A stretch of 64,000 nt of DNA from Planctomycetia bacterium (GTDB taxonomy: Bacteria; Planctomycetota; Planctomycetia; Gemmatales; HRBIN36). Positions 1 to 64,000 of this stretch are shown in pieces (position 1 is the first letter of the stretch; the number at the start of each line of letters is the position of its first letter). The notes beneath the pieces were generated by a model that saw only the letters and a list, made by a program, of their open reading frames with translations, was not told where the DNA came from and made no database searches. Location of the stretch: the NCBI GenBank assembly GCA_016795155.1, contig JAEUIE010000015.1, positions 163,178 to 227,177 of the forward strand, given 5' to 3'. The translations under genes and the position numbers were made by a program.

Positions 1-214
1 CGAAGTTCCCTTCGCGTTGTCTGACAAAGAAACTCTTGTAAGCAGATTGGACAACATCTTCAGGAGCATCTTTGACAGTCAGGCGTTGATCCAGATGTTT
101 ACGTGCCAGCCCCATCAGGCGGTTGGCGTATCGCTGAAAGACTTCCCGCGCAGCTTCATCCTCGCCTGTTTTGAGTCGGGTCATCAAATCGTCAAATGAA
201 TCATTCACATTCAT
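1..214 (-). CDS. ECF-type sigma-70 family sigma factor, 5' portion only (gene runs off the window start)
   Basis: Absent from the ORF track because it is open at the window edge. The reverse complement from ATG at 214 reads MNVNDSFDDLMTRLKTGEDEAAREVFQRYANRLMGLARKHLDQRLTVKDAPEDVVQSAYKSFFVRQREGNF with no stop down to position 1. The ...DPEDVVQS.YKSFF pattern is typical of the N-terminal region of planctomycete-type ECF sigma factors. Confidence 0.7.
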   Translation of the reverse strand, partial: MNVNDSFDDLMTRLKTGEDEAAREVFQRYANRLMGLARKHLDQRLTVKDAPEDVVQSAYKSFFVRQREGNF

Positions 215-419
215 GACATTCCCTTCGGCATTTTTCGGAGAGCAAATAATTCTTGGCCGGAACGGAACATGGTGTGGATTACCCTAATGGATGCCTGCTT
301 GTGCATTCCAGGCGGGTTCACTCAGTTGGTTATACCGACTGGTTGATGCTGATCCAACGTATGGTCAACAAGCTATACCCCGCTTCATTATTCTTTCACT
401 TGAGTTGAGGTAGAAAGTC

Positions 420-3254
420 ATGTTCCGACGCTGGTATCAAAGCAAGTACTCATCACAGAATCCCCGTCCGGTAGTTCTTCCACGCATGAAGCGTTACAGT
501 CTAAACCTTGAGAAGCTGGAAGACCGCACCGTACCCGCGGTAACCGCCAGTTTTTCTGCTGCAACAGGCAGCCTGACTATCTTTGGCGATAATCTGGATA
601 ACAACATCGTCATCAGTCGCAATACTGCTGGTGGAATTCTGGTCAATGGCGGTGCGGTAGCAATTCAAGGTGGAACCCCAACGGTTGCAAATACTGCAAT
701 GATCCAGGCTTTTGGTCAGGGTGGTAATGATCAGATTGCCCTCAATGAAGCCAATGGCGCCCTGCCTCGTGCCTTGCTGTTCGGTGGGGCTGGCAACGAC
801 GTGCTGACAGGAGGCTCTGCAGCAGACCAGCTATTTGGCCAGTCAGGCAATGACACCCTGCTTGGCAAAGGGGGGGCGGATTTTCTTTTCGGGGGAACGG
901 AGAACGACACACTGACAGGCGGCGATGCTGACGATCAGGTGTTCGGTGAATCAGGTGATGACCGCATGATCTGGAATCCCGGCGATGATACCGATCTGAA
1001 CGAAGGTGGTGCTGGCATTGATACCGTCGAAATCAACGGCGGCAACGGTGCCGAGCAGTTCACCACAACTGCCAATGGCACACGCGTACGGTTTGATCGA
1101 CTCGACCCTGCTCCATTCTCCATCGATATTGGCACCAGCGAAAACCTGGTCGTCAATATGAATGGCGGTAACGACAGTTTTTCTGCTACCGGCAATCTGG
1201 CGGCACTCATCAAAATTACCATAGATGGTGGCACGGGTAACGATACCATCCTTGGTTCCAACGGCATTGACTTGCTGCGGGGCGGCGATGGCGATGACTT
1301 CATTGATGGCCAGCAGGGCAACGATGTCGTCTTCATGGGTGCTGGTAACGATGTGTTCCAGTGGGATCCAGGTGATGGCAGCGATGTGGTAGAAGGCCAG
1401 GATGGCCTCGACACCATGCAGTTTAACGGCAGTGCAGGCAATGAAATTTTTGAAGCCTCGGTCAACGGTGGCCGTGTCAGGTTTACCCGTAACCTGGGCA
1501 ACATTGTCATGGATCTGGATGACGTCGAACGCATCAATCTCCAGATGTTGGGTGGCACGGACACGCTGATCGTCAACGATTTAAGTGGTACTGATGTCAC
1601 GGAGATCAACGCAAACCTGGCTGGTACTATCGGTGGCACAACCGGAGATAGTCAGTCTGATACCGTCATCGTCAATGGCAACAAGTTCAGCAATATTATT
1701 GACGTCTTTGGTGCGGGGACATCGGTAGCCGTGCTTGGAATGCCAACTGTCGTAAACATTACCCAATCTGAAGGAGCCAATGATGCTTTGGTCATCAATG
1801 GCATGGCAGGAAATGATGGAATCACAGCAACCACACTTCCGGCTGGTGTTGTTAAGCTGACGATAGACGGTGGTACAGGCAATGACACGTTACTTGGCAG
1901 TCAGGGGGCGGATGTTTTCTTCGGCGGCGATGGCGATGACTTTGTCTTCGGCGACAATGGCAATGATGTAGCCTTGCTGGGTGCTGGAAACGATGTGTTC
2001 CAGTGGGATCCGGGTGATGGCAACGACACCATTGAAGGGCAGGATGGCATTGATCAGATGCTCTTCTTCGGCTCTAACGCCAGCGAAAATATCAATATCG
2101 TGGCCAACGGCGGTCGAGTACTCTTCCTCCGTGATGTTGCCAACGTCACCATGGATTTGAACGACCTGGAAAACATCGAGTTCCGAGCCTTGGGCGGTGC
2201 GGATAACATCGTCGTGGGCGATCTTTCCGGTACGGATGTTGTCTCTATCGGCCTCGATCTTCGAGGGCCGAATGGTGGTGGCGATGGCGCTGCTGACTCT
2301 GTCACGGTCAATGGCACCAACGGCGCTGATGTCTTCGGAGCAGCCGGCGATGCAGGTGGGATCAACGTGTTCGGCCTGCACGCCAGTGTCAACATCTTCT
2401 TCCAGGAACAAGCCAATGATCGGTTAACGCTCAACGGTCTGGGTGGCGATGATGTAATCAATGCAACCTCACTGGAAGCCGATGGCATTCAACTCACCAT
2501 GAACGGTGGACTAGGCAACGACCTTTTCATCGGCAGCGAAGGCGATGACCTGATCAACGGCGGGGATGGCAACGATACTGCCCTCATGGGTGCCGGCGAC
2601 GATACCTTCATCTGGAACCCAGGAGATGACAACGACACACTGGAAGGTCAGGATGGTTTCGACCGAATGACCTTCAATGGTGCCAATATCTCTGAGAATA
2701 TTGACATTTCAGCCAATGGTGGTCGTGTGCGATTCTTTCGTAATGTTGCCAATGTCCTGATGGACCTGAATGACGTTGAAGGCATCGATTTCAATGCACT
2801 CGGGGGTGCAGATGTAATTGTGGTCAATGACTTAAGTGGCACGGATGTGGTGGAAGTGAACCTGAATCTGGCAGGATTTGGCGGCGTTGGCGATGCACAA
2901 CCCGATACTGTCATCGTTCAGGGAACACAGGCTGATGATGTCATACTTGCTCTGGGTGATGCATCAGGTAGCAGCGTACTCGGATTGGCAGCCCGGGTAA
3001 ATATCACGGGTGTTGAAGCAGTCAACGACCGTCTCGTCATCAATGCCGGAAGCGGAGATGATGTGATTGAAGCCTCCGGCTTGTCGAGTGCTGCTATTCA
3101 GTTAACCGGCAACGGCGAGGAAGGCAATGATGTGCTCGTCGGTGGTGATGGTAACGATGTTCTCACCGGCGGGGCTGGCGATGATGTGCTCATCGGCGGC
3201 CTGGGATTGGATATCCTCGATGGTGGGACTGGTGATAATGTTGTGATTCAGTAA
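420..3254 (+). CDS. Large RTX / hemolysin-type calcium-binding repeat protein (944 aa)
   Basis: GAGG lies 8 nt upstream of the ATG. Many GGxGxD nonapeptides are present (GGAGNDVLTGGSAADQLFGQSGNDTLLGKGGADFLFGG). Four W(N/D)PGD(G/D) modules occur. The N-terminus carries LEKLEDRTVPA. Confidence 0.85.
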   Translation: MFRRWYQSKYSSQNPRPVVLPRMKRYSLNLEKLEDRTVPAVTASFSAATGSLTIFGDNLDNNIVISRNTAGGILVNGGAVAIQGGTPTVANTAMIQAFGQGGNDQIALNEANGALPRALLFGGAGNDVLTGGSAADQLFGQSGNDTLLGKGGADFLFGGTENDTLTGGDADDQVFGESGDDRMIWNPGDDTDLNEGGAGIDTVEINGGNGAEQFTTTANGTRVRFDRLDPAPFSIDIGTSENLVVNMNGGNDSFSATGNLAALIKITIDGGTGNDTILGSNGIDLLRGGDGDDFIDGQQGNDVVFMGAGNDVFQWDPGDGSDVVEGQDGLDTMQFNGSAGNEIFEASVNGGRVRFTRNLGNIVMDLDDVERINLQMLGGTDTLIVNDLSGTDVTEINANLAGTIGGTTGDSQSDTVIVNGNKFSNIIDVFGAGTSVAVLGMPTVVNITQSEGANDALVINGMAGNDGITATTLPAGVVKLTIDGGTGNDTLLGSQGADVFFGGDGDDFVFGDNGNDVALLGAGNDVFQWDPGDGNDTIEGQDGIDQMLFFGSNASENINIVANGGRVLFLRDVANVTMDLNDLENIEFRALGGADNIVVGDLSGTDVVSIGLDLRGPNGGGDGAADSVTVNGTNGADVFGAAGDAGGINVFGLHASVNIFFQEQANDRLTLNGLGGDDVINATSLEADGIQLTMNGGLGNDLFIGSEGDDLINGGDGNDTALMGAGDDTFIWNPGDDNDTLEGQDGFDRMTFNGANISENIDISANGGRVRFFRNVANVLMDLNDVEGIDFNALGGADVIVVNDLSGTDVVEVNLNLAGFGGVGDAQPDTVIVQGTQADDVILALGDASGSSVLGLAARVNITGVEAVNDRLVINAGSGDDVIEASGLSSAAIQLTGNGEEGNDVLVGGDGNDVLTGGAGDDVLIGGLGLDILDGGTGDNVVIQ
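777..3110 (+). repeat. Intragenic tandem modules of the RTX gene: one short module, then three of 642, 636 and 609 nt
   Basis: Module starts are (I/M)(D/N)GG(T/L)GND at aa 269, 483 and 695, with the next block at aa 898. The W(D/N)PGD motif recurs at aa 185, 315, 529 and 732. DNA-level identity is visible, for example aacgatgtgttccagtgggatcc at about 1347 and about 1989. Confidence 0.8.
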
Positions 3255-3277
3255 TTGCCAAGTAAAGTAAATTTCAA

Positions 3278-3308
3278 CTGGACGGCCAAGTGCCGTCCAG
3301 TTTTATTT
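3278..3308 (+). terminator. Rho-independent terminator after the RTX gene
   Basis: ctggacggc / caagt / gccgtccag forms a perfect 9-bp GC-rich stem. It is followed by ttttatttat and begins 24 nt after the stop codon. Confidence 0.75.
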
Positions 3309-3424
3309 ATGAGGTCTTCTGTGAAATTGTTTGAAGTGAAGAGGCTGACCACTTAACATCGAGTAGATTGGGAAAGTGATTGAGTAGTAGAAAGTCAATT
3401 CAGGAATATCCAGGGAGTCTTACC

Positions 3425-4021
3425 ATGAGTGCCGGTTTGCCTACCGTTCTGATGCACCTTGCCAACAGCCTTACCGAACGCTGGTGGGTTTTTGTCGTGC
3501 GAGGCGTGATTGCCATTCTGTTTGGCATTCTCTGCTTCGTGCAACCTGAGTTATCTCTGACTACATTGGTTCTGATGTTTGGAAGCTATGCTATTGCAGA
3601 CGGTGTTCTGGGTGTATATGTCGCAGTAACAGGCCGAAAGGAACTGGAAGACTGGTGGGTGCTGCTGCTCTGGGGACTGATTGGCATTGCTGCAGGCGTG
3701 CTGACTTTTGCTGCACCCAGTATTACTGCGTTGATACTGCTCTTTTACATAGCAGCCTGGGCAGTTGTTTCTGGTGTGCTGCAGATTGCACTGGCGATTC
3801 GCCTTCGTAAGGAGATTGAAGGCGAACTGTTCCTGGTGCTGGCAGGCATCCTCTCCATCGGCTTTGGACTCATACTGATGGCCCGCCCGGGAGATGGCGC
3901 ATTGGCTGTTGTCTGGATCATCGGCGTCTACGCAGTGGCACACGGCATCACGCTAGCTGTGCTGGGTATGAGGCTACGTTCATTCCGGAGTAGGGTTAAG
4001 GAACGATTAGCAAATCGGTGA
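3425..4021 (+). CDS. hdeD: HdeD-family (DUF308) acid-resistance membrane protein
   Basis: WWVFVVRGVIAILFGILCFVQPELSLTTLVLMFGSYAIADGVLGV and repeated hydrophobic helices match the DUF308 pattern. I prefer the ATG at 3425 (GGGAG 8 nt upstream) over the track's TTG at 3380. Confidence 0.75.
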   Translation: MSAGLPTVLMHLANSLTERWWVFVVRGVIAILFGILCFVQPELSLTTLVLMFGSYAIADGVLGVYVAVTGRKELEDWWVLLLWGLIGIAAGVLTFAAPSITALILLFYIAAWAVVSGVLQIALAIRLRKEIEGELFLVLAGILSIGFGLILMARPGDGALAVVWIIGVYAVAHGITLAVLGMRLRSFRSRVKERLANR

Positions 4022-4033
4022 AGTTATCCCATT

Positions 4034-4070
4034 GAGTTCAGATATTCAAAGATCATGATAATCTGAACTC
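4034..4070 (+). terminator. Weak hairpin downstream of hdeD
   Basis: gagttcagat / atctgaactc is a 10-bp inverted repeat with a 17-nt loop, 13 nt after the stop. The stem is AT-rich and there is no clean T-tract. Confidence 0.25.
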
Positions 4071-4130
4071 TGAACTTTCGTCAACTCGTTGAATCGTCTA
4101 AACTGATATGGTGCATCCCATTTCAGGAAG

Positions 4131-5174
4131 ATGACCATGACAACACCACGTACTTCCCCTGATTGTGAAAACACTCTGGATCGCAGGGGGTTCCTGGCTG
4201 CCAGCGCTATATCCCTGGCCGGGTTTGCAGTACCCAGGTATGTTGTTGCTGATGAAGTTACCAGTTCGAAGAATGAGAGCGAAACAGCGGTGAAGGCTTT
4301 GTACGAATCGCTGACAGCGGAGCAGAAGAAAGTCATCTGTTTTGGCTGGGACTTCACGGAAAAAGATCGAGGCCTGCTACGAACGCATGTCAGTAACAAC
4401 TGGCAGATCACCAGGCCGCACATCGACAGCGAGTTTTATACAAAGAAGCAGAAGATGCTGCTGCACGATGCCTTTAAGGGGCTGTTTTCGCCAGATTGGT
4501 ATCCACGGATTCTCAAACAGCTGAAGGATGACACAGGCGGCAAACCCTGGGGAGCGGAGCAAAGCGTTGCCATCTTTGGCACGCCAGGCAAGAACAAGTT
4601 TGAAATGGTGATGACCGGCAGGCACATGACCGTGCGCATAGATGGCAACAGCGAAGATCATGTCGCCTTGGGTGGTCCAATCTTCCATGGTCATGCGCCG
4701 ATCTTTGTCGAAAAGAAAGATCATCCGGGTAATGTGTTCTGGCATCAGGCTCTGGAGGCAAATAAAGTCTACACGCTGCTAGATAGCAAACAGCAGGAGC
4801 AGGCGCTGGTGAAAGTGCGGCCTCACGAGGCAGAGGTGTCGTTGCAGGGAGGACAGGGAACATTTGAAGGAATTGCTGTCAAGGAACTTTCGAGCGACCA
4901 GAAGTCCGAAGTGAACAAAGTCCTCAAAAGCCTGATTGCTCCGTACCGTGAAGTTGATCAGCGCGAGATCATGCAGTGTCTGGAAAAGCAAGGTGGCTTG
5001 AACGCTTGTAACCTGGCGTTTTACGAGACCGGCGATATCGGCAAGGACCGCGTCTGGGATAACTGGCGGCTGGAAGGCCCGAGCTTCGTATGGTACTTCC
5101 GAGGCGAGCCGCATGTACATATCTGGATTAACATAGCTGATTCGCCGGATGTGAAGCTGAATGCCAAGGGGTGA
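4131..5174 (+). CDS. TAT-exported protein of unknown function (possibly DUF3500-like)
   Basis: Twin-arginine signal LDRRGFLAASAISLAGFA. The later pattern (AVKALYESLTAEQKK..., AIFGTPG, GRHMTV, HVHIW) loosely resembles DUF3500 proteins from memory only. Confidence 0.5.
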   Translation: MTMTTPRTSPDCENTLDRRGFLAASAISLAGFAVPRYVVADEVTSSKNESETAVKALYESLTAEQKKVICFGWDFTEKDRGLLRTHVSNNWQITRPHIDSEFYTKKQKMLLHDAFKGLFSPDWYPRILKQLKDDTGGKPWGAEQSVAIFGTPGKNKFEMVMTGRHMTVRIDGNSEDHVALGGPIFHGHAPIFVEKKDHPGNVFWHQALEANKVYTLLDSKQQEQALVKVRPHEAEVSLQGGQGTFEGIAVKELSSDQKSEVNKVLKSLIAPYREVDQREIMQCLEKQGGLNACNLAFYETGDIGKDRVWDNWRLEGPSFVWYFRGEPHVHIWINIADSPDVKLNAKG

Positions 5175-5198
5175 GTAGGATCGTGGTCCGCATGAATG

Positions 5199-6272
5199 TC
5201 AATCACCATTGGCCTGCTTCAGGTACCGGTCAAAGAACTGAGCGATCTCAGCCAGGCATTCTTTCGATTCTGGCGACGGGTAACTGGTGAGATACTCGGC
5301 ATGGCACATGCCTTCGAAGACATGGATTTCTGCAGGTATACCGGCAGCGCGGAGCTTGCGGTGTGTGCGTGCTGTGGTGCTAAGCAACAGATCGCGTGTG
5401 CCTGTAATCAGGATGGTTGGCGGAAAGCTGGTAAGGTCGCCATAGACAGGTGAGAGCATCGGGTCTTTCAGGTCTTTGCCATTGGCGTAGAGTTTCAGGC
5501 AGGCTTCAATTCTACCTTCGTAGCGACCCAACAGATGATCGATTTCTGCATTGAGGAATACGGTGTCACCAGTTTTGGTAAGGTCCGCACCCGGAGTGCC
5601 CAGGAGTAAGGCGGCGGGCATGGGCAGGTTTTCCTGTTTGCAGCGAAGCATGGTCGTCATCGTCAATCCGGCACCTGCAGAAGTGCCACCCATCACCACT
5701 GTTTTGGGTTGATGATTCTTGATCACTTCTTTCCACACAGCCAGCACATCGTCGGGTGCGGCGGGGAATGGATGATCGGGTGGCATACGATAATCGACTG
5801 AGAGAGTTGGCATTTGGCACGTATGGGCCAACAGAACCGCTTCCCCCGAGCCAGCGATGCCGCCATTAAACACAAATGCTCCGCCATGAACGTGAAACAG
5901 CAGGTTTTTCTCTTTGCCTGGTGCGATGGTTTTGGGTGTTACTTTATAACAGTTGACACCGGCAACGGTGACAGGCTCCACTTTGACACCCAGCATCGTG
6001 GCAAATCCAGTGACGATTTTCGTCGCGGCAGAGTCCGCGCCTTGTTGCAGTTTCTTCCAGCCTTCAGCCGTCGTCGGCATTTCGCCCACTGGAGAAACGG
6101 GCGTTGCAATGGATTTCTGCAACTGCGGCGAAACGGTGTTGGGAACAGGAATCGCTTTGGCAGGAACTTTGAGTTCAGGAAGTGTGCTCTTTTCCTGTGC
6201 TGCCATCATCAATGTGATGCAGAGAATGGTGGCCAGACTGACAAGGATACCTGATCGGAGAGATGCTGACAT
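5199..6272 (-). CDS. Secreted alpha/beta hydrolase, esterase/lipase (HSL / fold-3 type)
   Basis: Oxyanion motif HVHGGAF and nucleophile elbow GGTSAGAG. N-terminal hydrophobic signal GILVSLATILCITLMMAAQ. It lies 30 nt downstream of kynA on the same strand. Confidence 0.75.
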   Translation of the reverse strand: MSASLRSGILVSLATILCITLMMAAQEKSTLPELKVPAKAIPVPNTVSPQLQKSIATPVSPVGEMPTTAEGWKKLQQGADSAATKIVTGFATMLGVKVEPVTVAGVNCYKVTPKTIAPGKEKNLLFHVHGGAFVFNGGIAGSGEAVLLAHTCQMPTLSVDYRMPPDHPFPAAPDDVLAVWKEVIKNHQPKTVVMGGTSAGAGLTMTTMLRCKQENLPMPAALLLGTPGADLTKTGDTVFLNAEIDHLLGRYEGRIEACLKLYANGKDLKDPMLSPVYGDLTSFPPTILITGTRDLLLSTTARTHRKLRAAGIPAEIHVFEGMCHAEYLTSYPSPESKECLAEIAQFFDRYLKQANGD

Positions 6273-6302
6273 GGTTATTCCTATTGAGCGCGATTCAACA
6301 AG

Positions 6303-7073
6303 TTAGAATTCAGTTCGAATAGCCCAGAGGTCGGGAAACGCAGGCTTCAGTAGCGTAGTACGCAGATATTCCGCGCCGCTGGAGCCGCCGGTGCCTCGCT
6401 TGGTGCCGATGGTACGTTCCACCATTTTGACATGGCGGTAGCGCCATTCCTGGATGCCTTCATCCAGATCGACTAATCGTTCGCAGAATTCAGACAATGC
6501 CTGATCGGTACGGTAAATATGGATAAGCGTTTGCTGCATGGGCAGTGAGGCATTCACAGGCTGGGTAATATTACGTTGCAGAACATCTACTGGCACAGTG
6601 AAACCCCGGCGGGACAGGTAGCTGGTAAACCAATCCCATAGCGACGGAGACTGCATCCGTTTTTCCAGTTGTGCAAACTCTTTCCCGCCTGCAGGGTAAT
6701 GATTCATGGCAGCAGGCCGCTTGTGACCAAGGACAAATTCGAGTTCGCGAAACTGAGCTGACTGAAAGCCGCTACCTGATTCAAGCCGCTGGCGAAAGCT
6801 GAGAAACTCCAGCGGAGTCATCGTTTCCAGAATATCAACTTGAGCCACCAGCACTTTCAGAATAGTGAGCACCCGTTTCATCACATGACCGGCACGGGCC
6901 AGATCATCGTCAGCCAGCAGTTTCTGGATGTAATCAAGTTCGTGCAGCATTTCCTTGAACCAGAGTTCGTAAACCTGGTGAATGATGATGAAGAGCATTT
7001 CGTCATGCTCTCGCCCGGGCTCCTGCAGTAGCAGAAGCGGTTCGAGTTTCAGATAATCTGCATAGTTCGGCAT
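6303..7073 (-). CDS. kynA: Tryptophan 2,3-dioxygenase
   Basis: YADYLKLEPLLLLQEP...HDEMLFIIIHQVYELWFKEMLHELD and GGSSGAEYLR match the bacterial TDO signature. Confidence 0.9.
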   Translation of the reverse strand: MPNYADYLKLEPLLLLQEPGREHDEMLFIIIHQVYELWFKEMLHELDYIQKLLADDDLARAGHVMKRVLTILKVLVAQVDILETMTPLEFLSFRQRLESGSGFQSAQFRELEFVLGHKRPAAMNHYPAGGKEFAQLEKRMQSPSLWDWFTSYLSRRGFTVPVDVLQRNITQPVNASLPMQQTLIHIYRTDQALSEFCERLVDLDEGIQEWRYRHVKMVERTIGTKRGTGGSSGAEYLRTTLLKPAFPDLWAIRTEF

Positions 7074-7197
7074 ATCAATCAGGCTCCGTTCTTACACTCC
7101 CCATCTTACACATCCAGATTGAATGCCCAAGAAATTTCAGTTGCATGAACGAGTTCGTCATGCGAGATTCAGCATTACAAGTTAACGGAAACGATGA

Positions 7198-7986
7198 ATG
7201 AACATTGATCTCACAGGTAAGCGAGCCTTGGTATGCGGAGCTAGCCAAGGAATTGGCAAAGCGATAGCCTTCGAACTAGCATCGCTGGGGGCAGAGGTTA
7301 CGGTCTGTGGCCGAAATCAGCAGGTTCTGGAACAGGTGATGCAGCAGCTACCTGTTTCCCAAGGACAAAAGCATTCAGTGCTCGTGGCAGATTTCAGCTT
7401 GCCTGATCAGTTAAAGTCGGCTGTCATTTTGCATTTACAGACACATGGGCCAGTCAACATTCTGATCAATAATACCGGTGGGCCGCCACCTGGGCCTGTA
7501 CATTTGGCGGATACTACTGCATTCATCGCTGCATTTCAGCAGCATTTGATATGCAATCAGATTCTGGTACAGGCACTGCTGCCTGGTATGATGGAAACCC
7601 AGTATGGCCGTATCATCAACATCATTTCGACTTCGGTGAAGCAGCCTATTGCCAATCTGGGCGTATCGAACACGATTCGCGGGGCGGTAGCGAACTGGGC
7701 CAAGACCTTGGCGGGTGAACTGGGAAAATTTGGCATCACGGTCAACAACGTGTTGCCTGGTTCAACAGATACTGCAAGGCTGAATGCCATCATCGACATC
7801 AAAGCAGCCAAGGGTGGCAAATCGCGTGATGTAGTTGTGGAGGAAGAAAAAGCCATTGTGCCCCTGGGGCGATTTGCTCAGCCGGAAGAAATCGCATATG
7901 CTGTAGCCTTCCTGGCCAGTCCATCGGCTGCGTATATCAGTGGTATCAATTTGCCCGTGGATGGTGGCAGAACGGGTTGCCTATAG
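7198..7986 (+). CDS. Short-chain dehydrogenase/reductase family protein, atypical active site
   Basis: Rossmann motif GASQGIGKA and NNTGG are present. Where classical SDRs carry YxxxK, my hand alignment to FabG (recalled from memory) reads S157-N-T-I-R161. It is the first gene of the plus-strand kynurenine operon. Confidence 0.75.
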   Translation: MNIDLTGKRALVCGASQGIGKAIAFELASLGAEVTVCGRNQQVLEQVMQQLPVSQGQKHSVLVADFSLPDQLKSAVILHLQTHGPVNILINNTGGPPPGPVHLADTTAFIAAFQQHLICNQILVQALLPGMMETQYGRIINIISTSVKQPIANLGVSNTIRGAVANWAKTLAGELGKFGITVNNVLPGSTDTARLNAIIDIKAAKGGKSRDVVVEEEKAIVPLGRFAQPEEIAYAVAFLASPSAAYISGINLPVDGGRTGCL

Positions 7987-8010
7987 TAATCCAATCTGTG
8001 GGAGTACGGT

Positions 8011-9453
8011 GTGCAGAAGATAGCCAACTTTATTGATGGCATGAATCGCGAGCCTCTGAACGGCAGATATCTCGATAATGTTGAGCCTGCTACAGGCCGG
8101 GTCTATTCGTTATTGCCTGATTCGGATGCCAGCGATCTGGCACTCGCGGTTGCTTCTGCAGAAAAGGCGTTACCTGCCTGGAAAGCACTCGGTGCCGAAT
8201 CGCGAGCCAGAATGCTTTATGCCATTGCTGATGTCATTGAACGCAGACTCGAAGAGTTGGCTCGCGCCGAATCTATCGACAATGGCAAGCCACTCTCAAT
8301 TGCACGCATTCTGGATATTCCGCGCGCAGCTACTAATTTTCGATTCTTTGCCGCGGCTGCAACACAGTTCGCGAGTGAATCACATTCGGTTGGGCACGAG
8401 GCAATCAACTATACGCTTCGCGATCCGGTTGGCATCGTAGGGTGCATTTCCCCCTGGAATCTGCCGTTGTATCTGTTCACCTGGAAGATTGCCCCGGCTT
8501 TGGCAGCAGGCAATTGTGTGATTGGCAAGCCTTCAGAAATCACACCAATGACTGCCTTTCTGCTTGGCGAAATCTGCAACGAAGCAGGCTTGCCGCGAGG
8601 CGTTTTGAACATCGTTCATGGCCGAGGCAGCAGTATCGGCCATGCCCTAGTGACACATCCCAAGGTGAAAGCCATTTCGTTTACCGGTGGGACAGCGACT
8701 GGCGTAGCGATCGCAGCGCTGGCTGGACCACAGTTTAAGAAATTGTCGTTGGAAATGGGCGGCAAAAACCCGACACTGGTGTTTGCTGATTGTGACTATG
8801 AAACAACCGTTGAAGGTACCGTTCGAGCAGCCTTTGCCAACCAGGGTGAAATATGCCTTTGTGGCTCACGCATTCTTATCGAACGTTCGATTTACAACAG
8901 GTTTCGCGATGACTTCGTCAGTCAGGTTTCTGCTTTGAAAGTGGGCGATCCGCTCGATAACGAAACGCAGCAGGGAGCTTTGGTTTCTGAAACTCACATG
9001 GAGAAAGTGTTGTCGTATATCGAGCTGGCACGCAGCACCGGTGGAAGTGTCTTGGCTGGTGGCTATCGTGCCACGGTTCCAGGACGTTGCGCAGAGGGCT
9101 ATTTCGTACATCCCACGGTGATTGAGGGGTTGTCGGCTGAGTGCCGGGTCAATCAGGAAGAAATCTTTGGCCCGGTGGCTACACTCATTCCGTTTGATAC
9201 GGATACGGAGGCAGTGTCGATGGCAAACAGTGTTCGGTATGGACTGGCTGCATCAGTGTGGAGCAGTGATATCAAACGCTGTCATCGCGTGGCACGTGAG
9301 TTGGAATCAGGCGTGGTCTGGGTCAACTGCTGGATGATGCGTGATCTGCGTACTCCCTTTGGCGGAATGAAAGATTCCGGAGTTGGCCGGGAAGGTGGCC
9401 AGGAAGCCATGAGATTTTTCACCGAGCCTAAAAATGTATGTATCAGGTATTGA
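8011..9453 (+). CDS. NAD-dependent aldehyde dehydrogenase, probably 2-aminomuconate-6-semialdehyde dehydrogenase
   Basis: ALDH motifs LEMGGKNP and FANQGEICLCGSR (catalytic Cys). The substrate assignment comes from context, next to ACMSD and the RidA-type deaminase. Confidence 0.8.
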   Translation: MQKIANFIDGMNREPLNGRYLDNVEPATGRVYSLLPDSDASDLALAVASAEKALPAWKALGAESRARMLYAIADVIERRLEELARAESIDNGKPLSIARILDIPRAATNFRFFAAAATQFASESHSVGHEAINYTLRDPVGIVGCISPWNLPLYLFTWKIAPALAAGNCVIGKPSEITPMTAFLLGEICNEAGLPRGVLNIVHGRGSSIGHALVTHPKVKAISFTGGTATGVAIAALAGPQFKKLSLEMGGKNPTLVFADCDYETTVEGTVRAAFANQGEICLCGSRILIERSIYNRFRDDFVSQVSALKVGDPLDNETQQGALVSETHMEKVLSYIELARSTGGSVLAGGYRATVPGRCAEGYFVHPTVIEGLSAECRVNQEEIFGPVATLIPFDTDTEAVSMANSVRYGLAASVWSSDIKRCHRVARELESGVVWVNCWMMRDLRTPFGGMKDSGVGREGGQEAMRFFTEPKNVCIRY

Positions 9454-9468
9454 AAGGAAACATGCCGT

Positions 9469-9891
9469 ATGGCGTTCACTGAAGGCATCCATTCTTCAAA
9501 AGCTCCTGAACCTGTTGGGTTGTATCCACATGCCCGACAAGTGGGGAACCTCTTGTTTCTCTCTGGTGTGGGGCCACGTCAGCGAGGGAGCAAGGCCATT
9601 CCCGGCGTAACACTCAATGAGAGGGGGGAGATCATTGCTTACGACATCGCTGAACAGTGTCGATCAGTTTTTGCCAATGTTCGTGCGATTCTCGAAGAGG
9701 CTGGTAGCAGTTGGGAGAATCTGGTGGATGTCACCGTCTATCTCACCAACATGAAAGCTGACTTTGCCACATACAATAAGTTGTGGGCAGAGTACTTCAA
9801 AGATGTTCAGCCTTGCCGAACGACGCTGGAAATTAATTGCCTGCCAACGCCGATAGCCATTGAATTGAAGTGCATAGCGACCATTTCCTGA
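9469..9891 (+). CDS. RidA/YjgF-family protein, probably 2-aminomuconate deaminase
   Basis: 140 aa with the RidA fold pattern (LLFLSGVGP..., [12 protein letters not shown]). The characterised AmnD/NbaF deaminases belong to this family. The role is inferred from context. Confidence 0.7.
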
Positions 9892-9913
9892 CACCGTGAA
9901 CAAGGGGAAAGTC

Positions 9914-10432
9914 ATGTTGAACCAGGGTATCAACTTCCAGAAGTGGATCGAAGAGAACCGCCATTTGCTCAAGCCGCCGGTCTGTAACAAGAAAGTTTTT
10001 GCAACGGATGACTTTATCGTCATGGTGGTGGGTGGCCCTAACGCGCGGAAGGATTTTCATTTCCAGGAAGGGCCTGAGTTCTTTCATCAGTTGGAAGGTG
10101 AAATGGTGCTGCACACGATTCAGGATGGCAAACGCGTCGATATTCCGCTCAAAGCTGGTGAGATTTTCAACCTGCCTGGCCGTACGCCACACTCGCCGGA
10201 GCGCATGGCCAACTCTGTTGGTCTGGTCATTGAACGCAAACGCCAGCCTGGTGAACTTGACGGACTGCAATGGTACTGTGAAGGCTGCGACAACAAATTG
10301 TACGAAGAATTTTTCCCGCTAAAGAATATAGAGAAGGATTTTCCACCGATCTTTGAACGGTATTATGGCTCGGAGTCCAACCGGACATGTAAGAATTGTG
10401 GCAAGATTATGGAACCACCTGTAAAGAAGTAA
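9914..10432 (+). CDS. nbaC: 3-hydroxyanthranilate 3,4-dioxygenase
   Basis: [21 protein letters not shown] and a cupin core. The C-terminal CxxC...CxxC (CEGCDNKL...CKNCGKI) is the rubredoxin-like site of bacterial HAO. ATG at 9914 is preceded by GGGGA; the track's GTG at 9896 is an alternative start. Confidence 0.9.
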
Positions 10433-10434
10433 AC

Positions 10435-11445
10435 GTGTTCAAGATTGATATTCATACGCATATTCTGCCGCCGATGTGGCCTGACCTGCAACAGCAATAT
10501 GGCTACGGTGGGTTTGTGCAACTTGAAAGCTGTGGCTGTGATCGTGCCAGAATGACGATCGATGGCAAGTTCTTTCGTGAAATTGAAAGCAACTGCTGGG
10601 ATCCAGTCCGGCGAATGCAGGAATATGACCAGCATGATTGTCAGGTGCAGGTATTGTCAACGGTGCCGGTAATGTTCAGTTACTGGGCCAAGCCGGAACA
10701 TGGCTACGATTTGTCGCGATTGCTTAACGACCATATTGCTGATGTGGTGAGGACATACCCCAAGCGATTCGTGGGGCTGGGTACTGTTCCGATGCAGGAT
10801 GCAACGCTGGCAGTGCGGGAACTGCGACGATGTGTAAAAGATCTGCAGTTTCCAGGCATTCAGATTGGGTCCAATGTGAATGGTGTCAACCTTGATGATG
10901 CATCCCTGTATCCGGTGTTTGAAGCAGCGGAGCAGATGGGGGCTTGTCTGTTTGTGCATCCATGGGAAATGCTCGGCAAGGATCGCATGTCCAAGTACTG
11001 GATGCCCTGGCTGGTAGGCATGCCTTCGGAAACAACGCTCGCGATCTGCTCGGTGATATTTTCCGGACTGCTCGAAAAACTGCCTCGGCTACGTATTGCA
11101 TTTGCACATGGTGGTGGTGCATTTCCAGCAACCATTGGCCGCATTGCTCATGGCTTCGAAGCCCGGCCCGACTTGTGTGCCATCGATAACCGTGTGAATC
11201 CGCGAGAGTACTTGTCGCGAATCTATTACGATTCGCTGGTGCATGATGCGGAATACCTCAAATACTTTGTGGCAACGGTCGGTGCGGATCGCATTGCACT
11301 TGGAACGGATTATCCGTTTCCTCTGGGGGAAACTGTACCTGGTCATTTGATTGAAACCAGTGGATTTGATCGGAACACCCAGGAGAGGCTTCTGCATGGC
11401 ACAGCACTCGAATGGCTAAATCTGAAACGGGAGCATTTTGCTTGA
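10435..11445 (+). CDS. nbaD: 2-amino-3-carboxymuconate-6-semialdehyde decarboxylase (ACMSD, amidohydrolase family)
   Basis: KIDIHTHILPP, HPWEM, AFAHGGGAFP and DYPFPLGE. I prefer the GTG at 10435, just after the nbaC stop. The track's start at 10396 would overlap nbaC. Confidence 0.9.
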   Translation: MFKIDIHTHILPPMWPDLQQQYGYGGFVQLESCGCDRARMTIDGKFFREIESNCWDPVRRMQEYDQHDCQVQVLSTVPVMFSYWAKPEHGYDLSRLLNDHIADVVRTYPKRFVGLGTVPMQDATLAVRELRRCVKDLQFPGIQIGSNVNGVNLDDASLYPVFEAAEQMGACLFVHPWEMLGKDRMSKYWMPWLVGMPSETTLAICSVIFSGLLEKLPRLRIAFAHGGGAFPATIGRIAHGFEARPDLCAIDNRVNPREYLSRIYYDSLVHDAEYLKYFVATVGADRIALGTDYPFPLGETVPGHLIETSGFDRNTQERLLHGTALEWLNLKREHFA

Positions 11446-11453
11446 TTGCCACC

Positions 11454-12263
11454 ATGACAATCAATGGTCAATCGCTGCAAGCTGATTTCAGTAAGGGAAT
11501 TTGTGTAGGCATTCCAGTTGATTTTAATGGTTTGCAACCCAGCCACTTTGCGGCAAAACGCGCCAGCACTGTACCGATGAGGTCAGGTAGTTTCATTGGC
11601 GACACCAAACTGGGTGGTTCGTGCAATGTGCCTGTCATAACTATCAATCCACATTGCAACGGCACACATACCGAAAGCATTGGCCACATTGTTGATAATC
11701 AGTTTTCAGTGCATCAGGCACTACCTGGCGGATTGAAACTGGCGACGCTGATTTCTGTTGAACCAGCATCGGTAACTGCTATCGATAAGCATAACCGTCC
11801 TGCTCTCGTAAATGGAGATAAAGTAATTACCAAAATGATGCTGCATCAAGCATTGCAGCATATTTCAGCAGTTCGCTTTACTGCATTGTTGATTCGCACT
11901 TTACCAAACGATGAATCAAAACTAGGTGCAAGGTATGGTGAAACAACCTTACCGCCATTTTTCACAATCGAGGCGATTGATTACCTGAATCAACTCGGCG
12001 TCAAGCATCTCCTCGTTGACATGCCATCGGTTGATCGAATGCAGGATGAGGGTTTGCTGACAGTGCACCACCGGTTCTGGAACGTCGCAGAAGGCACGCA
12101 TTCGCTTCAAGCCGGATCATACATAGATAAAACAATTACAGAAATGATTTATGTTCCAGATGAAGTACGGGATGGAAACTATTTGCTCGATTTGCAGATT
12201 CCAGCATTCAGCACCGATGTGGCGCCATCCAGACCCTGGCTGTTTCCCGTGGAGTTCGTGTAA
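11454..12263 (+). CDS. Cyclase-family protein, candidate kynurenine formamidase (divergent)
   Basis: HCNGTHTESIGH resembles, but does not match, the cyclase/KynB motif HxGTHxDxPxH. A later VDMPSVD motif is present. It sits between ACMSD and kynU, with a TAATG overlap onto kynU. Confidence 0.5.
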   Translation: MTINGQSLQADFSKGICVGIPVDFNGLQPSHFAAKRASTVPMRSGSFIGDTKLGGSCNVPVITINPHCNGTHTESIGHIVDNQFSVHQALPGGLKLATLISVEPASVTAIDKHNRPALVNGDKVITKMMLHQALQHISAVRFTALLIRTLPNDESKLGARYGETTLPPFFTIEAIDYLNQLGVKHLLVDMPSVDRMQDEGLLTVHHRFWNVAEGTHSLQAGSYIDKTITEMIYVPDEVRDGNYLLDLQIPAFSTDVAPSRPWLFPVEFV

Positions 12264-13534
12264 TGTTTGATCGAACTCCAGACTATGCACAGGCAATGGA
12301 TCGTGATGATCCACTTGCACGGTTTCGCGATGAGTTTCATATTTCGGTTGGACACAACGGTCAGCAAGAAATCTATTTCTGTGGGAACTCACTGGGTCTG
12401 CAGCCGAAACGTACCGGAGCCTACGTCAGTGATTTTCTCAATGATTGGGCAACACGAGGAGTGCGAGGGCATTTTGAGGGCAATCATCCCTGGATGCCTT
12501 ACCATGAATTTCTGACAACGGGACTTGCATCACTGGCAGGTGCCCTGCCTCATGAAGTGGTTGCCATGAATTCCCTGACGGTCAACCTGCATCTGATGAT
12601 GGTGAGTTTCTATCGGCCGACCGTACAAAGGTTCAAAATTCTTATTGAAGAGCATGCCTTCCCATCAGATAGCTATGCAGTAGTTTCCCACTTGCAACAC
12701 CATGGTTTGGACCCTGCAGAAGCACTGGTAAAGGTAGCACAAAGACCAGGTTCAGAATTGATTGATGAAGCAGATTTGATGCAGATTATCGAGCAGCATG
12801 GGAAACAATTGAGTTTGATTCTGCTGCCTGGGGTACAGTACTACACCGGGCAGGTGTTACCCATGGCTGAAATCACCCGTATTGGGCATAATGTGGGTGC
12901 AATAGTTGGTTTTGATATGGCCCATGCTATGGGGAACATTCCACTGTTTCTGCATGAATGGGATGTCGATTTCGCTGTATGGTGCAGCTACAAGTATCTC
13001 AACAGTGGAGCGGGATCGGTAGCTGGCTGTTTCATTCATGAACGACATGTCCGGAACACCAGTTTGCATCGTTTCGCTGGTTGGTGGGGCCATGATAAAT
13101 CGACACGTTTCCAGATGGGCTCGGAGTTTCATGCCATGCCTACTGCGGAAGGCTGGCAACTGTCCAACCCTCCCATTCTGTCGCTTGCAGCCATGCGTGC
13201 ATCGCTCGATCTGTTTCGCGAAGCGGGTGGCTTGAGCGCCTTGCGAAAAAAGTCGGAACTGTTGACTGGCTACCTGGAATATCTGCTGAAGCTGGAATGT
13301 GGAGATCGTGTGCAGATCATCACGCCACATGATGCGAATCATCGAGGATGCCAACTGTCATTGAGCATTCGCAGTGGCCAGTATTCTGGCAAAGAGGTAC
13401 ATCAGCGGCTTGAGCAGGCTGGTGTAGCCTGCGATTGGCGAGAGCCGAATGTCATGCGCGTGGCGCCCGTGCCCCTTTATAACACCTTTACGGAAGTCTA
13501 TCGTTTTGTTCATCTTCTGAAGACATGGCTATGA
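12263..13534 (+). CDS. kynU: Kynureninase
   Basis: DPLARFRDEFHI at the N-terminus. PLP-lysine context WCSYKYLNSGAG. 423 aa. Confidence 0.9.
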   Translation: MFDRTPDYAQAMDRDDPLARFRDEFHISVGHNGQQEIYFCGNSLGLQPKRTGAYVSDFLNDWATRGVRGHFEGNHPWMPYHEFLTTGLASLAGALPHEVVAMNSLTVNLHLMMVSFYRPTVQRFKILIEEHAFPSDSYAVVSHLQHHGLDPAEALVKVAQRPGSELIDEADLMQIIEQHGKQLSLILLPGVQYYTGQVLPMAEITRIGHNVGAIVGFDMAHAMGNIPLFLHEWDVDFAVWCSYKYLNSGAGSVAGCFIHERHVRNTSLHRFAGWWGHDKSTRFQMGSEFHAMPTAEGWQLSNPPILSLAAMRASLDLFREAGGLSALRKKSELLTGYLEYLLKLECGDRVQIITPHDANHRGCQLSLSIRSGQYSGKEVHQRLEQAGVACDWREPNVMRVAPVPLYNTFTEVYRFVHLLKTWL

Positions 13535-14871
13535 GATCGAAACACATTATACTGGTGGGTGCTGGCCTGGTGGGAAGCCTGCTGGCGGTGTTCTTGGCAC
13601 GGCGAGGCTTCACCGTAACCGTTTATGAACGTCGGCCTGATCTGCGGAAGTCACGCATTTCAGCTGGGCGGTCCATCAACCTGGCTCTGGCCAATCGTGG
13701 CATGGCAGCTCTGGAGCGTGCTGGCATCCTGAAAGACCTGCGCCCCCTGCTTATCCCCATGGCGGGCCGAATGATTCATGATGAACAGGGGCAGACCTCG
13801 TTTCTGTCGTACGGGCATCGCCCCGAAGAAGTGATTTATTCCGTCTCGCGTGGAGGCCTGAACCAGAAATTGCTCGAACTGGCGGAAGCGGAAGGATCGA
13901 CCATTCATTTTGAGCAAAATTGCCTGGGTGTTGATTTTGCCAATAAGAAACTCAAGATGCTGAACGAAACAAATCGAAAAGAGGCTTGGCTGGATTTCGA
14001 AGTGGTGCTGGGCACCGATGGCTCTGCGTCGCATGTGCGGGATGCCATACTCCGTGCAACAGGTGGTAAGTGTGTTGAAGAGCCGTTGGGGCATGGCTAC
14101 AAGGAATTGACGATTGAAGCCGGGGCGGATGGCAGCTTTCGCATGGATGAGCGTTCGTTACACATCTGGCCACGCGGTGAATTCATGCTGATAGCCCTGC
14201 CCAACCCGGATGCATCATTTACTTTGACTTTGTTTCTTCCACAAACCGGTGCGGAGAGCTTTGCTACTCTGCAGGATAAGCAGTCAGTACATGATTTTTT
14301 CAGGAAGTATTTCCCCGATGCACGAGACATGATGCCTGATCTGACAGAACAGTTCTTCACCAACCCGCTGGGAAATCTGGCAACCATCTGGTGCGATACC
14401 TGGCATTATCGAGGCAATGCCTTGCTGCTGGGTGATGCTGCCCATGCTATTGTTCCTTTTCACGGCCAGGGTATGAATTGTGGTTTTGAAGATGTGGTCG
14501 CATTTGATCAATTATTGAACGATGAAGACATGCCTTGCGAAACTCTCTTTGAACGGTTCTTTGCGGAGCGAAAGCCGAACGCTGATGCCATTGCAACGAT
14601 GGCTCTCGAGAATTATGTTGAAATGCGGTCAACGGTGCGTGATCCGCGGTTCGCCTTGAAGAAAGTATTGTCTTTTGCTCTGGAAGATCGCTTCGGTCCT
14701 CGCTTCATCCCACGCTACTCAATGGTCATGTTCCATACCATGCCGTATGCCCAGGCGCAACAGCGAGGTATCATTCAGGAAGACATTCTCAATCAATTGA
14801 CGGCGGGCATCAGCAGCCTGGAACAAGTCGATTTCAGCCAGGCTAGTAGGTTGATTGAGCAGAAACTATAA
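13525..14871 (+). CDS. kmo: Kynurenine 3-monooxygenase
   Basis: FAD motif ILVGAGLVGSLLAVFLARRG, LLGDAAHAIVPFHGQGMNCGFED. 10-nt overlap with kynU. Confidence 0.9.
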   Translation: MAMRSKHIILVGAGLVGSLLAVFLARRGFTVTVYERRPDLRKSRISAGRSINLALANRGMAALERAGILKDLRPLLIPMAGRMIHDEQGQTSFLSYGHRPEEVIYSVSRGGLNQKLLELAEAEGSTIHFEQNCLGVDFANKKLKMLNETNRKEAWLDFEVVLGTDGSASHVRDAILRATGGKCVEEPLGHGYKELTIEAGADGSFRMDERSLHIWPRGEFMLIALPNPDASFTLTLFLPQTGAESFATLQDKQSVHDFFRKYFPDARDMMPDLTEQFFTNPLGNLATIWCDTWHYRGNALLLGDAAHAIVPFHGQGMNCGFEDVVAFDQLLNDEDMPCETLFERFFAERKPNADAIATMALENYVEMRSTVRDPRFALKKVLSFALEDRFGPRFIPRYSMVMFHTMPYAQAQQRGIIQEDILNQLTAGISSLEQVDFSQASRLIEQKL

Positions 14872-15462
14872 TCAGGTTCGAGATACTTCGTATGCTTCAA
14901 TCTGCTGTTTGAACTTCAGTATGTAGCCCAGTTCATCCAGATCATTCAGTAGGCAGGTTTTGGAGAAACTATCCACCTGGAAAGTGCTGCTGGTTCCGTC
15001 AGGTAATCGGATCGTTTGTGCTGCCAGGTCTATGGTTACCTTGGTATCTGGATGGCTTTGAGCGAGTTGCACTAGTTTGGAATAAAATGATGCATCGTCG
15101 CAGACGACAGGCAGAACGCCATTTTTAAGGGCGTTGGATTTAAAGATATCGGCAAACCCTTGAGCGATCACAGCCTGGATACCCCAGGCTCGCAATGCCC
15201 AGGGAGCATGTTCACGCGAAGAACCACATCCGAAATTGTCGCCAGCAAGCAGGATGGTCTGTTCCTGGTGAGCAGACTGATTGAGGACAAAATCAGGCTT
15301 GGGTTTGCCAGCCGCATCATAACGCCAGTCAGCAAACAGGTTTTCGCCGAGGCCGTTCTTATCGGTTACTTTGAGAAACCGGGCAGGAATGATCTGGTCG
15401 GTATCGATATCATTTCGCACCAGGGGAATCAGGCGTGATGTCAGTGTGGTAAAGCGAGCCAT
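14872..15462 (-). CDS. leuD: 3-isopropylmalate dehydratase small subunit
   Basis: NDIDTDQIIPARFLK and GDNFGCGSSREHAPWAL. Confidence 0.9.
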   Translation of the reverse strand: MARFTTLTSRLIPLVRNDIDTDQIIPARFLKVTDKNGLGENLFADWRYDAAGKPKPDFVLNQSAHQEQTILLAGDNFGCGSSREHAPWALRAWGIQAVIAQGFADIFKSNALKNGVLPVVCDDASFYSKLVQLAQSHPDTKVTIDLAAQTIRLPDGTSSTFQVDSFSKTCLLNDLDELGYILKFKQQIEAYEVSRT

Positions 15463-15483
15463 GGCATTTCCAGCAAGATATTA

Positions 15484-16896
15484 TCAGTTGATCAGTTTCC
15501 GAACATCCGTCACCACCCCCGTCACTGCAGCAGCGGCTGCGGTCAGAGGACTGGCCAGAAACGTACGTCCGCCAGGACCCTGTCTGCCTTCGAAATTGCG
15601 GTTACTCGTACTCACAGCATACTGTCCGGGGCTGATCTGGTCGCCATTCATGGCAATGCACATGGAGCAGCCGCTTTCACGCCACTCGGCACCGGCCTGC
15701 TTGAAGATATCAGCCAAGCCTTCCTGTTCCGCCTGCTTCTTAATCTCCTGCGAGCCAGGCACTACCAGCGTGCGCACATGCGAAGCAATTTTTCTACCCT
15801 GGAAAACACGGGCTGCCTCTCGCAAATCGCTGATGCGGGAATTGGTGCAACTGCCAATGAAGACAACGTCAATCTTGTGGCCGAGCAGTGGCTTGCCTGC
15901 AGGCAAGGCCATGTATTGCATGGCTTTCTCCAGCGCTGCCCGCTCGGTGCTGTCGCTGATGCTGGCAGGATCGGGAATTGCACTCGAAATAGGCATTCCC
16001 ATTCCTGGATTGGTGCCATAGGTAATCATTGGCTCCAATTGGCTGGCATCAATGGAAATAGTTTTGTCGAAAGCTGCACCTTCATCACTGGCCAGTGCCT
16101 TCCACTTCGCCACCGCTTTGTCCCAGTCCGAACCCTTGGGGCAGTGTTCCTTGCCATGCAGATACTGGAACGTGACATCATCGGGAGCTACCAGCCCTGC
16201 CCTGGCGCCGCCTTCGATGGACATATTGCAGACAGTCATTCTGCCTTCCATCGACAAGGCTCTGATGGCAGAGCCTGTATATTCAAAGACGTGAGCAGTG
16301 CCACCACGCACACCTATCTTGGCGAGCAAAGCCAGAATGATGTCCTTGGGTGAAACGCCTGGTTTCAGCGTTCCATCCACTTTCACTTCAAATGATTTCG
16401 GCTTCCGCTGCAGTAGACACTGCGATGCGAGCACGTGTTCCACTTCGCTGGTGCCGATGCCAAAGGCGAGTGCTCCGAAAGCACCGTGCGTTGCAGTGTG
16501 GCTGTCGCCACAAACAATAGTCATGCCAGGCTGAGTGAGTCCCAGTTCAGGGCCGATGACGTGGACAATTCCCCGATGCGGGCTGCCCAGGCCATGAAGC
16601 GTAACTCCAAATTCCTTACAGTTCTGTTCCAGCTTGCGGCATTGCTGGGCAGCCATGTCATCGGCCATTTCCAGTCCGCGACCTTGCGTTGGAATGCTGT
16701 GATCGAGAGTTGCAACTGTGCGATCCGTACGGTGTACTTTGAGGCCACGTTTGCGCAGTCCATCAAATGCCTGGGGCGAAGTGACTTCGTGGACCAGGTG
16801 CAGATCAATGTAAAGCACTGCAGGAGCACCAGATTCCTGATGCACCACGTGGTTATCCCAGATTTTGTCAATGATCGTTCGTGGCTGTTTCGACAT
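15484..16896 (-). CDS. leuC: 3-isopropylmalate dehydratase large subunit
   Basis: Aconitase-family motifs [29 protein letters not shown] and NRNFEGRQG. Confidence 0.92.
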
Positions 16897-16898
16897 AG

Positions 16899-18128
16899 TT
16901 AGCCAACACTCACGGTAACGCGAACAGGTTTGTTGGTCCCATTGGTGGCGCCAATGGGTTCTTTCATCAGCGAGATAAGGTCTGCATCGTGAATCTGCTT
17001 CTTCTTGTCTGCCAGAGTTTTGAAGCGTGCAAAGATGCAGTCGAGATCCTGATCAGCCAGTACGTGCCCGAGTTCTTCCATGCGGGCTTTGAAAGCATGT
17101 CGGCCTGAATGCTTGCCTAGCACCAGATTGGTCTTGGTGACACCTACTGATTCAGGTCGCATGATTTCGTAGGTGGTGGCATTTTTCAGCATGCCATCCT
17201 GATGAATGCCCGCTTCATGTGCAAATGCATTGGCACCAACAATGGCCTTGTTGGGTTGAACCACGATGCCGGTGTAACCAGAAACCATTTTGCTCACATG
17301 TGCAATCTGCGTGGTATCTATCCCCGTTCGCAGGTTATAAACAGGCTTGCGGGTATTTAAAGCCATCACCACTTCTTCGAGAGCAGTGTTGCCTGCCCGT
17401 TCGCCGATGCCATTGATGGTGACTTCCGCCTGCCGAGCTCCGGCACGAATGCCAGCCAGACTGTTGGCCGTTGCCAGGCCCAGATCATTATGGCAATGAA
17501 CCGAGACGATGCAGTTATCAATACCCTTGGTATTCTTGATGATGCCTGCAATCAGTTGGCCATATTCTTCAGGAATGGTGTAGCCCACCGTATCAGGAAT
17601 ATTGAGCGTGGTTGCACCGGCACGAATGGCCAAGGCCAGCACCTCATACAGAAATGCAGGGTCGCTGCGGCCTGCATCTTCCGGCGAAAATTCTACATCA
17701 GCACAGAGTGAATGAGCATAGCCAACCATTTCGAGCACTTTGTCCATAACCTGCCTGGGTTCCATCTTCAGCTTGTGCTTCATGTGGATTTCGGAAGTAG
17801 CCAGGAAAGTATGGATGCGGGGCCTTTTTGCATGTTGCACAGCTTCCCAGGCTTTGTCGATATCGCTGAATGCTGTACGGGCTAATCCACAAATGATGGG
17901 AGGTTCGTTGCCATTAATGGACTCGTTGCCAACGGTTTTGGCGATCGTTCGAACGGCTTCCAGGTCGTCAGGCGAAGCAGCGGGGAAACCTGCTTCCATC
18001 ACGTCTACACCCAGGCGAGCCAGAGCGCCGGCGATTTCCAGTTTTTCTGCGGAGGTTAAAGTTGCACCGGGGGACTGTTCACCATCGCGAAGCGTGGTGT
18101 CGAATATGCGAACGTAATCGTTACTCAT
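16899..18128 (-). CDS. leuA: 2-isopropylmalate synthase-like enzyme, short form (409 aa, no C-terminal regulatory domain)
   Basis: [14 protein letters not shown] and [16 protein letters not shown] define the catalytic TIM barrel. The ORF stops 2 nt before the leuC start, leaving no room for the roughly 110-aa LeuA_dimer domain. Confidence 0.8.
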
Positions 18129-18208
18129 GATTCATCCTCAGCAGTGGAAGAGGGTCTGCTACCAACAGTGTACGCTACCTGCCGGGGAGATGCCAGTGCC
18201 AGTCCGGG

Positions 18209-19255
18209 TTATCGACGGCGAGGTCTTTCGCGCAATCGCGATGGTCTAGGTTTTCTGGTGGAGTCTTTTTCATCAGGGGCGAGCAGGGAGCCGTGCATGT
18301 CAACCTGCGCCAGTAATTCACTTCCACCCTTGAGTGTGATGTTGAGTGGTTTCTCAGGCTGAGAAGTATCCGCATTTTTTGACAACAGCTTGTCTTCTGC
18401 GGGCTTCTCCTTTTTGAATGGTATGTAGCTGTATTGAAATGGTGTTGAGATTCTGGAAGCCAGGCGTGCGAGTGAGGTATCCTGGCGCGGGATGATATTC
18501 AACTGTGCATGCATCATTCGTGCCTTTTCATCAACCCGTGCTGAAGCAGTCATTTCCCGTGCATCGCGTGAAAGCTGGGATAACATCATCTGTAGAACCG
18601 ATTTTCCAACTTGTGCCTGCAACGATTCTTGTGAATCTTTGCTGTTGCCTGTCATCCAGTTCATCACCGTTGAAAGTCTGTTCGAAAGCTGCACACGTTG
18701 TTGAGCAGGGATTCGATGAAAGTAGAGACTCATGGCCAGTAGTTGTTTCTGGTGTTGTTCGGGAATCATTTGTCTGGGATCAATCTGGTTTCCGGAAACC
18801 TCTGTTTCAGTGAAACCAAACCAGGCATATTGATGCTGAAAGGTCATGGCAATTTTGCCCAACAAGGGAACCTGCACGGAGTACAAATCCTGGCTGGCGT
18901 TCGATACTGAAATCCCATGACGTTCCAGAAAGCCCACAAAGAGCTGCCTGTCGGTGCAGGGAATGAAGGTCACCACCGTTGCATTACCGAGTACATCGGG
19001 TTTGATGATGCAGCCCAGCGGGCGGGCCAGATCAAGCCCTTTCAAATTGCCTGCAATCAGGTTGGTCACCGCAGTGCTATCGAGGGCAGCCACCAGATCC
19101 TTGCGGCCAGCTTGCTGGTAAACAAAACGAAGCCCAGAACGCAGGCTCATGACTGACTTGCCGGTGATAATTCCCCATGGTTCCTGAGCCAGACTCGTTG
19201 TAGCGAGACAAAGAATTGATACTACTACGCTGATATGCCATTTGAACGAATACAT
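18209..19255 (-). CDS. Secreted protein of unknown function
   Basis: Signal peptide MYSFKWHISVVVSILCLATTSLAQEP. 348 aa with a strongly basic tail RKPRPSRLRERPRRR. I recognise no motif. Confidence 0.5.
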   Translation of the reverse strand: MYSFKWHISVVVSILCLATTSLAQEPWGIITGKSVMSLRSGLRFVYQQAGRKDLVAALDSTAVTNLIAGNLKGLDLARPLGCIIKPDVLGNATVVTFIPCTDRQLFVGFLERHGISVSNASQDLYSVQVPLLGKIAMTFQHQYAWFGFTETEVSGNQIDPRQMIPEQHQKQLLAMSLYFHRIPAQQRVQLSNRLSTVMNWMTGNSKDSQESLQAQVGKSVLQMMLSQLSRDAREMTASARVDEKARMMHAQLNIIPRQDTSLARLASRISTPFQYSYIPFKKEKPAEDKLLSKNADTSQPEKPLNITLKGGSELLAQVDMHGSLLAPDEKDSTRKPRPSRLRERPRRR

Positions 19256-19309
19256 GTCATTTCCTCCTGAAACTTTATTGTAAGAGCATTGAAATAATGG
19301 AAGAAAGTC

Positions 19310-19346
19310 TTGACGACAATTTGTTATTAGGTATACCTAACAATAG
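19310..19346 (+). promoter_or_regulatory. Putative promoter (TTGACG-N16-TATACC) overlapped by a DtxR-box-like palindrome
   Basis: The perfect 14-bp palindrome TTAGGTATACCTAA (19327-19340) sits inside a 26-bp imperfect dyad (19321-19346, 10 of 13 positions matching per arm). It ends 17 nt before the ATG of the metal ABC operon. The half-sites TTAGGT/ACCTAA equal the outer half-sites of the DtxR/IdeR consensus TTAGGTTAGCCTAACCTAA. Confidence 0.55.
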
Positions 19347-19362
19347 AAAGTAGGTAAGGCTT

Positions 19363-20313
19363 ATGAACGTTATTCAACGCCTCAGTTTTAAGGTTATTGC
19401 AATAGTACTGATGCTTGCTGGCTTGGCAGGTTGTAAATCCGAAATATCACCATCACGCGCTACTTTGACCTATCAAGGCAGTGGACCGATTAATATCGTG
19501 TGTACCACGGGTATGGTTGCTGATCTGGTTGCCAACATTGGTCAAAAGCATGTAAAGGTGACCCAGTTGATGAAAGCGGGTGTGGATCCGCATCTCTATA
19601 AAGCATCGCCTGGCGATATGAGGCTGTTTAACGAATCCGATGTCATTTTCTATTCAGGCCATCACCTGGAAGGGAAAATGACAGAGTTGCTTGAGCAACT
19701 GAATCGAAAGAAAGTTTCGCTACCTGTCACTGAAAAAATCGATTCACCTTCCCTGCTGCGAACAGAGGAAAACGTTGTTGACCCGCATCTGTGGTTTGAT
19801 GTCAAACTCTGGCAACAGGCATCTTACTTTATTCGTGATGAGTTGTGCCGATACGATCCTTCTCACGCTGCGGATTATCGTGCAGCTTCCGCAGCATATG
19901 ACAAGCAACTCGAAGAGATGGATAAGTATGCCCGTGAACAGTTGGGTACAATCGAGAAATCGCGACGTGTCCTTGTTACTGCCCATGATGCGTTCCGGTA
20001 TTTCGGCAAAGCTTACGACGTGGAAGTCAAAAGCATTCAGGGAATCAGCACTGAAAGTGAAGCCAGCGTCAAGGACATCAATGAACTGGTGAATTTTATC
20101 GTTGCCAGAAAGATCAAGGCAGTCTTCGTGGAAACCAGTGTCTCCGAGAAGAACATCAAAGCACTGGTGGAAGGATGTGCTGCACAGAATCATGCTGTTA
20201 TTGTTGGCGGAGAACTGTTTTCCGATGCACCAGGTGAAGAAGGCAAACCCGATGCAACTTATCTGGGCATGGTGAAACATAATGTCGATGTGATAGTCAA
20301 GGCACTGAAATGA
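19363..20313 (+). CDS. Metal (Mn/Zn/Fe) ABC transporter substrate-binding lipoprotein, TroA/ZnuA/MntC family
   Basis: Lipobox [25 protein letters not shown] and [15 protein letters not shown] are typical cluster A-I SBP motifs. Confidence 0.85.
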
Positions 20314-21077
20314 CAGCACCATTATTGGATGTTCATGATGTGACGGTGGCTTATCACCATAAGCCAGTGCTGTGGAACGTCGATTTCACCATTCACGAGC
20401 CTAGCCTGGTTGGAGTGATGGGCCCCAACGGCGCGGGCAAGAGCACGCTCATCAAGGCGATTCTGAACCTGGTGCCCAAGGCGAGTGGCGAAGTTACCCT
20501 GTTTGGGCAACATCTCTCCAAGGTCAGGCAGCGGGTGGGCTATGTGCCTCAGCGTGAAAGTGTCGATTGGGATTTCCCTATCAATGTGTTTGATCTCGTT
20601 CTAATGGGCACTTATGGCTCGCTGGGATGGTTTCGTCGGCCTGGCAAAAAGGAACGTGAGTGGGCCATGCACTGCATCGAAGAACTCGGCATTGCTGATC
20701 TGGCTCATAGGCAAATTGGACAGTTATCGGGTGGGCAGCAGCAACGTTCATTCCTGGCGCGTGCCTTGGCACAGAAAGCCGACATCTATTTCATGGATGA
20801 GCCGATGTCAGGTGTGGATGCTGCCACGGAACAGACAGTTTTCCAGATTCTCAAGCGACTGCGAAACGAGGGCAAGCTGGTCATGGTGGTGCATCATGAT
20901 ATTCGCACTGCCCAGCAGTATTTTGATCAGCTTCTACTTCTGAATACCCGTCTGGTGGCTGCTGGACCAACTCAGGAAGTATTCCAGCATGAGGCATTAC
21001 AGCGTACCTACGGTGGCAGGCTGGTTGCCTTGGAAAAAGTAGGACTGGCGGTACGAGACAAGGTGCCGACAGCATGA
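20310..21077 (+). CDS. Metal ABC transporter ATP-binding protein
   Basis: Walker [10 protein letters not shown], signature LSGGQQQR, Walker B IYFMDEP. 4-nt overlap with the SBP gene. Confidence 0.9.
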
Positions 21078-21982
21078 GTCATCTCTTTACCTACAACACC
21101 ATGCTGGTGATGGTTGGCACCGGTTTGCTTGGTGCAGTGTCGGGCTTGATCGGGTCGTTTGCAGTTTTGCGTAAACAATCGCTGGCAGGTGATACCTATG
21201 CCCATGCAGCATTGCCTGGGCTTTGCATTGCATTTCTGCTCGCGGGAGAGCGATCACTCCCAGCTTTGTTGCTAGGCGCTTTCCTCAGTGGTCTGCTGGG
21301 GCTGATGCTCGTCAGTCTGATCACGAGATATACCAAAGTCAAAACCGATGCAGCTTTGGGAATTATTCTGAGCACCTTTTTTGGTCTCGGGATTGTCATC
21401 AGCCGTATTGTGCAGAATCAAACCGCCACGGGAAGCAAGGCAGGTCTGGATTCTTACATATTGGGAAAGACAGCAGGGATTATTGCCAGTGATGTCTATC
21501 TGATTGGAGCTATTGGTTTACTCTGCCTGGCGACCATTCTCTTCCTCTTCAAGGAATTCAATGTACTCTGTTTCGACAGCGAATTTGCCAAAAGCCAGGG
21601 CTGGCCGGTGTTGTTCCTTGATTTTGTACTTCTGATGCTGTTGGGATTAGTCGTGGTGACCGGCTTGCCTGTGGTGGGAGTGGTCATGATGGCTGCCCTT
21701 TTGATTTTGCCTGCCGTGACGGCCCGCTTCTGGACTGAGCGGCTGGCAATCATGTTGCCAGTGAGTGCTGCATTCGGGGCCATCACCGGTCTGGTCGGTA
21801 CTTTGCTTTCTGCCGAATTTGCCTATCTTCCAGCAGGGCCGATCATCGTGCTGGCAGGCACCGTGTTCTTTCTGATCTCGGCACTCTTTGCACCACGTCG
21901 AGGCTGGCTTGCACGGCTACGGCAGAGAATGAATCTCGATCTCACTGGCAGTATGGTCGAATGGAAGACTGAAACGCCATGA
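21074..21982 (+). CDS. Metal ABC transporter permease (ABC-3 family)
   Basis: 302 aa and multi-[16 protein letters not shown] matches the ABC-3 pattern. 4-nt overlaps on both sides. Confidence 0.85.
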
Positions 21983-23274
21983 CATCCATAGCACTGTGGA
22001 CAATCCTGGTTGGTGCGCTGGCGAGTGTCAATTGCAGCCTGGTGGGCAGCTTCCTGGTGTTGAGAAAGATGAGTCTGCTGGGCGATGCCATCAGTCATGC
22101 AGTGCTTCCCGGTATCGCCATCGGATTTATGCTCAGTGGCAAAATAACTGGCCCAGCCATTGTGCTGGGAGCTATGGGCATGGGCGTGTTGACTGCGATC
22201 CTCACTCAATGGCTCAGTCAATATGCACGGGTATCAGAAGACGCTGGCATGGGTGTGGTGTTCACTTCGCTGTTTGCTCTGGGAGTTATTCTCATCAACG
22301 TCGCAGCGAAGAATGTTGATCTCGATGCTGGTTGTGTGCTGTATGGGCAGATAGAGTTCACATCATCAAAAACCCTGACACTCGCCGGCCTGGATATTCC
22401 TGAGGCAGTAATCAGCCTGGGACTTATTCTCATCCTGATCGTTGCAATGCTCGCTGTACTCTGGAAAGAACTGAAACTCTCTGCGTTTGATTCCGAGTTG
22501 GCTGATACTTTGGGTTTTTCTTCTTACCTGATGCACCTTTTATTAATGTCGATGACGTCAGCAGTTACCGTCGCGGCTTTTGAATCTGTTGGCTCCATTC
22601 TTGTGGTTGCCATGCTCATTGTACCAGCAGCAACTGCATCACTACTGACTACACGATTATTCAACATGATGATCATGGCTGCTGGAACAGGTATTACATC
22701 CTCAATCCTGGGTTACATGCTCGCCGATGCCTGGAACACCAGCGTGGCAGGCATGATGGCAGTCTGTGCCGGGCTACTGTTCACAGGTGCAGTTTTTCTT
22801 TCACCTTCTCAGGGTGTTATTGTCCGGCTACTCAGGCAGATCAGATTGTCTTTGCGAGTCATGCGGGAAGATGTACTGAGTGCACTCTACCGTGCTCGTG
22901 AGAAATCACAATCAGGACTGCAGCAGGCTGCCTTGCTTCATAACAAGGGAAGCTGGCTCAGGCAATACACAATGAATGTCATGAAACGCCGCAAGTTGAT
23001 TGATGAGGTGGATGGCAGGATTCATCTGACGCAACTTGGCTTACAGAAAGCGGAGCGGATCATTCGCACGCACCGTATCTGGGAATCGTATCTGCAGCGG
23101 AATGTGGCTTTACCTGCGGATCACTTGCATAGCCCTGCAGAATCCATCGAACATTACGTTGGGCCTGAACTGTTGGAAAGTCTGTCAGCCGATTTGAACC
23201 GACCCGCTGCGGATCCGCATGGCAAAGCCATACCAGGTCAAACCCTTAGTAACGAACCACCACTTCAGCAATGA
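21979..23274 (+). CDS. ABC-3 metal permease fused to a C-terminal DtxR-family metalloregulator domain (YtgCR-like)
   Basis: Residues 1 to about 285 form a permease (SLLGDAISHAVLPG, paralogous to the preceding gene). Residues about 293-420 read REDVLSALYRAREK...RIIRTHRIWESYLQ...HLHSPAESIEHYV...DPHGKAIPG. The ligand spacing H365/E369/H384/E388/E391/H392 equals DtxR H79/E83/H98/C102/E105/H106. Confidence 0.8.
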   Translation: MTSIALWTILVGALASVNCSLVGSFLVLRKMSLLGDAISHAVLPGIAIGFMLSGKITGPAIVLGAMGMGVLTAILTQWLSQYARVSEDAGMGVVFTSLFALGVILINVAAKNVDLDAGCVLYGQIEFTSSKTLTLAGLDIPEAVISLGLILILIVAMLAVLWKELKLSAFDSELADTLGFSSYLMHLLLMSMTSAVTVAAFESVGSILVVAMLIVPAATASLLTTRLFNMMIMAAGTGITSSILGYMLADAWNTSVAGMMAVCAGLLFTGAVFLSPSQGVIVRLLRQIRLSLRVMREDVLSALYRAREKSQSGLQQAALLHNKGSWLRQYTMNVMKRRKLIDEVDGRIHLTQLGLQKAERIIRTHRIWESYLQRNVALPADHLHSPAESIEHYVGPELLESLSADLNRPAADPHGKAIPGQTLSNEPPLQQ

Positions 23275-24223
23275 TGCGGTGCTCCAACAATCGTGGCGTT
23301 TCGGAAAGGGGGCGTTCATAGGTAACGCCAAACTCTGCCATGCGGTTGTAGCGTGCTTTCAAACCAACTGCCACCGTGACCAGATCGGAGCCAGTTGTTT
23401 GGGGTATTGACCAGTCGAGCATGGCATCGCCCTGCCCTAAACCTGCAGGATACACGCCACGGCCATCAGTCAGAATGCGGTAGTAATTGAATTCAGCGAG
23501 CGGATGAAGCCAGCCGAATAATTCGCGATCAAGGTGCAACTGGGTAAACAGCAAAGTGCTGCCGTCATTACTGAGCGGTGCGCGAACTCCAGCATTGCCC
23601 AGTAGATGCCAGAAACACCAGAACTCCTGGCCAAACGTCAGTATACCAGTGAGGCTTCCATCACTGGGGCGCTGAAAGACGCTCGCTTCACCGGTAGGTA
23701 TTTCCAACTGCACCGCTGCTGATAACAGTCGTTGTTGTTCAACATCACGAATCAGTACATACTTGGCACCGAATGCCAGGTTGTTCCAACCATCGTTGCC
23801 TGGAGCATTTTCCGGATCGATAAAGGAATAACCATTCTTATCCATGAAGACCTGCCAGCGCTTGGTGAGTGCGACCCGGGTCTGCAACAGGTAAGACTGG
23901 CTGAAGGTATTACCGAGAACCTGATTGGATGGAGTCCAGTTGCCAACTCCCAGGAGGCGAGCTTCTGTTAAAGATCGCGGGTCTTTCGCCAACCACGGAT
24001 TGCTGCTGGGCCCAATAAAGCGAGGAAATGCGCTATCGCTGCTGAGCGAAAGTAATGCTCCCAGCATAATCGGGAAGCCATCATCATCATTTATATGGTT
24101 GTCCAGATCAGGCTGATACCGTGGCACAGGCGGTACTTGATCGACTGTATAGGGATTATCCCCCAACTGAAGACAGCAAATCAATACAAATGCCAGCATC
24201 GAGCGGCCTCCCTGCCGTGACAC
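23246..24223 (-). CDS. Putative outer-membrane beta-barrel protein (function unknown)
   Basis: Short signal MLAFVLICCLQLG, alternating amphipathic strands, and a C-terminal ...IIAEVVVRY ending in an aromatic residue as in OMPs. Its 3' end overlaps the convergent permease-DtxR gene by 29 nt. Confidence 0.4.
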   Translation of the reverse strand: MSRQGGRSMLAFVLICCLQLGDNPYTVDQVPPVPRYQPDLDNHINDDDGFPIMLGALLSLSSDSAFPRFIGPSSNPWLAKDPRSLTEARLLGVGNWTPSNQVLGNTFSQSYLLQTRVALTKRWQVFMDKNGYSFIDPENAPGNDGWNNLAFGAKYVLIRDVEQQRLLSAAVQLEIPTGEASVFQRPSDGSLTGILTFGQEFWCFWHLLGNAGVRAPLSNDGSTLLFTQLHLDRELFGWLHPLAEFNYYRILTDGRGVYPAGLGQGDAMLDWSIPQTTGSDLVTVAVGLKARYNRMAEFGVTYERPLSETPRLLEHRIIAEVVVRY

Positions 24224-24497
24224 ACCTATTCTCTATCGAACGTGTCAAAGTATCGTCTGGAACATGGTTCGCATCATTTGCCAAGAGGACTGCTGTGACG
24301 TAGGCTACACACCAATAGTAACGACTATAACGGCTCTAACGCGGGCATCTGGGCGTTCATCGTTAGAGAATGGCCTTTTTCAGGATTCGTCAGGATATGC
24401 CAGTTTATGTACGTTAATATTGTCCAAGAGCTTATGGCTCTGACTCTTTCTGATTACACGGTCTTGATTACCCGGATGGATTAGGCGGCACAACAGC

Positions 24498-26624
24498 ATG
24501 CCATTACGCTTCGCCTTTGCGCTGCACGATCATCAGCCTGTCGGCAATTTCGACAGCGTGATGTCCCAGGCTTATAACGACGCCTATTTTCCATTTCTCG
24601 ATATTATCAGCCAGTATCCTGAACTCGCCTTCAGCCTGCATGTTAGCGGGCCGCTTCTCGAATGGCTCGAACGCAACAAGCCCGATCATCTTGGTGATCT
24701 GAAAGAACTCGTCAAAGCCGGTCAGCTTGAAATTCTGGGTGGTGCATACTACGAACCCATTCTACCGTTGCTGCCACGTCGCGATCGTGTGGGGCAGATT
24801 CGTCGTTATACTGAAAAACTCAAATCGGTATTTAATTGTGATGTCCGCGGCATGTGGCTCGCAGAACGTGTCTGGGAACCGAGCCTGGTGACCGATCTTC
24901 TCGAAGCTGATATTGAGTATACCCTACTAGATGATTATCACTTCAAGCAAGCTGGCATGGAAGAAGACGACCTGCATGGCTACTTCCTGACCGAAGACCA
25001 GGGATTTCTGCTTCGTATCTTCCCTATCAGCGAACCACTGCGCTACATGGTTCCCTGGAAAGATCCTTCGGAAGCCATTGCCTATCTCGATCTGCTGGCA
25101 GAAACCTATCCTGATTCGGTAGTCGTCTGTGCGGATGATGGCGAAAAATTTGGCTCATGGCCTGGCACCAATACCTTGTGCTACCAGAATCAATGGCTCA
25201 CGAAATTCTTTGACCTGCTGCTCGAACGGCAGGAACAGGAAAAGATACAACTGGTTACGTTGTCGCAGGCGTTGGATGAAACTCCGCCTCTCAATACCAT
25301 CTATCTGCCTGAATGCAGCTACCGCGAAATGACCGAATGGGCTTTACCAACAAGCAGGCAACTCAAACGACAGAAGTTGTTGAAGCAGTTTGAAGGCAAG
25401 GGTGTGCAGGAAGAAATCAAGAATAACCTGCGTGGCGGCATTTGGAGAAACTTCGCTTCCAAGTACCCTGAAGTGCGCGAGATGCAGGCTCGAATGATTG
25501 AGGTCAGCGATCACGTTGCTGCCGCTGCATCCAATCCTTCGATTGAGACAGCGATTCATGAACTCTATCGCGGCCAATGCAACTGCCCTTACTGGCATGG
25601 GGCGTTCGGCGGATTGTATCTGCCTCACCTACGCCAAGCCATTTTCAAGCATTTAATATCGGCGGACAATGTTTGTCTGCCTGACGATGTGGCTGCAGGT
25701 CAGCGGGTGGATATTGAACTGCATGATTTCAACCTGGATGGGCGGCGCGAACTGCGCATTGCTACGGCACTCTATGTTGCTTACTTCTGCCCGCATCAGG
25801 GTGGCATGCTTTACGAACTGGATATCAGGCCAGTGAAATACAACCTGCTGGCAACTATGACCCGCCGGCCCGAACCTTACCATGAAACGATCAAGCAGAT
25901 CGGTTCGAGCAAGGTACAAGCGGGAGTCAATCCCGGGCAGCCGGCACAGTTCAAACAGGCTGAACTGGATCAGCAGCTGGTGTATGACAAGTATCCTCGC
26001 AAAAGTCTGATCGATCATTTCTTTCCTCTCGATACCACACTGGAAAACGTGGTGAAGCACAACGAGGAAGAATTGGGAGATTTTGTTCAAGGCCCATACA
26101 TCAGGCGATTGATCGACCGTGACACACATCAAAGACTGCGTCTGTATCGACAGGGTAAAGTACGCAGCGATACCGTGCATGTTTCCAAGGAAATTGTCGC
26201 ATCGGCAACCGCCAATACTTTAACAGTGCGTTATCGACTGGATGATTTGCCTGCCAAGCCAGATTATTATTTTGCTGTCGAATTCAATTTCGCAGGATTT
26301 CCATCAGATCAAGATGATCGCTACTATTATCATGCTGGCAAGAAGAATGCAGGCCCAACTCAGACATTGATTGATTTGAAATCTACCGATCATCTGGGCG
26401 TAGTAGATGAATACCTGGGGCTGGACTGCAGGTTGCAGACATCATCACCCGCAGGCATCTGGGCATTTCCAATAAGAACTGTCAGCCAGTCTGAAGCAGG
26501 ATTTGAACTGGTACACCAGGGCGTTACGATGATTGCTTACTTCCAGCCACAACCGGACCCAGCCGGACACTGGGAAGTTGAAGTCGTATTAAAAATAGAT
26601 GCACACCGACGTAAATCAGGTTAG
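24498..26624 (+). CDS. Glycoside hydrolase family 57 alpha-glucan enzyme (amylase / glucanotransferase type, 708 aa)
   Basis: N-terminal FAFALHDHQPVGNF, then ILGGAYYEPILPLL and DDGEKFGSWPG, which are typical GH57 blocks. Confidence 0.85.
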   Translation: MPLRFAFALHDHQPVGNFDSVMSQAYNDAYFPFLDIISQYPELAFSLHVSGPLLEWLERNKPDHLGDLKELVKAGQLEILGGAYYEPILPLLPRRDRVGQIRRYTEKLKSVFNCDVRGMWLAERVWEPSLVTDLLEADIEYTLLDDYHFKQAGMEEDDLHGYFLTEDQGFLLRIFPISEPLRYMVPWKDPSEAIAYLDLLAETYPDSVVVCADDGEKFGSWPGTNTLCYQNQWLTKFFDLLLERQEQEKIQLVTLSQALDETPPLNTIYLPECSYREMTEWALPTSRQLKRQKLLKQFEGKGVQEEIKNNLRGGIWRNFASKYPEVREMQARMIEVSDHVAAAASNPSIETAIHELYRGQCNCPYWHGAFGGLYLPHLRQAIFKHLISADNVCLPDDVAAGQRVDIELHDFNLDGRRELRIATALYVAYFCPHQGGMLYELDIRPVKYNLLATMTRRPEPYHETIKQIGSSKVQAGVNPGQPAQFKQAELDQQLVYDKYPRKSLIDHFFPLDTTLENVVKHNEEELGDFVQGPYIRRLIDRDTHQRLRLYRQGKVRSDTVHVSKEIVASATANTLTVRYRLDDLPAKPDYYFAVEFNFAGFPSDQDDRYYYHAGKKNAGPTQTLIDLKSTDHLGVVDEYLGLDCRLQTSSPAGIWAFPIRTVSQSEAGFELVHQGVTMIAYFQPQPDPAGHWEVEVVLKIDAHRRKSG

Positions 26625-26626
26625 TC

Positions 26627-27211
26627 ATGCGTGTTGGCATCTTTGGCGGTTCATTTGATCCTGTCCACATCGGACATCTCATCCTTGCCGAGCAGTGTCT
26701 GGAACAAGGCATGCTGGATCGTGTCGATTTTGTTCCTGCCCCACGACCGCCGCATAAAGCGCAAGGTACCCATGCCAGCTTCGAGCAACGCGCTCAGATG
26801 TTATCTGCGGCACTCCAGGGACATAGCCAGTTTAGTGTAAACACTTGTGAACAGAATCGGCCTGGATTGAGTTACACGGTAGACACGCTGCGCCATCTGC
26901 ACACCAGCGAACCAGGGAATGAGTGGTATCTGATTTTAGGCATGGACAGTGTACATGATCTGGAAACGTGGCGCGACCCACAGGGAATAGCAAAGCTCTG
27001 CACGTTGATGATTGTCAAGCGTCCAGGCATCAAACTGGATGAGCCACCTGAGTATTTCCGTTCGCACTATGTCGATGCACCATTGATCGAAATCTCCAGT
27101 ACCGACATCAGGCAGCGAGTGGCAGATCAGAGGTCGATACGATACCTTGTCCCTGATTCTGTGAGAACAATTATTGAGAAAGAAAAATGGTACCGCCCTG
27201 TCAGCGGATAA
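26627..27211 (+). CDS. nadD: Nicotinate-nucleotide adenylyltransferase
   Basis: MRVGIFGGSFDPVHIGHL and ISSTDIRQR. It starts 2 nt after the GH57 stop. Confidence 0.9.
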   Translation: MRVGIFGGSFDPVHIGHLILAEQCLEQGMLDRVDFVPAPRPPHKAQGTHASFEQRAQMLSAALQGHSQFSVNTCEQNRPGLSYTVDTLRHLHTSEPGNEWYLILGMDSVHDLETWRDPQGIAKLCTLMIVKRPGIKLDEPPEYFRSHYVDAPLIEISSTDIRQRVADQRSIRYLVPDSVRTIIEKEKWYRPVSG

Positions 27212-28151
27212 CAGCTCCCTTCACATCAAGCAACTGGGCTGAAGCCAGATTGTTGCCGAACTCCTTCTGATTGTTGAATGTCCAGACGACTCGTTTCTTA
27301 CGGTCGATTTCAATCAGTTGCGGGTTTTCCTTGCCAGCATGACAGTTGCCAATGATGATATGCCCATTGGGGAGAACCTGAAGGGTGGTTACCCAGGCTA
27401 GTGTGATACCAGGGAGGTCTTTCTGGTCAACCTGCCAGACGATTTTCTTTTCTGGTGTTACCTCCAGAACGCGGTTGTTATTACCTCCTGCAATCAGCGT
27501 ATTACCATTCGACAATCGCACAGCTCCATAAACCTCCACGCCGTGACCTTCCGGCCCATGGCCATTGCTGCGCGGGCGGTCATTCAGGTCGAGATAGAAT
27601 TCCCAAATCAGTTTGCCTCGAGAATTATACTCGCGCACACAGCCATCACCTTCATGACATACCAGGTAATGGCCATTGGTCAGCACGCGAGCCATTCTCG
27701 TGTCACGATGATAATGAGGATTCTTCAGTGCCAATGGAAACTGTTTGACGATCTTTCCACCCTTGTCGACTTCGATGATTCTGCCATTTCCCGATTCAGC
27801 GATCATGGTTGTGCCATCATTCAGACGTTGAAACGCATGGATTTCGATCTTGCCGGTGTAACCCTCTCGAGGCTGAGCCTGGTACTTCCAGACAATTTCT
27901 TTCTTGGGATTGATTTCGACTACTTCAGTGTGATTCAGATGCGTGAGAATGTTGCCGTTGGGCAGGAGATGAAGATCGTGAACATCGTGTTTGCAGGGAT
28001 ATTCCCATTCGACATTGCCATCCATGCCGATGATGGCAATCTTCCCCGTAGCACGGTCTGCCGCCAGCACCCTGTGACGTACTGGTTCGTCACCAACTGC
28101 TGATGCCAGTGAACTTAAAGCGAACAGCAGTAATGCAACAGGTCGCAACAT
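27201..28151 (-). CDS. Secreted beta-propeller repeat protein (function unknown)
   Basis: Signal MLRPVALLLFALSSLASAVG. Five or six repeats of the L(P/S/T)NG(N/H)xL...(I/V)(V/I)W blade pattern. Confidence 0.55.
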   Translation of the reverse strand: MLRPVALLLFALSSLASAVGDEPVRHRVLAADRATGKIAIIGMDGNVEWEYPCKHDVHDLHLLPNGNILTHLNHTEVVEINPKKEIVWKYQAQPREGYTGKIEIHAFQRLNDGTTMIAESGNGRIIEVDKGGKIVKQFPLALKNPHYHRDTRMARVLTNGHYLVCHEGDGCVREYNSRGKLIWEFYLDLNDRPRSNGHGPEGHGVEVYGAVRLSNGNTLIAGGNNNRVLEVTPEKKIVWQVDQKDLPGITLAWVTTLQVLPNGHIIIGNCHAGKENPQLIEIDRKKRVVWTFNNQKEFGNNLASAQLLDVKGAVIR

Positions 28152-28171
28152 GTAATGCCCTCATCAATGTG

Positions 28172-29299
28172 TCATGGTGTGGTCGGAGGAGCCCAGATGG
28201 TAGCTGCAATGTAACGAAATTCACTGGATGTATCATTAAAATAGTAGACGGTAACCAGTTTACCATCGCTTCGAAGAACGGTACGTGGATAGCCCAGATC
28301 CCAATTGCCTCCATCTTTGCGCAGGATGATATCCTGGCTCCAGGTTTTGCCCTGGTCGCTGCTGATCTTGGCTCTGATGCCAAAAGGAGCACGGCGATAG
28401 CCGTACGTCACTACCAGTCTGCCATCAGGCAATTTCAGCATATGAGCCGGGTTGCCTGCATTGTCAATGCGGTTATCTTCTTCCAGTTTCCAGGTCCTTC
28501 CGTTATCTGATGAGCGATAGGGTTCAATCCACCAGCTTTTGGTCTGATCTGAATCAGCACGTCGGCGAATGAAAGAAAGCAACTCATTCGCTGACAACCG
28601 CACGGTGGATGGCATGATGGAGTAGCCACCTTTTCCGGGCTGAGTTCCGATCCACGACTGGAACTGCCAGGTCTTGCCGCCGTCTTTGGTATGAGCTGCA
28701 AAGGGCCAGCCTTCGTTGCCATCTTCTTTGGCAGCGGTGAGGTAAGCTGTCATTTCATGCTTGCCCTGTATTTCGTAATCGGAGCGGGCAAATATCCCCT
28801 TGCGATCAAATGTGGGCAACAAATATGGGCCATGCCAGGTTTTGCAGCGGTCATTGGACCAGTAGAAGTGTGAGTAGCCGTGGTTGCTACCCTTCATGCG
28901 AAATTGCATGGCAAAATCGGTATGTTTGAAATCAATGCTCTCGGTGCAGGGTTGGGGAGTAGCTTCTTTACCTTCCTTATTGAGGTATGAAGGCAGTTCG
29001 ATTTTCCAGGTTCTGCCACCATCCACGCTGCGTGCAAATCGGGGCACCTGCGGCTGATTGCCGTCAATAGTGTGGCCGTTGGGATTATCCTTGTGGTAGC
29101 CTAGTGTAAAACCAACAACAATTTCACTGCCCCAGTTCCAGATGCCATTGTTGGCAGGCCAGCCGCCAAAGCGACCATTTTCGCGGAAGACTATGGAGTT
29201 CTCAGCCTTCACGTCGTGGTGCATCAGTGCAGGTGACAGGAGGCATGCGATCAGGAAAGTGAATGAATGCATAACATCATTGGCCTTGCAGGAGTTCAA
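28172..29299 (-). CDS. Secreted BNR/Asp-box repeat protein (sialidase-like fold)
   Basis: Five Asp-boxes: SVDGGRTW, SNDRCKTW, TKDGGKTW, SSDNGRTW, SSDQGKTW. Signal MHSFTFLIACLLSPALM; the start may be the internal ATG at 29272. Confidence 0.75.
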   Translation of the reverse strand: MNSCKANDVMHSFTFLIACLLSPALMHHDVKAENSIVFRENGRFGGWPANNGIWNWGSEIVVGFTLGYHKDNPNGHTIDGNQPQVPRFARSVDGGRTWKIELPSYLNKEGKEATPQPCTESIDFKHTDFAMQFRMKGSNHGYSHFYWSNDRCKTWHGPYLLPTFDRKGIFARSDYEIQGKHEMTAYLTAAKEDGNEGWPFAAHTKDGGKTWQFQSWIGTQPGKGGYSIMPSTVRLSANELLSFIRRRADSDQTKSWWIEPYRSSDNGRTWKLEEDNRIDNAGNPAHMLKLPDGRLVVTYGYRRAPFGIRAKISSDQGKTWSQDIILRKDGGNWDLGYPRTVLRSDGKLVTVYYFNDTSSEFRYIAATIWAPPTTP

Positions 29300-29347
29300 C
29301 TCTGGAGAGGTTCATTATAACATCTTCTGGCAGAGTCGATAAAGATT

Positions 29348-30541
29348 GTGAGTGACATGAAGATCAAGTGCAAGCCCGATGACTTTCGAGTGGAAGAATT
29401 GACAACGTGCGAAGCGGGTAGCGTAGGGGAATTCACTTATTATCAGTTGGAAAAGCGGAGCATCGGCACACCGGAAGCCTTGAAGCAGCTTTGTACCGCC
29501 TGGCGTGTTGATCAGAAACGTGTTCGCTATGGTGGATTGAAAGACCGGCACGCACACACCATGCAGTATCTGACCATTGAACACGGCCCGCAGCGAGACT
29601 ATCAGGATCAATTGATCTCCGTTCGCTGTCTGGGGAAGCTCCAAGAGCCTTTTGGTCCACAATCATTTCATGGCAATCACTTTACTATTGTGATGAGGGA
29701 TGTTTCCAAAGAGGAATATCCACTTATCATGCATGAGCTTGAAGCAATCAATCAGACGCTTATTGGCAATTATTTTGACGACCAACGGTTTGGATCAGTG
29801 AGCAGCGATCAGCAATATGTCGTCCGAGCATTGATTGATGGCAATGAAGAACTGGCGCTTCGGCTGGCACTGACCACCTACTATGAGCACGATAAATCAA
29901 AAGAGAAAAGAGCCAAACAACTGCTTACACAAGAGTGGGGTAACTGGAAATCATTGTCGAATAAACTGCCTCCAGGATATCTGCAGGGGATTGCAAGGCA
30001 TCTTGCACAGCAGCCTGATGATTATCGTCGGGCGTTTACACTTATCCCATATTTCTTGCGAAACATGTATCTGTCTGCTTATCAAAGTCATCTTTGGAAT
30101 CGGATGTTGCATGCATGGATCATGACTCATTTCCCTCAGGAACATTCAGGCTTCATTCAGCAGAAACATCATCAGTTAGCCATGCCGGGACTTTTGGATG
30201 AGGAAACCCGAATTCAGTTGAAGGAACTGACGATTCCACTGCCATCATCCCGTTGTGAACCGTTGGCAGGTCATCCAGCGGAAGAGGCAATTCAATCAGT
30301 ATTGGCTCAAGAAGGGCTGAGCATGAAGGCTATTCAACTGAAGCAATATCGCGAACCATTCTTTTCGAAGGGAAATCGCAATGCGTTTTATCAGCCTGCA
30401 GAGTTTGCATTTGAAACAGGCTGGGACAAGCTGCACAAGGGCCATCGCAAAATAACGATGAAATTTTCCCTGCCCCGCGGGTCGTATGCAACGCTGCTGG
30501 TCAAGCGGGTTACGACATGGAAGAGGATTTCTGAATCGTAA
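29348..30541 (+). CDS. truD: tRNA pseudouridine(13) synthase TruD
   Basis: KCKPDDFRVEEL at the N-terminus and the catalytic-Asp motif YGGLKDRHAHT. 397 aa. The start is GTG 29348 or ATG 29357. Confidence 0.8.
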   Translation: MSDMKIKCKPDDFRVEELTTCEAGSVGEFTYYQLEKRSIGTPEALKQLCTAWRVDQKRVRYGGLKDRHAHTMQYLTIEHGPQRDYQDQLISVRCLGKLQEPFGPQSFHGNHFTIVMRDVSKEEYPLIMHELEAINQTLIGNYFDDQRFGSVSSDQQYVVRALIDGNEELALRLALTTYYEHDKSKEKRAKQLLTQEWGNWKSLSNKLPPGYLQGIARHLAQQPDDYRRAFTLIPYFLRNMYLSAYQSHLWNRMLHAWIMTHFPQEHSGFIQQKHHQLAMPGLLDEETRIQLKELTIPLPSSRCEPLAGHPAEEAIQSVLAQEGLSMKAIQLKQYREPFFSKGNRNAFYQPAEFAFETGWDKLHKGHRKITMKFSLPRGSYATLLVKRVTTWKRISES

Positions 30542-30582
30542 TTCATCTCGATTTCAAGGCAGGGTTGTTTTACACTTTTATC

Positions 30583-31173
30583 ATGAGTGATATGACACAA
30601 ATCCTTAACGCACTGGATGCAGGAGATCAGTCTGCTGCTGGTTCGCTATTCCCGCTGGTCTATGACCAGTTACGCAACCTGGCGGCATTCCATATGTCGA
30701 GCGAGGCAGTGCAGCATACTTTGCAGCCGACAGCCTTGGTGCATGAAGCATTCATGCGGCTGATGCAGGCTGAAAGCGGTTCGACGCCTATTTCCTTTAC
30801 CAGCCGCAGACATTTCTTTCTGGCAGCATCAGAAGCGATGCGACGCATCCTGATTGATCATGCCCGTGGCAAAGGTCGAGTAAAGCGAGGAGGCAAGCTA
30901 GCGCGAATGCCACTCGAAGATATTGCCGGTACGCTGACGGACCCTGGAGAACTGCTTTGCGTGAATGAACTGCTCGACAAGTTTGCGGAGAAATGGCCAA
31001 GGCGAGCGGAGCTTGTTAAACTGCGACTTTTCTCCGGCTGCACTATTCCAGAGTGTGGCGAGTTGCTGGGTATCTCCGCTTCCACGGCGGAAGACGATTG
31101 GACTTATGCCCGGGCCTGGCTGGGACGTGAATGGATGAAGTCGAAAGATCGTGACGATACTACCAGCGAGTAA
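30583..31173 (+). CDS. ECF sigma factor, planctomycete/TIGR02999-like type associated with Ser/Thr kinases
   Basis: MSDMTQILNALDAGDQSAAGSLFPLVYDQLRNLAAFHM...LQPTALVHEAFMRL...DDWTYARAWL. I prefer the ATG at 30583 over the track's TTG at 30565. Confidence 0.8.
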   Translation: MSDMTQILNALDAGDQSAAGSLFPLVYDQLRNLAAFHMSSEAVQHTLQPTALVHEAFMRLMQAESGSTPISFTSRRHFFLAASEAMRRILIDHARGKGRVKRGGKLARMPLEDIAGTLTDPGELLCVNELLDKFAEKWPRRAELVKLRLFSGCTIPECGELLGISASTAEDDWTYARAWLGREWMKSKDRDDTTSE

Positions 31174-31188
31174 TACTGCTTGATGCAT

Positions 31189-34100
31189 TTACTTGTTGTT
31201 TGAGATTGCCTGCAATTGTTCCTTCCAATGATTGACTGCATCAAGCTTATTCCAAGCCTGATACAACTGGATGCAGGAATGCATCAAATCGGCCTGCACT
31301 TCCCGATACACCAGTTTCTGTTCTCCCTTGGGATTAGATTGCTTCAGCATCTGCCATCCTTGATGCAACAGTTTCTCTGCTGGCTCGTACTGCCTGAGCC
31401 CCGTCAGTGTATCTGCATGGATAGTATTTAGCTTCGCCTGCTCCCATGCAGGTTTTCTTGATAAGCTTTGCTGCAGTTTCAAGCATTGCAGAATAAGTGG
31501 TTCTGCTTCAGTGTATTTTTTCTGCATATTCAAATTGTTGGCGAGTTGGGAAAGTGCAAATTGTTGTGCAGCAGGATCGGTACTAGACATCTCAGTTGAT
31601 AATTTTCTTCTTAACTCTTCAGCTTGTTCAGGTTTACCAAGCCGTTCGAGACTGTCTAGGTATCGAGTGACCGCAGTGAGTTGCTCTTGATTGGTTGCTT
31701 TGAAGGAGTTCTTCATCTCCTGCATCAAAGGTGAAAGTAGTTTTACAGCTTTGTCCATGTCACCAGCATATTGGTATGCAGTTGCCAGATGGAGCGTGGC
31801 TTTTCTGGTGTTCGTTGCCTGGGTACCTTCCTTGCCGAGCCAATATTGGTAGTACTTTTCGTAGACAGAAATGGCCTTGTTTGCATGCCCTTGTTTCTGA
31901 TATGCAAGAGCGAGATCAGGAATAATGGCCAGGGTGTCAAGATTCTGATCTCCACTTCGTTTGCGTCGTGCTTCGTATACCTTTTCGAGTAAAGCTATAG
32001 CCTTATCGTCCTGATCTTCTACAAGGTAAGCAGCTCCCAAAGAGTGCATGCTCATCAATGTGTATTCATGGTTGTCGCCAAACTTCTGGGTAATGGGTGT
32101 TATCGCCGGTTCCAGCAACTGGATTGCATCCTGGTGACGATTGCCTTTTCTCAAGCAGTTAGCCGTATGGATGCAATTAATCAAAGTCTCCGGATGCGTT
32201 TTGCCATAAAGGCTGGTGTAGATTCGTTCCAGCTTTTCGTACATCGGCAGGGCTTTGGTATGGTTCCCATCGAAGTTGTAACAGAGTGCCAGGATGCGTG
32301 TTAAATGCAAGGCAACAGCATGATCTTCAGAAAGAATTTTAATGGCTGTTGCGTAATCAGGCTCAAGCAGCTTGATGGCTTCAGGAACATTGCCGGTTCT
32401 GGCGATGACATATGCCAACTCCGCCCGACTCGACATGACGTACTCATTATCCTTTCCATACTTTCTTGTTCTTCGTTCAATCAGTTTTTCCCAAAACTCT
32501 TTCGCCTGCGGATAGTGTCCCAGTGAAGTATGAGCAGCAGCCAGGCGATGGAGTGTATCGAGTGTCTGCTTTTCATCTTCTCCAAGGAGTCGTTCTTCTT
32601 CCTTAAGAATTCCAGGCAGCAAAGATATTGCTTCTCGATAGTTGCCGATCCGGACCAGAACATCCGCCAACTCTGATTTGTATAGCGGAATAATCGATGG
32701 ATCAACATCCTGAATAGGCTCAATCAATTCAACAGCACGTTTGAAATGTGCAACTGCCTGTCGATGCTCTCCTACTTTGACAAGCGATCTGCCGAGGGTT
32801 CTGCGAATGACTGCTTCGTGATATGGTTTATCCGTAAATCGTCCTTCGATGGATATGGCTGCGTTCTGAATGGCATCAGTCAGTGAAATCTGAGGATTAA
32901 CTTTCTGTCCGCGCGATTTCTGCCATGCTGGGTCGGCCTGGCGGAAGACATCAACCAGGAAAAAATCAATAATCGAATTGGATATCTTAATCTGCTCATC
33001 CGTTTTCTTTTTTTCCTTTTCAACCTGTTCAAGGCGTGTTTTGGCAACCGATTCTGCTTCCGATGCAGCGTTGGCATGTTCTTCCGATTTGAACATCGCC
33101 CAGGTGGTGCCCGTTAAGCCGGTCAGCAGAGCCAGGACTACTAATGAAGCAGCAACAACAAAGCCACGGTTCTTGACCACAAATTTCTTCAATCGATAAC
33201 TGGCAGATGCGGGGCGTGCCAGAACAGGTTCATCAGCGAGGTATCGCATCAGATCCTGAGCCAAGGCTTCAGCTGAGGTGTATCTGCTTTCGCGATCCTT
33301 TTCCAGCGCTTTCATCACAATCGAGTCAAGATCACCTCTAATCACCGAAGATCGAGAAGTGCTGGCTGAACCCAGAAGTGAATCACGCTTCATCACGGCA
33401 ATACTTGGCTTGGCTGGCTCTCGTTGCCGAATCGCCTGCAGCATCGAAGACAGTCCCGTCTTTTCAAAATCTGATCGTGGAAAAGGAACGGTGTCGGTCA
33501 GTATTTCGTACAGAATGATTCCCAGAGAATAGATATCTGAGCGTGTATCGATATCGGCTCCAAACGCTGACTGCTCAGGCGACATGTATTCAGGAGTCCC
33601 CACCAAGGCACCAAATTCGGTCTGCAACAGGGGATTCAGGTTTTTGTCCTCAAGCGATTTCACTGTACCGAAATCGATGATGCGAGGAACAGGCTTGCCA
33701 TCGACCGTGGTAACCAGAATATTGCTTGGTTTCAGGTCGCGATGAATGACACCTTTCTGATGAGCATGATGAATAGCCTGGCAAATCTGAATCATGATCA
33801 ACAGCCGAGCCTTCATGGATGATTCGGAAGACTTGAAATACCGAGTCAGGGTTTCACCCTGAATATACTCCATGACAAAATAGGGACTGCCATGTGCGGT
33901 GATGCCAGCATCAAAGACTCTGGCAATGCCTGGATGATTCATCAGCGCCAGTGCCCGCTGTTCCAGTTCAAACCTGGCCACCATGGATGGCAGAGCAATA
34001 TGCCCGCGAATAATCTTGATCGCTACCTGCCGCTGCACCGGTTCCAACTGATCTGCCAGGAAAACCGCACCCATGCCTCCTTCGCCCAGCAGTTTGTTGA

Positions 34101-34344
34101 TGCGATACTTGCCTTCAAACAGACAGCCTTGAGTCAACTGAGTGTGGAGTGATTCAACTCTGGTATCAGTGGAAGCAGTGTCAGTATGCTTTGATGCAGC
34201 GCCTTCATATAGCTGATGAGCCTGCAGCAGATGAACAATATCCTGACGCAATAGCGTATTGCCATTGCAAGCACTTTCCAGAAACGCATCACGTTCGGAC
34301 AAAGGCAGCTTGCAAGCCACTAGGAATATTTCACTTTCCTGCAT
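31189..34344 (-). CDS. Membrane Ser/Thr protein kinase with a large extracytoplasmic TPR domain (1051 aa)
   Basis: Hanks kinase motifs GEGGMGAVFLA, VAIK, HRDLKPSNIL, DFG and GTPEYMSPE. One TM segment (GFVVAASLVVLALLTGLTG). About 630 aa of TPR-like repeats follow. Confidence 0.9.
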   Translation of the reverse strand: MQESEIFLVACKLPLSERDAFLESACNGNTLLRQDIVHLLQAHQLYEGAASKHTDTASTDTRVESLHTQLTQGCLFEGKYRINKLLGEGGMGAVFLADQLEPVQRQVAIKIIRGHIALPSMVARFELEQRALALMNHPGIARVFDAGITAHGSPYFVMEYIQGETLTRYFKSSESSMKARLLIMIQICQAIHHAHQKGVIHRDLKPSNILVTTVDGKPVPRIIDFGTVKSLEDKNLNPLLQTEFGALVGTPEYMSPEQSAFGADIDTRSDIYSLGIILYEILTDTVPFPRSDFEKTGLSSMLQAIRQREPAKPSIAVMKRDSLLGSASTSRSSVIRGDLDSIVMKALEKDRESRYTSAEALAQDLMRYLADEPVLARPASASYRLKKFVVKNRGFVVAASLVVLALLTGLTGTTWAMFKSEEHANAASEAESVAKTRLEQVEKEKKKTDEQIKISNSIIDFFLVDVFRQADPAWQKSRGQKVNPQISLTDAIQNAAISIEGRFTDKPYHEAVIRRTLGRSLVKVGEHRQAVAHFKRAVELIEPIQDVDPSIIPLYKSELADVLVRIGNYREAISLLPGILKEEERLLGEDEKQTLDTLHRLAAAHTSLGHYPQAKEFWEKLIERRTRKYGKDNEYVMSSRAELAYVIARTGNVPEAIKLLEPDYATAIKILSEDHAVALHLTRILALCYNFDGNHTKALPMYEKLERIYTSLYGKTHPETLINCIHTANCLRKGNRHQDAIQLLEPAITPITQKFGDNHEYTLMSMHSLGAAYLVEDQDDKAIALLEKVYEARRKRSGDQNLDTLAIIPDLALAYQKQGHANKAISVYEKYYQYWLGKEGTQATNTRKATLHLATAYQYAGDMDKAVKLLSPLMQEMKNSFKATNQEQLTAVTRYLDSLERLGKPEQAEELRRKLSTEMSSTDPAAQQFALSQLANNLNMQKKYTEAEPLILQCLKLQQSLSRKPAWEQAKLNTIHADTLTGLRQYEPAEKLLHQGWQMLKQSNPKGEQKLVYREVQADLMHSCIQLYQAWNKLDAVNHWKEQLQAISNNK

Positions 34345-34509
34345 ACTAACCTCGTGTTTCAGTTAATACAGGTTCTGCAAGGATCATAGTAATATCGTGG
34401 TAATCATATCGTGTACTAAGATAAGCGATAATCCGCCAGAAAATCCCCGTCTTGTTTGAGTTCAACTATCCTGGAAATGAGATTTTTAAGAAACAGGTAT
34501 GATTCATTT

Positions 34510-35001
34510 TCAGTCTTTGATCGTCCGCCATGCTTTTCGGATTTTCTGTTCAATTTCTTCATTGCCAACCAGGTGATACATCTGTTTGAGGAACAATCGC
34601 AGCCTGTCTGATTTTCCAGGTGGTCTGTATCGATCGACAATATCGAGCAGCCACTGCGCCGTAGCTTCATCCTTTACCTTAACAAAGAGATGATCCCTGA
34701 TATTACCGCCAACGAGGTAACTTATATTGGCTTCTGGAACTTCATAAGGTGGGCAGAGATGCCAGCCATCGCCCTGCACTACCGTTTTGCCGCGATATTC
34801 TTTAACCCGCGTGCTGGCTGTGAAAGTACTCCACACAAAATAACGGCGTGGCAAACCGTAACTGATGACAGTGACTACCTGACCACTGATATCATCTTCG
34901 GTCACGAGTCTGCCGTACAGCGGACCGAATTCCAGGCGATGAGGCAATTGTCCTTCCACATTCACGTTCATGTAATGGAGATGGACGGGTACATCGGGCA
35001 C
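34510..35001 (-). CDS. Hypothetical protein (163 aa), GTG start
   Basis: An open frame with protein-like composition. AGGGA lies about 9 nt upstream of the GTG. I recognise no motif. It lies 165 nt upstream of the kinase on the same strand. Confidence 0.4.
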   Translation of the reverse strand: MPDVPVHLHYMNVNVEGQLPHRLEFGPLYGRLVTEDDISGQVVTVISYGLPRRYFVWSTFTASTRVKEYRGKTVVQGDGWHLCPPYEVPEANISYLVGGNIRDHLFVKVKDEATAQWLLDIVDRYRPPGKSDRLRLFLKQMYHLVGNEEIEQKIRKAWRTIKD

Positions 35002-35219
35002 TGACAGATTCCCTGCGATTTCCGCAACAACCGTTGCCGATATTCAGCTGAAAATACCATTGCGTGCCGTAGTCGTCGAGCATAAAGTGCCAGCAAATTC
35101 GTACTATTTCAACCAAATGAGCAGCCTTGGAACGATTATTCTTTGCAATTTGGATGTCCATTCGAAACAATACTCGCTGATGGTTGATCTACGAAGTTTT
35201 CAGCCCGCGAAAGTTACCC

Positions 35220-36125
35220 ATGATGAATCGACGAACTGCAATGATCTCACTTCTCTCTGTGGTGCCTTCAAGCATCGTGTTTCTGATGCAGCCAGAAAGT
35301 GTGGCATCGGAAAACCCTTTACAACTGAAGCTGACATTACGATCAAGAGCATCTGCGCCCGGACAGCCAGCGGTAGCTGCTTCAATGAAGCCGGTTTCAT
35401 GGAATCCACATAAGACGGCGATCATTGTCTGCGATATGTGGGATCAACACTGGTGCAAATCCGCTGCTCAGCGGGTAAACGAACTGGCCGTGCCCATGAA
35501 TGAGATGCTTAAGACAGCCCGTTCGCAAGGCGTGAAGATCATTCATGCTCCCAGCACTTGCATGGATTTCTATAAGAACAGCGGGCAACGACGTCATGCC
35601 ATGGAGGCTCCTTTTCATCAAACGCCGATTCCGCTGGCAACTACCCAGCGATGGGGCACAGCCTGGTGCTGGCCTGACAAATCGCGAGAAGGAGTTCTGC
35701 CCATCGATGATTCCGACATGGGATGCGACTGCGAGAAGAAATGCGAAATACGATCACCGTGGACTCGGCAAAATTCTCTCATTGAAATTGCGGATCAAGA
35801 CGCGATCACCGACAACGGCCAGGAAACCTGGAACCTGCAATGTCAGCATCAGATCGACCATGTGATCTTGTGTGGCGTGCATTTGAACATGTGTGTCTTG
35901 GGCAGGCCCTTTGCTATCAGGCAAATGGTCAAACTCGGCAAAGATGTCGCCTTAATGCGGGATATGACCGATACGATGTACAACCCAGAGAGACCCCCAT
36001 GCCAGACGCACTTTGCTGGCACGGATCTAGTGGTTGAACATGTGGAGCGTTACTGGTGTCCCAGCTTTCTGAGCAGTGATATTACTGGTAAGCCTGCATT
36101 TCGATTCAAAGGTGATACACGCTGA
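35220..36125 (+). CDS. Isochorismatase-family (cysteine hydrolase) protein with N-terminal export signal
   Basis: TAIIVCDMWDQHWC and VILCGVHLNMCVL fit the isochorismatase fold. N-terminus MMNRRTAMISLLSVVPSSIVFLM. I prefer the ATG at 35220 over the track's 35184. Confidence 0.6.
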   Translation: MMNRRTAMISLLSVVPSSIVFLMQPESVASENPLQLKLTLRSRASAPGQPAVAASMKPVSWNPHKTAIIVCDMWDQHWCKSAAQRVNELAVPMNEMLKTARSQGVKIIHAPSTCMDFYKNSGQRRHAMEAPFHQTPIPLATTQRWGTAWCWPDKSREGVLPIDDSDMGCDCEKKCEIRSPWTRQNSLIEIADQDAITDNGQETWNLQCQHQIDHVILCGVHLNMCVLGRPFAIRQMVKLGKDVALMRDMTDTMYNPERPPCQTHFAGTDLVVEHVERYWCPSFLSSDITGKPAFRFKGDTR

Positions 36126-36144
36126 GAGCAGTCTTAAAAGAAAA

Positions 36145-36173
36145 ACGCCGCGCTGACATTGTCAGCGCGGCGT
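36145..36173. terminator. Bidirectional hairpin terminator between the convergent isochorismatase-like gene and katG
   Basis: acgccgcgctgac / att / gtcagcgcggcgt is a perfect 13-bp GC-rich stem, flanked by aaaaa on the left and atgtattt on the right. Confidence 0.7.
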
Positions 36174-36194
36174 ATGTATTTGTATCCAATCTTG

Positions 36195-38582
<2,388 letters not shown>

Positions 38583-38699
38583 TTACGTTCTCCCTGGAAT
38601 TCGAGATTCTGCAAGGCAGTCGGTATGCTGAACATCAGCCTTGCTCCAAACATTAGTATCGCGAAAACCGAACTTGCGTCCAATGCATTGCAAGGATAA

Positions 38700-38724
38700 C
38701 TGCTATGCATAAAATGCATAGCAG
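38700..38724. promoter_or_regulatory. Perfect 11-bp-arm palindrome (LysR/OxyR-type T-N11-A box) in the katG-oxyR intergenic region
   Basis: ctgctatgcat-aaa-atgcatagcag contains ATGC-N7-GCAT (T-N11-A). A third ATGCAT hexamer lies at 38683-38688. Confidence 0.5.
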
Positions 38725-38752
38725 AACAATAAATTGGACAAGGAGATTCTAT

Positions 38753-39631
38753 TTGGAACTGGAACAATTGCGACATTTTCTGAAAGTAGCGGAACTCGAA
38801 AATTTCTCTCGCGCTGCCGAGCATATTCAGTTATCTCAGCCATCGCTCAGCAGGTCGATTGCCAGGCTCGAGGAAGAACTGGGGCAACCACTCTTTGAGA
38901 GACAATCCCGCCGGGTTGTCCTCAATGACGCTGGTCGGCTCCTGCTGGATCATGCCCGCAATATCCTTCTGATGGCTGACGATGCCAAAGCTGAAATCTG
39001 CGATGATGGACAGTCAGGCAAAGTCCGCGTCGCCGCGATTCCTACCATCGCACCTTACTTTCTTCCCGAATGTCTGCAGTCGTTTCATCTGCAGTTTCCC
39101 AGGGCACATGTCATTGTGCAGGAAGATACAACCGATAATCTGTTGAAGAAGATCGCAGAAGGTGAAGTGGATATAGCCATCGCTGCCTTACCCATAACTG
39201 CGAAGTATGTCGAAGTAGAACCTCTGTTTGAAGAAGAGTTGCTACTAGTTACCAGTAACGGTCATCCACTCGCCCACAAGAAGGCCATTCGAGCCAATGA
39301 TATCGAAGAACTTCCCTTCGTGCTGCTCGGTGAAGCGCACTGTCTCTCAGATAATGTAATTACTTATTGTCGACAGAAATCGTTTCACCCTGTTTCCGTT
39401 GAACGTACGAGCCAGCTGACCATGGTGCAGGAACTTGTAACCCTGGGGCATGGCATCAGCCTCGTTCCCGCCATGGCGTGTGCTCGCGATACCAGCAACA
39501 CCCGTGTGTACCGTTCTCTGACCGGTCAGAAGCCCACTCGCATAATTGCCATGATTTCCAACCCATACCGTTATCACAGCAAGCTGGTGCGCCAATTTCA
39601 GGAACATGTAAAAAAAGGCTGGAAGGCGTAA
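38753..39631 (+). CDS. oxyR: LysR-family redox regulator OxyR
   Basis: [34 protein letters not shown]. Redox Cys pair in [12 protein letters not shown] with the same 9-residue spacing as E. coli C199/C208. Divergent from katG. I prefer the TTG at 38753 (perfect AAGGAG 7 nt upstream). The track's ATG at 38705 lies inside the palindrome. Confidence 0.8.
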
Positions 39632-39715
39632 TGGGGTAGTTTCGATTCAATTCAGTCCACCACAAGATGCCATGCAGTTCGGGCTACTCATTGGTGTCTA
39701 CTCACGCAAAACAGA

Positions 39716-40507
39716 TTATGCAACTGGCTGATCCACACTACTCGCCCGTTCTGCAAGTTGACGCACCTGGCGACAAAGTGCATTGAGCACCACATTCACA
39801 GGGTCGGTTGTAGAATCCGAGGTATCCATGATGTCATTCAAATCCAGGCTGTACGCTGTCGTCTGCTGAACAGCTTCCACGGTTGTGAACTGTGGTTGAG
39901 ACTGGATCACTCCCAGCAAGCCGATGATTTCTCCCTCCCCCATGGTGCCGAGAATCTGCTTTAGCCCATCTACTTCCCTGCTGAGTTGCACTTTCCCCTT
40001 TTCAATTACCATGAACTTATTGACCGGCGAACCCTCTCGAAGGAGGATGGAACCAGTAGAATAACTGCGTCGCTGCTTCCGCAGTTTCGCCTGTCTGAGC
40101 TGACTGCCTACGACACGGATGGCCATGCGTAAGACCAGGCCGACGACTGCCCCTGTCACGATGCCAATGATATTTGCCATCATATCAGCAACATCAAACG
40201 TGCGGGCATTCAGTGGCTGCAGATACTCAATGCCGATACTCATCAGAGCAAGCACTACCAGCGCAGGCAGACAAAGTGCAGTTCGAACGCCAAGGACAAA
40301 GATGGCGGAAAGCACTGTATAGCCACCAAAATGCAGCAGCTTGTCCATCGATACGGTGTATTCGGTACGTCCTACCAGGCTGGCTACCACAACAATCACC
40401 AGCCCTGCCAGCCCAGCCAGCACAATCAAGGTTCGGGCCCACATGGGGATTTCGTAGACAGTGCTCGAGAGTACCGACGATAGTGACTTTGGTCGTGAAG
40501 AGCTCAT
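39716..40507 (-). CDS. VanZ-like membrane domain fused to a cyclic-nucleotide-binding-fold (CNB) domain
   Basis: The N-terminal half has 4 TM segments with DKLLHFGGYTVLS and EYLQPLNARTFDVADMMANIIG (VanZ pattern). The C-terminal half has LLREGSPVNKFMVIEKGKVQL...GEGEIIGLLGVI (CNB beta-roll). No HTH. Confidence 0.65.
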   Translation of the reverse strand: MSSSRPKSLSSVLSSTVYEIPMWARTLIVLAGLAGLVIVVVASLVGRTEYTVSMDKLLHFGGYTVLSAIFVLGVRTALCLPALVVLALMSIGIEYLQPLNARTFDVADMMANIIGIVTGAVVGLVLRMAIRVVGSQLRQAKLRKQRRSYSTGSILLREGSPVNKFMVIEKGKVQLSREVDGLKQILGTMGEGEIIGLLGVIQSQPQFTTVEAVQQTTAYSLDLNDIMDTSDSTTDPVNVVLNALCRQVRQLAERASSVDQPVA

Positions 40508-40519
40508 GGTATCTGTTGA

Positions 40520-41380
40520 TTAAAAATCAGCGGGAATGGATAACACCGGGCAGTGGGCGTTCTGCAGTACCTGTTCAGTCGTTGTGCCTCGCAGCATATC
40601 GAGAAATCCTTGCGAACCTTTGGTGACCATAATGATGAGATTGGCACCACCCTCTTCTGCAGCATTAAGAATTTCTGTAACTGGTCGCCCCTCTCTGCTG
40701 ATCTTAACCACCTTCCACGGACCTTCAGGTACAGTAACATGGGGATAGGATTGATCAGCCCCAACATGCAACAGAGTGAGCGTTGCATTATTTTTGCCAA
40801 AAGCCGTCAGCGCCCGCAGGGCGCGTTCAATAGCACCGCCTGCTGGAGGGGTATGATCAACAGGAATCAGAATATGATCCAATGTGACATGCCCGTCATC
40901 CGGAGAAACACAGCCGTGTACTCCTGAAGGCACAAAGAGCGTTGGCAACGCCATCTTGCGAGACACCTGTTCAGCAGTGGAAGGCTTGAGCCAATTGGCT
41001 AATCCCGTGCGCTGCCGGGTTGCAAGGACCAGCATATCTACCGATCCCTTGTCCAGATAGCTGGAAATGCCGCCAACAATATTGCTGGTGTCATACACAT
41101 TGATTTTCTCGATCTCAATTCCCAGTTTGGATACATCAGCTCGCCGGGCACCCGGCTCCAGCATCCCCCACCGCTGGAGCGTCTCGCGCACGGAAGGAAA
41201 ACTGTCCCAATCCGCATGCTTGTCCCTGCTCACATGCATGATGGTCAATCGGGCATGATTGTTGACTGCCAGCCGCAATGCATGAGCAAAGGCGAATTCT
41301 GAATCTTCTGAGAAATCCGTTGCATGCAGAATATACTTGGCAACTTCACTGAAACGATTGGGAACAGTTTCGCTGGACAT
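40520..41380 (-). CDS. Universal stress protein, tandem UspA domains
   Basis: ILHATDFSEDSEFAFAHALRLA...LTIMHV, then a second unit ILIPVDHTP...LTLLHV...GTTTEQVLQNAHCPVLSIP. Confidence 0.8.
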   Translation of the reverse strand: MSSETVPNRFSEVAKYILHATDFSEDSEFAFAHALRLAVNNHARLTIMHVSRDKHADWDSFPSVRETLQRWGMLEPGARRADVSKLGIEIEKINVYDTSNIVGGISSYLDKGSVDMLVLATRQRTGLANWLKPSTAEQVSRKMALPTLFVPSGVHGCVSPDDGHVTLDHILIPVDHTPPAGGAIERALRALTAFGKNNATLTLLHVGADQSYPHVTVPEGPWKVVKISREGRPVTEILNAAEEGGANLIIMVTKGSQGFLDMLRGTTTEQVLQNAHCPVLSIPADF

Positions 41381-41615
41381 GGTTAAACTCCGTTGATCAA
41401 AGCCGATTCCGTACCGACCATCAAGTTGGAATTATGTTAAGTGTTCAACGCCTGTGCACAAAGTTGTTTGTGACAAAATGCTTGGAATTTATTACTCTGC
41501 TGATGCAATTGTTGCAATTTAGTTCTAAGCGAAACACAGCTTGACCTAATATCGTTTTTGGTTATCTAACATACCCGGTGCACGTTGCTCATTTGACCAA
41601 AGGTCGAAATAATCC

Positions 41616-42980
41616 ATGAACTGGCGTTTGCACTGGATTTTGTTCATCGCATTATTTCATACATCAGATGTCTGCTCGCAGGATTTTGCAACTCGTACAA
41701 CATCAACCTCTTTTGCGACTGCTTCCGAAAATAATACACTTCCAAATGCTGCATTTCCCAATGTGCCAAGGCTGAATTTTCTGTCTTCCGACAGCCGACC
41801 TGATTCAGTGGAAGACTGGTTGACACAATCCATCAAAGTACGTGGTCGAATCGAGACTGACGCGATCCTGGCCGTGCAATCTAGCGAAAGCAAGGAAATC
41901 ATCGGTGATTTGCGGAATGGCTACGGCTTCCGGCGAATGAGACTGGGGGCCCAGGGAACCATTGGCGATGTCGCCCGGTGGGTTTCTGAAGTCGAGTTGG
42001 CTGGAGGTACTCCGAGACTACGTGATGTGTTCATTGGCTATCAGATGTTTCCCTGGGTGCGTGAATTACGTGTCGGCTACTTTCGTGAGCCGTTCAGTCT
42101 GGAAGGAAATACCAGTACGAATTTCATGACTTTCATGGAACGTTCTCCACTGAATGAACTGGATCCTACACGGAATTGGGGGGTATGCGGGTACTGGTGG
42201 CCTGATGATGAGCGCATGACAGCTGCACTGGGTGTATTTCGTGATGGCACCAATAATGGCGGACAAAGTCAAGGCGATGATGATGCCTGGGCACTTACAG
42301 GACGAATTACCAGTTTGCCAGTTTATGTGCCTGATGATGATAATTTCCAGTTGCTGCATCTGGGTTCCGCCATCTCCCTACGTTCTCCGAAAGATGGACT
42401 GGTAATCTTTGATCCCGGTGTGGCGTCAAACCTGTTGACGGTTTCCGATGATCCTGCATCTCCATTTCTGCCTGCCGTAATTTTTAATGCCAACAGCCAG
42501 CAGATTTATAATCTCCAAGCGGCCTGGGTAAACGGCTCTGCGTCCTGGCAGGCAGAATGGTTTGCTACTTCCATTCAGCAAACAAATGCGGGAACCGTCT
42601 TCCTGCATGGTTTCTACATCGATTACACCTATTTCCTGACTGGTGAACACCGGGGATATGATCGTACTCGCGGTGCGTTTGATCAGGTGAAAGTACTACG
42701 CCCTGCACTTCGTACTAGGGACGATCCTCGTGGAGGGATGGGCGCCGTCGAGTTACTGGCGCGATTCTCCTATGCTGATTTCAATTCGCCCAACATGCCG
42801 CCTGCCATCTCCGGTGAACCTGCAGGCGCATATCTGTATCAACTCACACTGGGCGTCAATTGGTATCTCAATAACTACATGCGCATGATGTTTAACTACA
42901 CTGCTGCCATGCCGGATGACATCAATCAAGATCCCACCATGGCACACTTATTCAGTTTTCGCTTTGCACTTTTCTGGTAA
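41616..42980 (+). CDS. Outer-membrane porin, phosphate-selective porin O/P-like
   Basis: Signal MNWRLHWILFIALFHTSDVCSQ, beta-strand periodicity, and a C-terminal ...FSFRFALFW ending in aromatics. The overall pattern resembles OprO/OprP-family porins, from memory only. Confidence 0.55.
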   Translation: MNWRLHWILFIALFHTSDVCSQDFATRTTSTSFATASENNTLPNAAFPNVPRLNFLSSDSRPDSVEDWLTQSIKVRGRIETDAILAVQSSESKEIIGDLRNGYGFRRMRLGAQGTIGDVARWVSEVELAGGTPRLRDVFIGYQMFPWVRELRVGYFREPFSLEGNTSTNFMTFMERSPLNELDPTRNWGVCGYWWPDDERMTAALGVFRDGTNNGGQSQGDDDAWALTGRITSLPVYVPDDDNFQLLHLGSAISLRSPKDGLVIFDPGVASNLLTVSDDPASPFLPAVIFNANSQQIYNLQAAWVNGSASWQAEWFATSIQQTNAGTVFLHGFYIDYTYFLTGEHRGYDRTRGAFDQVKVLRPALRTRDDPRGGMGAVELLARFSYADFNSPNMPPAISGEPAGAYLYQLTLGVNWYLNNYMRMMFNYTAAMPDDINQDPTMAHLFSFRFALFW

Positions 42981-45381
42981 CCGAGGTTTGCTGCTTTTCC
43001 ATTTCCAGAATCGCCTGAGTCGTTTTCAGTATCGTATCGGGTGACAGCGAAATGGAATCAATGCCACAACGAACCAGGAACTGAGCGAATTCCGGATAAT
43101 CACTGGGAGCCTGGCCGCAGATTCCAATCTTCTTCCCGAGTGCCTTCACTCGCTTGATGACATCTTCAATGAACCGCATGACAGCAGGGTTGCGCTCATC
43201 GAAGAGATGTGCCACAATGCTGGAATCACGATCCAGCCCAAGGATCAGTTGCGTAAGATCATTGGAGCCAATCGAGAAACCATCAAAGATCCGGGCGAAA
43301 TCTTCCGCAAGCACCACATTGCTGGGAATCTCGCACATGACATAAACTTCCAGGCCATGCTGTCCACGTTTAAGTCCAGCCTTCTCCATTACGGCAAGAA
43401 CCTTTTCTCCTTCTTCGACCGTTCTACAGAAGGGAATCATCAGTTTGATGTTGGTCAGTCCCATTACTTCACGGGCTTGCCGCATCGCTTGACATTCAAG
43501 CAGGAAGCCCTCCTGGTAGCGGGGATCGTAATACCGGCTGGCGCCACGGAAACCTATCATCGGGTTTTCTTCATCAGGCTCAAACGGCTTACCTCCAAGC
43601 AGGCCTGCATATTCGTTCGACTTGAAATCGGAAAGCCGGACGATGACATCCCTGGGATAGAATGCTGCTGCCAGTTGCCCGACACCTTCCGCAAGTTTTT
43701 CCACAAAGTAGTCTGCCTTGTTGGGATGATTTCTGGTCAGGCGGGCAATCTCTTCCTTGTCCTGGCCGGCTGGCAGTTCATCGAATCGCAGCAGCGCCAG
43801 CGGGTGCACTCGAATAAAGGATGAGATGATAAATTCTTCTCTTGCCAGGCCAACACCATCATTGGGAAGGCTGCAAAGAGCAAAGGCCTTATCCGGATCG
43901 CCCAGGTTCATCATCACTTTGGTTCGTGGGCGAGGCATTTTGCTGACATCAATCGTGGTACGCTCAAAGGGCAACTTGCCATCGTACACCTTGCCTACAT
44001 CCCCATCCGCACAGGAAACGGTGATAGGCTGGCCTGGCTTTAGTAACGCGGTTGCCTGTTCCGTCCCGACCACACAGGGCACACCGAGTTCGCGGCTGAC
44101 GATGGCAGCATGGCAGGTGCGACCACCCCGGTTGGTTACCACCGCTGCAGCCATCTTCATCGTCGGTTCCCAATCGGGATCAGTCATGTCAGCAACCAGT
44201 ACTTCTCCCTGACGAAATGAACTCAGTTCCTCCGTACTACGGATAACGCGTACCGCACCAGCCCCGATTCGCGCTCCGACACTTTTGCCTTGAAGAATGA
44301 CCTTTGCCTTCTGTTGCAGTTCGAAGATTTCAATTTCTGCCTTTTTCTTCATCGCATGAACTGTTTCAGGTCGGGCTTGCAGGATAAAGAGCCTGCCACT
44401 TTGCCCGTCTTTTGCCCATTCGATATCCATGGGAACGGCTTGTCCCGACTTATTCGAATAATGCTTCTCGATGAGACATCCCCAGCGCGCCAGCGTCAGC
44501 ACTTCATCATCAGTCAGACTCAAGCTCTGCTGTTGTTCCTGTGGCACAGCCACGATGCGTGTACTTTTACCGCCGCGGCTGGCGTAGATCATTTTTTCAT
44601 GCTTTGAACCGATCCGCCTTTTAATAATCGGGATAAGGTCAGTATTTTCGAGCATGGGCTTGAAGACGAGAAACTCATCAGGGGCAACACGGCCTTTGAC
44701 AATAGTTTCACCTAGTCCAAAGGCACTGTTGATCAAGACGACATCGGGAAAACCGCTTTCGGTATCGAGTGTAAAAAGCACACCGGAGCAGGCCAAATCT
44801 GAACGAATCATCTTCTGCACGCCTATTGAAAGCGCGACTGCAAAGTGATCAAATCCCTTATCCACTCGGTACGAAATCGCGCGATCGGTAAAGAGCGAAG
44901 CCAGGCACTGTCTGCACGTATCGAGCAATGCCCGCTCGCCGCGAATGTTCAGGAACGATTCTTGCTGACCGGCGAAACTCGCGCCGGGTAAATCCTCGGC
45001 CGTAGCGCTGGAACGTACTGCAACATCGGGGTCCTGTCCAAATTCCTTGCCCAATTTCCGATAGGATTCAACGATGGAAGTTTGCAGATCTTCAGGTAAT
45101 GGGGTATTCAGAATGGCATCGCGAATGGCTCGGCCACGTTCTGCCAGGTCAGCCAGATTACCGGTATCAAGCCCTTTAAGGTATCGCTTTAGAACTTCGG
45201 CCAGTCTGCCTTCTTTTATCACTGCACGGTAACCATCCGCGGTGACTGCAAACCCATTCGGAATAGCAATCCCTTGAGGCGTCAGTTCCCGGTACATCTC
45301 TCCCAATGAAGCATTCTTGCCTCCGACCAGTGGTACATCTGCGATGGAGAGTTCGGAAAACCAGCTAATATATCGGGACAT
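42952..45381 (-). CDS. ppsA: Phosphoenolpyruvate synthase (pyruvate, water dikinase)
   Basis: YISWFSELSIADVPLVGGKNASLGEMY and the catalytic His region GGRTCHAAIVSRELGVPCVVG. The ATG at 45381 has AAGGAG 5-6 nt upstream and lies 13 nt after the hypE stop. The track's longer N-terminus is unlikely. Confidence 0.92.
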   Translation of the reverse strand: MSRYISWFSELSIADVPLVGGKNASLGEMYRELTPQGIAIPNGFAVTADGYRAVIKEGRLAEVLKRYLKGLDTGNLADLAERGRAIRDAILNTPLPEDLQTSIVESYRKLGKEFGQDPDVAVRSSATAEDLPGASFAGQQESFLNIRGERALLDTCRQCLASLFTDRAISYRVDKGFDHFAVALSIGVQKMIRSDLACSGVLFTLDTESGFPDVVLINSAFGLGETIVKGRVAPDEFLVFKPMLENTDLIPIIKRRIGSKHEKMIYASRGGKSTRIVAVPQEQQQSLSLTDDEVLTLARWGCLIEKHYSNKSGQAVPMDIEWAKDGQSGRLFILQARPETVHAMKKKAEIEIFELQQKAKVILQGKSVGARIGAGAVRVIRSTEELSSFRQGEVLVADMTDPDWEPTMKMAAAVVTNRGGRTCHAAIVSRELGVPCVVGTEQATALLKPGQPITVSCADGDVGKVYDGKLPFERTTIDVSKMPRPRTKVMMNLGDPDKAFALCSLPNDGVGLAREEFIISSFIRVHPLALLRFDELPAGQDKEEIARLTRNHPNKADYFVEKLAEGVGQLAAAFYPRDVIVRLSDFKSNEYAGLLGGKPFEPDEENPMIGFRGASRYYDPRYQEGFLLECQAMRQAREVMGLTNIKLMIPFCRTVEEGEKVLAVMEKAGLKRGQHGLEVYVMCEIPSNVVLAEDFARIFDGFSIGSNDLTQLILGLDRDSSIVAHLFDERNPAVMRFIEDVIKRVKALGKKIGICGQAPSDYPEFAQFLVRCGIDSISLSPDTILKTTQAILEMEKQQTSVTRKVQSEN

Positions 45382-45394
45382 ATTGGCTCCTTTT

Positions 45395-46447
45395 TCAGCA
45401 GATGCGGGGTAGCGGCGAACCACTGGGTTCATCCAGTGATTGTTCCCGCCCCAAGGTTCGGCGAATAATCACGGGAGTTACAGCACGAGACTCAACTCTG
45501 CCAATGATCGCAGCGTGACGTGAGATTTCAACCTTGCGAAGTATCGAAACTGCCTCTTCGGCATGTTGTGCTGAAACTGCCATCAGCATTGTTCCTTCGC
45601 ATGCCAGATGCAGAGGCTCTAATCCCAGCAGTTCACAGGCGCTGCGGGTAACTGCATCAATCGGGATGCAACTTTCATCAACGAATAGCGTCTTCTGGCT
45701 GGCTATTGCCCATTCATGCAGTACAGCAGTGATTCCGCCACGGGTGGCATCACGCATGGCACGCACTTCGCTGCCAATTCCAGTTCGCAATGCACTGATG
45801 GCAGGGAGCAACAATGCTCCATCACTGCTGGGTGCAGGGTGGAAATCAAGTTGCTCACGTGCAGCAAGAATGGCAATGCCATGCCGGCCAATGTGGCCGG
45901 ACGTTATCAAGACATCTCCTTCCTGTAGCGACTCTGCTCCAGGTGGAACAGGTTCCATCAACTCCCCAATGCCTGTAGTATTTAGGAAAATTCCATCCGC
46001 TTCACCATGCGGTACCACCTTGGTATCTCCGGTGATAATCTGCACCTGGCACTCGGCTGTGGTTTGGGCGATGCTATGGAGAACTTTCTCCAGCACAGCT
46101 ATTGGCAAGCCTTCCTCCAGAATCAGGGAAAGGCTCAGCCAACGTGGAATGGCGCCACTCACTGCGAGATCATTACAGGTGCCATACACTGCAAGTGAAC
46201 CAATATCGCCACCAGGGAAAAAGATGGGGGAAACCACATAGCTATCAGTGCTGAACGCAAGCCTGTTGCCTGCTGGCTGCAGAATAGCAGCATCGGCAAA
46301 GGGCAAAGTACATCCCAGGCTGGGATGTACTATTTGATCCAGTAAACGCCGCATGAGCCTGCCACCCTCGCCATGAGCGAGTGTGACACAGTCGGACTGT
46401 GCGGATACGCTCACCGGACAATTAAGTAACCAGGCAGGGTGGGCCAT
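45395..46447 (-). CDS. hypE: Hydrogenase maturation protein HypE
   Basis: LAHGEGGRLMRRLL near the N-terminus, an AIR-synthase-like fold, and the canonical C-terminal PRIC. I prefer the start at MAHPAW (46447). The track's 62-aa extension overlaps hypD. Confidence 0.9.
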   Translation of the reverse strand: MAHPAWLLNCPVSVSAQSDCVTLAHGEGGRLMRRLLDQIVHPSLGCTLPFADAAILQPAGNRLAFSTDSYVVSPIFFPGGDIGSLAVYGTCNDLAVSGAIPRWLSLSLILEEGLPIAVLEKVLHSIAQTTAECQVQIITGDTKVVPHGEADGIFLNTTGIGELMEPVPPGAESLQEGDVLITSGHIGRHGIAILAAREQLDFHPAPSSDGALLLPAISALRTGIGSEVRAMRDATRGGITAVLHEWAIASQKTLFVDESCIPIDAVTRSACELLGLEPLHLACEGTMLMAVSAQHAEEAVSILRKVEISRHAAIIGRVESRAVTPVIIRRTLGREQSLDEPSGSPLPRIC

Positions 46448-46460
46448 CGAGTCATTCCTG

Positions 46461-47558
46461 TCAGGTGATGATCGGCAAACGATAACGATAGTAGGCAGCA
46501 CACGCCCCTTCTGAGGAAACCATTGGAGCGCCCATTGGAGTTTCGGGCGTACATGCCTTGCCAAAACTGGGGCATTCCGTTGGCCGCATCTGTCCGGAAA
46601 GAACTTCTCCCGCTTGACACAAACTTGCATCATTCTGCACTTTGGCCGGCATCATGCCAAACCGTTTGCCTGCATTGAACTGCTCCCATTTAGCCCGTAA
46701 TCTATAGCCACTTTCCGGTATTTCTCCCAACCCACGCCATTCCTGATCATTCACTTCATAAACCTGATCAATCAATTGCCGGGCTGACAGATTTCCTTCA
46801 AGACGAACACTGCGAGGGTATTGGTTAGATGTCTGGGCATTACCCGATTCCAATTGCCTGATACATTCGTGAATACCAGCCAGCAGATCGAGTGGCTCAA
46901 ATCCGGTGACAACCACTGGTACCTGGTATTTCTCCACAAAGGACGCATAGGTGTCGTAACCCATGACGGTACAGACATGGCCTGCAGCCAGGAATGCCTG
47001 CACGCGCACCTCAGGCAATTGCATGATCGCCTCCATGGCTGGCTGAACACGCACATGATGTACCAACAGGGAAAAATTCTTAAGACAGAGTTGATGTGCC
47101 TGAAGCACTGCCAGTGCAGTAGCAGGAGTTGTAGTCTCAAACCCCACAGCAAAAAAGACCACTTGTCTTTCAGGGTGCTGCTCAGCGAAACTCACTGCCT
47201 CCAGCGGCGAGTAGACCATTTTGACAGTTCCACCCTGAGCACGTGTTTGAAGCAAAGAGGAGGTAGAACCTGGCACACGCAACATGTCGCCAAAGCTGCA
47301 CAGCGTGATGTCAGGCTGCCTGGCTAACTCCTGCGCCTGATCCAGCACCCCAATGGGAGTAACGCAGACTGGGCAGCCGGGGCCATGTACCAGTTCGATG
47401 TCATCCTTTAGTGCCGATTCAATTCCATATTTAAGCAGGCTATGCGTCTGACCGCCACAGACTTCCATCAGCACCCAGCGGCGACTGGCTAAACGCTGGA
47501 TGCGTGTTATCCATTGATGAGCCTGATCCCGGTCACGATATTCATCAAGGTATTTCAT
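46461..47558 (-). CDS. hypD: Hydrogenase maturation protein HypD
   Basis: MKYLDEYRD, MEVCGGQTH, GPGCPVCVTP and GFETT. Confidence 0.9.
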   Translation of the reverse strand: MKYLDEYRDRDQAHQWITRIQRLASRRWVLMEVCGGQTHSLLKYGIESALKDDIELVHGPGCPVCVTPIGVLDQAQELARQPDITLCSFGDMLRVPGSTSSLLQTRAQGGTVKMVYSPLEAVSFAEQHPERQVVFFAVGFETTTPATALAVLQAHQLCLKNFSLLVHHVRVQPAMEAIMQLPEVRVQAFLAAGHVCTVMGYDTYASFVEKYQVPVVVTGFEPLDLLAGIHECIRQLESGNAQTSNQYPRSVRLEGNLSARQLIDQVYEVNDQEWRGLGEIPESGYRLRAKWEQFNAGKRFGMMPAKVQNDASLCQAGEVLSGQMRPTECPSFGKACTPETPMGAPMVSSEGACAAYYRYRLPIIT

Positions 47559-47826
47559 GAATGTCGCCCGCTGGTGGTATCTCGGTTGCCAACTCTTCGC
47601 GTAATGCAAACTGGTCAAGTTCATCAAACAGGCGGCGTGCCTCATCTGGGTTGACCTTGCTGATGGCTATGCCAGCATGGACGATGACGTAATCTCCTAT
47701 CTCCGCTTCGGGCACGCACGCCAAGTGACAGACACGGGACAATTCACCAAACCGCACTTCTGCCCTGGCCAGTAGCGGATCGCGGTCGATCCATCGCGTT
47801 ACTTCGCCGGGAATTCCCAGGCACAT
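47545..47826 (-). CDS. hypC: Hydrogenase maturation chaperone HypC
   Basis: N-terminal MCLGIPGEV. 93 aa. 14-nt overlap with hypD. Confidence 0.9.
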   Translation of the reverse strand: MCLGIPGEVTRWIDRDPLLARAEVRFGELSRVCHLACVPEAEIGDYVIVHAGIAISKVNPDEARRLFDELDQFALREELATEIPPAGDIHEIP

Positions 47827-47835
47827 AACAACTCC

Positions 47836-50091
47836 TCAAAGTGAAAGACAGTTCAGCCGTGCAGCAGCCACCACGAGTTGCCCTGCAGCCAGACCACCAT
47901 CATTGCAGGGAATCATCCCTGGTAAACCTATCCGGCTATTATCATCAAGCAGTTCATTGACCAGTTCAACCAGAATCTTGTTCTGAAAACAGCCGCCAGC
48001 AAGCACTACCGGATATGATGGATAGCTTCGAATGATCGCAACAATCGTCTCTGCAACGCTCCGGTGAAAGCGCATCGCAATCGTGCCTGGTTGCTGACCT
48101 TGCTGCATATCATGGAGAATTTCGTGCAGCATGGGGCGCCAGTCGAGTTCATGGCTGTTAATTGGAAAGCAATAGCTGCCCGTAGCAGAGCGATCGCAAC
48201 AGGCTTCCAGCAGCATGGCTGGTTCGCCTTCATAATGTGCTTCAAACCGTGAAAGCAGCAGACAGGCAATGCCATCAAAAAGCCTGCCAACACTGGTTGT
48301 CTGCACATGCAACTGAGGCACATCGAGCAAAGGCAACCATGGCTGATAAGGCTCTTCTACCTGGCGCTGCTGTAGCACATTGATCAGTTCATGATGATCG
48401 TACAGTTGGCTAAGTAAGGAAAGTGTCACACGGCCTGGCTGCTTGACCGCCATCTCACCGCCGGGCAGTGTAAATGGTCGTAGGTGAGCCAGTCGTCTGG
48501 CTTCAGTGACATTTGCCATCAAGACCTCTCCGCCCCAAATACTGCCATCCCCCCCATAGCCAGTGCCATCGAATGCAATACCCAGCACGGTCTTGCCTAG
48601 CCAGCCATGTTCCAGCATGGCAGCAACCATATGAGCGTGGTGATGCTGTACTGCAAGCCTCGGCGTTGCCTGTTGTTCTGCCCAGCGGGTGGTAAAGTAG
48701 TCGGGATGCAGATCATGCACCAGATGGCCTGGCTCACAATGATATAGCTGGCACAACTGCCGATACTGTTCCACGAATCGTGATTGACCGGCAACGGTAT
48801 CCATATCCCCGATATGCGGGCCGAGTATCGATTGCTCTCGATTACATAACGCCATCGCCACTTTCTGATGCCCCCCCAGGGCAACCAGTGGCAGTGTGAT
48901 GTTGACAGGCAAAGTATGAGGAGCCAACCCCCGACCCAGGCGGATCACACTCATCCGATTAGCCATGCAGCGTACGACACTGTCATCGATGGGACGGACA
49001 ATATCACGATCATGATTCAGCATCTGATCACTGATGTTGCCAAGCTGTTCAGCCGCCGCAGAGGGAGTATAAGCCAGCGGTTCCCCTTCGCGGTTGCCAC
49101 TGGTAATAACGAGAGGATGATCTACCGCTGAACAGAGCAGATAATGGCAGGCGGTGGTCGGCAGCATGATGCCCACTTCATTCAAACCGGGATGGACATG
49201 ATTTGATAATCCATTGACAGTATGAGCCCGGCAGAGAACAAGAGGGCCAGCACGACTGGTGAGTGCCTTTTCATTTCCTGTCATGTCTGCCAGAGTTGAT
49301 GCTGCTTTCAGATCTCTGACCATGACCGCGAGTGGTTTGCTGACTCTGCCTTTACGCTGGCGAAGCGTTAATACGGCAAGATCGCTGGTGGCATCACAAA
49401 TCAACTGGTAGCCGCCGATTCCTTTGAGTGCAAGAATTCCGCCATTTCTGATGAGTGTTGCACCAGCATCGACGGCCGTTCGAGAATCGTGTAACTCTGC
49501 TCCAGACAAAGTCGGACCACAATGCACGCACGACATGGTTTGGGCATGGAATCGACGATCAGATGAAGCAGTAAACTCGTTCCTGCACTCCAGGCACAAC
49601 GGAAACCGCTTCATGCTCGTATGCTCTCGCTCGAAAGGCATCGAATGCAGAATCGAAAAACGTGGACCACACTGGGCACAATTATTGAACAGATAGTTTT
49701 GTCGTCGGGAATCGTTCCCGCACAGAACTTCTTGCAGGCATTGCCCGCATATGACAGTATCGTGAGGTACGCGTGCCCGGAGGGTAGATACGATCGAACC
49801 TGCATGAACATCGAAGCGACGATGCCCTTCTGGATACACTTCTTTCGTAATCTGATCTGAAATTACTGCTTCATCTGGCAACTGGCTGGCTAGCCCCATC
49901 AGAAAGCGATGCATGTTGACCCCATTGCCCTCCGCATGCATCACTACGCCGGAAGGTTCGTTGGCTACCCAGCCGAAGATATTGCAGGCTGATGCCCAGC
50001 GCAATACCGCAGGTCGCAGGCCAATTCCCTGCACTTGTCCCTGCAGTAACACTCGCCTGGCCATGCGGTCAGGAAATGCGGCATGTGGCAT
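47836..50091 (-). CDS. hypF: Carbamoyltransferase HypF
   Basis: Acylphosphatase-like LLQGQVQGIGLRPAV, two CxxC...CxxC zinc fingers (CGQCLQEV...CAQCGPRF; CLECRNEF...CVHCGP), and YrdC and Kae1-like domains. The start is ambiguous (ATG 50142, 50091 or 50064). Confidence 0.9.
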   Translation of the reverse strand: MPHAAFPDRMARRVLLQGQVQGIGLRPAVLRWASACNIFGWVANEPSGVVMHAEGNGVNMHRFLMGLASQLPDEAVISDQITKEVYPEGHRRFDVHAGSIVSTLRARVPHDTVICGQCLQEVLCGNDSRRQNYLFNNCAQCGPRFSILHSMPFEREHTSMKRFPLCLECRNEFTASSDRRFHAQTMSCVHCGPTLSGAELHDSRTAVDAGATLIRNGGILALKGIGGYQLICDATSDLAVLTLRQRKGRVSKPLAVMVRDLKAASTLADMTGNEKALTSRAGPLVLCRAHTVNGLSNHVHPGLNEVGIMLPTTACHYLLCSAVDHPLVITSGNREGEPLAYTPSAAAEQLGNISDQMLNHDRDIVRPIDDSVVRCMANRMSVIRLGRGLAPHTLPVNITLPLVALGGHQKVAMALCNREQSILGPHIGDMDTVAGQSRFVEQYRQLCQLYHCEPGHLVHDLHPDYFTTRWAEQQATPRLAVQHHHAHMVAAMLEHGWLGKTVLGIAFDGTGYGGDGSIWGGEVLMANVTEARRLAHLRPFTLPGGEMAVKQPGRVTLSLLSQLYDHHELINVLQQRQVEEPYQPWLPLLDVPQLHVQTTSVGRLFDGIACLLLSRFEAHYEGEPAMLLEACCDRSATGSYCFPINSHELDWRPMLHEILHDMQQGQQPGTIAMRFHRSVAETIVAIIRSYPSYPVVLAGGCFQNKILVELVNELLDDNSRIGLPGMIPCNDGGLAAGQLVVAAARLNCLSL

Positions 50092-50746
50092 GTGAAGTTG
50101 TAATCCGCTGTCGCTGGGTTTCCAGATAGCTGCACCAGGCATCGATACCGGTGTTCTTCCAGGCAGATAATGTCAGTACAGTCAGGTCAGGTTGAATACG
50201 ATGAGCATCACGTTCTGCAGCCTCCACCGAAAAGGGAACATGAGGCAGTAGATCGCACTTACTGAGAACGAGCGCCTGACTGGTACGAAACATTTTCGGA
50301 TATTTGCCCGGCTTGTCGTCCCCCTCGGTAACGCTGAGTAGCACCACGCGATGGTGTTCACCAAGATCAAAAGACGCTGGGCAGACCAGGTTGCCAACGT
50401 TTTCGATGAAGAGAAAATCGTAAGGCTGAGCAGGCAACTTCAGCCAGCCTTGTTCAACCAGTGTAGTGTTCAAGTGGCACGCGCCTCCAGTCGTCAGTTG
50501 CTGGGTGGGGGCATAGCGCAACAGTCGTTCTGCATCACGTTCCGTGGCGATATCGCCAACCAGTACTGCCATGCGGAATCGGCCGTTCCAGTGTCGAGCC
50601 GTTGCTTCCAGCAGGCTCGTTTTGCCAGCACCGGGTGATGAAACGAGATGAACCACCAGCGTACCCTGATTGGTCCACGTCTGACGAAGCCCGTCTGCAT
50701 GCGCCTGCTGTTCGCTTAAAACAGGTTTGTCTACCAGAATCTTCAT
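50069..50746 (-). CDS. hypB: Hydrogenase nickel-incorporation GTPase HypB
   Basis: P-loop SSPGAGKTSLLE, ENVGNLVCP and LSKCDL. No His-rich N-terminus. Confidence 0.9.
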   Translation of the reverse strand: MKILVDKPVLSEQQAHADGLRQTWTNQGTLVVHLVSSPGAGKTSLLEATARHWNGRFRMAVLVGDIATERDAERLLRYAPTQQLTTGGACHLNTTLVEQGWLKLPAQPYDFLFIENVGNLVCPASFDLGEHHRVVLLSVTEGDDKPGKYPKMFRTSQALVLSKCDLLPHVPFSVEAAERDAHRIQPDLTVLTLSAWKNTGIDAWCSYLETQRQRITTSHATCRIS

Positions 50747-50764
50747 GAGCAGTCTTTCAAATCC

Positions 50765-51103
50765 TCATTCCATGAGTTTAACATAAAGCAGCTGAAACGC
50801 ATCACCCCCGGTAATCTGTACCGACGAAGACTGGCATGCCGGGCATTCCGAAGCAAATTTCTCCATGGCCCACTTATGTTCGCAGGATTTACAACGTGCT
50901 GTCACCAATCCTGTCTTCACAGTTAAATTCGCTTGTGGGTGCTGTGTTACAAATTCCCGAAATGCTTCATGTAATAACTCTGGCTCGACACCACTTAAGC
51001 TGCCCGCTTCAACAGCAATTTCCAGCACTGCAGCTCCCCCATATTCTTCCTGAATGGAGCTTACCTGCTTGAGGAGAGCCAGCATCAATGATCGTTCATG
51101 CAT
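50765..51103 (-). CDS. hypA: Hydrogenase nickel-insertion protein HypA
   Basis: Starts MHERSL. Zinc site CKSCEHKW...CPACQS. Confidence 0.85.
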   Translation of the reverse strand: MHERSLMLALLKQVSSIQEEYGGAAVLEIAVEAGSLSGVEPELLHEAFREFVTQHPQANLTVKTGLVTARCKSCEHKWAMEKFASECPACQSSSVQITGGDAFQLLYVKLME

Positions 51104-51557
51104 GGTCGAGTTCACTGGCCAGTTGACGCAGGATGTCAGGCAGCAGAGCAGTTATCTCTGAAGACAGAGGCTGGCCTGTTTCAAAGCTTTTCCCCTCAAT
51201 TCCCCAGATGACAACACGGCGAGGCAGCATTTCCAAACGATGAGCCAGTGACAGTGTGTCGGGCAGGCTGAGTTGATGGGTATTCATCGAACGCAGCGAC
51301 TTCACGCCGGGAATGATTCCTTCGAGAAATTGACCATGTGCCCCACACTGCCACCGATATACCTGGCCCGGTGTTCCACCACTCTGGCAAGCATCAAATA
51401 CATAGAGCTGATCAACACCATTCAGCCAGTGCAACAGGCCCGCAGGTATTGCCGCCTGTCGAAAGGGAAGGTCAGCCAATCGGCCCAGATCCTCCGCGAG
51501 TTTCCAGCCTACCTGGTCATCGCCATGATGGCTGCCCAGGCCAATCAATAAACGCAT
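51096..51557 (-). CDS. [NiFe]-hydrogenase maturation endopeptidase (HoxW/HycI/HybD family)
   Basis: MRLLIGLGSHHGDDQVGW fits the family's N-terminal GxxxxxDD(x)xG pattern. 153 aa. The start at 51557 lies 10 nt after the large-subunit stop. Confidence 0.75.
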   Translation of the reverse strand: MRLLIGLGSHHGDDQVGWKLAEDLGRLADLPFRQAAIPAGLLHWLNGVDQLYVFDACQSGGTPGQVYRWQCGAHGQFLEGIIPGVKSLRSMNTHQLSLPDTLSLAHRLEMLPRRVVIWGIEGKSFETGQPLSSEITALLPDILRQLASELDHA

Positions 51558-51567
51558 AGGCCTTTTT

Positions 51568-52863
51568 TCAGCCACGATCCACCGTAAGCTTGAGGAAATG
51601 CGTCGAGCAACTGATGCACGGATCATAACAGCGAATCAGCCGTTCGCATTCGCTGGCAACCTGAGCGTCTGCAAGATGTATCAGACGAGGTAGATATTCA
51701 CGAAGATCATCTTCCATCTGCCTTTGATTTTGTGAAGTGGGAGGAACGATCTTAGCAAAGGTGACCTTACCCTGTTCATCTACCTGATAACGGTGATAAA
51801 TCAGGCCCCGTGGCGCCTCGGTGGCTGCACAACCTTCCGCCTTCTGATAAGCTGCATTCTGGCGAGCAGGCGCAAATGGCCGATAGTTTTGGAGAATATC
51901 CAGTGCCTCCTCATAAGCATGCACCACCTCCAGACATCGGGCTATGATCGATTGGAAGGGGTTGTTGCAGGGCACAGTAAATCCCACTTCTGCTGCAACC
52001 TGTTGTGCCATTGGCGAGAGCATATCGAAGTTGAGATTCACCCGTGCCAACGGGCCGACATGGTAACAGGCTCGGGTTTGTTTGTATACAGAATGCAATG
52101 CGGTGCTGTGTTGCACCTGTTCCTCTTCAAACACGTTTTCATATTCATCAAAAGGCAGATTTAATCCTGTAGTAGAACAGATATTGCCTTCGTTCATTGG
52201 ATACTCATCTGGATGCACGAGCGCAACCATATCATACGGACGCGACATTTCTGGAATTGGAAATGCAGCGACCCACCGTGTCGCAGCCACTGCAGCCTCC
52301 AGCCCCCACTGGAAATCAGGAATCAGCCTGGCCAGTTCTTCACGCCGTGGAACTCGATAGAATCCGCCAACCGCCACATTGATCGGGTGGATGGCTCTGC
52401 CACCCAGTATTTCCAACAACTCGTTGCCATGCTTTTTCAGTCGCAACCCGCGTGTAACCTCCTGCGGAAACCGTTCAGCCAGTTGAATGCCGCTGGTGCA
52501 GCCGAAATAGTCAGGTGCATGCAGCAAATGCACGTGCAACACATGGCTTTCGATCCATTCGCCACAGTATAACAGCCTGCGCAGTTGCCTGATTTCGTGT
52601 GGAACTGTGATAGACAACGCGTTCTCCATGGCATGCACTGCCGTCATCTGGTAGGCAATCGGGCAGATCCCGCAGATACGGGCCACCACATCGGGTACTT
52701 CGTTCAGTGGCCTGCCTCGAAGAAATGCTTCAAAGAATCGTGGAGGTTCATAGATAGCCAGTTGAAGATCTTCAATCACATTGCCCTTGAGCCGTATGTG
52801 CAACCCCCCTTCCCCTTCGACACGGGTAAGTGCATTGACTTGAATGGTTCTCGATGGTGTCAT
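51568..52863 (-). CDS. hyhL: Group 3b [NiFe]-hydrogenase large (alpha) subunit
   Basis: N-terminal Ni-binding RICGICP and C-terminal DPCISCSTH followed by a 9-residue tail (FLKLTVDRG). 431 aa. The beta-gamma-delta-alpha gene order matches Pyrococcus sulfhydrogenase. Confidence 0.88.
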
Positions 52864-53672
52864 GTGCCTGTCATCGGTAGTGGGAATTTGCCATCTAATC
52901 TGCTGCTGATGTCCCGAAACTCCGGAGCATGGGCATTGTAGTTGCGTAACAATGGGATGAGGCTATCGCCTGTGATGCCTTGCGATCGATAGTGTTGAAT
53001 CAGGCTTCGGGCATTAGCCTGATAAGCAGGGCCAAAACAGGTGTAGCAGCCTCGATCATACGCAGGGCAGATGGCCCCGCATCCTGCCTGTGTCAACGGC
53101 CCCAGGCAGGGAACTCCGCGGGCAACAGCAATGCAGACCGTTCCACGCAGCTTGCATTCCACGCAGACGCCGTAAGCAGGCAGCCTGGGTTTGCTGCCTG
53201 CCAGCAAGCTGCGAATGACATCGAGCAATTGATGCCGATTGATCGGACAGCCACGCAGTTCATATTCCACTTTGACATGATCAGCAATGGCAGTGGAGCT
53301 TGCCAGGCTGGAGATGTAATCAGGCCTGGCGTAGACTGCCTTGAGAAACTCCTGGTGATCGCCCCAGTTCCGCAGAGCCTGAATACCTCCCGAAGTGGCA
53401 CAGGCTCCAATGGTGATAAGAATCTTCGATTGCCTGCGAATCTCCTGAATGCGCTGCTGATCATGTGGCGTGGTGATGGAACCCTCTACCAGAGTAATAT
53501 CGTAAGGTCCCTTGACAATGGTACTGCTGGCCTCAAGAAAGTAAGCAATCTCCACCAGTCCGGCGACTGTCAAAAGCTCATCTTCACAGTCAAGGAGCGA
53601 CAATTGGCAACCATCGCAGGACGCGAATTTGAAGACAGCCAGTTTGAGTTTGGATTCAGCCAGGTGGCTCAT
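52860..53672 (-). CDS. hyhS: Group 3b [NiFe]-hydrogenase small (delta) subunit
   Basis: [15 protein letters not shown] and further Cys clusters ([17 protein letters not shown]). 4-nt ATGA overlap with the alpha gene. Confidence 0.85.
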
Positions 53673-54502
53673 CAGAGCCCCTCCACGGCCATCAGCGGCC
53701 TGATGTGATCATATCGGAAAACAGGACCATCCTTGCAGACAAAAGTTCCTCCAAGCTGACAATGACCACAATGACCGATGGCACAATTCATATGTCTTTC
53801 GAGTGAAAGCCAGATCTGGCCTTCCGGTATGCTCTTCGACATAGCCGCCTTGGCGACAAAATGCATCATGACTTCCGGGCCACAGGTCATCAGGACAGTT
53901 TCCGCAGGGTCTGTCACCGCCAGCCTGTCCAGTAATTGAGTGATCACCCCCACTTGTCCGTTCCAATATTCATCAGCCCGATCAACTATAACTTCAACTT
54001 GAATGCCTTGATTTCTCCAGTTGTCATATTCACGGCCATAGAGCAAGCCTGCCGGGCTACGAGCACCATGCAAGATCGTCAACTTGCCAAAACGTTGGGG
54101 TTCCTGCAGCACGGCATGAATGACTGGCCGCACCGGTGCCAGTCCAATTCCACCCGCAACCACGATAATATCTTTGCCATGGCACTGATCCATAGGCCAG
54201 GCAGTGCCGAATGGTCCACGCATACCAATGGACATGCCAGGCTTTAACTGTGTAATGGCATGCGTTACATTGCCTGCTTCCCGAATCGTATGATGCAGCA
54301 CCGGGCCGGTCATCCCACTGAGAGAAATAGCTGCCTCGCCAACACCGGGCACATACAGCATATTGAACTGCCCGGGTGCATAGGTGAAGGGATGCTGTAC
54401 TCCATCCAGCACAAAATCAAATGTGCTGACACCAGTTATCTCTTCATGGACTCTGACCAGCCTGGCAGGTGCAGGCTGCCAGGGATTGCCGGAATGTATC
54501 AT
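53672..54502 (-). CDS. hyhG: Group 3b hydrogenase gamma subunit (FAD/NAD(P)-binding, 2Fe-2S; PyrK-like)
   Basis: Ferredoxin-reductase-type fold ([15 protein letters not shown]) and a C-terminal cluster [24 protein letters not shown] prefer the start at MIHSGNPW (54502), which forms an ATGA overlap with the beta stop. Confidence 0.85.
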
Positions 54503-55635
54503 GTCGAATTGCCCCCCGTTGCGACATGCAGCATGGGCAGTGAAATCGACTTGCGAATAGCGGTAACCTCTTCGGTAATATCGATTCCTACCGGGCACCA
54601 GGTGATACATCTGCCACAGCCAACGCAGCCCGATGTGCCAAACTGGTCATGCCAGCTTGCCAGCTTATGTGTCATCCACTGACGGTAACGGTCGTGAATC
54701 GTTTTCCGTACCGTTCCACCGTTGGTATAGCTCAAATCGGTATTGAAACAGGAATCCCAGCGTCGGACACGGTCCACTTGCTCGGACTGAAGATCGGTCA
54801 CTTCCGAGACAGTTGAACAGAAACACGTTGGGCAGACCATCGTGCAGTTGGCACAGGATAAACATCGCTGAGCGACAAGTTCCCATCGTGGATGATTCAG
54901 GTTATTCAGGAGTATATCGCGTATACCATCGGTATCCATTTGCTTGCTGATCTGACGTTCCGCCTGTGCTCTGGCTTCTTCCCCTTGCCTTAACTGTTCC
55001 GCGGTAGCCTCGTATGAGTGGAGTTGTTTCGCAATGGTTTCACCCAATGTGGTTCCCACTTCAACAATGAAGCCATCGCTGAGTTCCGTAAGGCCCAAAT
55101 CGAAACCGGAGGTGCAACGTGGCCCCGTGTTCATCGAGGTGCAGAAACAGGTGGATGCAGCCTGGGTGCAGTTGACAGCAATCAGGAATAGATTCTCCCG
55201 CTGGGCCTGGTAATATGGATCGACATAGGGGCCATGCAGAAAAACGCGATCCTGCACAGCCAGCGCTGCCAATTCGCAAGCGCGCATGCCCAGCAAGGCG
55301 AGTTTCTGCACAACTGGCTCAGGTGTTTCCATTTTCCAGCCTAGTTGCACTCTGATAGCTGTGCCCACTTTGATGCTTGGTGGAAACAGGTATTTCTTCC
55401 AGGAATGCGGGCCTACCACAAACCCGAAATATTGATCATCTTCCCGTTTCTTCAGCCTGTAGTGGCCTGGCTGTTGTTCATCCGTCCAGCCTCGAGGCAA
55501 CTCGCCAACACTTTGTAGGGCATCATAGACAATGGCATCCTGGCTGAGGGTGGGGCCAACGACCTGATAACCCTGTACGATCAGCAGATCGATCAGCGAC
55601 TGAAGTTCAGCATTGGCGAGGAACTGTGGTTTCAT
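54499..55635 (-). CDS. hyhB: Group 3b hydrogenase beta subunit (4Fe-4S dicluster protein, AsrA/HydB-like)
   Basis: 378 aa. CxxCxxC-type clusters (CLSCANCTMVCPTCFC, CVGCGRCITWCP). Confidence 0.85.
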   Translation of the reverse strand: MKPQFLANAELQSLIDLLIVQGYQVVGPTLSQDAIVYDALQSVGELPRGWTDEQQPGHYRLKKREDDQYFGFVVGPHSWKKYLFPPSIKVGTAIRVQLGWKMETPEPVVQKLALLGMRACELAALAVQDRVFLHGPYVDPYYQAQRENLFLIAVNCTQAASTCFCTSMNTGPRCTSGFDLGLTELSDGFIVEVGTTLGETIAKQLHSYEATAEQLRQGEEARAQAERQISKQMDTDGIRDILLNNLNHPRWELVAQRCLSCANCTMVCPTCFCSTVSEVTDLQSEQVDRVRRWDSCFNTDLSYTNGGTVRKTIHDRYRQWMTHKLASWHDQFGTSGCVGCGRCITWCPVGIDITEEVTAIRKSISLPMLHVATGGNST

Positions 55636-56111
55636 CAGTGAACTTGAACTACGGGTTCATTCTCAGCATACATATCGAGCAGTTGCAGGCGGGTAGCAGT
55701 CAGTCGCCTCGATAGTGCCTGTGCGATACGCTGCATCATGAGGAAGCCGATTTCGTGATCTGCCTGGCACAGTGCCAGAAACTTCTCTGCTGGCCAGGCG
55801 ATTAACGTGGCGGGCACGATGGTGACAGCAGAAGTAGTCATTACACCATTTCCTAAAAGAGCTGACCATGCCAGTATTTCTCCCGGACCAACGCTCAGCA
55901 CCCGTTTCAGTCCACGCCGCGGGATGTGGATATCCAGAGCCACAGTTCCTTCCACCACCAGATAAAAGGTATGGTGACTCATATTCTCCTGAAACAAAGT
56001 TGTTGAAGAGGCATAATGCTGCACCACTGCCGAGGCTGCAAGCCGATGCAGATGATGATCGGACATCCCCTCCAGTAATGGAACTGTTCGTAAAGTTGCA
56101 GAAATGTCCAT
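55635..56111 (-). CDS. Stand-alone cyclic-nucleotide-binding-fold (CNB) protein without DNA-binding domain
   Basis: 158 aa. LLEGMSDHHLHRLAA...FYLVVEGTVAL...VGPGEILAWSALLG fits the CNB beta-roll. The phosphate-binding-cassette Arg is not evident (MTTSAV where R[ST]A is expected). TGATG overlap with the hydrogenase beta gene. Confidence 0.7.
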   Translation of the reverse strand: MDISATLRTVPLLEGMSDHHLHRLAASAVVQHYASSTTLFQENMSHHTFYLVVEGTVALDIHIPRRGLKRVLSVGPGEILAWSALLGNGVMTTSAVTIVPATLIAWPAEKFLALCQADHEIGFLMMQRIAQALSRRLTATRLQLLDMYAENEPVVQVH

Positions 56112-56355
56112 AAGGCAAACGAGACCAGCAGGAATAAAGAATCAGGATGCCATTGTGATGAATTTGGGTGCAACTTGCAAGAAGGAACACTTGAGTACTG
56201 GTAAGCGATCAGTCGTAGTATGCAGGAGTCTTCACCATAAAACTGATGCCATTGCTGCTTCAGCCTCGCGTTTTTGCCTATCGCTTCAGACTGGCCTTGC
56301 ACCCTTGTTGATTCCTGCTATGGTGCCGAACCATCGTATTGCGAGGGGGCGGATC

Positions 56356-56535
56356 ATGTCTGGAATTCGATGGCTGTTGAGTTCAGTGCTGTTCCTCTTG
56401 GCAACGGGAAGTTCTGGGTGTTACGTCACCGATTGGCGCTGGATCTGGGAGGATGACGATGACTATCACTGTGAAAAAGTCCAGGTGCAGATGCCGGGTA
56501 GTACTATGGCTGTCTCTGTTCCTGCTCAGCGTTAG
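56356..56535 (+). CDS. Possible small lipoprotein (59 aa); doubtful
   Basis: ATG at 56356 with GAGGGGG upstream. MSGIRWLLSSVLFLLATGSSGC is a good lipoprotein signal. The last 80 nt overlap the next gene out of frame. Confidence 0.3.
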   Translation: MSGIRWLLSSVLFLLATGSSGCYVTDWRWIWEDDDDYHCEKVQVQMPGSTMAVSVPAQR

Positions 56536-57055
56536 TCTTAGCGGATGCATGCTGGCTGCTGCGGGTGCCGTAGCTGGAGCCGGAGCGTATGCCTATTACC
56601 AGGGCAATTATTCGCAGATGCACGCCGCAGAATTCGGCAGAACCTGGCAGGCTGCCAAGTCAGCGCTCAGCGATCTGGCTTTGCCGGTGATCAGTGAACA
56701 TCATGAAGGGCTGAAAGGCACCATCAAATCAAGCCTGCCAGATGGCACCAGCATCAGCATCGATCTGGAAGAGCAGCCTCGTATCATGGCAAGCGACAGC
56801 CATCAGACCGAAGTGAACGTACGCGTTGGTACCTTTGGCGATCAAGCACAAAGCCAGAAGATTCAGCAGCAGATTCAGTCACACATTGTTGGCCAGAATG
56901 TCACAGCTCCACCAGCCAATCGTTTGCCTCCATTGAATTCAACAGTGGCTCCGCCGCCACCTGCGACGAGCACCTCAAATGCCACGCCACCACCTGCGAC
57001 AGGCCCCCAATGGAAGCCTGCTACCGCAACTGGTTCACAAACACTGCCACCCTAA
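56453..57055 (+). CDS. DUF3568-like lipoprotein with Pro-rich C-terminal tail
   Basis: Lipobox SVSLSGC, then AGAGAYAYYQGNYSQ...WQAAKSALSDL...GTIKSSLPDGTSISIDLEE...VNVRVGTFGD. This matches my memory of the DUF3568 pattern. The tail reads APPPPATSTSNATPPPATG. Confidence 0.6.
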   Translation: MTMTITVKKSRCRCRVVLWLSLFLLSVSLSGCMLAAAGAVAGAGAYAYYQGNYSQMHAAEFGRTWQAAKSALSDLALPVISEHHEGLKGTIKSSLPDGTSISIDLEEQPRIMASDSHQTEVNVRVGTFGDQAQSQKIQQQIQSHIVGQNVTAPPANRLPPLNSTVAPPPPATSTSNATPPPATGPQWKPATATGSQTLPP

Positions 57056-57090
57056 GCTTCATGAAGCATCTTACTGCTTCTATGAAAAGG

Positions 57091-57119
57091 GTGGCATTCC
57101 TGCATTGGCAGGATGCCAC
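57091..57119 (+). terminator. Hairpin downstream of the DUF3568-like gene
   Basis: gtggcat(t)cctgc / attg / gcaggatgccac forms a 12-bp stem with one bulge, 36 nt after the stop. The T-tract is poor. Confidence 0.4.
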
Positions 57120-57475
57120 ATCAATGATTTCTTGAAGTAATACAATTTGTCTCTCTCGTTACGGACCAGACCAGTTCATGGACTCGGTCCATTGGTTTCG
57201 CTGCCCAGGATTCGAGGCCTTCGTTTCTTATACTTAATGGACGTTGCCAGGGTGCGGTCAAGTATCAGAGCTCCAACCATTCACCAATTCCTGGATCATT
57301 TATCAAACTGCATGATAATATTACTCTCACCCTTCACACCATCACCGCAAAATTATCGAATCGCAACGTCTCGTCCCACCACTTCATTCACCAATCATTC
57401 ATACTCTGCAATCAACTTGGTTACTGCGAAGCCTCTGCTTACAATGATGGTATCATCAAGCATTGGAGATCTGAA

Positions 57476-58753
57476 TTGAGCCCATCAAAACTGATTCGAT
57501 TCCTCCTCCTGCTGGCACCGGGCATCTTCACTCTCTCCACCGGCTGCCAGAAAGAACGACAAGCACCTCCCCAGCCGCCTCCCCCTGTTGTTTCTGTTTC
57601 CCAACCCGTTCTGCAGAACGTGCAGATGTACAACGAATATAACGGCAACCTCGAAGCGGTGGAATCGGTCCAGATCACTGCTCGCGTCAAAGGGTTTCTT
57701 AACGAAATACTGTTCAAGGAAGGCGACGAAGTTCAGAAAGACAGTCTGCTCTTTCAGATTGATCCGCGAGAGTACGTTGCCGCTGTCAAGAGAGCCGAAG
57801 CAGACAGGCAGAAGGCCGAAACCGAATTGAAACGAGCAGTCAAGGAAGAAGAACGCGTGGCAAAACTTCGGACAACAGGCGCTGTCAGCGAAGAGGAGTT
57901 TGAACAGCGTGTTGCAGCCAAGGATGCTGCCCAGGCAACACTGAGACAGACCGAGGCAGCAAAGGAAGCCAGTCAACTGCAATTGGATTTCACCGAAATA
58001 CGAGCACCTATTAAAGGGCAGATCAGCCGAACCCAAGTCACCCGCGGTAACCTCGTTGGACAGAATGACAACACCATGCTGACCACCATCGTCAGCATGG
58101 ATCCACTCTATGTCTATTTCGACATTCCCGAACGCGATCTCGTCGAATATCAGCGGGCATTGCAGGCTGGCCAGCAGGCCGAAGTGCTGAGCAGAAAGCT
58201 GCCTCTGGATATTGGCGTCGCCACAGAACAGGGTTTCCCGCATCCTGGGTTCATCGACTTCCGTGAGAACCGCGTCGATTCAGGCACCGGCACGGTCCGC
58301 ATTCGCGGTCGGGTTGACAATCCTCGCGTTCCGCCTGGCAACGCTCGTCTTCTGTATCCAGGGTTGTTTGCCCGTGTCCGCGTGCCTTTTGGAGATGCCC
58401 GATCCATCCCGGTGATTCCCGAAGATGCACTCATGACCGGCCAGGAAGGTCGTTATGTCTATGTGCTGGGCGAGGGCAATGTGGTTCAGAAGCGAACGGT
58501 CACCATCGGCCCAGCCATCTGGAAATCTGCCCTTCCGAAAAAAGATGATCCACTCGGCTGGACGCTCGAAGCTGCACAGCCGAATCCTGAAAAGAAAGAG
58601 GCGAAACCTGTCTCTGTCACATCGGTCATCTCCATCACCAGTGGTTTGTCTCCTGAAGACAAGGTAGTGATCAACGGCTTGACCAAAGCAAGACCCGGCT
58701 TACCCGTCACTCCAGAAATGCAGGTATTGAAACCGCCACCTAAGGCGAAGTAA
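57476..58753 (+). CDS. RND efflux periplasmic adaptor (membrane fusion protein) lipoprotein
   Basis: TTG start with GGAG 7 nt upstream. Lipobox LSTGC. Coiled-coil hairpin and barrel motifs (YNEYNGNLEAVESVQITARV, FTEIRAPIKGQIS). Confidence 0.88.
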   Translation: MSPSKLIRFLLLLAPGIFTLSTGCQKERQAPPQPPPPVVSVSQPVLQNVQMYNEYNGNLEAVESVQITARVKGFLNEILFKEGDEVQKDSLLFQIDPREYVAAVKRAEADRQKAETELKRAVKEEERVAKLRTTGAVSEEEFEQRVAAKDAAQATLRQTEAAKEASQLQLDFTEIRAPIKGQISRTQVTRGNLVGQNDNTMLTTIVSMDPLYVYFDIPERDLVEYQRALQAGQQAEVLSRKLPLDIGVATEQGFPHPGFIDFRENRVDSGTGTVRIRGRVDNPRVPPGNARLLYPGLFARVRVPFGDARSIPVIPEDALMTGQEGRYVYVLGEGNVVQKRTVTIGPAIWKSALPKKDDPLGWTLEAAQPNPEKKEAKPVSVTSVISITSGLSPEDKVVINGLTKARPGLPVTPEMQVLKPPPKAK

Positions 58754-58789
58754 TCGTTCGTTTCATTCCCTAGCATTCAGGATTCATCT

Positions 58790-61700
58790 ATGTTTTCGCG
58801 GTTCTTTATCGACCGACCTGTCTTCGCCAACGTTATCGCGGTCATCACGATTCTCTTTGGTCTAGTAGCACTCTATCGGCTGCCCGTGGAACGCTACCCC
58901 GCCATCACGCCGCCCACGGTGGTTGTCAGCGCAGTATACCCTGGCGCTAATGCCAAAGTGGTTGCCGACACGGTAGCCGCTCCTATTGAACAACAGGTAA
59001 ATGGCACCGAGAACATGATGTACATGTCCTCCACCAGTTCTGCTGATGGCTCCTATGCACTGACCATTACTTTTGAAATTGGCACCAATCTCGATGATGC
59101 CCAGGTGCTGATTCAGAATCGCGTCTCCATTGCCGAGCCAAGCCTTCCCGAAGAAGTGCGCAGGCAAGGCCTTTCGGTGAAGAAGCAATCTTCCAACATC
59201 GTGCTGGCAGTATCCCTCACTTCGCCGAGCAAGAAGTACGACAGCCTGTTCCTTTCCAACTATGCGACGTTGCGATTGCGTGATGAACTCAGCCGTGTCG
59301 AAGGTGTGGGTGATGTCATGGTTCGCGGCGTCGGTTCTTATGCCATGCGTGTCTGGCTCGATCCCGACAAACTTGCCGCCCGGCAACTTACTACCCAGGA
59401 TGTGACAGCTGCCCTCGCCCGTCAGAACATTCAGGTAGCAGCCGGCCAGATCGGACAGCCTCCCACTCCCGATGGCCAGCGGTTCCAGATGACAGTGACC
59501 ACTCTGGGGCGACTCACCGATCCGGAACAGTTCGAGAAGATCGTCATCAAATCCAGCATCGCTGGTCAGGTAGTCTATCTCCGTGACATTGCCCGGGTGG
59601 AGCTCGGCGCGCAGACCTACGATTCATTCGCTTCCCGCAATGGCAATGACTCTGCCAACATTCTGATTTATCAGTTGCCAGGCTCCAATGCCATCAATGT
59701 CTCCAAGGCTATCCGGGTTGCCATGGAACGCATCAAGCCAACGCTTCCTGATGGAATGGAATACGCGATTCCCTTTGACACTACCAAGTTCGTCGATGCC
59801 GCTATTCGCGAAGTCTATGTGACCTTGTTTGAAGCAGGTGTGCTGGTGCTCATAGTCATCCTCGTCTTCCTGCAAAGTTGGCGGGCCTTGCTCGTTCCAG
59901 CCACCACCGTACCTGTCACCATTATCGGCGCATTCGCCTTCATGCCGATGCTGGGCTTTTCAGTGAACATGTTGACACTGTTTGGCCTGGTATTGGCCAT
60001 CGGCATCGTGGTGGATGATGCCATCGTGATTGTGGAAAATGCTGCACATCATATCGAACGGGGCCTCGCCCCACGTGAAGCTACCATCAAAGCCATGTCC
60101 GAAGTGACGGGCCCGGTGATCTCCATCACATTGGTTTTGATGGCGGTGTTCCTGCCAACCGCTTTCATGGGTGGCATCACCGGCCAGCTCTATCGCCAGT
60201 TTGCTCTCACTATTGCTGCCACCGCCATCATCAGTGCCATCAATGCATTAACCCTGAAGCCTGCTCAGTGTGCAACTTACCTCAGGCCTCATACTGGCAA
60301 GAACATCTTCACCAGGATATTTGATTTCGTCTATCGCCCCATTGAATGGGGTTACACCTGGTGCATCAGGCAACTGGTCAAAGTCTGGGTTATTGTTCTA
60401 TTGCTCTTTGCCGGCCTGGCTGGTTTTACCGCCTGGTGGTATCAGCGAACGCCGACAGGCTTTTTGCCTACTGAAGATCAGGGCTATGTCATGATCTCGA
60501 TCAATCTGCCCGATGCAGCGTCGCTGGATCGCACGCACGATGTGATGGAACGCATGAACAAGGTCTTCGCCAGCACCAAGGGAGTGCAGCACTGGTTTGT
60601 GATTGGCGGTTTCTCCATGCTGGAAGGCACCAGCGCCCCCAATGCCGCCACCGCCTTCGCTGCCTGGTCCGACTGGTCGGAACGCACCACGCCGGAGCTT
60701 TCCCAGGAATCGCTAGTTCGCCAACTGCAGATGGAGTTCGCTAAGATTCAGGAACCCTTTGTCCTGGTATTGGTTCCGCCCTCCATTCAGGGGCTTGGCG
60801 TATCCGGTGGGTTCCAGATGATGGTCGAAGACAAGGAAGGCGTTGGCCCAGATATTCTGCAGGAACGTACACAGGCCATACTGGACGCTGCCAAAAAACG
60901 ACCAGAAATCGGCATGGCGGCATCCACTTTCCGCGCCGGTGTGCCTCAGATATATCTGAACATTGACCGCACCAAGGCTGAACGCATGGGCGTTCTGCTC
61001 AGTGATGTCTTTGCGACGCTGCAGGCAAACCTCGGCTCGGTCTACGTGAATGATTTCAACAAGTTCGACCGAACCTACCAGGTGCGTGTGCAGGCGGATG
61101 CTGCATTCCGAGGCGATCCGAGCAAACTGCGTCGCTTGGAAGTTCGCAACCGCACCGGTGGCCGCGTTCCCTTGGCCACACTGCTCGATGTCGAGAACCG
61201 CATCGGCCCACAGTCCATAGCTCGATACAACCTCTATCGTGCAGCATCCATCAATGGCGGCTCGGCACCAGGCGTCAGTTCGGGCGAAGCGTTGAAAACC
61301 ATGGAAGATATTGCCGGCGAAGTGTTGCCTCGCTCCATGGGATTCGAATGGACTGGAATTGCCTTCCAGGAAAAACGCATCAGCGGTGAGGCAGTGATCG
61401 TCTTCAGTCTGGCTGTCTTCCTCGTTTACCTGGTGCTGGCTGCACAATATGAAAGCTGGATTCTTCCGCTGGCAGTGATTCTCGTGGTACCGCTCGGCTT
61501 ACTGGGCGTGGTCGCAGCGGTCAACATCCGGGGTATGGATAACAACATCTACACCCAGATTGGCGTGGTGTTGATCATTGCACTGGCCAGTAAGAATGCC
61601 ATTTTGATCGTCGAGTTTGCCCGCGAGTTACGTCTGTCGGGTAAAACTATTCTCGAAGCTGCCATTGAAGCAGCTAAAATGCGTTTCCGCCCGATTCTCA

Positions 61701-61936
61701 TGACCAGCTTCGCATTCATCCTCGGCGTCATGCCTTTAGTCTGGGCTCGCGGCGCCGCAGCGGCCAGCCGACAAGCCCTGGGCACCGCAGTCTTCGGCGG
61801 CATGATTACTTCCACCGTACTGGCTGTCTTTTTCGTCCCCGCTTTCTATGTTGCCATTCAAAGCTTCATCGAACTCATCAGCGGTCCGCCGAAGAAGATC
61901 GTGGATGTACCCAAAACACCGGATACCACGCATTAG
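58790..61936 (+). CDS. RND multidrug efflux permease (AcrB/MexB family)
   Basis: MFSRFFIDRPVFANVIAVI; 1048 aa; GIVVDDAIVIVEN; 12-TM architecture. Confidence 0.93.
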   Translation: MFSRFFIDRPVFANVIAVITILFGLVALYRLPVERYPAITPPTVVVSAVYPGANAKVVADTVAAPIEQQVNGTENMMYMSSTSSADGSYALTITFEIGTNLDDAQVLIQNRVSIAEPSLPEEVRRQGLSVKKQSSNIVLAVSLTSPSKKYDSLFLSNYATLRLRDELSRVEGVGDVMVRGVGSYAMRVWLDPDKLAARQLTTQDVTAALARQNIQVAAGQIGQPPTPDGQRFQMTVTTLGRLTDPEQFEKIVIKSSIAGQVVYLRDIARVELGAQTYDSFASRNGNDSANILIYQLPGSNAINVSKAIRVAMERIKPTLPDGMEYAIPFDTTKFVDAAIREVYVTLFEAGVLVLIVILVFLQSWRALLVPATTVPVTIIGAFAFMPMLGFSVNMLTLFGLVLAIGIVVDDAIVIVENAAHHIERGLAPREATIKAMSEVTGPVISITLVLMAVFLPTAFMGGITGQLYRQFALTIAATAIISAINALTLKPAQCATYLRPHTGKNIFTRIFDFVYRPIEWGYTWCIRQLVKVWVIVLLLFAGLAGFTAWWYQRTPTGFLPTEDQGYVMISINLPDAASLDRTHDVMERMNKVFASTKGVQHWFVIGGFSMLEGTSAPNAATAFAAWSDWSERTTPELSQESLVRQLQMEFAKIQEPFVLVLVPPSIQGLGVSGGFQMMVEDKEGVGPDILQERTQAILDAAKKRPEIGMAASTFRAGVPQIYLNIDRTKAERMGVLLSDVFATLQANLGSVYVNDFNKFDRTYQVRVQADAAFRGDPSKLRRLEVRNRTGGRVPLATLLDVENRIGPQSIARYNLYRAASINGGSAPGVSSGEALKTMEDIAGEVLPRSMGFEWTGIAFQEKRISGEAVIVFSLAVFLVYLVLAAQYESWILPLAVILVVPLGLLGVVAAVNIRGMDNNIYTQIGVVLIIALASKNAILIVEFARELRLSGKTILEAAIEAAKMRFRPILMTSFAFILGVMPLVWARGAAAASRQALGTAVFGGMITSTVLAVFFVPAFYVAIQSFIELISGPPKKIVDVPKTPDTTH

Positions 61937-62078
61937 TTGAATTTCTCCCCCTTGTAATTACAAATCCCGCACTGATTTGTGCAGTAAAACAGTTCGGTGC
62001 CACGCAACCCAGAGAGAACCCGCATCGGCAAACGGATTACAAATTCTACTACCATGATATCTGTTTAGAAACACAACC

Positions 62079-62106
62079 GGGTTCAATCTGAAATCAGATT
62101 GAACCC
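62079..62106. terminator. Bidirectional hairpin between the convergent RND permease and OB-fold genes
   Basis: gggttcaatctg / aaat / cagattgaaccc is a perfect 12-bp stem. Confidence 0.6.
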
Positions 62107-62140
62107 TGGTTATGATTTATAAGTCTAATAGCTATCAACC

Positions 62141-62611
62141 TCACTGCACCTTGAACTGCGAAGGGGTCTTCACGGCAATCTGGGGTAACCCCTGATACAT
62201 GCTGACTTTGCCTTCCACGGTTACCGTTTTACCCTGATATTTCTTCTTGATACCATCCGCGCCGCCTTCCCACTTTTCAAAATCGCCTTTATAAACAACC
62301 GCCTTGAAGCATTTCTTGTTGTCTTTACCAAAGTTCAGAATGGCAATCGTGCCTGACCTTGGAATGAACACTTCATTCACCACGCCACGTACCACCGCTT
62401 CCTCATCCTTCTTCGCTTCAATGGCTTTAACATCCGAAGCGGGAATCGCTTCTTTTTCGCCTGCCTTCTTCTTGCCAGCCTGGGTCAGCAGAAAATCAGC
62501 AGCAGGCGGCCTGATGCCATTCGCCTGGTTTTCGCTTTTGATCTTGTCATCTTCAGGCGGATGATCGACAACGATGAACAGCGTAAGAAACAGGAGTGAG
62601 GTGTACAGCAT
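62141..62611 (-). CDS. Membrane-anchored/secreted OB-fold-like protein (function unknown)
   Basis: N-terminal hydrophobic segment LYTSLLFLTLFIVV and a Lys-rich linker. The C-terminal VRGVVNEVFIPRSGTIAILNFG...YQGKTVTVEGKVSMYQGLPQI resembles OB-fold (tRNA_anti-like) domains. Confidence 0.45.
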   Translation of the reverse strand: MLYTSLLFLTLFIVVDHPPEDDKIKSENQANGIRPPAADFLLTQAGKKKAGEKEAIPASDVKAIEAKKDEEAVVRGVVNEVFIPRSGTIAILNFGKDNKKCFKAVVYKGDFEKWEGGADGIKKKYQGKTVTVEGKVSMYQGLPQIAVKTPSQFKVQ

Positions 62612-62641
62612 GTGAATGACCTTTTGATTGCTTAGGTTATG

Positions 62642-64000
62642 TTACTTGTCGATAGCGGAAGGAGCTACCGGTCTCGTGTCAAGTGCCGGCACAGCACCTG
62701 GTTTGGTTCGATGGCCTGGCTCAATAATGAAGCTTTCGCCCCGCTTGGGAGCCTTGGCCTGCACATCCATCTTGCGTGCAGCATCGGCCAAGCCAGTAGC
62801 ACGGTCCTTGTCGCCATGCACCACGAAGGCCTGCCCCACCGAAGTGAATTGTCCCAGCCACTCCAGAATCTGCTGTCCGCGTGCATGGCTCGAAAACCCA
62901 GTGACTTTTTCAACCTGCAGTTTCACTTCTGTTTCCTTCATCTCGCGTTCGAACTTATCGCCCCGTCGTTCTTCCCACGGAATCTCGATCTTTCTTTCAC
63001 CAGCCTGCAGCTTGGCGCCAACAGAGCCAGGGGCTTGAAAGCCGACCAGGAAAACCGCGTTCTTTTCACTGCCTGCTATTTTGAGCAGATGCTTGGGCGA
63101 CATGGCATGGTCGAGCATACCGCTGGTGGAGAGATAAATCGCCGGCTCGCTGTTTTTCATCGTATGGCGAGCCAGCGTTTCATCGCCTCGCGCATCGCGA
63201 TAACGATTGCGGTAGAACAGGCCGCCTTCCTGTTTCGACTGCTTCAGAGCATCCGGATCGTAATACTCTTTGTACTTCGAATAAATCTGGGTCGCCCTCT
63301 GGGCCGAAGATGAATCGCAGAAAATGGGAATATCCTGGCTCAAAATACGCTTCTGCATCAGATCGTGCAGCACGAAAATCAGGCATTGCGTTTTGTGCAG
63401 GCCGAAAGAGGGCAGCAAAACCGATCCGCCATTATTAATGATGTCGTTAAGTCGCTTGCCAAACGCATCGAAGCTGACAAAGTCTCGTGCCGAGGGGCCA
63501 TATGTTGATTCAAACAGTACCGCATCGGCTCCGTAGTGTTGTGTCGGCTTGCACAGAATAGGCGTATGATCCGGCCCCATGTCGCCCGTGAAGAGAAGTT
63601 TCACCCCTTCCACCCAGAACTCCACCATGGAGGAGCCGAGAATGTGGCCGGCATCGGTGTACCGCAGTGTCATGCCATGCTTTTCAAACTTGCGATTGTA
63701 AGGCACTGCAACAATCTGCTTAAGCACCTGAGCCACGTTTTCAATGGAACCCAGCGGTTCACGTTCATCGCGGTTGTCTTCCATAATGCTCATGGACGAT
63801 TCGAGCATGACCTTGGTGATGTCACGTGTCGCATCCGTGCAGTAAATCGGCCCAGTAAAACCCTTGGAGCAAAGCAAAGGTAGCCGGCCTGAATGATCGA
63901 TATGAGCGTGCGTCAGAAAGACAGCCTTCACGTCTTTCGGATCAAACGGAAACTCGACATTATCCTTCTCTGGCTCTGGCAGATCAGCTTGAAACATGCC
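62642..64000 (-). CDS. MBL-fold beta-CASP ribonuclease (RNase J/CPSF-like), 5' end beyond the window
   Basis: LTHAHIDHSGRLPLL (HxHxDH), later motifs TDAGHILGS, ESTYG, GFSSHA and VVHGD. The usual N-terminal beta-strands are missing, so the gene continues past 64000. The track's Met at 63997 is internal. Confidence 0.8.
   Translation of the reverse strand, partial: GMFQADLPEPEKDNVEFPFDPKDVKAVFLTHAHIDHSGRLPLLCSKGFTGPIYCTDATRDITKVMLESSMSIMEDNRDEREPLGSIENVAQVLKQIVAVPYNRKFEKHGMTLRYTDAGHILGSSMVEFWVEGVKLLFTGDMGPDHTPILCKPTQHYGADAVLFESTYGPSARDFVSFDAFGKRLNDIINNGGSVLLPSFGLHKTQCLIFVLHDLMQKRILSQDIPIFCDSSSAQRATQIYSKYKEYYDPDALKQSKQEGGLFYRNRYRDARGDETLARHTMKNSEPAIYLSTSGMLDHAMSPKHLLKIAGSEKNAVFLVGFQAPGSVGAKLQAGERKIEIPWEERRGDKFEREMKETEVKLQVEKVTGFSSHARGQQILEWLGQFTSVGQAFVVHGDKDRATGLADAARKMDVQAKAPKRGESFIIEPGHRTKPGAVPALDTRPVAPSAIDK

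Follow-up and report, generated by a model that had tools for sequence, protein, structure and literature searches.

Since the 1960s, tryptophan catabolism has had a missing link, namely how 2-aminomuconate is converted to 2-oxoadipate. A June 2026 preprint identifies human ASPDH as a 2-aminomuconate reductase (AMR) that yields 2-aminohex-3-enedioate, an enzyme discovered through its co-evolution with pathway genes, attributes the step in fungi to a deaminase of the RidA type, and reports that the deaminase and the reductase are mutually exclusive in eukaryotes (10.64898/2026.06.05.730449). The remark in the initial annotation of this DNA that the gene for the mammalian step is not firmly assigned is thus out of date, and with that step assigned to ASPDH, the one for which the SDR described here is a candidate becomes a bacterial, possibly fungal, step downstream of the deaminase. 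Bacterial amn/nba-type clusters resemble our operon in their upstream part, where both encode HAO, ACMSD, AMSDH, and a RidA-type deaminase. The amn/nba clusters then continue with a decarboxylase, a hydratase, an aldolase, and an acetaldehyde dehydrogenase, all of which are missing from the window (the whole 64-kb stretch of DNA that we analyzed) and from 111 of the 112 loci in which we find the SDR; conversely, none of the classical amn/nba-type clusters examined has the SDR. The predicted end product of the SDR route is 2-oxoadipate, in contrast to the pyruvate and acetyl-CoA of the amn/nba route. A consumer of the deamination product that dispenses with the meta-cleavage branch is the step for which this SDR offers a concrete, assayable candidate.

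As the initial annotation had it, the SDR gene heads a kynurenine operon, and profile and PDB matches bear out both this ORF and the genes downstream of it (Table 1). The order after the SDR is AMSDH, RidA, HAO, ACMSD, the cyclase-like gene, KYNU, and KMO, with TDO divergent, a placement also seen in the Gemmatales locus L088. Packing is tight: genes overlap or are separated by at most 24 nt, which is the gap between the SDR and AMSDH. A sigma-70 consensus scan of the intergenic region between TDO and the SDR gave nothing informative, and scanning 6200-15600 for promoter and terminator consensus sequences returned fewer promoter-like sites than shuffled sequence and no usable signal. The same annotation had listed 4-oxalocrotonate decarboxylase, hydratase, and aldolase as missing from the window, and tblastn and Pfam agree. 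Searches of the 64 kb with MhpD (4-OD/hydratase family), MhpE/DmpG, and MhpF/DmpF found no homologue; these queries match only LeuA at 16899-18128, and that weakly. Pfam scans of most other large ORFs of the window found no meta-cleavage genes, and the combination that marks an amn/nba-type cluster, an FAA_hydrolase-family decarboxylase/hydratase and DmpG/DmpF beside AMSDH and the deaminase, does not occur in it. The positive-control loci L083 and L085 do contain meta-cleavage genes. Across the 112 SDR loci, an FAA hydrolase accompanies the SDR once and DmpG never, and in Cupriavidus and Rhodococcus the HAO clusters include 4-OD, DmpF, and DmpG but not the SDR.

Table 1. The SDR gene, its operon, and the divergent TDO gene in the window
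Feature	Positions	Strand	Basis or remark
Tryptophan 2,3-dioxygenase (TDO, kynA), divergent	6303-7073	-	Pfam Trp_dioxygenase 2.6e-61; TIGR03036 7e-82
Divergent intergenic region, 124 bp	7074-7197	.	Presumed promoters for TDO and the operon, from position only
Atypical Tyr-less SDR	7198-7986	+	262 aa; candidate NADPH-dependent 2-oxohex-3-enedioate reductase
2-Aminomuconate-6-semialdehyde dehydrogenase (AMSDH)	8011-9453	+	Pfam Aldedh 1.3e-165
RidA-family protein, probable 2-aminomuconate deaminase	9469-9891	+	Pfam Ribonuc_L-PSP 1.4e-26
3-Hydroxyanthranilate 3,4-dioxygenase (HAO)	9896-10432	+	PRK13264 253 bits (cut-off 220); TIGR03037 238 (cut-off 146)
ACMS decarboxylase (ACMSD)	10435-11445	+	Pfam Amidohydro_2 5.9e-41
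Cyclase-family protein, candidate divergent kynurenine formamidase	11412-12263	+	Pfam Cyclase 7.3e-11
Kynureninase (KYNU)	12263-13534	+	TIGR01814 455.7 bits (cut-off 246)
Kynurenine 3-monooxygenase-like (KMO) flavoprotein	13525-14871	+	Pfam FAD_binding_3 1e-18

Gene context and sequence comparison together suggest to us, with a probability of roughly 0.5, that the SDR uses NADPH to reduce 2-oxohex-3-enedioate to 2-oxoadipate. It would belong to the Tyr-less, AerF-like SDRs, act on a C=C bond as an ene reductase, and have been co-opted by a bacterial operon for tryptophan/3-hydroxyanthranilate catabolism, of which it would be the final dedicated enzyme. TDO, the formamidase, KMO, kynureninase, HAO, and ACMSD would lead to 2-aminomuconate semialdehyde, AMSDH would convert this to 2-aminomuconate, and the RidA-type deaminase or spontaneous hydrolysis would give 2-oxohex-3-enedioate (4-oxalocrotonate/2-hydroxymuconate). 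On the SDR, C4 of this alpha,beta-unsaturated acid would then accept the NADPH hydride and C3 a proton to yield 2-oxoadipate, and the enzyme would thereby stand in for the decarboxylase, hydratase, and aldolase branch of amn/nba. Enzymes whose genes lie elsewhere would pass 2-oxoadipate to the glutaryl-CoA route; a point against this reading is that neither a 2-oxoadipate dehydrogenase nor a glutaryl-CoA dehydrogenase is conserved in SDR neighborhoods. In one plausible arrangement of the active site, Arg residues would hold the two carboxylate groups and a His or Ser would donate the proton.

The cofactor site of the SDR is intact. The protein matches Pfam adh_short_C2 (2.7e-40) and adh_short (6.8e-37), has the N-terminal TGxxxGxG and NNAG-type motifs and the Rossmann fold of the classical superfamily, and carries its cofactor residues as G14-A-S-Q-G18-I-G20, R39-N40, D65, and N91-N92-T-G-G. 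The predicted model (pTM 0.83) has SDRs as its only Foldseek matches; its active-site loop, 146-157, is of low confidence (pLDDT <50). Like FabG, the SDR has the classical fold and Gly-rich, NNAG-like, and PG motifs, at 33% identity to the E. coli protein. Unlike FabG, it lacks Tyr151 and Lys155 and has no fab gene context. An assignment as FabG is rejected by the missing Tyr/Lys and by the scores (for TIGR01830, 125 bits where the cut-off is 297.75, and for NF009466, 159 where it is 222).

Alignment to E. coli FabG places substitutions at three of the four positions of the catalytic tetrad Asn-Ser-Tyr-Lys. The Asn is replaced by H116 and the Lys (K155) by R161, the Tyr (Y151) falls in a two-residue gap or, in the gapless register, at S157, and the Ser position is taken by S146 (or S144). 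The earlier hand reading of this segment as S157-N-T-I-R161 was correct, and its conclusion that YxxxK is absent extends to the whole orthogroup: none of 112 orthologues, the window protein included, has a Tyr in residues 147-165. These orthologues are spread over Bacteroidota, Gammaproteobacteria, Planctomycetota, Ignavibacteria, Calditrichaceae, and other groups, and judged from their sequences, loss of the Tyr/Lys dyad is a fixed lineage trait. Kangiella koreensis, Thalassotalea, Microbulbifer marinus, Aquimarina, Marinicella sediminis, and Pleionea sediminis are cultured bacteria with an orthologue. A displaced catalytic Tyr was considered and rejected, as the only invariant Tyr residues, Y136 (conservation judged on a 15-sequence set) and Y246, lie outside that segment. 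Invariant in all 112 are R39, S144-T145-S146, S157-N158, R161, and R194, and R258 is specific to the orthogroup. We infer putative catalytic roles for H116, S157, R161, and R258.

The nearest solved structure is that of AerF (6jh7/6jha/6jhb; TM 0.86, 35-36% identity), which is also the second-best PDB sequence match (E 1.8e-41). AerF converts H2HPP to H4HPP. Two secondary sources describe it as a Tyr-less NADPH-dependent C=C reductase (PMC10143770 ref. 59; PMC13256417), and by the PDB titles the ligand in crystal 6jhb is a 2-oxo acid, so that its chemistry provides a precedent for the proposed reduction toward 2-oxoadipate. Both proteins have the G-R-N NADPH motif, a Ser at the Tyr position with no YxxxK, and the sequence II-x-T-S-x-K-(Q/E)-P beyond strand 5. 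They differ in that AerF has K, Y, N, and L where the SDR has H116, N120, R161, and R258, and because these include the putative catalytic positions, the AerF mechanism is not simply transferable. AerF belongs to secondary metabolism and acts on a cyclic monocarboxylate, whereas the SDR belongs to a catabolic operon and is predicted to act on a linear dicarboxylate; that R161 and R258 are missing in AerF fits a dicarboxylate substrate for the SDR.

The best PDB sequence match is the Burkholderia SDR 5va8 (E 1.8e-42), which with 5idx and 5vps forms a set of structural-genomics NADP(H) complexes in which L-S-N-x-x-R replaces YxxxK, as it does here. BacG/YwfH is also among the PDB matches. All motifs of the Tyr-less AerF-like/PRK08339-like clade, namely Ser-(Asn)-x-x-(Arg/Asn), the T-S-x-K-(Q/E)-P loop, and G-R-N past strand 2, are found in the SDR. 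PRK08339 is its best NCBIfam model, but the score of 181 bits falls short of the cut-off, 339, and so places it outside that equivalog; we take this model to correspond to CDD cd05344, 'BKR-like SDR-like'. Among the best 150 of 801 cluster representatives at E<1e-30, L-S-N-x-x-R occurs in paralogues down to about 35% identity. Unlike the SDR with its H116, such Tyr-less paralogues retain the tetrad Asn; they also lack R258 and lie in unrelated gene contexts. A genome scan matched at least 600 stretches of DNA, of which at least 598 encode a relative. Plasmid records held no SDR orthologue (best identity 44%), and the plasmid paralogues, at 41-44% identity, have mixed and uninformative contexts, some adjoining DHDPS-family genes.

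Co-occurrence of the SDR with the pathway, which the initial annotation had put forward as a check on its reading, is strongly positive in both directions. The forward set comprised 79 species-level genome loci from at least five phyla, each with an SDR orthologue at 57-66% identity, and neighborhoods of 10 kb. Kynurenine-pathway genes lie within that distance at 59 of the 79 loci and immediately beside the SDR at 43; at the other 20, about a quarter, no pathway gene was found within 10 kb. Over the 79 loci, the immediate neighbor is AMSDH in 25 cases, HAO in 16, TDO in 7, and an ACMSD-like gene in 4, and when neighboring ORFs were clustered without bias, the nine commonest clusters beyond the SDR's own were all pathway genes. 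The reverse set consisted of independent metagenome loci seeded with AMSDH. The SDR is present in 18 of the 25 gene-rich clusters among them, a 4-OD-like FAA hydrolase takes its place in two (L138, L111), five have neither, and none has both. An alternative third enzyme was sought in four pathway clusters with neither gene (L120, L147, L149, L166) and was not found. The extra genes in these four are unrelated (for example, rhamnose biosynthesis, PNP oxidase, transporters). The order of the SDR operon is identical in six gammaproteobacterial loci (L006, L045, L074, L089, L090, L113) and in the Gemmatales locus L088.

The neighborhoods also bear on whether the SDR acts before or after deamination. 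Of the 38 gene-rich clusters with the SDR, 27 also encode a RidA protein, the present window among them, so the SDR accompanies the deaminase and is not a substitute for it, which suggests consecutive steps. An unlikely alternative, though the best of those we weighed, is that the SDR is itself a 2-aminomuconate reductase, an analogue of metazoan ASPDH/AMR that takes the enamine/imine directly from AMSDH and gives 2-aminohexenedioate or a 2-aminoadipate-type compound, or 2-oxoadipate following hydrolysis. The position of AMSDH as commonest immediate neighbor speaks for it, the 11 of 38 gene-rich clusters that lack a nearby RidA fit direct action, and the lability of 2-aminomuconate would favor direct hand-over to the next enzyme. 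SDR-type imine reductases such as 5ff9 occur among the structural matches, and the metazoan enzyme provides an NAD(P)H-dependent example (10.64898/2026.06.05.730449). Like ASPDH/AMR, the SDR is predicted to be an NAD(P)H-dependent reductase placed right after AMSDH, with no meta-cleavage branch. However, the aspartate dehydrogenase fold of ASPDH/AMR is unrelated to that of the SDR, and the metazoan enzyme acts on 2-aminomuconate itself and is reported to be mutually exclusive with the deaminase, with which the SDR co-occurs. A tblastn search of 161 related loci with a bacterial ASPDH from Ruegeria (L084) found no ASPDH homologue. The SDR moreover alternates with 4-OD-like hydrolases, whose step comes after deamination, and AerF, its nearest characterized relative, binds a 2-oxo acid and not an amino acid.

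Less probable still is some other pathway-linked redox step, for example the reduction of 2-oxoadipate to 2-hydroxyadipate, a reaction on a semialdehyde or cyclization by-product of the picolinate/quinolinate branch, or the detoxification of reactive intermediates. The association does span the whole lower kynurenine pathway, with HAO alone adjoining the SDR in many Bacteroidota loci; several pathway intermediates are reactive, and the sequence does not reveal the substrate. Yet carbonyl reduction by an SDR normally requires the Tyr/Lys dyad that this protein lacks, no known pathway reaction demands such a step, and the alternation with 4-OD-like genes indicates the 4-oxalocrotonate node. We give very little credence to the view that the SDR is catalytically dead, or an ordinary FabG-like ketoreductase, and adjoins the operon by chance. 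That view would suit the source database names (3-oxoacyl-ACP reductase or SDR family oxidoreductase), the loss of three of the four tetrad residues, and the 20 loci with no pathway neighbors. However, the protein falls far under all FabG equivalog cut-offs, its 57-85% identity over at least five phyla, with cofactor site and replacement residues alike invariant, implies strong purifying selection, the gene association is bidirectional and non-random, and AerF shows that Tyr-less members of the clade are active enzymes.

Returning to the reduction of 2-oxohex-3-enedioate, we consider it possible, at slightly less than even odds, that the SDR orthogroup is the missing reductase in a widespread route by which bacteria would turn tryptophan into 2-oxoadipate and glutaryl-CoA, with His, Ser, and Arg in place of the tetrad Asn, Tyr, and Lys. 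If so, it would be a third enzymatic solution past 2-aminomuconate, alongside 4-OD meta-cleavage and metazoan ASPDH/AMR, and the conserved His, Ser, and Arg set would be a new catalytic arrangement for ene-reduction in the SDR fold. It would also assign a physiological role for the first time to a member of a large clade of Tyr-less SDRs with several orphan crystal structures, call for large-scale correction of 'FabG' and 'SDR family' annotations, and supply an enzyme for making 2-oxoadipate, a precursor of adipate, from the products of aromatic ring cleavage. Our literature search found no description of a 4-oxalocrotonate, 2-hydroxymuconate, or 2-oxohex-3-enedioate reductase, or of an SDR in ACMSD clusters, and nothing relevant under the codes of the orphan Tyr-less structures. 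One figure legend mentions an 'oxalocrotonate reductase' but names no gene for it, and a syntenic SDR in Aspergillus is unrelated.

The remaining genes of the operon warrant brief comment. The best PDB matches of the AMSDH gene (7bzv, 4u3w, 4i1w; E about 1e-133 to 1e-136) are all AMSDH, and the second PDB match of the RidA protein is the 2-aminomuconate deaminase 6izh (7e-21). ACMSD probably starts at the GTG at 10435, right behind the HAO stop, and not at 10396 where the mechanical ORF opens; its orthologues in matching clusters have 52-63% identity. For the cyclase-family protein, the ATG at 11454 is the likely start. It returned zero matches in a PDB sequence search and matches the TIGR03035 arylformamidase model weakly (1.4e-4), and its gene occupies the equivalent position in the six gammaproteobacterial loci named above. 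The last gene is termed KMO-like from its context and a related NCBIfam VioC-type match, and its orthologues adjoin kynureninase in many related clusters.

Pfam, NCBIfam, and PDB matches confirm the gene list that the initial annotation gave for the kynurenine operon (table below), in which the genes downstream of the SDR overlap or are separated by gaps of at most 24 nt. The absence of meta-cleavage genes from the 64 kb also stands: tblastn searches using MhpD, MhpE, and MhpF of E. coli found no homologue of 4-oxalocrotonate decarboxylase (4-OD)/hydratase, aldolase, or acetaldehyde dehydrogenase in the window, the sole match being a weak one to LeuA. Most other large ORFs have unrelated functions by Pfam (zinc ABC transporter, GH57, PPDK, RND pump, hyp genes, and [NiFe] hydrogenase). 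We predict, with a probability of about 0.5, that the SDR is an NADPH-dependent reductase that converts 2-oxohex-3-enedioate to 2-oxoadipate. AMSDH and then the RidA deaminase would act before the SDR, which would transfer hydride from NADPH to C4 of 2-oxohex-3-enedioate, with protonation of C3 yielding 2-oxoadipate; this step would stand in for the decarboxylase, hydratase, and aldolase branch.

Genes of the kynurenine operon and the divergent TDO gene (window coordinates)
Feature	Coordinates	Strand	Position	Evidence
SDR	7198-7986	+		262 aa; Pfam adh_short_C2 (2.7e-40), adh_short (6.8e-37)
AMSDH (aldehyde dehydrogenase)			directly after SDR	best PDB relatives all 2-aminomuconate-6-semialdehyde dehydrogenases
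RidA-family protein			after AMSDH	2-aminomuconate deaminase 6izh is second-best PDB relative
HAO			after RidA	exceeds both NCBIfam equivalog cut-offs
ACMSD			after HAO	Amidohydro_2; probable true start GTG at 10435
Cyclase-family protein (PF04199)	11412-12263	+		candidate divergent kynurenine formamidase
Kynureninase			after cyclase-family protein	exceeds TIGR01814 cut-off
KMO-like flavoprotein			after kynureninase, end of listed operon	
TDO	6303-7073		divergent from operon	

The cyclase-family protein gives a marginal match to an arylformamidase model and retrieves no relative in a PDB sequence search, is found at this point of the operon in gammaproteobacterial clusters too, and is probably a divergent kynurenine formamidase. 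Directly downstream of TDO, a hormone-sensitive-lipase-family alpha/beta hydrolase (5199-6272, -) carries a GTSAG motif and a signal-peptide-like N-terminus; it might take part in the pathway, e.g., as a formamidase.

In a scan of GTDB at one genome per species, at least 598 stretches encode an SDR relative; the best 80 (57-66% identical to the SDR) belong to Bacteroidota, Gammaproteobacteria, Ignavibacteria, Calditrichaceae, and Bdellovibrionales. When all neighboring ORFs of the SDR loci were clustered without a prior, the nine commonest clusters besides that of the SDR were AMSDH, HAO, KMO, KYNU, RidA, TDO, ACMSD, a second ACMSD-like amidohydrolase, and a cyclase-like protein. The co-occurrence with ACMSD/AMSDH genes raised in the initial annotation is borne out in samples that, by retaining the closest loci for each query, are biased to close relatives: 59/79 SDR loci (best of at least 598) lie within 10 kb of one or more pathway genes. 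A pathway gene is the immediate neighbor in 43/79 (AMSDH 25, HAO 16, TDO 7, ACMSD-like 4), and the figure is 43/53 when restricted to loci flanked by 5 kb or more on each side. The order SDR-AMSDH-RidA-HAO-ACMSD-cyclase-KYNU-KMO is identical in three gammaproteobacterial loci (L006, L045, L074), and a Gemmatales MAG has TDO(-)/SDR-AMSDH-RidA-HAO-ACMSD-KYNU-KMO. In six flavobacterial loci (L032, L038, L062, L063, L072, L075; e.g., L038 11468-13421), a highly diverged second ACMSD-like amidohydrolase shares 24-32% identity with ACMSD, and behind it lies a conserved O-methyltransferase of the caffeoyl-CoA type (PF01596).

In the reverse test, AMSDH served as the seed of an independent scan of metagenomes, which gave 25 clusters whose AMSDH has 50% or more identity to that of the window and is accompanied by at least three further pathway genes. 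An SDR orthologue is present in 18 of these, a 4-OD-like FAA hydrolase takes its place in two (L138, L111), and five, two of them truncated, have neither; none of the 25 has both, an exclusivity that is locus-level evidence and partly confounded by taxonomy. L138 (AMSDH-RidA-HAO-ACMSD-KYNU-KMO) has its FAA hydrolase (~9100-9927, -) in the usual SDR slot directly upstream of AMSDH, and L111 (AMSDH-HAO-ACMSD-like plus TDO) at 11512-12090 (-). Across 112 SDR loci, an FAA hydrolase accompanies the SDR once (Mesonia, L075) and DmpG never. In L075 (Mesonia aestuariivivens, 5799-8408), an AbiH-like abortive-infection gene sits between RidA and AMSDH. The reverse holds for classical clusters from a Cupriavidus pauculus plasmid and from Rhodococcus pLRE138, which have RidA, HAO, AMSDH, 4-OD/FAA hydrolases, DmpF, DmpG, and ACMSD but no SDR. 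Plasmid and chromid records contain no SDR orthologue (top identity 44%), while HAO occurs in 78 of them.

These arrangements bear on the main rival, that the SDR reduces 2-aminomuconate directly, like metazoan ASPDH. Adjacency to AMSDH and the lack of a nearby RidA in 11 of 38 gene-rich SDR clusters are in its favor; however, RidA accompanies the SDR in the other 27, deaminase and reductase are reported to be mutually exclusive in eukaryotes (10.64898/2026.06.05.730449), and the SDR alternates with 4-OD, so we regard direct reduction as unlikely.

Alignment of the SDR with E. coli FabG (MAFFT with four orthologues, and BLASTP) upheld the reported loss of YxxxK. FabG K155 aligns with R161, and Y151 with a two-residue gap or, in the gapless register of the initial annotation, with S157. 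In the predicted structure, the active-site loop is poorly modelled. The tetrad Asn corresponds to H116, and the catalytic Ser is kept as S146 or S144. Residues 147-165 contain no Tyr in any of 112 orthologues (at least 45% identity, two independent collections); R39, S144-T145-S146, S157-N158, R161, and R194 are invariant, H116 occurs in 110, and R258 in 108. Among the best 150 of 801 representatives (50%-clustered library, E<1e-30), the S-N-x-x-R replacement extends to paralogues of ~35% identity, and H116 with the C-terminal DGGRT segment is confined to the subgroup at or above ~45%. Loss of the dyad, together with strong conservation and the statistics of gene association, makes some other pathway-linked redox role rather improbable and a generic or dead enzyme very improbable. 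The SDR retains its cofactor motifs (GxxxGxG, R39-N40 after strand 2, D65, NNTGG, PG), and its likely cofactor is NADPH, since every one of the nearest structures is a complex with NADP(H).

Sequence and fold searches both lead to AerF of Microcystis aeruginosa (1.8e-41, TM 0.86; structures 6jh7, 6jha, and 6jhb, the last with NADPH and 4-hydroxyphenylpyruvate) and to orphan Burkholderia SDRs, and BacG/YwfH is also among the matches. AerF reduces H2HPP to H4HPP at a C=C conjugated to a 2-oxo acid, as BacG/YwfH likewise does. The deamination product of 2-aminomuconate, 2-oxohex-3-enedioate, belongs to the same chemical class as these substrates. PMC10143770 and PMC13256417 cite the 2020 work on AerF. 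AerF and the SDR share the GRN motif, the II-x-TS-x-K-(Q/E)-P motif, and a Ser at the Tyr position, whereas AerF has Lys for H116, Tyr for N120, Asn for R161, and Leu for R258; from sequence, the two extra arginines of the SDR would fit a dicarboxylate substrate. In Alphaproteobacteria, Tyr-less paralogues (~41% identity) recurrently form fusions with a dihydrodipicolinate-synthase (DHDPS)-family gene or come immediately after one (L086 7078-8771; plasmid matches H36, H37, H41-H43), and a 2-oxo acid may be the substrate there too.

Source annotations of the SDR are generic throughout, NCBIfam profile comparison found no equivalog covering it, and our literature search found no paper tying an SDR to the 2-aminomuconate/2-oxohex-3-enedioate step. 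The predicted reductase would add a functional variant to a known superfamily and mark a variant lower kynurenine pathway. A June 2026 preprint (10.64898/2026.06.05.730449) assigns human ASPDH as 2-aminomuconate reductase and a RidA-type deaminase to fungi, which renders outdated the earlier remark that the mammalian gene is not firmly assigned; the preprint does not settle what becomes of 2-oxohex-3-enedioate. On Ruegeria sp. THAF33 plasmid pTHAF33_a (L084, 8010-10531), HAO adjoins an annotated aspartate dehydrogenase, which may be the equivalent in bacteria of the metazoan ASPDH-type reductase (10.64898/2026.06.05.730449), near a DHDPS-family protein, a succinate-semialdehyde dehydrogenase, and a TRAP transporter. 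Elsewhere in the window, a HypE-, HypD-, and HypF-like maturation set adjoins a four-subunit soluble [NiFe] hydrogenase-like cluster (45395-55635, -; large, small, FAD/NAD-binding, and 4Fe-4S subunits), notable for a planctomycete MAG, and a 944-aa protein (420-3254, +) carries multiple RTX calcium-binding nonapeptide repeats.

Follow-up and report, generated by a model that had tools for sequence, protein, structure and literature searches.

Profile and fold comparisons show that the last gene of a four-gene operon in the window (the whole 64-kb stretch of planctomycete DNA that was analyzed) encodes the second membrane subunit of an Mn/Zn-type (ABC-3, cluster A-I) metal importer, and that the predicted cytoplasmic C-terminus of this subunit is extended, via a rigid Arg-rich helix, into a two-domain module of the MntR/DtxR fold that would bind metal. 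We lean, tentatively and somewhat short of calling it probable, toward a role in which this tail stays attached and acts on the transporter as a tethered cytoplasmic metal sensor. This is favored over the release of a repressor in the manner of chlamydial YtgR, although the two roles are not mutually exclusive, and what favors it in the alignments is the combination of invariant ligands, drifting DNA-reading elements and a conserved linker.

The operon and the fusion gene

The operon comprises genes for an SBP, an ATPase, a first permease (PermA) and the fusion protein, with 4-nt gene overlaps (Table 1). Metal specificity as judged from the SBP and ATPase is ambiguous: the top NCBIfam matches of the SBP are AztC (Zn), followed by the Mn SBPs EfaA and MntC, and that of the ATPase is the Deinococcus-type MntA, all of them below the curated cut-offs.

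An initial annotation of this DNA had described an ABC-3 permease, paralogous to the product of the preceding gene, that is joined on the last permease gene of the operon to a DtxR-like module without an SH3-like third domain, all in one ORF. Pfam matches and alignment to PDB structures bear out this description. The annotation was also right to see a planctomycete as the source. In the permease part (PermB), ABC-3 (PF00950) was matched at residues 5–273 with 174 bits against a gathering cut-off of 20.1. PermB is homologous to PsaC (7kyo/7kyp, 1e-33) and ZnuB (9oko, 7e-16), and a Foldseek comparison with a solved family member gave a TM-score of 0.82 (normalized to the target) and an rmsd of 3.4 Å. 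Pfam, fold and operon context thus agree that PermB is an ABC-3 metal permease of the TroCD-PsaC-ZnuB kind. It is 33% identical to the untailed PermA (E 5e-37). Nine membrane segments are predicted, with the N-terminus outside and the C-terminus in the cytoplasm, as a tail of the proposed kind needs; Lys and Arg are concentrated in the odd-numbered loops, and a coupling helix spans residues 161–181. The third domain (SH3/FeoA) is absent, since the protein stops 12 residues past DPHGKAIPG.

The two parts are joined in a single open frame, the other two frames being interrupted by stops, and the stop or frameshift near 22840–22860 that would have made two genes of one was not found. Further, each of the 120 best homologs, among them a 96%-identical protein seen on eight contigs, keeps the two parts fused. 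The fusion is therefore not an assembly artifact. In the AF2 model, a single continuous helix (residues 280–308, pLDDT 93–95) leads from the linker into helix 1 of the sensor, and the conservation of the linker (1.56 bits) is higher than that of helix 3. No convincing internal ribosome-binding site was found in the fusion ORF, and no recognizable cleavage site in the protein sequence. An internal start at M295, which would give a product of 137 aa and 15.6 kDa, was considered and rejected: this Met, which adjoins helix 1 directly, is unconserved (I, A, V or H take its place in most relatives) and lacks an upstream Shine-Dalgarno-like sequence. The released fragment of about 15 kDa that had been anticipated finds no support here. 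For comparison, YtgR, for which DNA binding was demonstrated experimentally, is cleaved to a product of 28–30 kDa, according to a 2017 review (PMC5599777) and to PMC7755916, as against 15.6 kDa for the module counted from M295.

Table 1. Features of the operon and of the fusion gene, with positions in the window.
Feature	Position	Strand	Basis or remark
-35-like hexamer TTGACG, operon promoter	19310..19315	+	upstream-region alignment
Operator-like dyad tTATTAGGTATACCTAAcAA	19324..19343	.	between -35 element and ribosome-binding region
Perfect 14-bp dyad core TTAGGTATACCTAA	19327..19340	.	overlaps promoter
Ribosome-binding region GTAGGTAAGG	19350..19359	+	AGTAGGTAAGGCT conserved right before ATG in upstream alignment
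SBP (cluster A-I, ZnuA/PsaA/TroA family), 316 aa	19363..20313	+	PF01297 ZnuA, 1.5e-76
ABC ATPase, 255 aa, without extension	20310..21077	+	PF00005, 8.5e-30
PermA, first permease, 302 aa, without C-terminal tail	21074..21982	+	PF00950, 4e-64
Fusion ORF, 431 aa, ATG start	21979..23274	+	one uninterrupted frame
PermB, permease domain of fusion, residues 1-274	21979..22800	+	PF00950, 4e-51
Arg-rich linker SPSQGVIVRLLRQIRLSLRVMR, residues 275-296	22801..22866	+	net charge +5
Divergent winged-helix part, residues 297-351	22867..23031	+	alignment to residues 4-65 of solved MntR, ScaR, SloR
Metal-binding/dimerization domain, residues 352-420	23032..23238	+	PF02742, 4e-19
C-terminal 11 residues and stop, disordered, unconserved	23239..23274	+	pLDDT ~50

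The DtxR-like module and its relatives

Within the tail, conservation is highest in the metal-binding and dimerization domain. Fe_dep_repr_C (PF02742) was matched over its full model length at residues 351–419, with 68.8 bits against a cut-off of 27. The DtxR and Bacillus subtilis MntR reference sequences used for pairwise alignment passed landmark-residue checks; in these alignments, H79/E83/H98/C102/E105/H106 of DtxR correspond to H365/E369/H384/E388/E391/H392, so that the ligand spacing counted in the initial annotation is exact, with Glu at the position of Cys102. D298 aligns with DtxR M10 and MntR D8, and Ser301 occupies the position of MntR E11. The metal-domain residues (H365, E369, D381, H382, H384, E388, E391, H392 and D412-P-H-G415) are, except for E388, invariant or nearly so in sets of 22 and 102 homologs with 47–96% identity. 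Alignment entropy is 0.88–1.37 bits in the metal-site helices and about 1.1 bits in the TM helices; the C-terminal end has 3.23 bits with 44% gaps.

Tail residues 296–423 align with residues 4–133 of solved MntR, ScaR, SloR, IdeR and DtxR, the best matches in both sequence and structure being 5zr4, 8pvt and 8pw0. In the AF2 model (overall pTM 0.81, with the tail placed confidently), the tail has a pLDDT of 92–97 and superposes on DtxR and on DNA-bound IdeR and DR2539 at 1.6–2.4 Å over about 130 residues. Its winged-helix part is laid out as helix 1 with the invariant E297/D298, a vestigial helix 2, helix 3 (residues 325–337) and a wing (residues 341–350). Helix 2 of the model is only three residues long by DSSP, and the region around it is hypervariable with indels. 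Neither PF01325 (the N-terminal wHTH) nor generic HTH families matched the tail alone even at E ≤ 10, and PF01325 is on record for none of the 120 best homologs; it is the PDB alignment and the predicted fold that support the putative winged helix. Thus, of the models that had been expected to detect the protein, ABC-3 and Fe_dep_repr_C did and Fe_dep_repress (PF01325) did not. The label of a "complete repressor" suits the predicted fold, which is complete, but not the DNA-reading elements (helix 2, helix 3 and wing), which, judged by alignment entropy, are the least conserved structured region of the family (3.19 bits for the helix 2 region, 2.43 for helix 3 and 2.36 for the wing). Pro, Gly and Ala are frequent at exposed helix 3 positions across the homologs. 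Helix 3 of the window clade has a polar, basic character (SWLRQYTMNVMKRRK) and a conserved Arg at position 328; Q329 falls at the position of Q43, a base-contacting residue in DtxR, and residues 309–351 contain eight K/R vs. three D/E.

Among characterized regulators, the tail most resembles the two-domain MntRs (e.g., those of B. subtilis, E. coli, M. tuberculosis and Deinococcus DR2539), with which it shares the fold without SH3 domain, Glu at the DtxR C102 position and Asp at the M10 position. It differs from them by Ser at the E11 position, by the missing match to PF01325, by its tether to the membrane, and by a recognition helix that is unrelated to the V[TS]HVTVTK motif, which is highly conserved in helix 3 of free planctomycete MntRs.

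Permease-DtxR fusions beyond Chlamydia are not new. By the account of the 2017 review (PMC5599777), Thompson et al. (2012) had already reported such fusions of permease and repressor from 11 phyla, which removes the novelty that had been seen in a fusion outside the Chlamydiae. In Planctomycetota such fusions are routine: the same two domains occur in each of the 120 best homologs, the fusion is present at 78 independent genomic loci, relatives come from 595 or more species genomes, of which nearly all belong to this phylum, and the identical protein is already present in NCBI. JGI names some of the homologs [quoted passage not shown] Relatives of the tail were gathered by exhaustive HMMER search, a word-indexed protein search with the tail alone having given no matches; among the 150 closest tail relatives, from 1.84 billion representatives searched, there was no clear case of a free-standing form. 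The tail family is therefore very large, essentially always permease-tethered, and found across Planctomycetota. A spread beyond planctomycetes, as MAG labels (Bacteroidales, Conexibacteraceae and others) would have it, was not accepted; for example, the tail of L037, which bears a non-planctomycete label, is about 86% identical to that of the Pirellulales locus L020 over about 80 residues.

The tails of planctomycete relatives are found on either permease or on both, and PermA orthologs often carry one. At 24 loci both permeases have ligand-bearing tails, at 19 loci the partner tail is kept with its ligands lost, and in some lineages, including that of the window, PermA tails have decayed or been lost. 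In Treponema pallidum, the tro operon has the order A-B-C-D-R with TroR as a free-standing, soluble protein. The window has the same SBP-ATPase-permease-permease-regulator order, differing in that no stop codon separates the permease from the regulator-like module, and a fusion of troD to troR would give exactly its architecture. Since such a fusion of adjacent genes would account for the gene order, and since planctomycete tails sit on either or both permeases, the ancestral PVC trait suggested in the initial annotation is not needed.

A free-standing canonical DtxR/MntR gene lies directly beside nine related operons, so that classical repressor and tails coexist. As a positive control, PF01325 matched all nine of these neighboring regulators (1e-9 to 7e-12), and eight of them, those with two domains, have additional matches to the HTH families MarR, GntR and Crp; tails and free regulators are only about 26% identical. 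No adjacent free-standing regulator was found in the syntenic relatives of the window clade. In the window itself, phmmer searches of the six-frame ORFs at E < 0.1 with DtxR, MntR and an approximate Fur sequence as queries found no other homolog, in agreement, for these regulator types, with the claim that it holds no free-standing metalloregulator.

Promoter and dyad

The dyad that had been placed at 19321–19346 is real. Its core is the sole TTAG-N6-CTAA site in the 64 kb, where 0.22 would be expected, and the dyad is kept at a fixed offset in six loci (L081, L083, L084, L085, L002 and L001), whereas the intergenic DNA around it has diverged. TTGAC of the -35-like element is invariant in the aligned 5′ regions of the window and of six other loci, syntenic or related, and is also found 5′ of the dyads at MntR-adjacent loci. 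The geometry of the dyad, TAGN-N4-NCTA, is that of the palindrome in the mntH promoter of E. coli K-12 (checked on the K-12 promoter), which we take to be the E. coli MntR box, and its pentamers TTAGG/CCTAA match DtxR boxes. With MntR-box geometry and DtxR-like half-sites, the dyad is a candidate operator.

Two features of the dyad point to different readers. The half-sites differ systematically, being TAGG or TAGT in the window clade vs. TAGC at MntR-adjacent loci, as might be expected if another protein, for instance the tail, were the reader. However, the same geometry is present at loci with a canonical MntR encoded next door, and therefore an unlinked MntR could equally read the dyad of the window. 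A co-variation between helix 3 and operator type was sought and gave no clean pattern, Arg at position 328 occurring with both dyad types. Control by a riboswitch was also rejected, as there was no Rfam match at E ≤ 1 within 18000–24600 and the 5′ UTR is too short.

Possible roles of the tail

From the predicted cytoplasmic location of the tail and its apparently intact metal sites, we infer that the module binds imported metal in the cytoplasm and thereby gives negative feedback on uptake. Its all-O/N ligand set (D298, H365, E369, H384, E388, E391, H392, perhaps also H382 and H414) is MntR-like, which makes Mn2+ the best guess for the metal. Metal binding would bridge helix 1, through D298, to the second domain. 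As helix 1 is continuous with the linker leaving TM9, the resulting domain closure would reach the permease or ATPase interface and might slow transport, resembling a trans-inhibition brake. The promoter dyad would then be read by a bona fide DNA-binding protein of the MntR/DtxR type, possibly encoded elsewhere in the genome. The paired tails at 24 loci and the ligand-less partner tails at 19 loci are more readily understood as a tethered pair with a structural role than as a repressor. The tethered role is also favored by the coexistence of tails with classical repressors beside nine operons, by the lack of an HTH match for the tail, and by the lack of a clear free-standing form among its 150 closest relatives. 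More broadly, and with slightly less assurance than for the window itself, we suggest that the planctomycete tails may represent a separate branch of the DtxR/MntR fold, obligately tethered, that has given up sequence-specific DNA binding and serves as a cytoplasmic metal gauge throttling the importer directly.

Extra cytoplasmic domains that are covalently part of an importer and bind its substrate are known from the trans-inhibition domains of ABC importers, i.e., the C2 domain of MetN and the C-terminal domain of Methanosarcina acetivorans ModC, and immediate feedback on uptake, as there, would by analogy be the mode of the tethered sensor. These known domains sit on the ATPase subunit rather than the permease, which counts against the tethered sensor; they also occur as two dimerizing copies and have unrelated folds, whereas in the window a permease subunit carries the extra domain, which is single and of the DtxR fold. 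Also counting against the tethered sensor, one tail per transporter leaves no way for a classical DtxR dimer to form inside a single complex.

What may deserve interest is the phylum-wide pattern of a tethered DtxR-fold domain with its metal site kept and its DNA-reading surface drifting, which coexists with adjacent MntR, is often paired across the permeases and sometimes has a ligand-less partner. If the tails do exert direct post-translational feedback on metal import, this would be a new mechanism in bacterial metal homeostasis, with a trans-inhibition module carried for the first time by the membrane subunit of an ABC importer, and with a DtxR-fold repressor turned, also for the first time, into an allosteric transporter domain. 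The working of chlamydial YtgCR would then deserve to be re-examined, and two live tails, a live with a ligand-less tail, and the single tail of the window could be seen as successive stages of a regulatory pair.

Rather than gauging metal for the transporter, the tail might be a functional metal-dependent repressor of the YtgCR type, which, released by proteolysis or anchored in the membrane, would dimerize, bind TTAGGTATACCTAA and shut the operon off when metal is replete. We consider this less likely than a tethered sensor, but for the window clade it is a serious alternative, and much of what speaks for it also speaks against a tethered sensor. Chlamydia trachomatis YtgC-YtgR (CT069, YtgCR), the sole characterized fusion, binds DNA and represses its own promoter, as far as the review relates (PMC5599777), and it likewise joins, within one ORF, an ABC-3 (TroC-like) permease to a C-terminal DtxR/TroR-like module, the operon being one of SBP, ATPase, permease and permease. 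The predicted tail has the whole wHTH and dimerization fold and resembles IdeR and DR2539 in their DNA-bound forms; the polar and basic helix 3 of the window clade has a conserved Arg at 328 and has Q329; the dyad stands out at the promoter by phylogenetic footprinting, is the only one of its kind in the window, has DtxR-type half-sites, and is unlike that of the loci with free MntR; and no other DtxR, MntR or Fur homolog was found in the window, nor an adjacent regulator in the syntenic relatives. The likeness to YtgCR has its limits, however. In Chlamydia it is the third gene, for the first permease, that is fused, with ytgD after it, whereas in the window it is the fourth and last, and the tail has a wHTH that no DNA-binding model matches, unlike those of the neighboring free MntRs. 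Its helix 2 is vestigial in the model, its DNA-reading elements vary most within the family, and neither a site for cleavage nor an internal start could be made out. Further, a single tail per transporter would have to find its dimer partner on another complex, and the dyad geometry recurs beside canonical MntR, so that an unlinked MntR could be the reader, the search for regulators having spanned 64 kb. On balance, a tethered sensor remains our preferred explanation.

The two functions might also be combined, in that a tethered module gates the transporter and influences transcription as well, for example by binding DNA at the membrane, or in that the tail heterodimerizes with a free MntR-type regulator through the shared dimerization domain and sequesters it. 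This seems improbable to us, more so than a repressor of the YtgCR type. It would agree with the strong conservation of the dimerization/metal domain and with the coexistence of free MntR genes and tails at nine loci, and the review mentions repression in E. coli by full-length YtgC as well, and a membrane-anchored LacI as a precedent (PMC5599777). The idea is, however, purely inferential, and an identity of about 26% between tails and free regulators does not imply heterodimerization.

Finally, the degenerate region of helices 2 and 3, together with the PermA tails that were decayed or lost in lineages including the window, could suggest two genes joined by a frameshift, or a decaying tail without function. 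We give this hardly any credence, and it is already effectively refuted by the single frame with stops in the other two and by the recurrence of the same fusion in the 120 best homologs and at 78 independent loci. Moreover, the ligands and the linker are invariant or highly conserved throughout the phylum, which is incompatible with neutral decay.

The fusion gene and its predicted module

The fusion closes a four-gene operon joined by 4-nt overlaps, and an identical protein is already in NCBI, annotated as "metal ABC transporter permease". The description of this gene as a permease (PermB) fused to a DtxR-like domain was confirmed, since Pfam places ABC-3 (4e-51) over residues 5-273 and Fe_dep_repr_C (4e-19) over 351-419, and, with the C-terminal 157 residues as query, residues 296-423 align with residues 4-133 of the solved M. 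tuberculosis MntR, ScaR, SloR, IdeR and DtxR. The aligned span comprises the winged-helix and dimerisation domains without the SH3/FeoA domain, which bears out the reported lack of a third domain. Only one frame is open across the permease/tail junction, the remaining two carrying stops. The ligand map of the initial annotation was reproduced exactly by pairwise alignment (with DtxR and MntR reference sequences that passed landmark-residue checks), and D298, at the position of DtxR M10 and MntR D8, can be added to it. The permease domains of PermB and PermA, the other permease of the operon, are 33% identical.

In an AlphaFold2 model based on 102 aligned homologues (pLDDT 87.8, pTM 0.81; tail pLDDT 92-97), the permease part resembles PsaC (7kyp; TM-score 0.82 normalised to target), and the tail resembles DtxR-family repressors of the two-domain type, among them IdeR bound to DNA and DR2539 of Deinococcus (~130 columns, 1.6-2.4 Å). 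The permease part has nine membrane segments; Lys/Arg enrichment in odd-numbered loops, a coupling helix at 161-181 and a +5 linker after TM9 together support a cytoplasmic C-terminus. Helix 280-308 is unbroken in the model, so that the membrane-exit linker continues into sensor helix 1, which bears D298, and helix 2 of the tail has three residues only. An in-frame ATG (M295, 22861-22863), found in the window and its nearest relatives only, lies immediately 5' of helix 1 (MREDVL...); a start there would give a 137-aa, 15.6 kDa MntR-sized product, and no Shine-Dalgarno-like sequence was found upstream of it.

Features of the window and of related loci (L numbers, each with its own coordinates); SBP, periplasmic metal-binding protein
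Feature	Locus	Coordinates	Strand	Remarks
Divergent ORF, 348 aa	window	18209-19255	-	beside operon promoter region; hydrophobic N-terminal stretch
-35 element TTGAC	window	19310-19314		upstream of SBP gene; invariant in closest relatives
Dyad tTATTAGGTAnACCTAAtAA	window	core 19327-19340		upstream of SBP gene, then RBS
SBP gene, ZnuA/PsaA family	window	19363-20313		operon gene 1
ABC ATPase gene	window	20310-21077		operon gene 2
ABC-3 permease gene (PermA), 302 aa	window	21074-21982		operon gene 3
Permease::DtxR-like fusion ORF, 431 aa	window	21979-23274	+	operon gene 4, last
Convergent ORF, 325 aa	window	23246-24223	-	29-nt overlap with fusion gene 3' end
Free regulator	L026	1064-1477	-	dyad GTAGCACAGGCTAC
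Free regulator	L031	1946-2467	-	dyad TTAGCACAAGCTAT
Free regulator	L038	2080-2817	-
Free regulator	L039	2283-2948	-
Free regulator	L050	806-1582	+
Free regulator	L055	2715-3254	-
Free regulator	L056	2257-2730	-	dyad TTAGCATAGACTAC
Free regulator	L061	2715-3362	-
Free regulator	L077	2167-2637	-	dyad ATAGCATATACTAC
PermA gene, ligand-bearing tail	L026	4828-6105
PermA gene, ligand-bearing tail	L039	4890-6179
PermA gene, ligand-bearing tail	L056	4716-6152
PermA genes, ligand-bearing tail, ~20 further loci	L015, L021, L023, L027, L029, L031, L034, L036, L038, L048, L050, L060, L062, L067, L069, L071-L074, L077, L079, L080
PermA genes, ligand-less tail	L008-L010, L014, L016-L020, L022, L025, L028, L033, L037, L040, L049, L063, L064, L068
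TTTGA-N4-TCAAA dyad	L005, L007, L015-L020, L022, L033-L038, L054, L063, L068, L071, L080, others			upstream of SBP genes

Spread of the fusion and tails on the second permease

PF00950 and PF02742 occur together in 120/120 best homologues (45-96% identity; Gemmatales, Tautonia, Pirellulales, Planctomycetales and Zavarzinella), some of which JGI names [quoted passage not shown]. When 1.84 billion representatives were searched exhaustively by HMMER, with just the tail as query, 3225 relatives emerged (630 at E<=1e-10). In a genome scan, at least 595 species-representative genomes had a relative, and the best 80 of these are nearly all Planctomycetota, Phycisphaerae included. Among the best 150 of the 3225, the match is C-terminal in every one, these being full fusions or fragments starting in the last TM helix or linker, and no clear free-standing form was found. 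Permease-repressor fusions were identified in 11 phyla by Thompson et al. (2012), according to a review (PMC5599777). Given this report, the existing records and the wide family, the architecture is not new outside Chlamydia, and the window gene is one further member of the known YtgCR-type fusions.

The usual order in related loci is SBP-ATPase-PermA-PermB::tail, with the fusion last as in the window, and in five close homologues (58-81% identity) synteny is complete and extends into the flanks. In the T. pallidum tro operon (A-B-C-D-R) a separate regulator gene stands last, and the window layout would result if the final permease gene simply became joined to such an adjacent DtxR-family gene, whereas in chlamydial ytgABCD the third gene is fused. 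Shared descent with YtgC, suggested earlier as an ancestral PVC trait, is not needed to account for the data. In ~13 loci (L003, L006, L024, L030, L032, L042, L043, L045, L047, L051, L059, L075, L076) the 6-7 kb upstream of the permease::tail gene hold no detectable SBP, ATPase or PermA gene, which could mean an orphan fusion or another operon layout. Several MAG records with the planctomycete-type operon (L037 on the 2.9 Mb contig CAVUYP010000001.1, L001, L012, L038, L053, L062, L073, L074) are labelled Conexibacteraceae, Bacteroidales, Alcaligenaceae, Vicinamibacteraceae, Deltaproteobacteria and others. At least some of these labels look wrong, since the L037 tail is ~86% identical to that of Pirellulales L020 over ~80 compared residues.

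Where PermA was detected, it carries a ligand-bearing tail in 24 loci, a degenerate one without ligands in 19 and, as in the window, none in 15. The ligand-bearing type (...NHRLWE...HVDRDADxIEH...SPH; PF02742 confirmed in L026, L039 and L056) lacks the helix 1 "ED" ligand and has a polar, comparatively conserved helix 3 (R[ST]W[ST]xxRL[RK]). With both permease genes tailed in many Planctomycetota, the transporter there would bear two different tails. The ligand-less type still resembles DtxR by its length and its pattern (...LT..G...A....R..RLW...), but its His/Glu ligands and DPHG motif are gone, and it is detected weakly or not at all by Pfam (L017, E 3e-4; L063, no match); it looks like a partner domain kept without ligands. 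In a neighbour-joining tree the PermB tails and the two PermA types form three monophyletic groups; at 22-27% mutual identity, these are as distant from one another as from free DtxR/MntR.

DNA-reading elements, free regulators and promoter dyads

Among all structured parts of the protein, conservation is lowest in the DNA-reading elements, with entropies of 3.19 bits in the helix 2 region (with indels), 2.43 in helix 3 and 2.36 in the wing, versus ~1.1 in the TM helices, 1.05 in helix 1, 1.37 in helix 4 and 0.88 in the loop and helix 5. Pro, Gly or Ala is frequent at exposed helix 3 positions, and PF01325, the N-terminal DNA-binding model, did not match the tail alone even at E<=10. The "complete repressor" proposed in the initial annotation is partly supported: the fold appears complete in the model, but its DNA-reading part is divergent and goes unmatched by PF01325. 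The failure of PF01325 has a positive control: nine related loci have a free-standing DtxR/MntR gene directly beside the tail-bearing operon, mostly divergent, and all nine match both PF01325 and PF02742. Eight are two-domain MntR-like proteins, which also match generic HTH families, with MntR-type ligands (AEDYxE, DAEGIEHH) and a helix 3 (V[TS]HVTV[TV][KR][ST]I) highly conserved over distant orders; the ninth (L038) is three-domain with FeoA. Classical repressors and tails therefore coexist.

The window dyad clearly appears, from its sequence and placement, to be a functional operator in repressor position: TTGAC, dyad and RBS are conserved among the closest relatives while the remaining intergenic DNA diverges, and its core is the sole TTAG-N6-CTAA site in 64 kb (0.22 expected). 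Its terminal pentamers equal those of DtxR boxes (TTAGG-N9-CCTAA; PMC524172), but the spacing is N4 rather than N9. The geometry TAGN-N4-NCTA is common to the window and loci with an adjacent free MntR, with half-site TAGC in 6/6 of the latter and TAGG or TAGT in 7/7 loci of the window clade. The palindrome AAACATAGCAAAGGCTATGTTT of the E. coli K-12 mntH promoter, which we take to be the MntR box, has the same geometry. Some two dozen other operons are preceded by a second conserved type, TTTGA-N4-TCAAA (e.g., TTTGATTGATCAAA, TTTGATTAATCAAA), whatever the tail helix 3 sequence; the L038 copy falls between the operon and the three-domain regulator, in the intergenic DNA that they share.

The ORFs on either side of the window operon have no Pfam match. 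At the position and strand of the convergent one, syntenic L081, L082, L084 and L085 have called genes of 318-340 aa, and at the position of the divergent one, which occupies the place of the free MntR gene in other lineages, L081 and L085 have genes of 348 and 356 aa.

Possible roles of the tail

Sequence comparison shows the metal site of the predicted cytoplasmic MntR/DtxR-fold module to be intact and invariant phylum-wide, and the module is covalently, and apparently rigidly, joined to a metal-importer permease. Such a module probably senses the imported metal and exerts negative feedback on uptake; Mn2+ is our best guess for this metal given the all-O/N, MntR-like ligands, although the SBP and ATPase comparisons do not tell Zn from Mn. 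The single frame, the 120/120 homologues and the invariant ligands all but exclude an artefact or relic. We tentatively favour, at somewhat short of an even chance, a tethered brake acting on the transporter, for which argue the drift of the DNA-reading surface with the failure of all HTH models, the coexisting canonical MntR genes, the paired tails with ligand-less partners among them, the lack of a clear free-standing tail among the best 150 of 3225 relatives, and the conserved linker continuous with ligand-bearing helix 1. That the tail is instead a YtgR-like repressor is less likely but a serious alternative, which has in its favour the chlamydial precedent and the intact predicted fold, and, in the window clade, a polar and basic helix 3 (Q329 aligns with DtxR Q43), the distinctive TAGG half-site and the absence of a regulator gene beside the operon; a dual role is improbable.

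The brake, still a proposal, would be new, because the known trans-inhibition domains, MetN C2 and ModC, belong to the ATPase and differ in fold (PMC10710835), whereas this tail is a permease-borne DtxR fold. The value of the case lies in the family-level pattern and its easy testability rather than in the existence of the fusion. The chlamydial YtgR cleavage product, at 28-30 kDa (PMC5599777, PMC7755916), is about twice the 15.6 kDa of the window module counted from M295; if the chlamydial module is similarly sized, the "released" fragment may retain transmembrane helices, which bears on such fusions generally.

Follow-up and report, generated by a model that had tools for sequence, protein, structure and literature searches.

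A CRP-like sensor module without a DNA-binding domain is encoded with group 3b-type [NiFe]-hydrogenases in Planctomycetota and other bacterial phyla

We analyzed a gene for a small protein with a cyclic-nucleotide-binding (CNB) fold that opens a hydrogenase operon in a planctomycete genome. The window, by which we mean the whole stretch of DNA analyzed, is 64,000 nucleotides long and contains the following features.

56112..56452: divergent intergenic region upstream of the CNB gene, presumed operon promoter
55635..56111, minus strand: CNB-only protein, 158 aa, ATG start at 56111 (open reading frame, profile and model)
54499..55635, minus strand: hydrogenase beta subunit, 378 aa, AsrA/HydB/ShyB-like, Fer4_22 4Fe-4S dicluster (profiles)
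53672..54502, minus strand: hydrogenase gamma subunit, 276 aa from an internal ATG, AsrB/HydG-like, with FAD, NAD(P) and [2Fe-2S] domains
52860..53672, minus strand: hydrogenase delta (small) subunit, 270 aa, Oxidored_q6 domain
51568..52863, minus strand: hydrogenase alpha (large, [NiFe]) subunit, 431 aa
51096..51626, minus strand: HycI/HoxW-type maturation endopeptidase, likely true start at an internal Met near 51557
45395..51115, minus strand: block of maturation genes made up of the next six entries
50765-51115, minus strand: hypA
50069-50746, minus strand: hypB
47836-50142, minus strand: hypF
47545-47826, minus strand: hypC
46461-47645, minus strand: hypD
45395-46633, minus strand: hypE

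The earlier note on this DNA had described the CNB stop codon as overlapping the ATG of the beta gene, with the three following junctions overlapping as well, and the sequence confirmed this: CNB and beta meet at TGATG (1-nt overlap), beta and gamma at ATGA (4 nt, via a homology-supported internal ATG at 54502), gamma and delta at TGATG (1 nt), and delta and alpha at ATGA (4 nt). No outstanding sigma-70-like site and no obvious Shine-Dalgarno sequence was seen in the region 56112..56452, and a promoter and terminator scan around the operon found nothing over shuffled background and no notable internal terminator. The second CNB domain without a helix-turn-helix (HTH) that the same note had placed at 39716-40507, fused to VanZ, is indeed present there on the minus strand.

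The best NCBIfam matches of the four structural genes were the Pyrococcus sulfhydrogenase subunits: ShyB for beta (3e-50), AsrB (1e-60) and HydG (1e-46) for gamma, HydD for delta (6.5e-53), and ShyA (7e-81) and HydA (1e-75) for alpha, against 2.5e-44 for VhuA and 3.8e-43 for FrhA. None of these scores reached the equivalog cutoffs set for Pyrococcus, as is to be expected of a bacterial homolog. The beta subunit also matched the beta chain of sulfhydrogenase 1 (9nez_B, 5.6e-41), and the alpha subunit carries RICGIC near its N-terminus and DPCISCSTH followed by a 9-aa extension at its C-terminus. With these Ni-Fe ligand motifs, an alpha subunit closest to sulfhydrogenase, an AsrA-like beta and an AsrB-like gamma, the operon is assigned by motifs and profile similarity to a group-3b-type [NiFe]-hydrogenase.

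We then examined the domain content of the 158-aa protein. Its sole Pfam match was cNMP_binding (PF00027; residues 31-118, E 7.6e-13), with a score of 48.7 bits over a gathering cutoff of 27.5, and no HTH family appeared among its Pfam and NCBIfam matches. The NCBIfam FtrB and CRP models matched far under their cutoffs and only through their N-terminal sensor half, covering positions 7-140 of models of 214-251 residues. The AlphaFold2 model (pLDDT 90.5) consists of a beta-barrel followed by a single long C-helix (residues 119-149); it shows no domain beyond this helix, and the chain stops about ten residues later, at residue 158. The description first given of this protein, a CNB fold plus a C-terminal helix and nothing else, was therefore borne out by Pfam, NCBIfam and the model, which together ruled out a concealed C-terminal HTH; detection of such a domain by profile search was what the note had named as evidence against it.

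Structural searches placed the protein close to the CRP/FNR transcription factors. Foldseek, queried with the model, returned a probability of 1.00 to many CNB domains and TM-scores of 0.74-0.78, query-normalized, to CRP/FNR-family sensor domains, and the helix 119-149 superposed on the C-helix of CRP and GlxR. Escherichia coli CRP, Mycobacterium tuberculosis CRP, Corynebacterium glutamicum GlxR and FtrB share with the window protein the sensor barrel and the long C-helix, through which these factors dimerize, and the RRL...T motif of the window protein aligns with R122-R123-L124 and T127-S128 of CRP. Unlike these factors, the window protein has no winged HTH after the C-helix, and the cAMP contacts E72 and R82 of CRP are not kept. 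The closest solved CNB-only protein is Gmet_1532 of Geobacter metallireducens (PDB 3mdp, from structural genomics; profile E 1.7e-20; TM-score 0.90 target-normalized, rmsd 1.7 Å, 23% identity), likewise a stand-alone barrel and C-helix with a non-canonical cassette (G-V-S-S-L-I-K-P-Y-H-Y); its construct stops before the conserved C-terminal motif described below, and the alignment reaches only ...RL. By its profiles and predicted structure, the window protein is a sensor module of the CRP kind, made of a beta-barrel and a C-helix, that lacks an output domain.

The Pfam match over threshold, together with nearest solved structures that include cAMP-bound CRP and GlxR and cGMP-bound PKG domains, would fit a genuine cAMP or cGMP receptor linking the hydrogenase to cyclic-nucleotide signaling, but the phosphate-binding cassette makes this highly improbable. 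Receptors of these ligands use a Glu to contact the ribose 2'-OH and an Arg to contact the cyclic phosphate, and the window protein (A81-W82 ... M91-T92) has neither. A HMMER alignment to PKG matched Trp82 with the Glu and Met91 with the Arg; a MAFFT alignment to CRP again put Trp82 at Glu72 and placed Thr92 opposite Arg82, so that the missing cassette Arg reported in the earlier note is seen in both. Trp82 and Met91 are invariant in 29 planctomycete orthologs, and position 90 is Arg in only some of them. The cassette of proteobacterial and actinobacterial forms, G-x-S-W-x-x-P-P-x-x-W, is different and also non-canonical. The alignments thus exclude canonical cAMP or cGMP binding and indicate a non-canonical pocket from which both residues that contact the cyclic nucleotide have been lost. 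A conserved Cys or His as ligand of a metal or haem was likewise rejected: Cys115 is invariant in Planctomycetota and missing in Rhodococcus forms and the operonic Streptomyces form, and His residues are unconserved.

A search by family motif recovered 80 related genome loci, nearly all from Planctomycetota. The beta gene lies directly downstream of the CNB gene in 77 of them, which argues that the linkage is not due to chance, and every contig of sufficient length continues with gamma, delta and alpha. Of the remaining three loci, two stop at a contig edge; in the third (L034) a planctomycete CNB ortholog adjoins a PadR regulator, with no hydrogenase nearby. The estimated spacing between CNB and beta, taken over 76 planctomycete loci, has a median of 42 nt, with 22 loci at ≤10 nt, 68 at ≤150 nt and a maximum of 448 nt.

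Orthologous proteins of 152-154 aa in Proteobacteria and Actinobacteria sit instead between beta and gamma. The order beta-CNB-gamma-delta-alpha, with abutting or overlapping genes, was found in Burkholderia, Rhodococcus, Streptomyces, Azotobacter and Bradyrhizobium and, from match coordinates, in Paraburkholderia, Pandoraea and S. rimosus, and in this arrangement translational coupling extends to both flanks of the CNB gene. The association with the hydrogenase has therefore survived gene rearrangement, which suggests that it is selected for. These comparisons refine what had been proposed from the window. Synteny, the loss of which would have spoken against the proposal, is strongly kept in related genomes and across phyla; the position as first cistron holds for the planctomycete-type order and not for Proteobacteria and Actinobacteria; and translational coupling to beta, real in the window, does not extend across Planctomycetota. 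As judged from gene order and homology, the CNB gene is co-inherited with the group 3b structural genes in at least three bacterial phyla.

The most conserved element of the protein is the distal C-helix, where the family carries the signature RLxATRLQLLDxY. The stretch R136-L-x-A-T-R-L-Q-L-L-D146 of the window protein is invariant in the 29 planctomycete orthologs and is kept in proteobacterial, actinobacterial and protease-fused forms; T140-R141 align with CRP T127-S128, C-helix residues at the ligand/dimer interface. Identities within Proteobacteria were 74-81% for CNB, 64-66% for beta, 66-68% for gamma, 78-81% for delta and 73-77% for alpha, so that CNB is better conserved there than beta and gamma and comparable to delta and alpha.

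The reading that we favor, with about as much confidence as doubt, is that the CNB protein is a putative ligand-sensing accessory or regulatory partner dedicated to the group 3b (NAD(P)-linked, sulfhydrogenase-type) [NiFe]-hydrogenase, acting through protein contact. Several observations count against it. The 42-nt median gap gives no support to CNB-beta translational coupling as a family-wide trait in Planctomycetota, and between phyla no gene of the operon is less conserved than CNB (28-47% identity). No fusion of CNB to beta or gamma was found among the best 150 of 1.84 billion representatives or in the other family listings. Stand-alone paralogs also exist outside hydrogenase clusters (L083; L086:30901-31323), and the L034 ortholog likewise stands apart from any hydrogenase.

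The islands that hold these two paralogs also encode USP and CBS proteins, a GAF sensor kinase and a response regulator, and resemble the DosR regulon. Such surroundings, the PadR neighbor at L034, the CRP/FNR sensor fold itself and the label 'small transcriptional regulator' given to the gene in a Frankia study (PMC11879354) would all suit a transcription co-regulator that has no DNA-binding domain of its own, senses a hypoxia- or redox-linked signal and controls operon expression through a partner, for example by pairing with a full-length CRP/FNR protein in a heterodimer or via another regulator. We regard this as quite improbable, given that none of the hundreds of family members listed has an HTH, that the gene is tucked in among structural genes, with codons that overlap, that among Proteobacteria it is as well conserved as the catalytic subunits or better, an unusual degree for a regulator that the cell can dispense with, and that no conserved DNA-binding partner gene occurs in the neighborhoods examined.

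A further alternative, not considered in the earlier note, arises from recurrent fusion of CNB, in one lineage, to the maturation endopeptidase. At least 12 distinct protein clusters, 44-86% mutually identical, combine an N-terminal HycI-type protease with a C-terminal CNB domain of this family, and this protease was the sole hydrogenase-related fusion partner among the matches listed. Fusion loci on six contigs from several samples read [protease-CNB]-beta-gamma-delta-alpha, with the fusion first and no separate protease after alpha. CNB may on this basis be a maturation or assembly cofactor that cooperates with the HycI/HoxW-type endopeptidase or acts on the precursor of alpha, makes the final proteolysis of the large subunit ligand-gated and is absent from the mature enzyme; the hoxI gene of Cupriavidus necator, which lies directly after the protease gene hoxW, offers a parallel. 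We nevertheless consider a maturation role unlikely. Fused operon neighbors need not share a biochemical step, and the AlphaFold2 model of the fusion (pTM 0.50) shows two domains, each confident, with no fixed mutual arrangement. The window and all proteobacterial and actinobacterial loci examined keep CNB among the structural genes, with the protease and hyp genes after alpha, and HoxI, the sole characterized analog, co-purifies with the mature enzyme (PMC3702609).

HoxI of C. necator H16 (formerly Ralstonia eutropha; 167 aa; PHG093, L084:19836-20339) is the closest known analog of the window protein and was absent from the earlier note. It forms a CNB-only homodimer, HoxI2, on the diaphorase module of the soluble hydrogenase and provides an NADPH activation site (PMC3702609, PMC3189943). 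Both are small CNB-only proteins without an HTH, encoded inside the operon of a cytoplasmic, pyridine-nucleotide-linked [NiFe]-hydrogenase, and in both the cassette Arg is replaced, in HoxI by His. HoxI differs in keeping the cassette Glu and in lacking the RLxATRLQLLDxY helix motif. Its enzyme belongs to group 3d, with the complex-I-like HoxFU as partner module, whereas the window enzyme has AsrA/AsrB-like beta and gamma subunits; hoxI is also the last gene of its operon, whereas the window-type CNB gene comes first or between beta and gamma. BLASTP between the two proteins gave no alignment at E ≤ 100, and hhalign gave 90% probability with just 18% identity over the generic CNB core. These results rule out orthology, which counts against the partner reading, and the analogy with HoxI is therefore a functional one only.

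If the CNB protein is a partner of the enzyme, a mechanism can be proposed. The barrel would bind a small-molecule ligand distinct from cAMP and cGMP; by analogy with HoxI, our leading guess is a pyridine nucleotide or some other metabolite tied to redox or energy state. Binding would reposition the C-helix, as in CRP. Given the lack of an HTH, we propose the conserved end of the helix, RLxATRLQLLDxY, as output surface; it would dock on a component of the hydrogenase, most plausibly the diaphorase-like beta/gamma module, and docking may tune activation or electron flow post-translationally. By analogy with CRP and HoxI2, the protein probably acts as a dimer.

Group 3b hydrogenases are common in soil and aquatic bacteria, and roles in fermentative production of H2 under hypoxia and in H2 use coupled to NADPH have been proposed for them. 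To our knowledge, the bacterial enzymes are biochemically poorly characterized. The Pyrococcus furiosus sulfhydrogenase I (PDB 9nez, 9nf0) has the same beta/gamma/delta/alpha architecture, with four subunits and no CNB protein in the structure, and the Hyd3 cluster of Mycobacterium smegmatis (MSMEG_3931-3927) has no CNB gene listed, as judged from consecutive locus tags (PMC2799521). Unlike these, the window cluster and most bacterial clusters sampled have a fifth gene, for CNB. Both four-gene systems work without CNB, which counts against the partner reading. The apparent absence of the CNB gene from these usual models may be the reason why it has gone unstudied. Its presence next to group 3b genes has already been mentioned for Frankia, Rhodococcus equi and a Methylocystis-like methanotroph (PMC11879354, PMC13332983, PMC12319191), and our literature search found such passing mentions only and no functional study.

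A bolder proposal, which we put forward tentatively and with more doubt than belief, is that most bacterial group 3b hydrogenases are five-component rather than four-component enzymes. The fifth component would be a CRP-like sensor minus its DNA-binding domain, whose Trp-lined pocket binds a ligand that is not a cyclic nucleotide, for instance NAD(P)H or a different redox metabolite, and whose invariant C-helix tip acts as an allosteric switch on the diaphorase module or on large-subunit maturation; a transcription-factor sensor would then have been repurposed as an allosteric metalloenzyme subunit independently of HoxI. The Trp-containing degenerate pocket and the invariant C-helix motif offer concrete targets for mutagenesis. 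If the CNB protein is a subunit or allosteric switch, heterologous expression of bacterial group 3b enzymes and their biotechnological use in NADPH regeneration would need it, and high-salt purifications may have lost it, as happens with HoxI, which comes off at high salt and alkaline pH. The family would then join HoxI as a second and independent example in which a CRP-type sensor acts on a hydrogenase directly.

The open reading frame that the earlier note had placed at 55635-56111 is present in the window and lies on the minus strand.

56111..55635, minus strand, CNB protein of 158 aa (translation of the open reading frame)

For the four genes 3′ of it, profile searches returned a Fer4_22 domain with matches to ShyB and HydB, then matches to AsrB and HydG, then an Oxidored_q6 domain with a HydD match, and finally a ShyA match (7e-81) in a gene whose translation carries the RICGIC and DPCISCSTH motifs. 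On sequence grounds, these genes are assigned to the four subunits (beta, gamma, delta, alpha) of a group 3b [NiFe]-hydrogenase of the sulfhydrogenase type. Read directly in the DNA, the four junctions from CNB/beta to delta/alpha are TGATG, ATGA, TGATG and ATGA. After alpha come a HycI-type endopeptidase, hypA, hypB, hypF, hypC, hypD, hypE and then ppsA (PEP synthase; 42952-45432, minus strand), which adjoins the 3′ side of hypE; ppsA also lies just 5′ of the Rhodococcus 3b cluster (L082:1865-4174). Divergent from the operon is a DUF3568 protein (56453-57055, plus strand) whose N-terminus resembles that of a lipoprotein and whose tail is rich in Pro, Thr and Ala. A pair of long ORFs (425 aa and 1048 aa; 57476-61936, plus strand) look, from their translations, like an RND efflux periplasmic adaptor and inner-membrane pump.

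Pfam assigns the 158 residues a single domain, cNMP_binding (31-118, E 7.6e-13, scoring above the gathering cutoff), and its profile search detected no HTH family, as the earlier reading of an HTH-less, CNB-fold-only protein had it. NCBIfam FtrB and CRP matches were confined to the N-terminal sensor half of the models, leaving no C-terminal HTH. The AF2 model, computed with 29 orthologues as input (pLDDT 90.5, pTM 0.82), predicts a beta-barrel that leads into one long helix (119-149), with a disordered tail at the end. Foldseek grouped this model with the sensor domain and C-helix of M. tuberculosis CRP and C. glutamicum GlxR, and also matched CNB-only structural-genomics proteins, chiefly 3mdp (target-normalised TM 0.90, rmsd 1.7 Å); a sequence-profile search likewise gave structural-genomics CNB matches. 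These results show a CRP-type sensor without an output domain.

Across 29 planctomycete orthologues, A81-W82-S83 ... M91-T92 ... A95 is invariant in the phosphate-binding cassette and R136-L137-x-A-T140-R141-L-Q-L-L-D146 in the distal C-helix. In HMMER alignments with both CNB domains of PKG, A81-W82 occupy the Gly-Glu positions of the canonical cassette and M91-T92 its Arg-Thr positions, and MAFFT alignment with CRP placed Trp82 at Glu72 and Thr92 opposite Arg82. The remark that the cassette lacks its Arg was right but understated, because the Glu position is gone too and both cNMP-contact residues are replaced. T140-R141 align with T127-S128 of CRP (MAFFT), C-helix residues at the lining of the ligand pocket and at the dimer interface. 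The replacements show a pocket that would be unable to bind cAMP or cGMP canonically, and a true receptor for either nucleotide seems very improbable. The second CNB protein, a VanZ fusion, is also present (40507..39716, minus strand) and adjoins a tandem universal stress protein (USP; 40520-41380, minus strand). Its cassette, G-L-L-G ... Q-F-T-T, is also without the canonical Glu and Arg (alignment A2), but at only 14% identity it was ruled out as a paralogue of the hydrogenase-linked family.

A family-motif scan of one genome per species found at least 557 relatives, and the best 80, nearly all Planctomycetota MAGs, were examined by tblastn. Beta lies directly 3′ of the CNB gene in 77 of these loci, and on every contig of sufficient length gamma, delta and alpha come next. 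Of the remaining three, two stop at a contig edge; the third (L034:6791-7453) is the one complete planctomycete locus among the 80 that lacks a hydrogenase, its CNB orthologue being followed by a PadR-family regulator with two-component genes nearby. At a rearranged Pirellulaceae locus (L058:3615-8620), CNB and beta are encoded together, with gamma-delta-alpha upstream of them on the opposite strand. Annotated plasmids and genomes, evidence independent of the motif scan, revealed a different order.

Genomes with the order beta-CNB-gamma-delta-alpha-protease, in which CNB abuts or overlaps both neighbours
Burkholderia thailandensis
Rhodococcus qingshengii
Rhodococcus sp. DK17
Streptomyces sp. 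BHT-5-2
Azotobacter chroococcum
Bradyrhizobium

Match coordinates gave beta/CNB adjacency in B. savannae, Paraburkholderia, Pandoraea and S. rimosus as well. For the proteobacterial form alone, clustering at 90% identity gives 5,832 clusters or more, with source names from Alpha-, Beta- and Gammaproteobacteria, and the Burkholderia protein shares 31% identity with the window protein over 140 residues, C-terminal motif included. The cassette reads [AG]-W-S ... M-T-x-S-A in Planctomycetota and the fusion lineage described below, and G-x-S-W-x-x-P-P-x-x-W in Proteobacteria and Actinobacteria; all forms, stand-alone Streptomyces paralogues included, have in common the motif R-L-x-[AS]-[TA]-R-x-[QR]-x-L-[DN]-x-Y in the C-helix. 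Position as first cistron and the translational coupling read in the window (TGATG at CNB/beta) are both lineage-specific. The gene is shown to be co-inherited with the hydrogenase structural genes, and the association, as read from gene order, spans at least three phyla and persists despite reordering, as one would expect of functional partners. In Bradyrhizobium (L093:1-4130, L094:1-4121), the 3b cluster comes immediately after a USP gene and another [NiFe]-hydrogenase cluster, which encodes a small subunit, a HoxH-like large subunit and a CCG/Fer4-domain protein.

Identity among Burkholderia, Azotobacter and Bradyrhizobium (L081, L091, L093)
CNB, 74-81%
beta, 64-66%
gamma, 66-68%
delta, 78-81%
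alpha, 73-77%

Across the Alpha-, Beta- and Gammaproteobacteria, conservation of the 152-aa CNB protein exceeds that of its operon partners beta and gamma, which would fit with strong constraint, with a recent horizontal spread of the operon, or with the two combined. Between phyla it has the lowest identity of the five (28-47%), and the cassette differs too.

The closest precedent is HoxI, the CNB-only subunit of the group 3d soluble hydrogenase HoxHYFUI2 of Cupriavidus necator H16, in which a HoxI homodimer sits on the diaphorase module and serves as the site of NADPH activation (PMC3702609, PMC3189943); sequence comparison rejected the window protein as its orthologue. Following this precedent we favour a reading that could equally hold or fail: some ligand that is not a cyclic nucleotide would reposition the C-helix, whose conserved tip would contact a hydrogenase component and so modulate activation or electron flow.

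At E <= 1e-30, a HMMER scan of 1.84 billion representatives picked up 237 members of the family, and almost all of them have a single domain and a length of 150-230 aa. Two (P0208, P0222) join an N-terminal HycI-type maturation endopeptidase to a C-terminal CNB module.

Protease-CNB fusions: L087:8001-8978, also L088-L090; P0208, P0222, P0268-P0279

The fusions form at least 12 distinct clusters with 44-86% mutual identity. Six contigs from several samples carry the operon [protease-CNB]-beta-gamma-delta-alpha, headed by the fusion and lacking a separate protease gene. AF2 modelled both domains confidently with no fixed mutual arrangement (pTM 0.50). Together with hoxI directly following the protease gene hoxW in C. 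necator, the fusions and their leading position make a maturation-linked role a serious rival. We consider it unlikely, on balance, that the protein is a ligand-gated helper assisting the endopeptidase or maturation of the large subunit.

Streptomyces stand-alone paralogues (L083:6962-7414, L086:30901-31323) share the C-terminal motif and lie outside the hydrogenase operon, adjoining CBS and USP genes and a DosS/DosR-like pair of GAF sensor kinase and response regulator. In several phyla the surroundings of 3b clusters repeatedly include USP, CBS-domain and DUF1876 genes, which suggests a shared hypoxia or dormancy island. The paralogues in such islands, the PadR neighbour at L034 and the CRP ancestry point to a transcription co-regulator without an HTH, acting through a partner, a role we hold somewhat less probable still than the maturation helper.

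The CNB gene of group 3b clusters has been noticed three times, each in passing: as a "small transcriptional regulator" between two diaphorase genes in Frankia (Francci3_4499; PMC11879354), as WP_013415449.1 in Rhodococcus equi (PMC13332983), and under the name HoxI in "M. acidophilus" 29 (PMC12319191). M. smegmatis Hyd3 appears to be without it, because beta, gamma, delta, alpha and protease carry consecutive locus tags (PMC2799521). We found no functional or structural study of the gene in the literature, and the only group 3b structures in the PDB are of the four-subunit Pyrococcus enzyme (9nez, 9nf0). The earlier interpretation is partly supported, in that recurrent synteny, HTH absence and the odd cassette all hold; the protein is a candidate "fifth subunit". 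HoxI and these mentions lower the novelty of the gene itself, and we found no earlier description of the signature motif or the protease-fusion lineage. We class the protein, like HoxI, as a CNB-fold accessory of a soluble [NiFe]-hydrogenase, one that belongs to a distinct family, goes with a different hydrogenase group and has its own signature motif and protease-fusion lineage.
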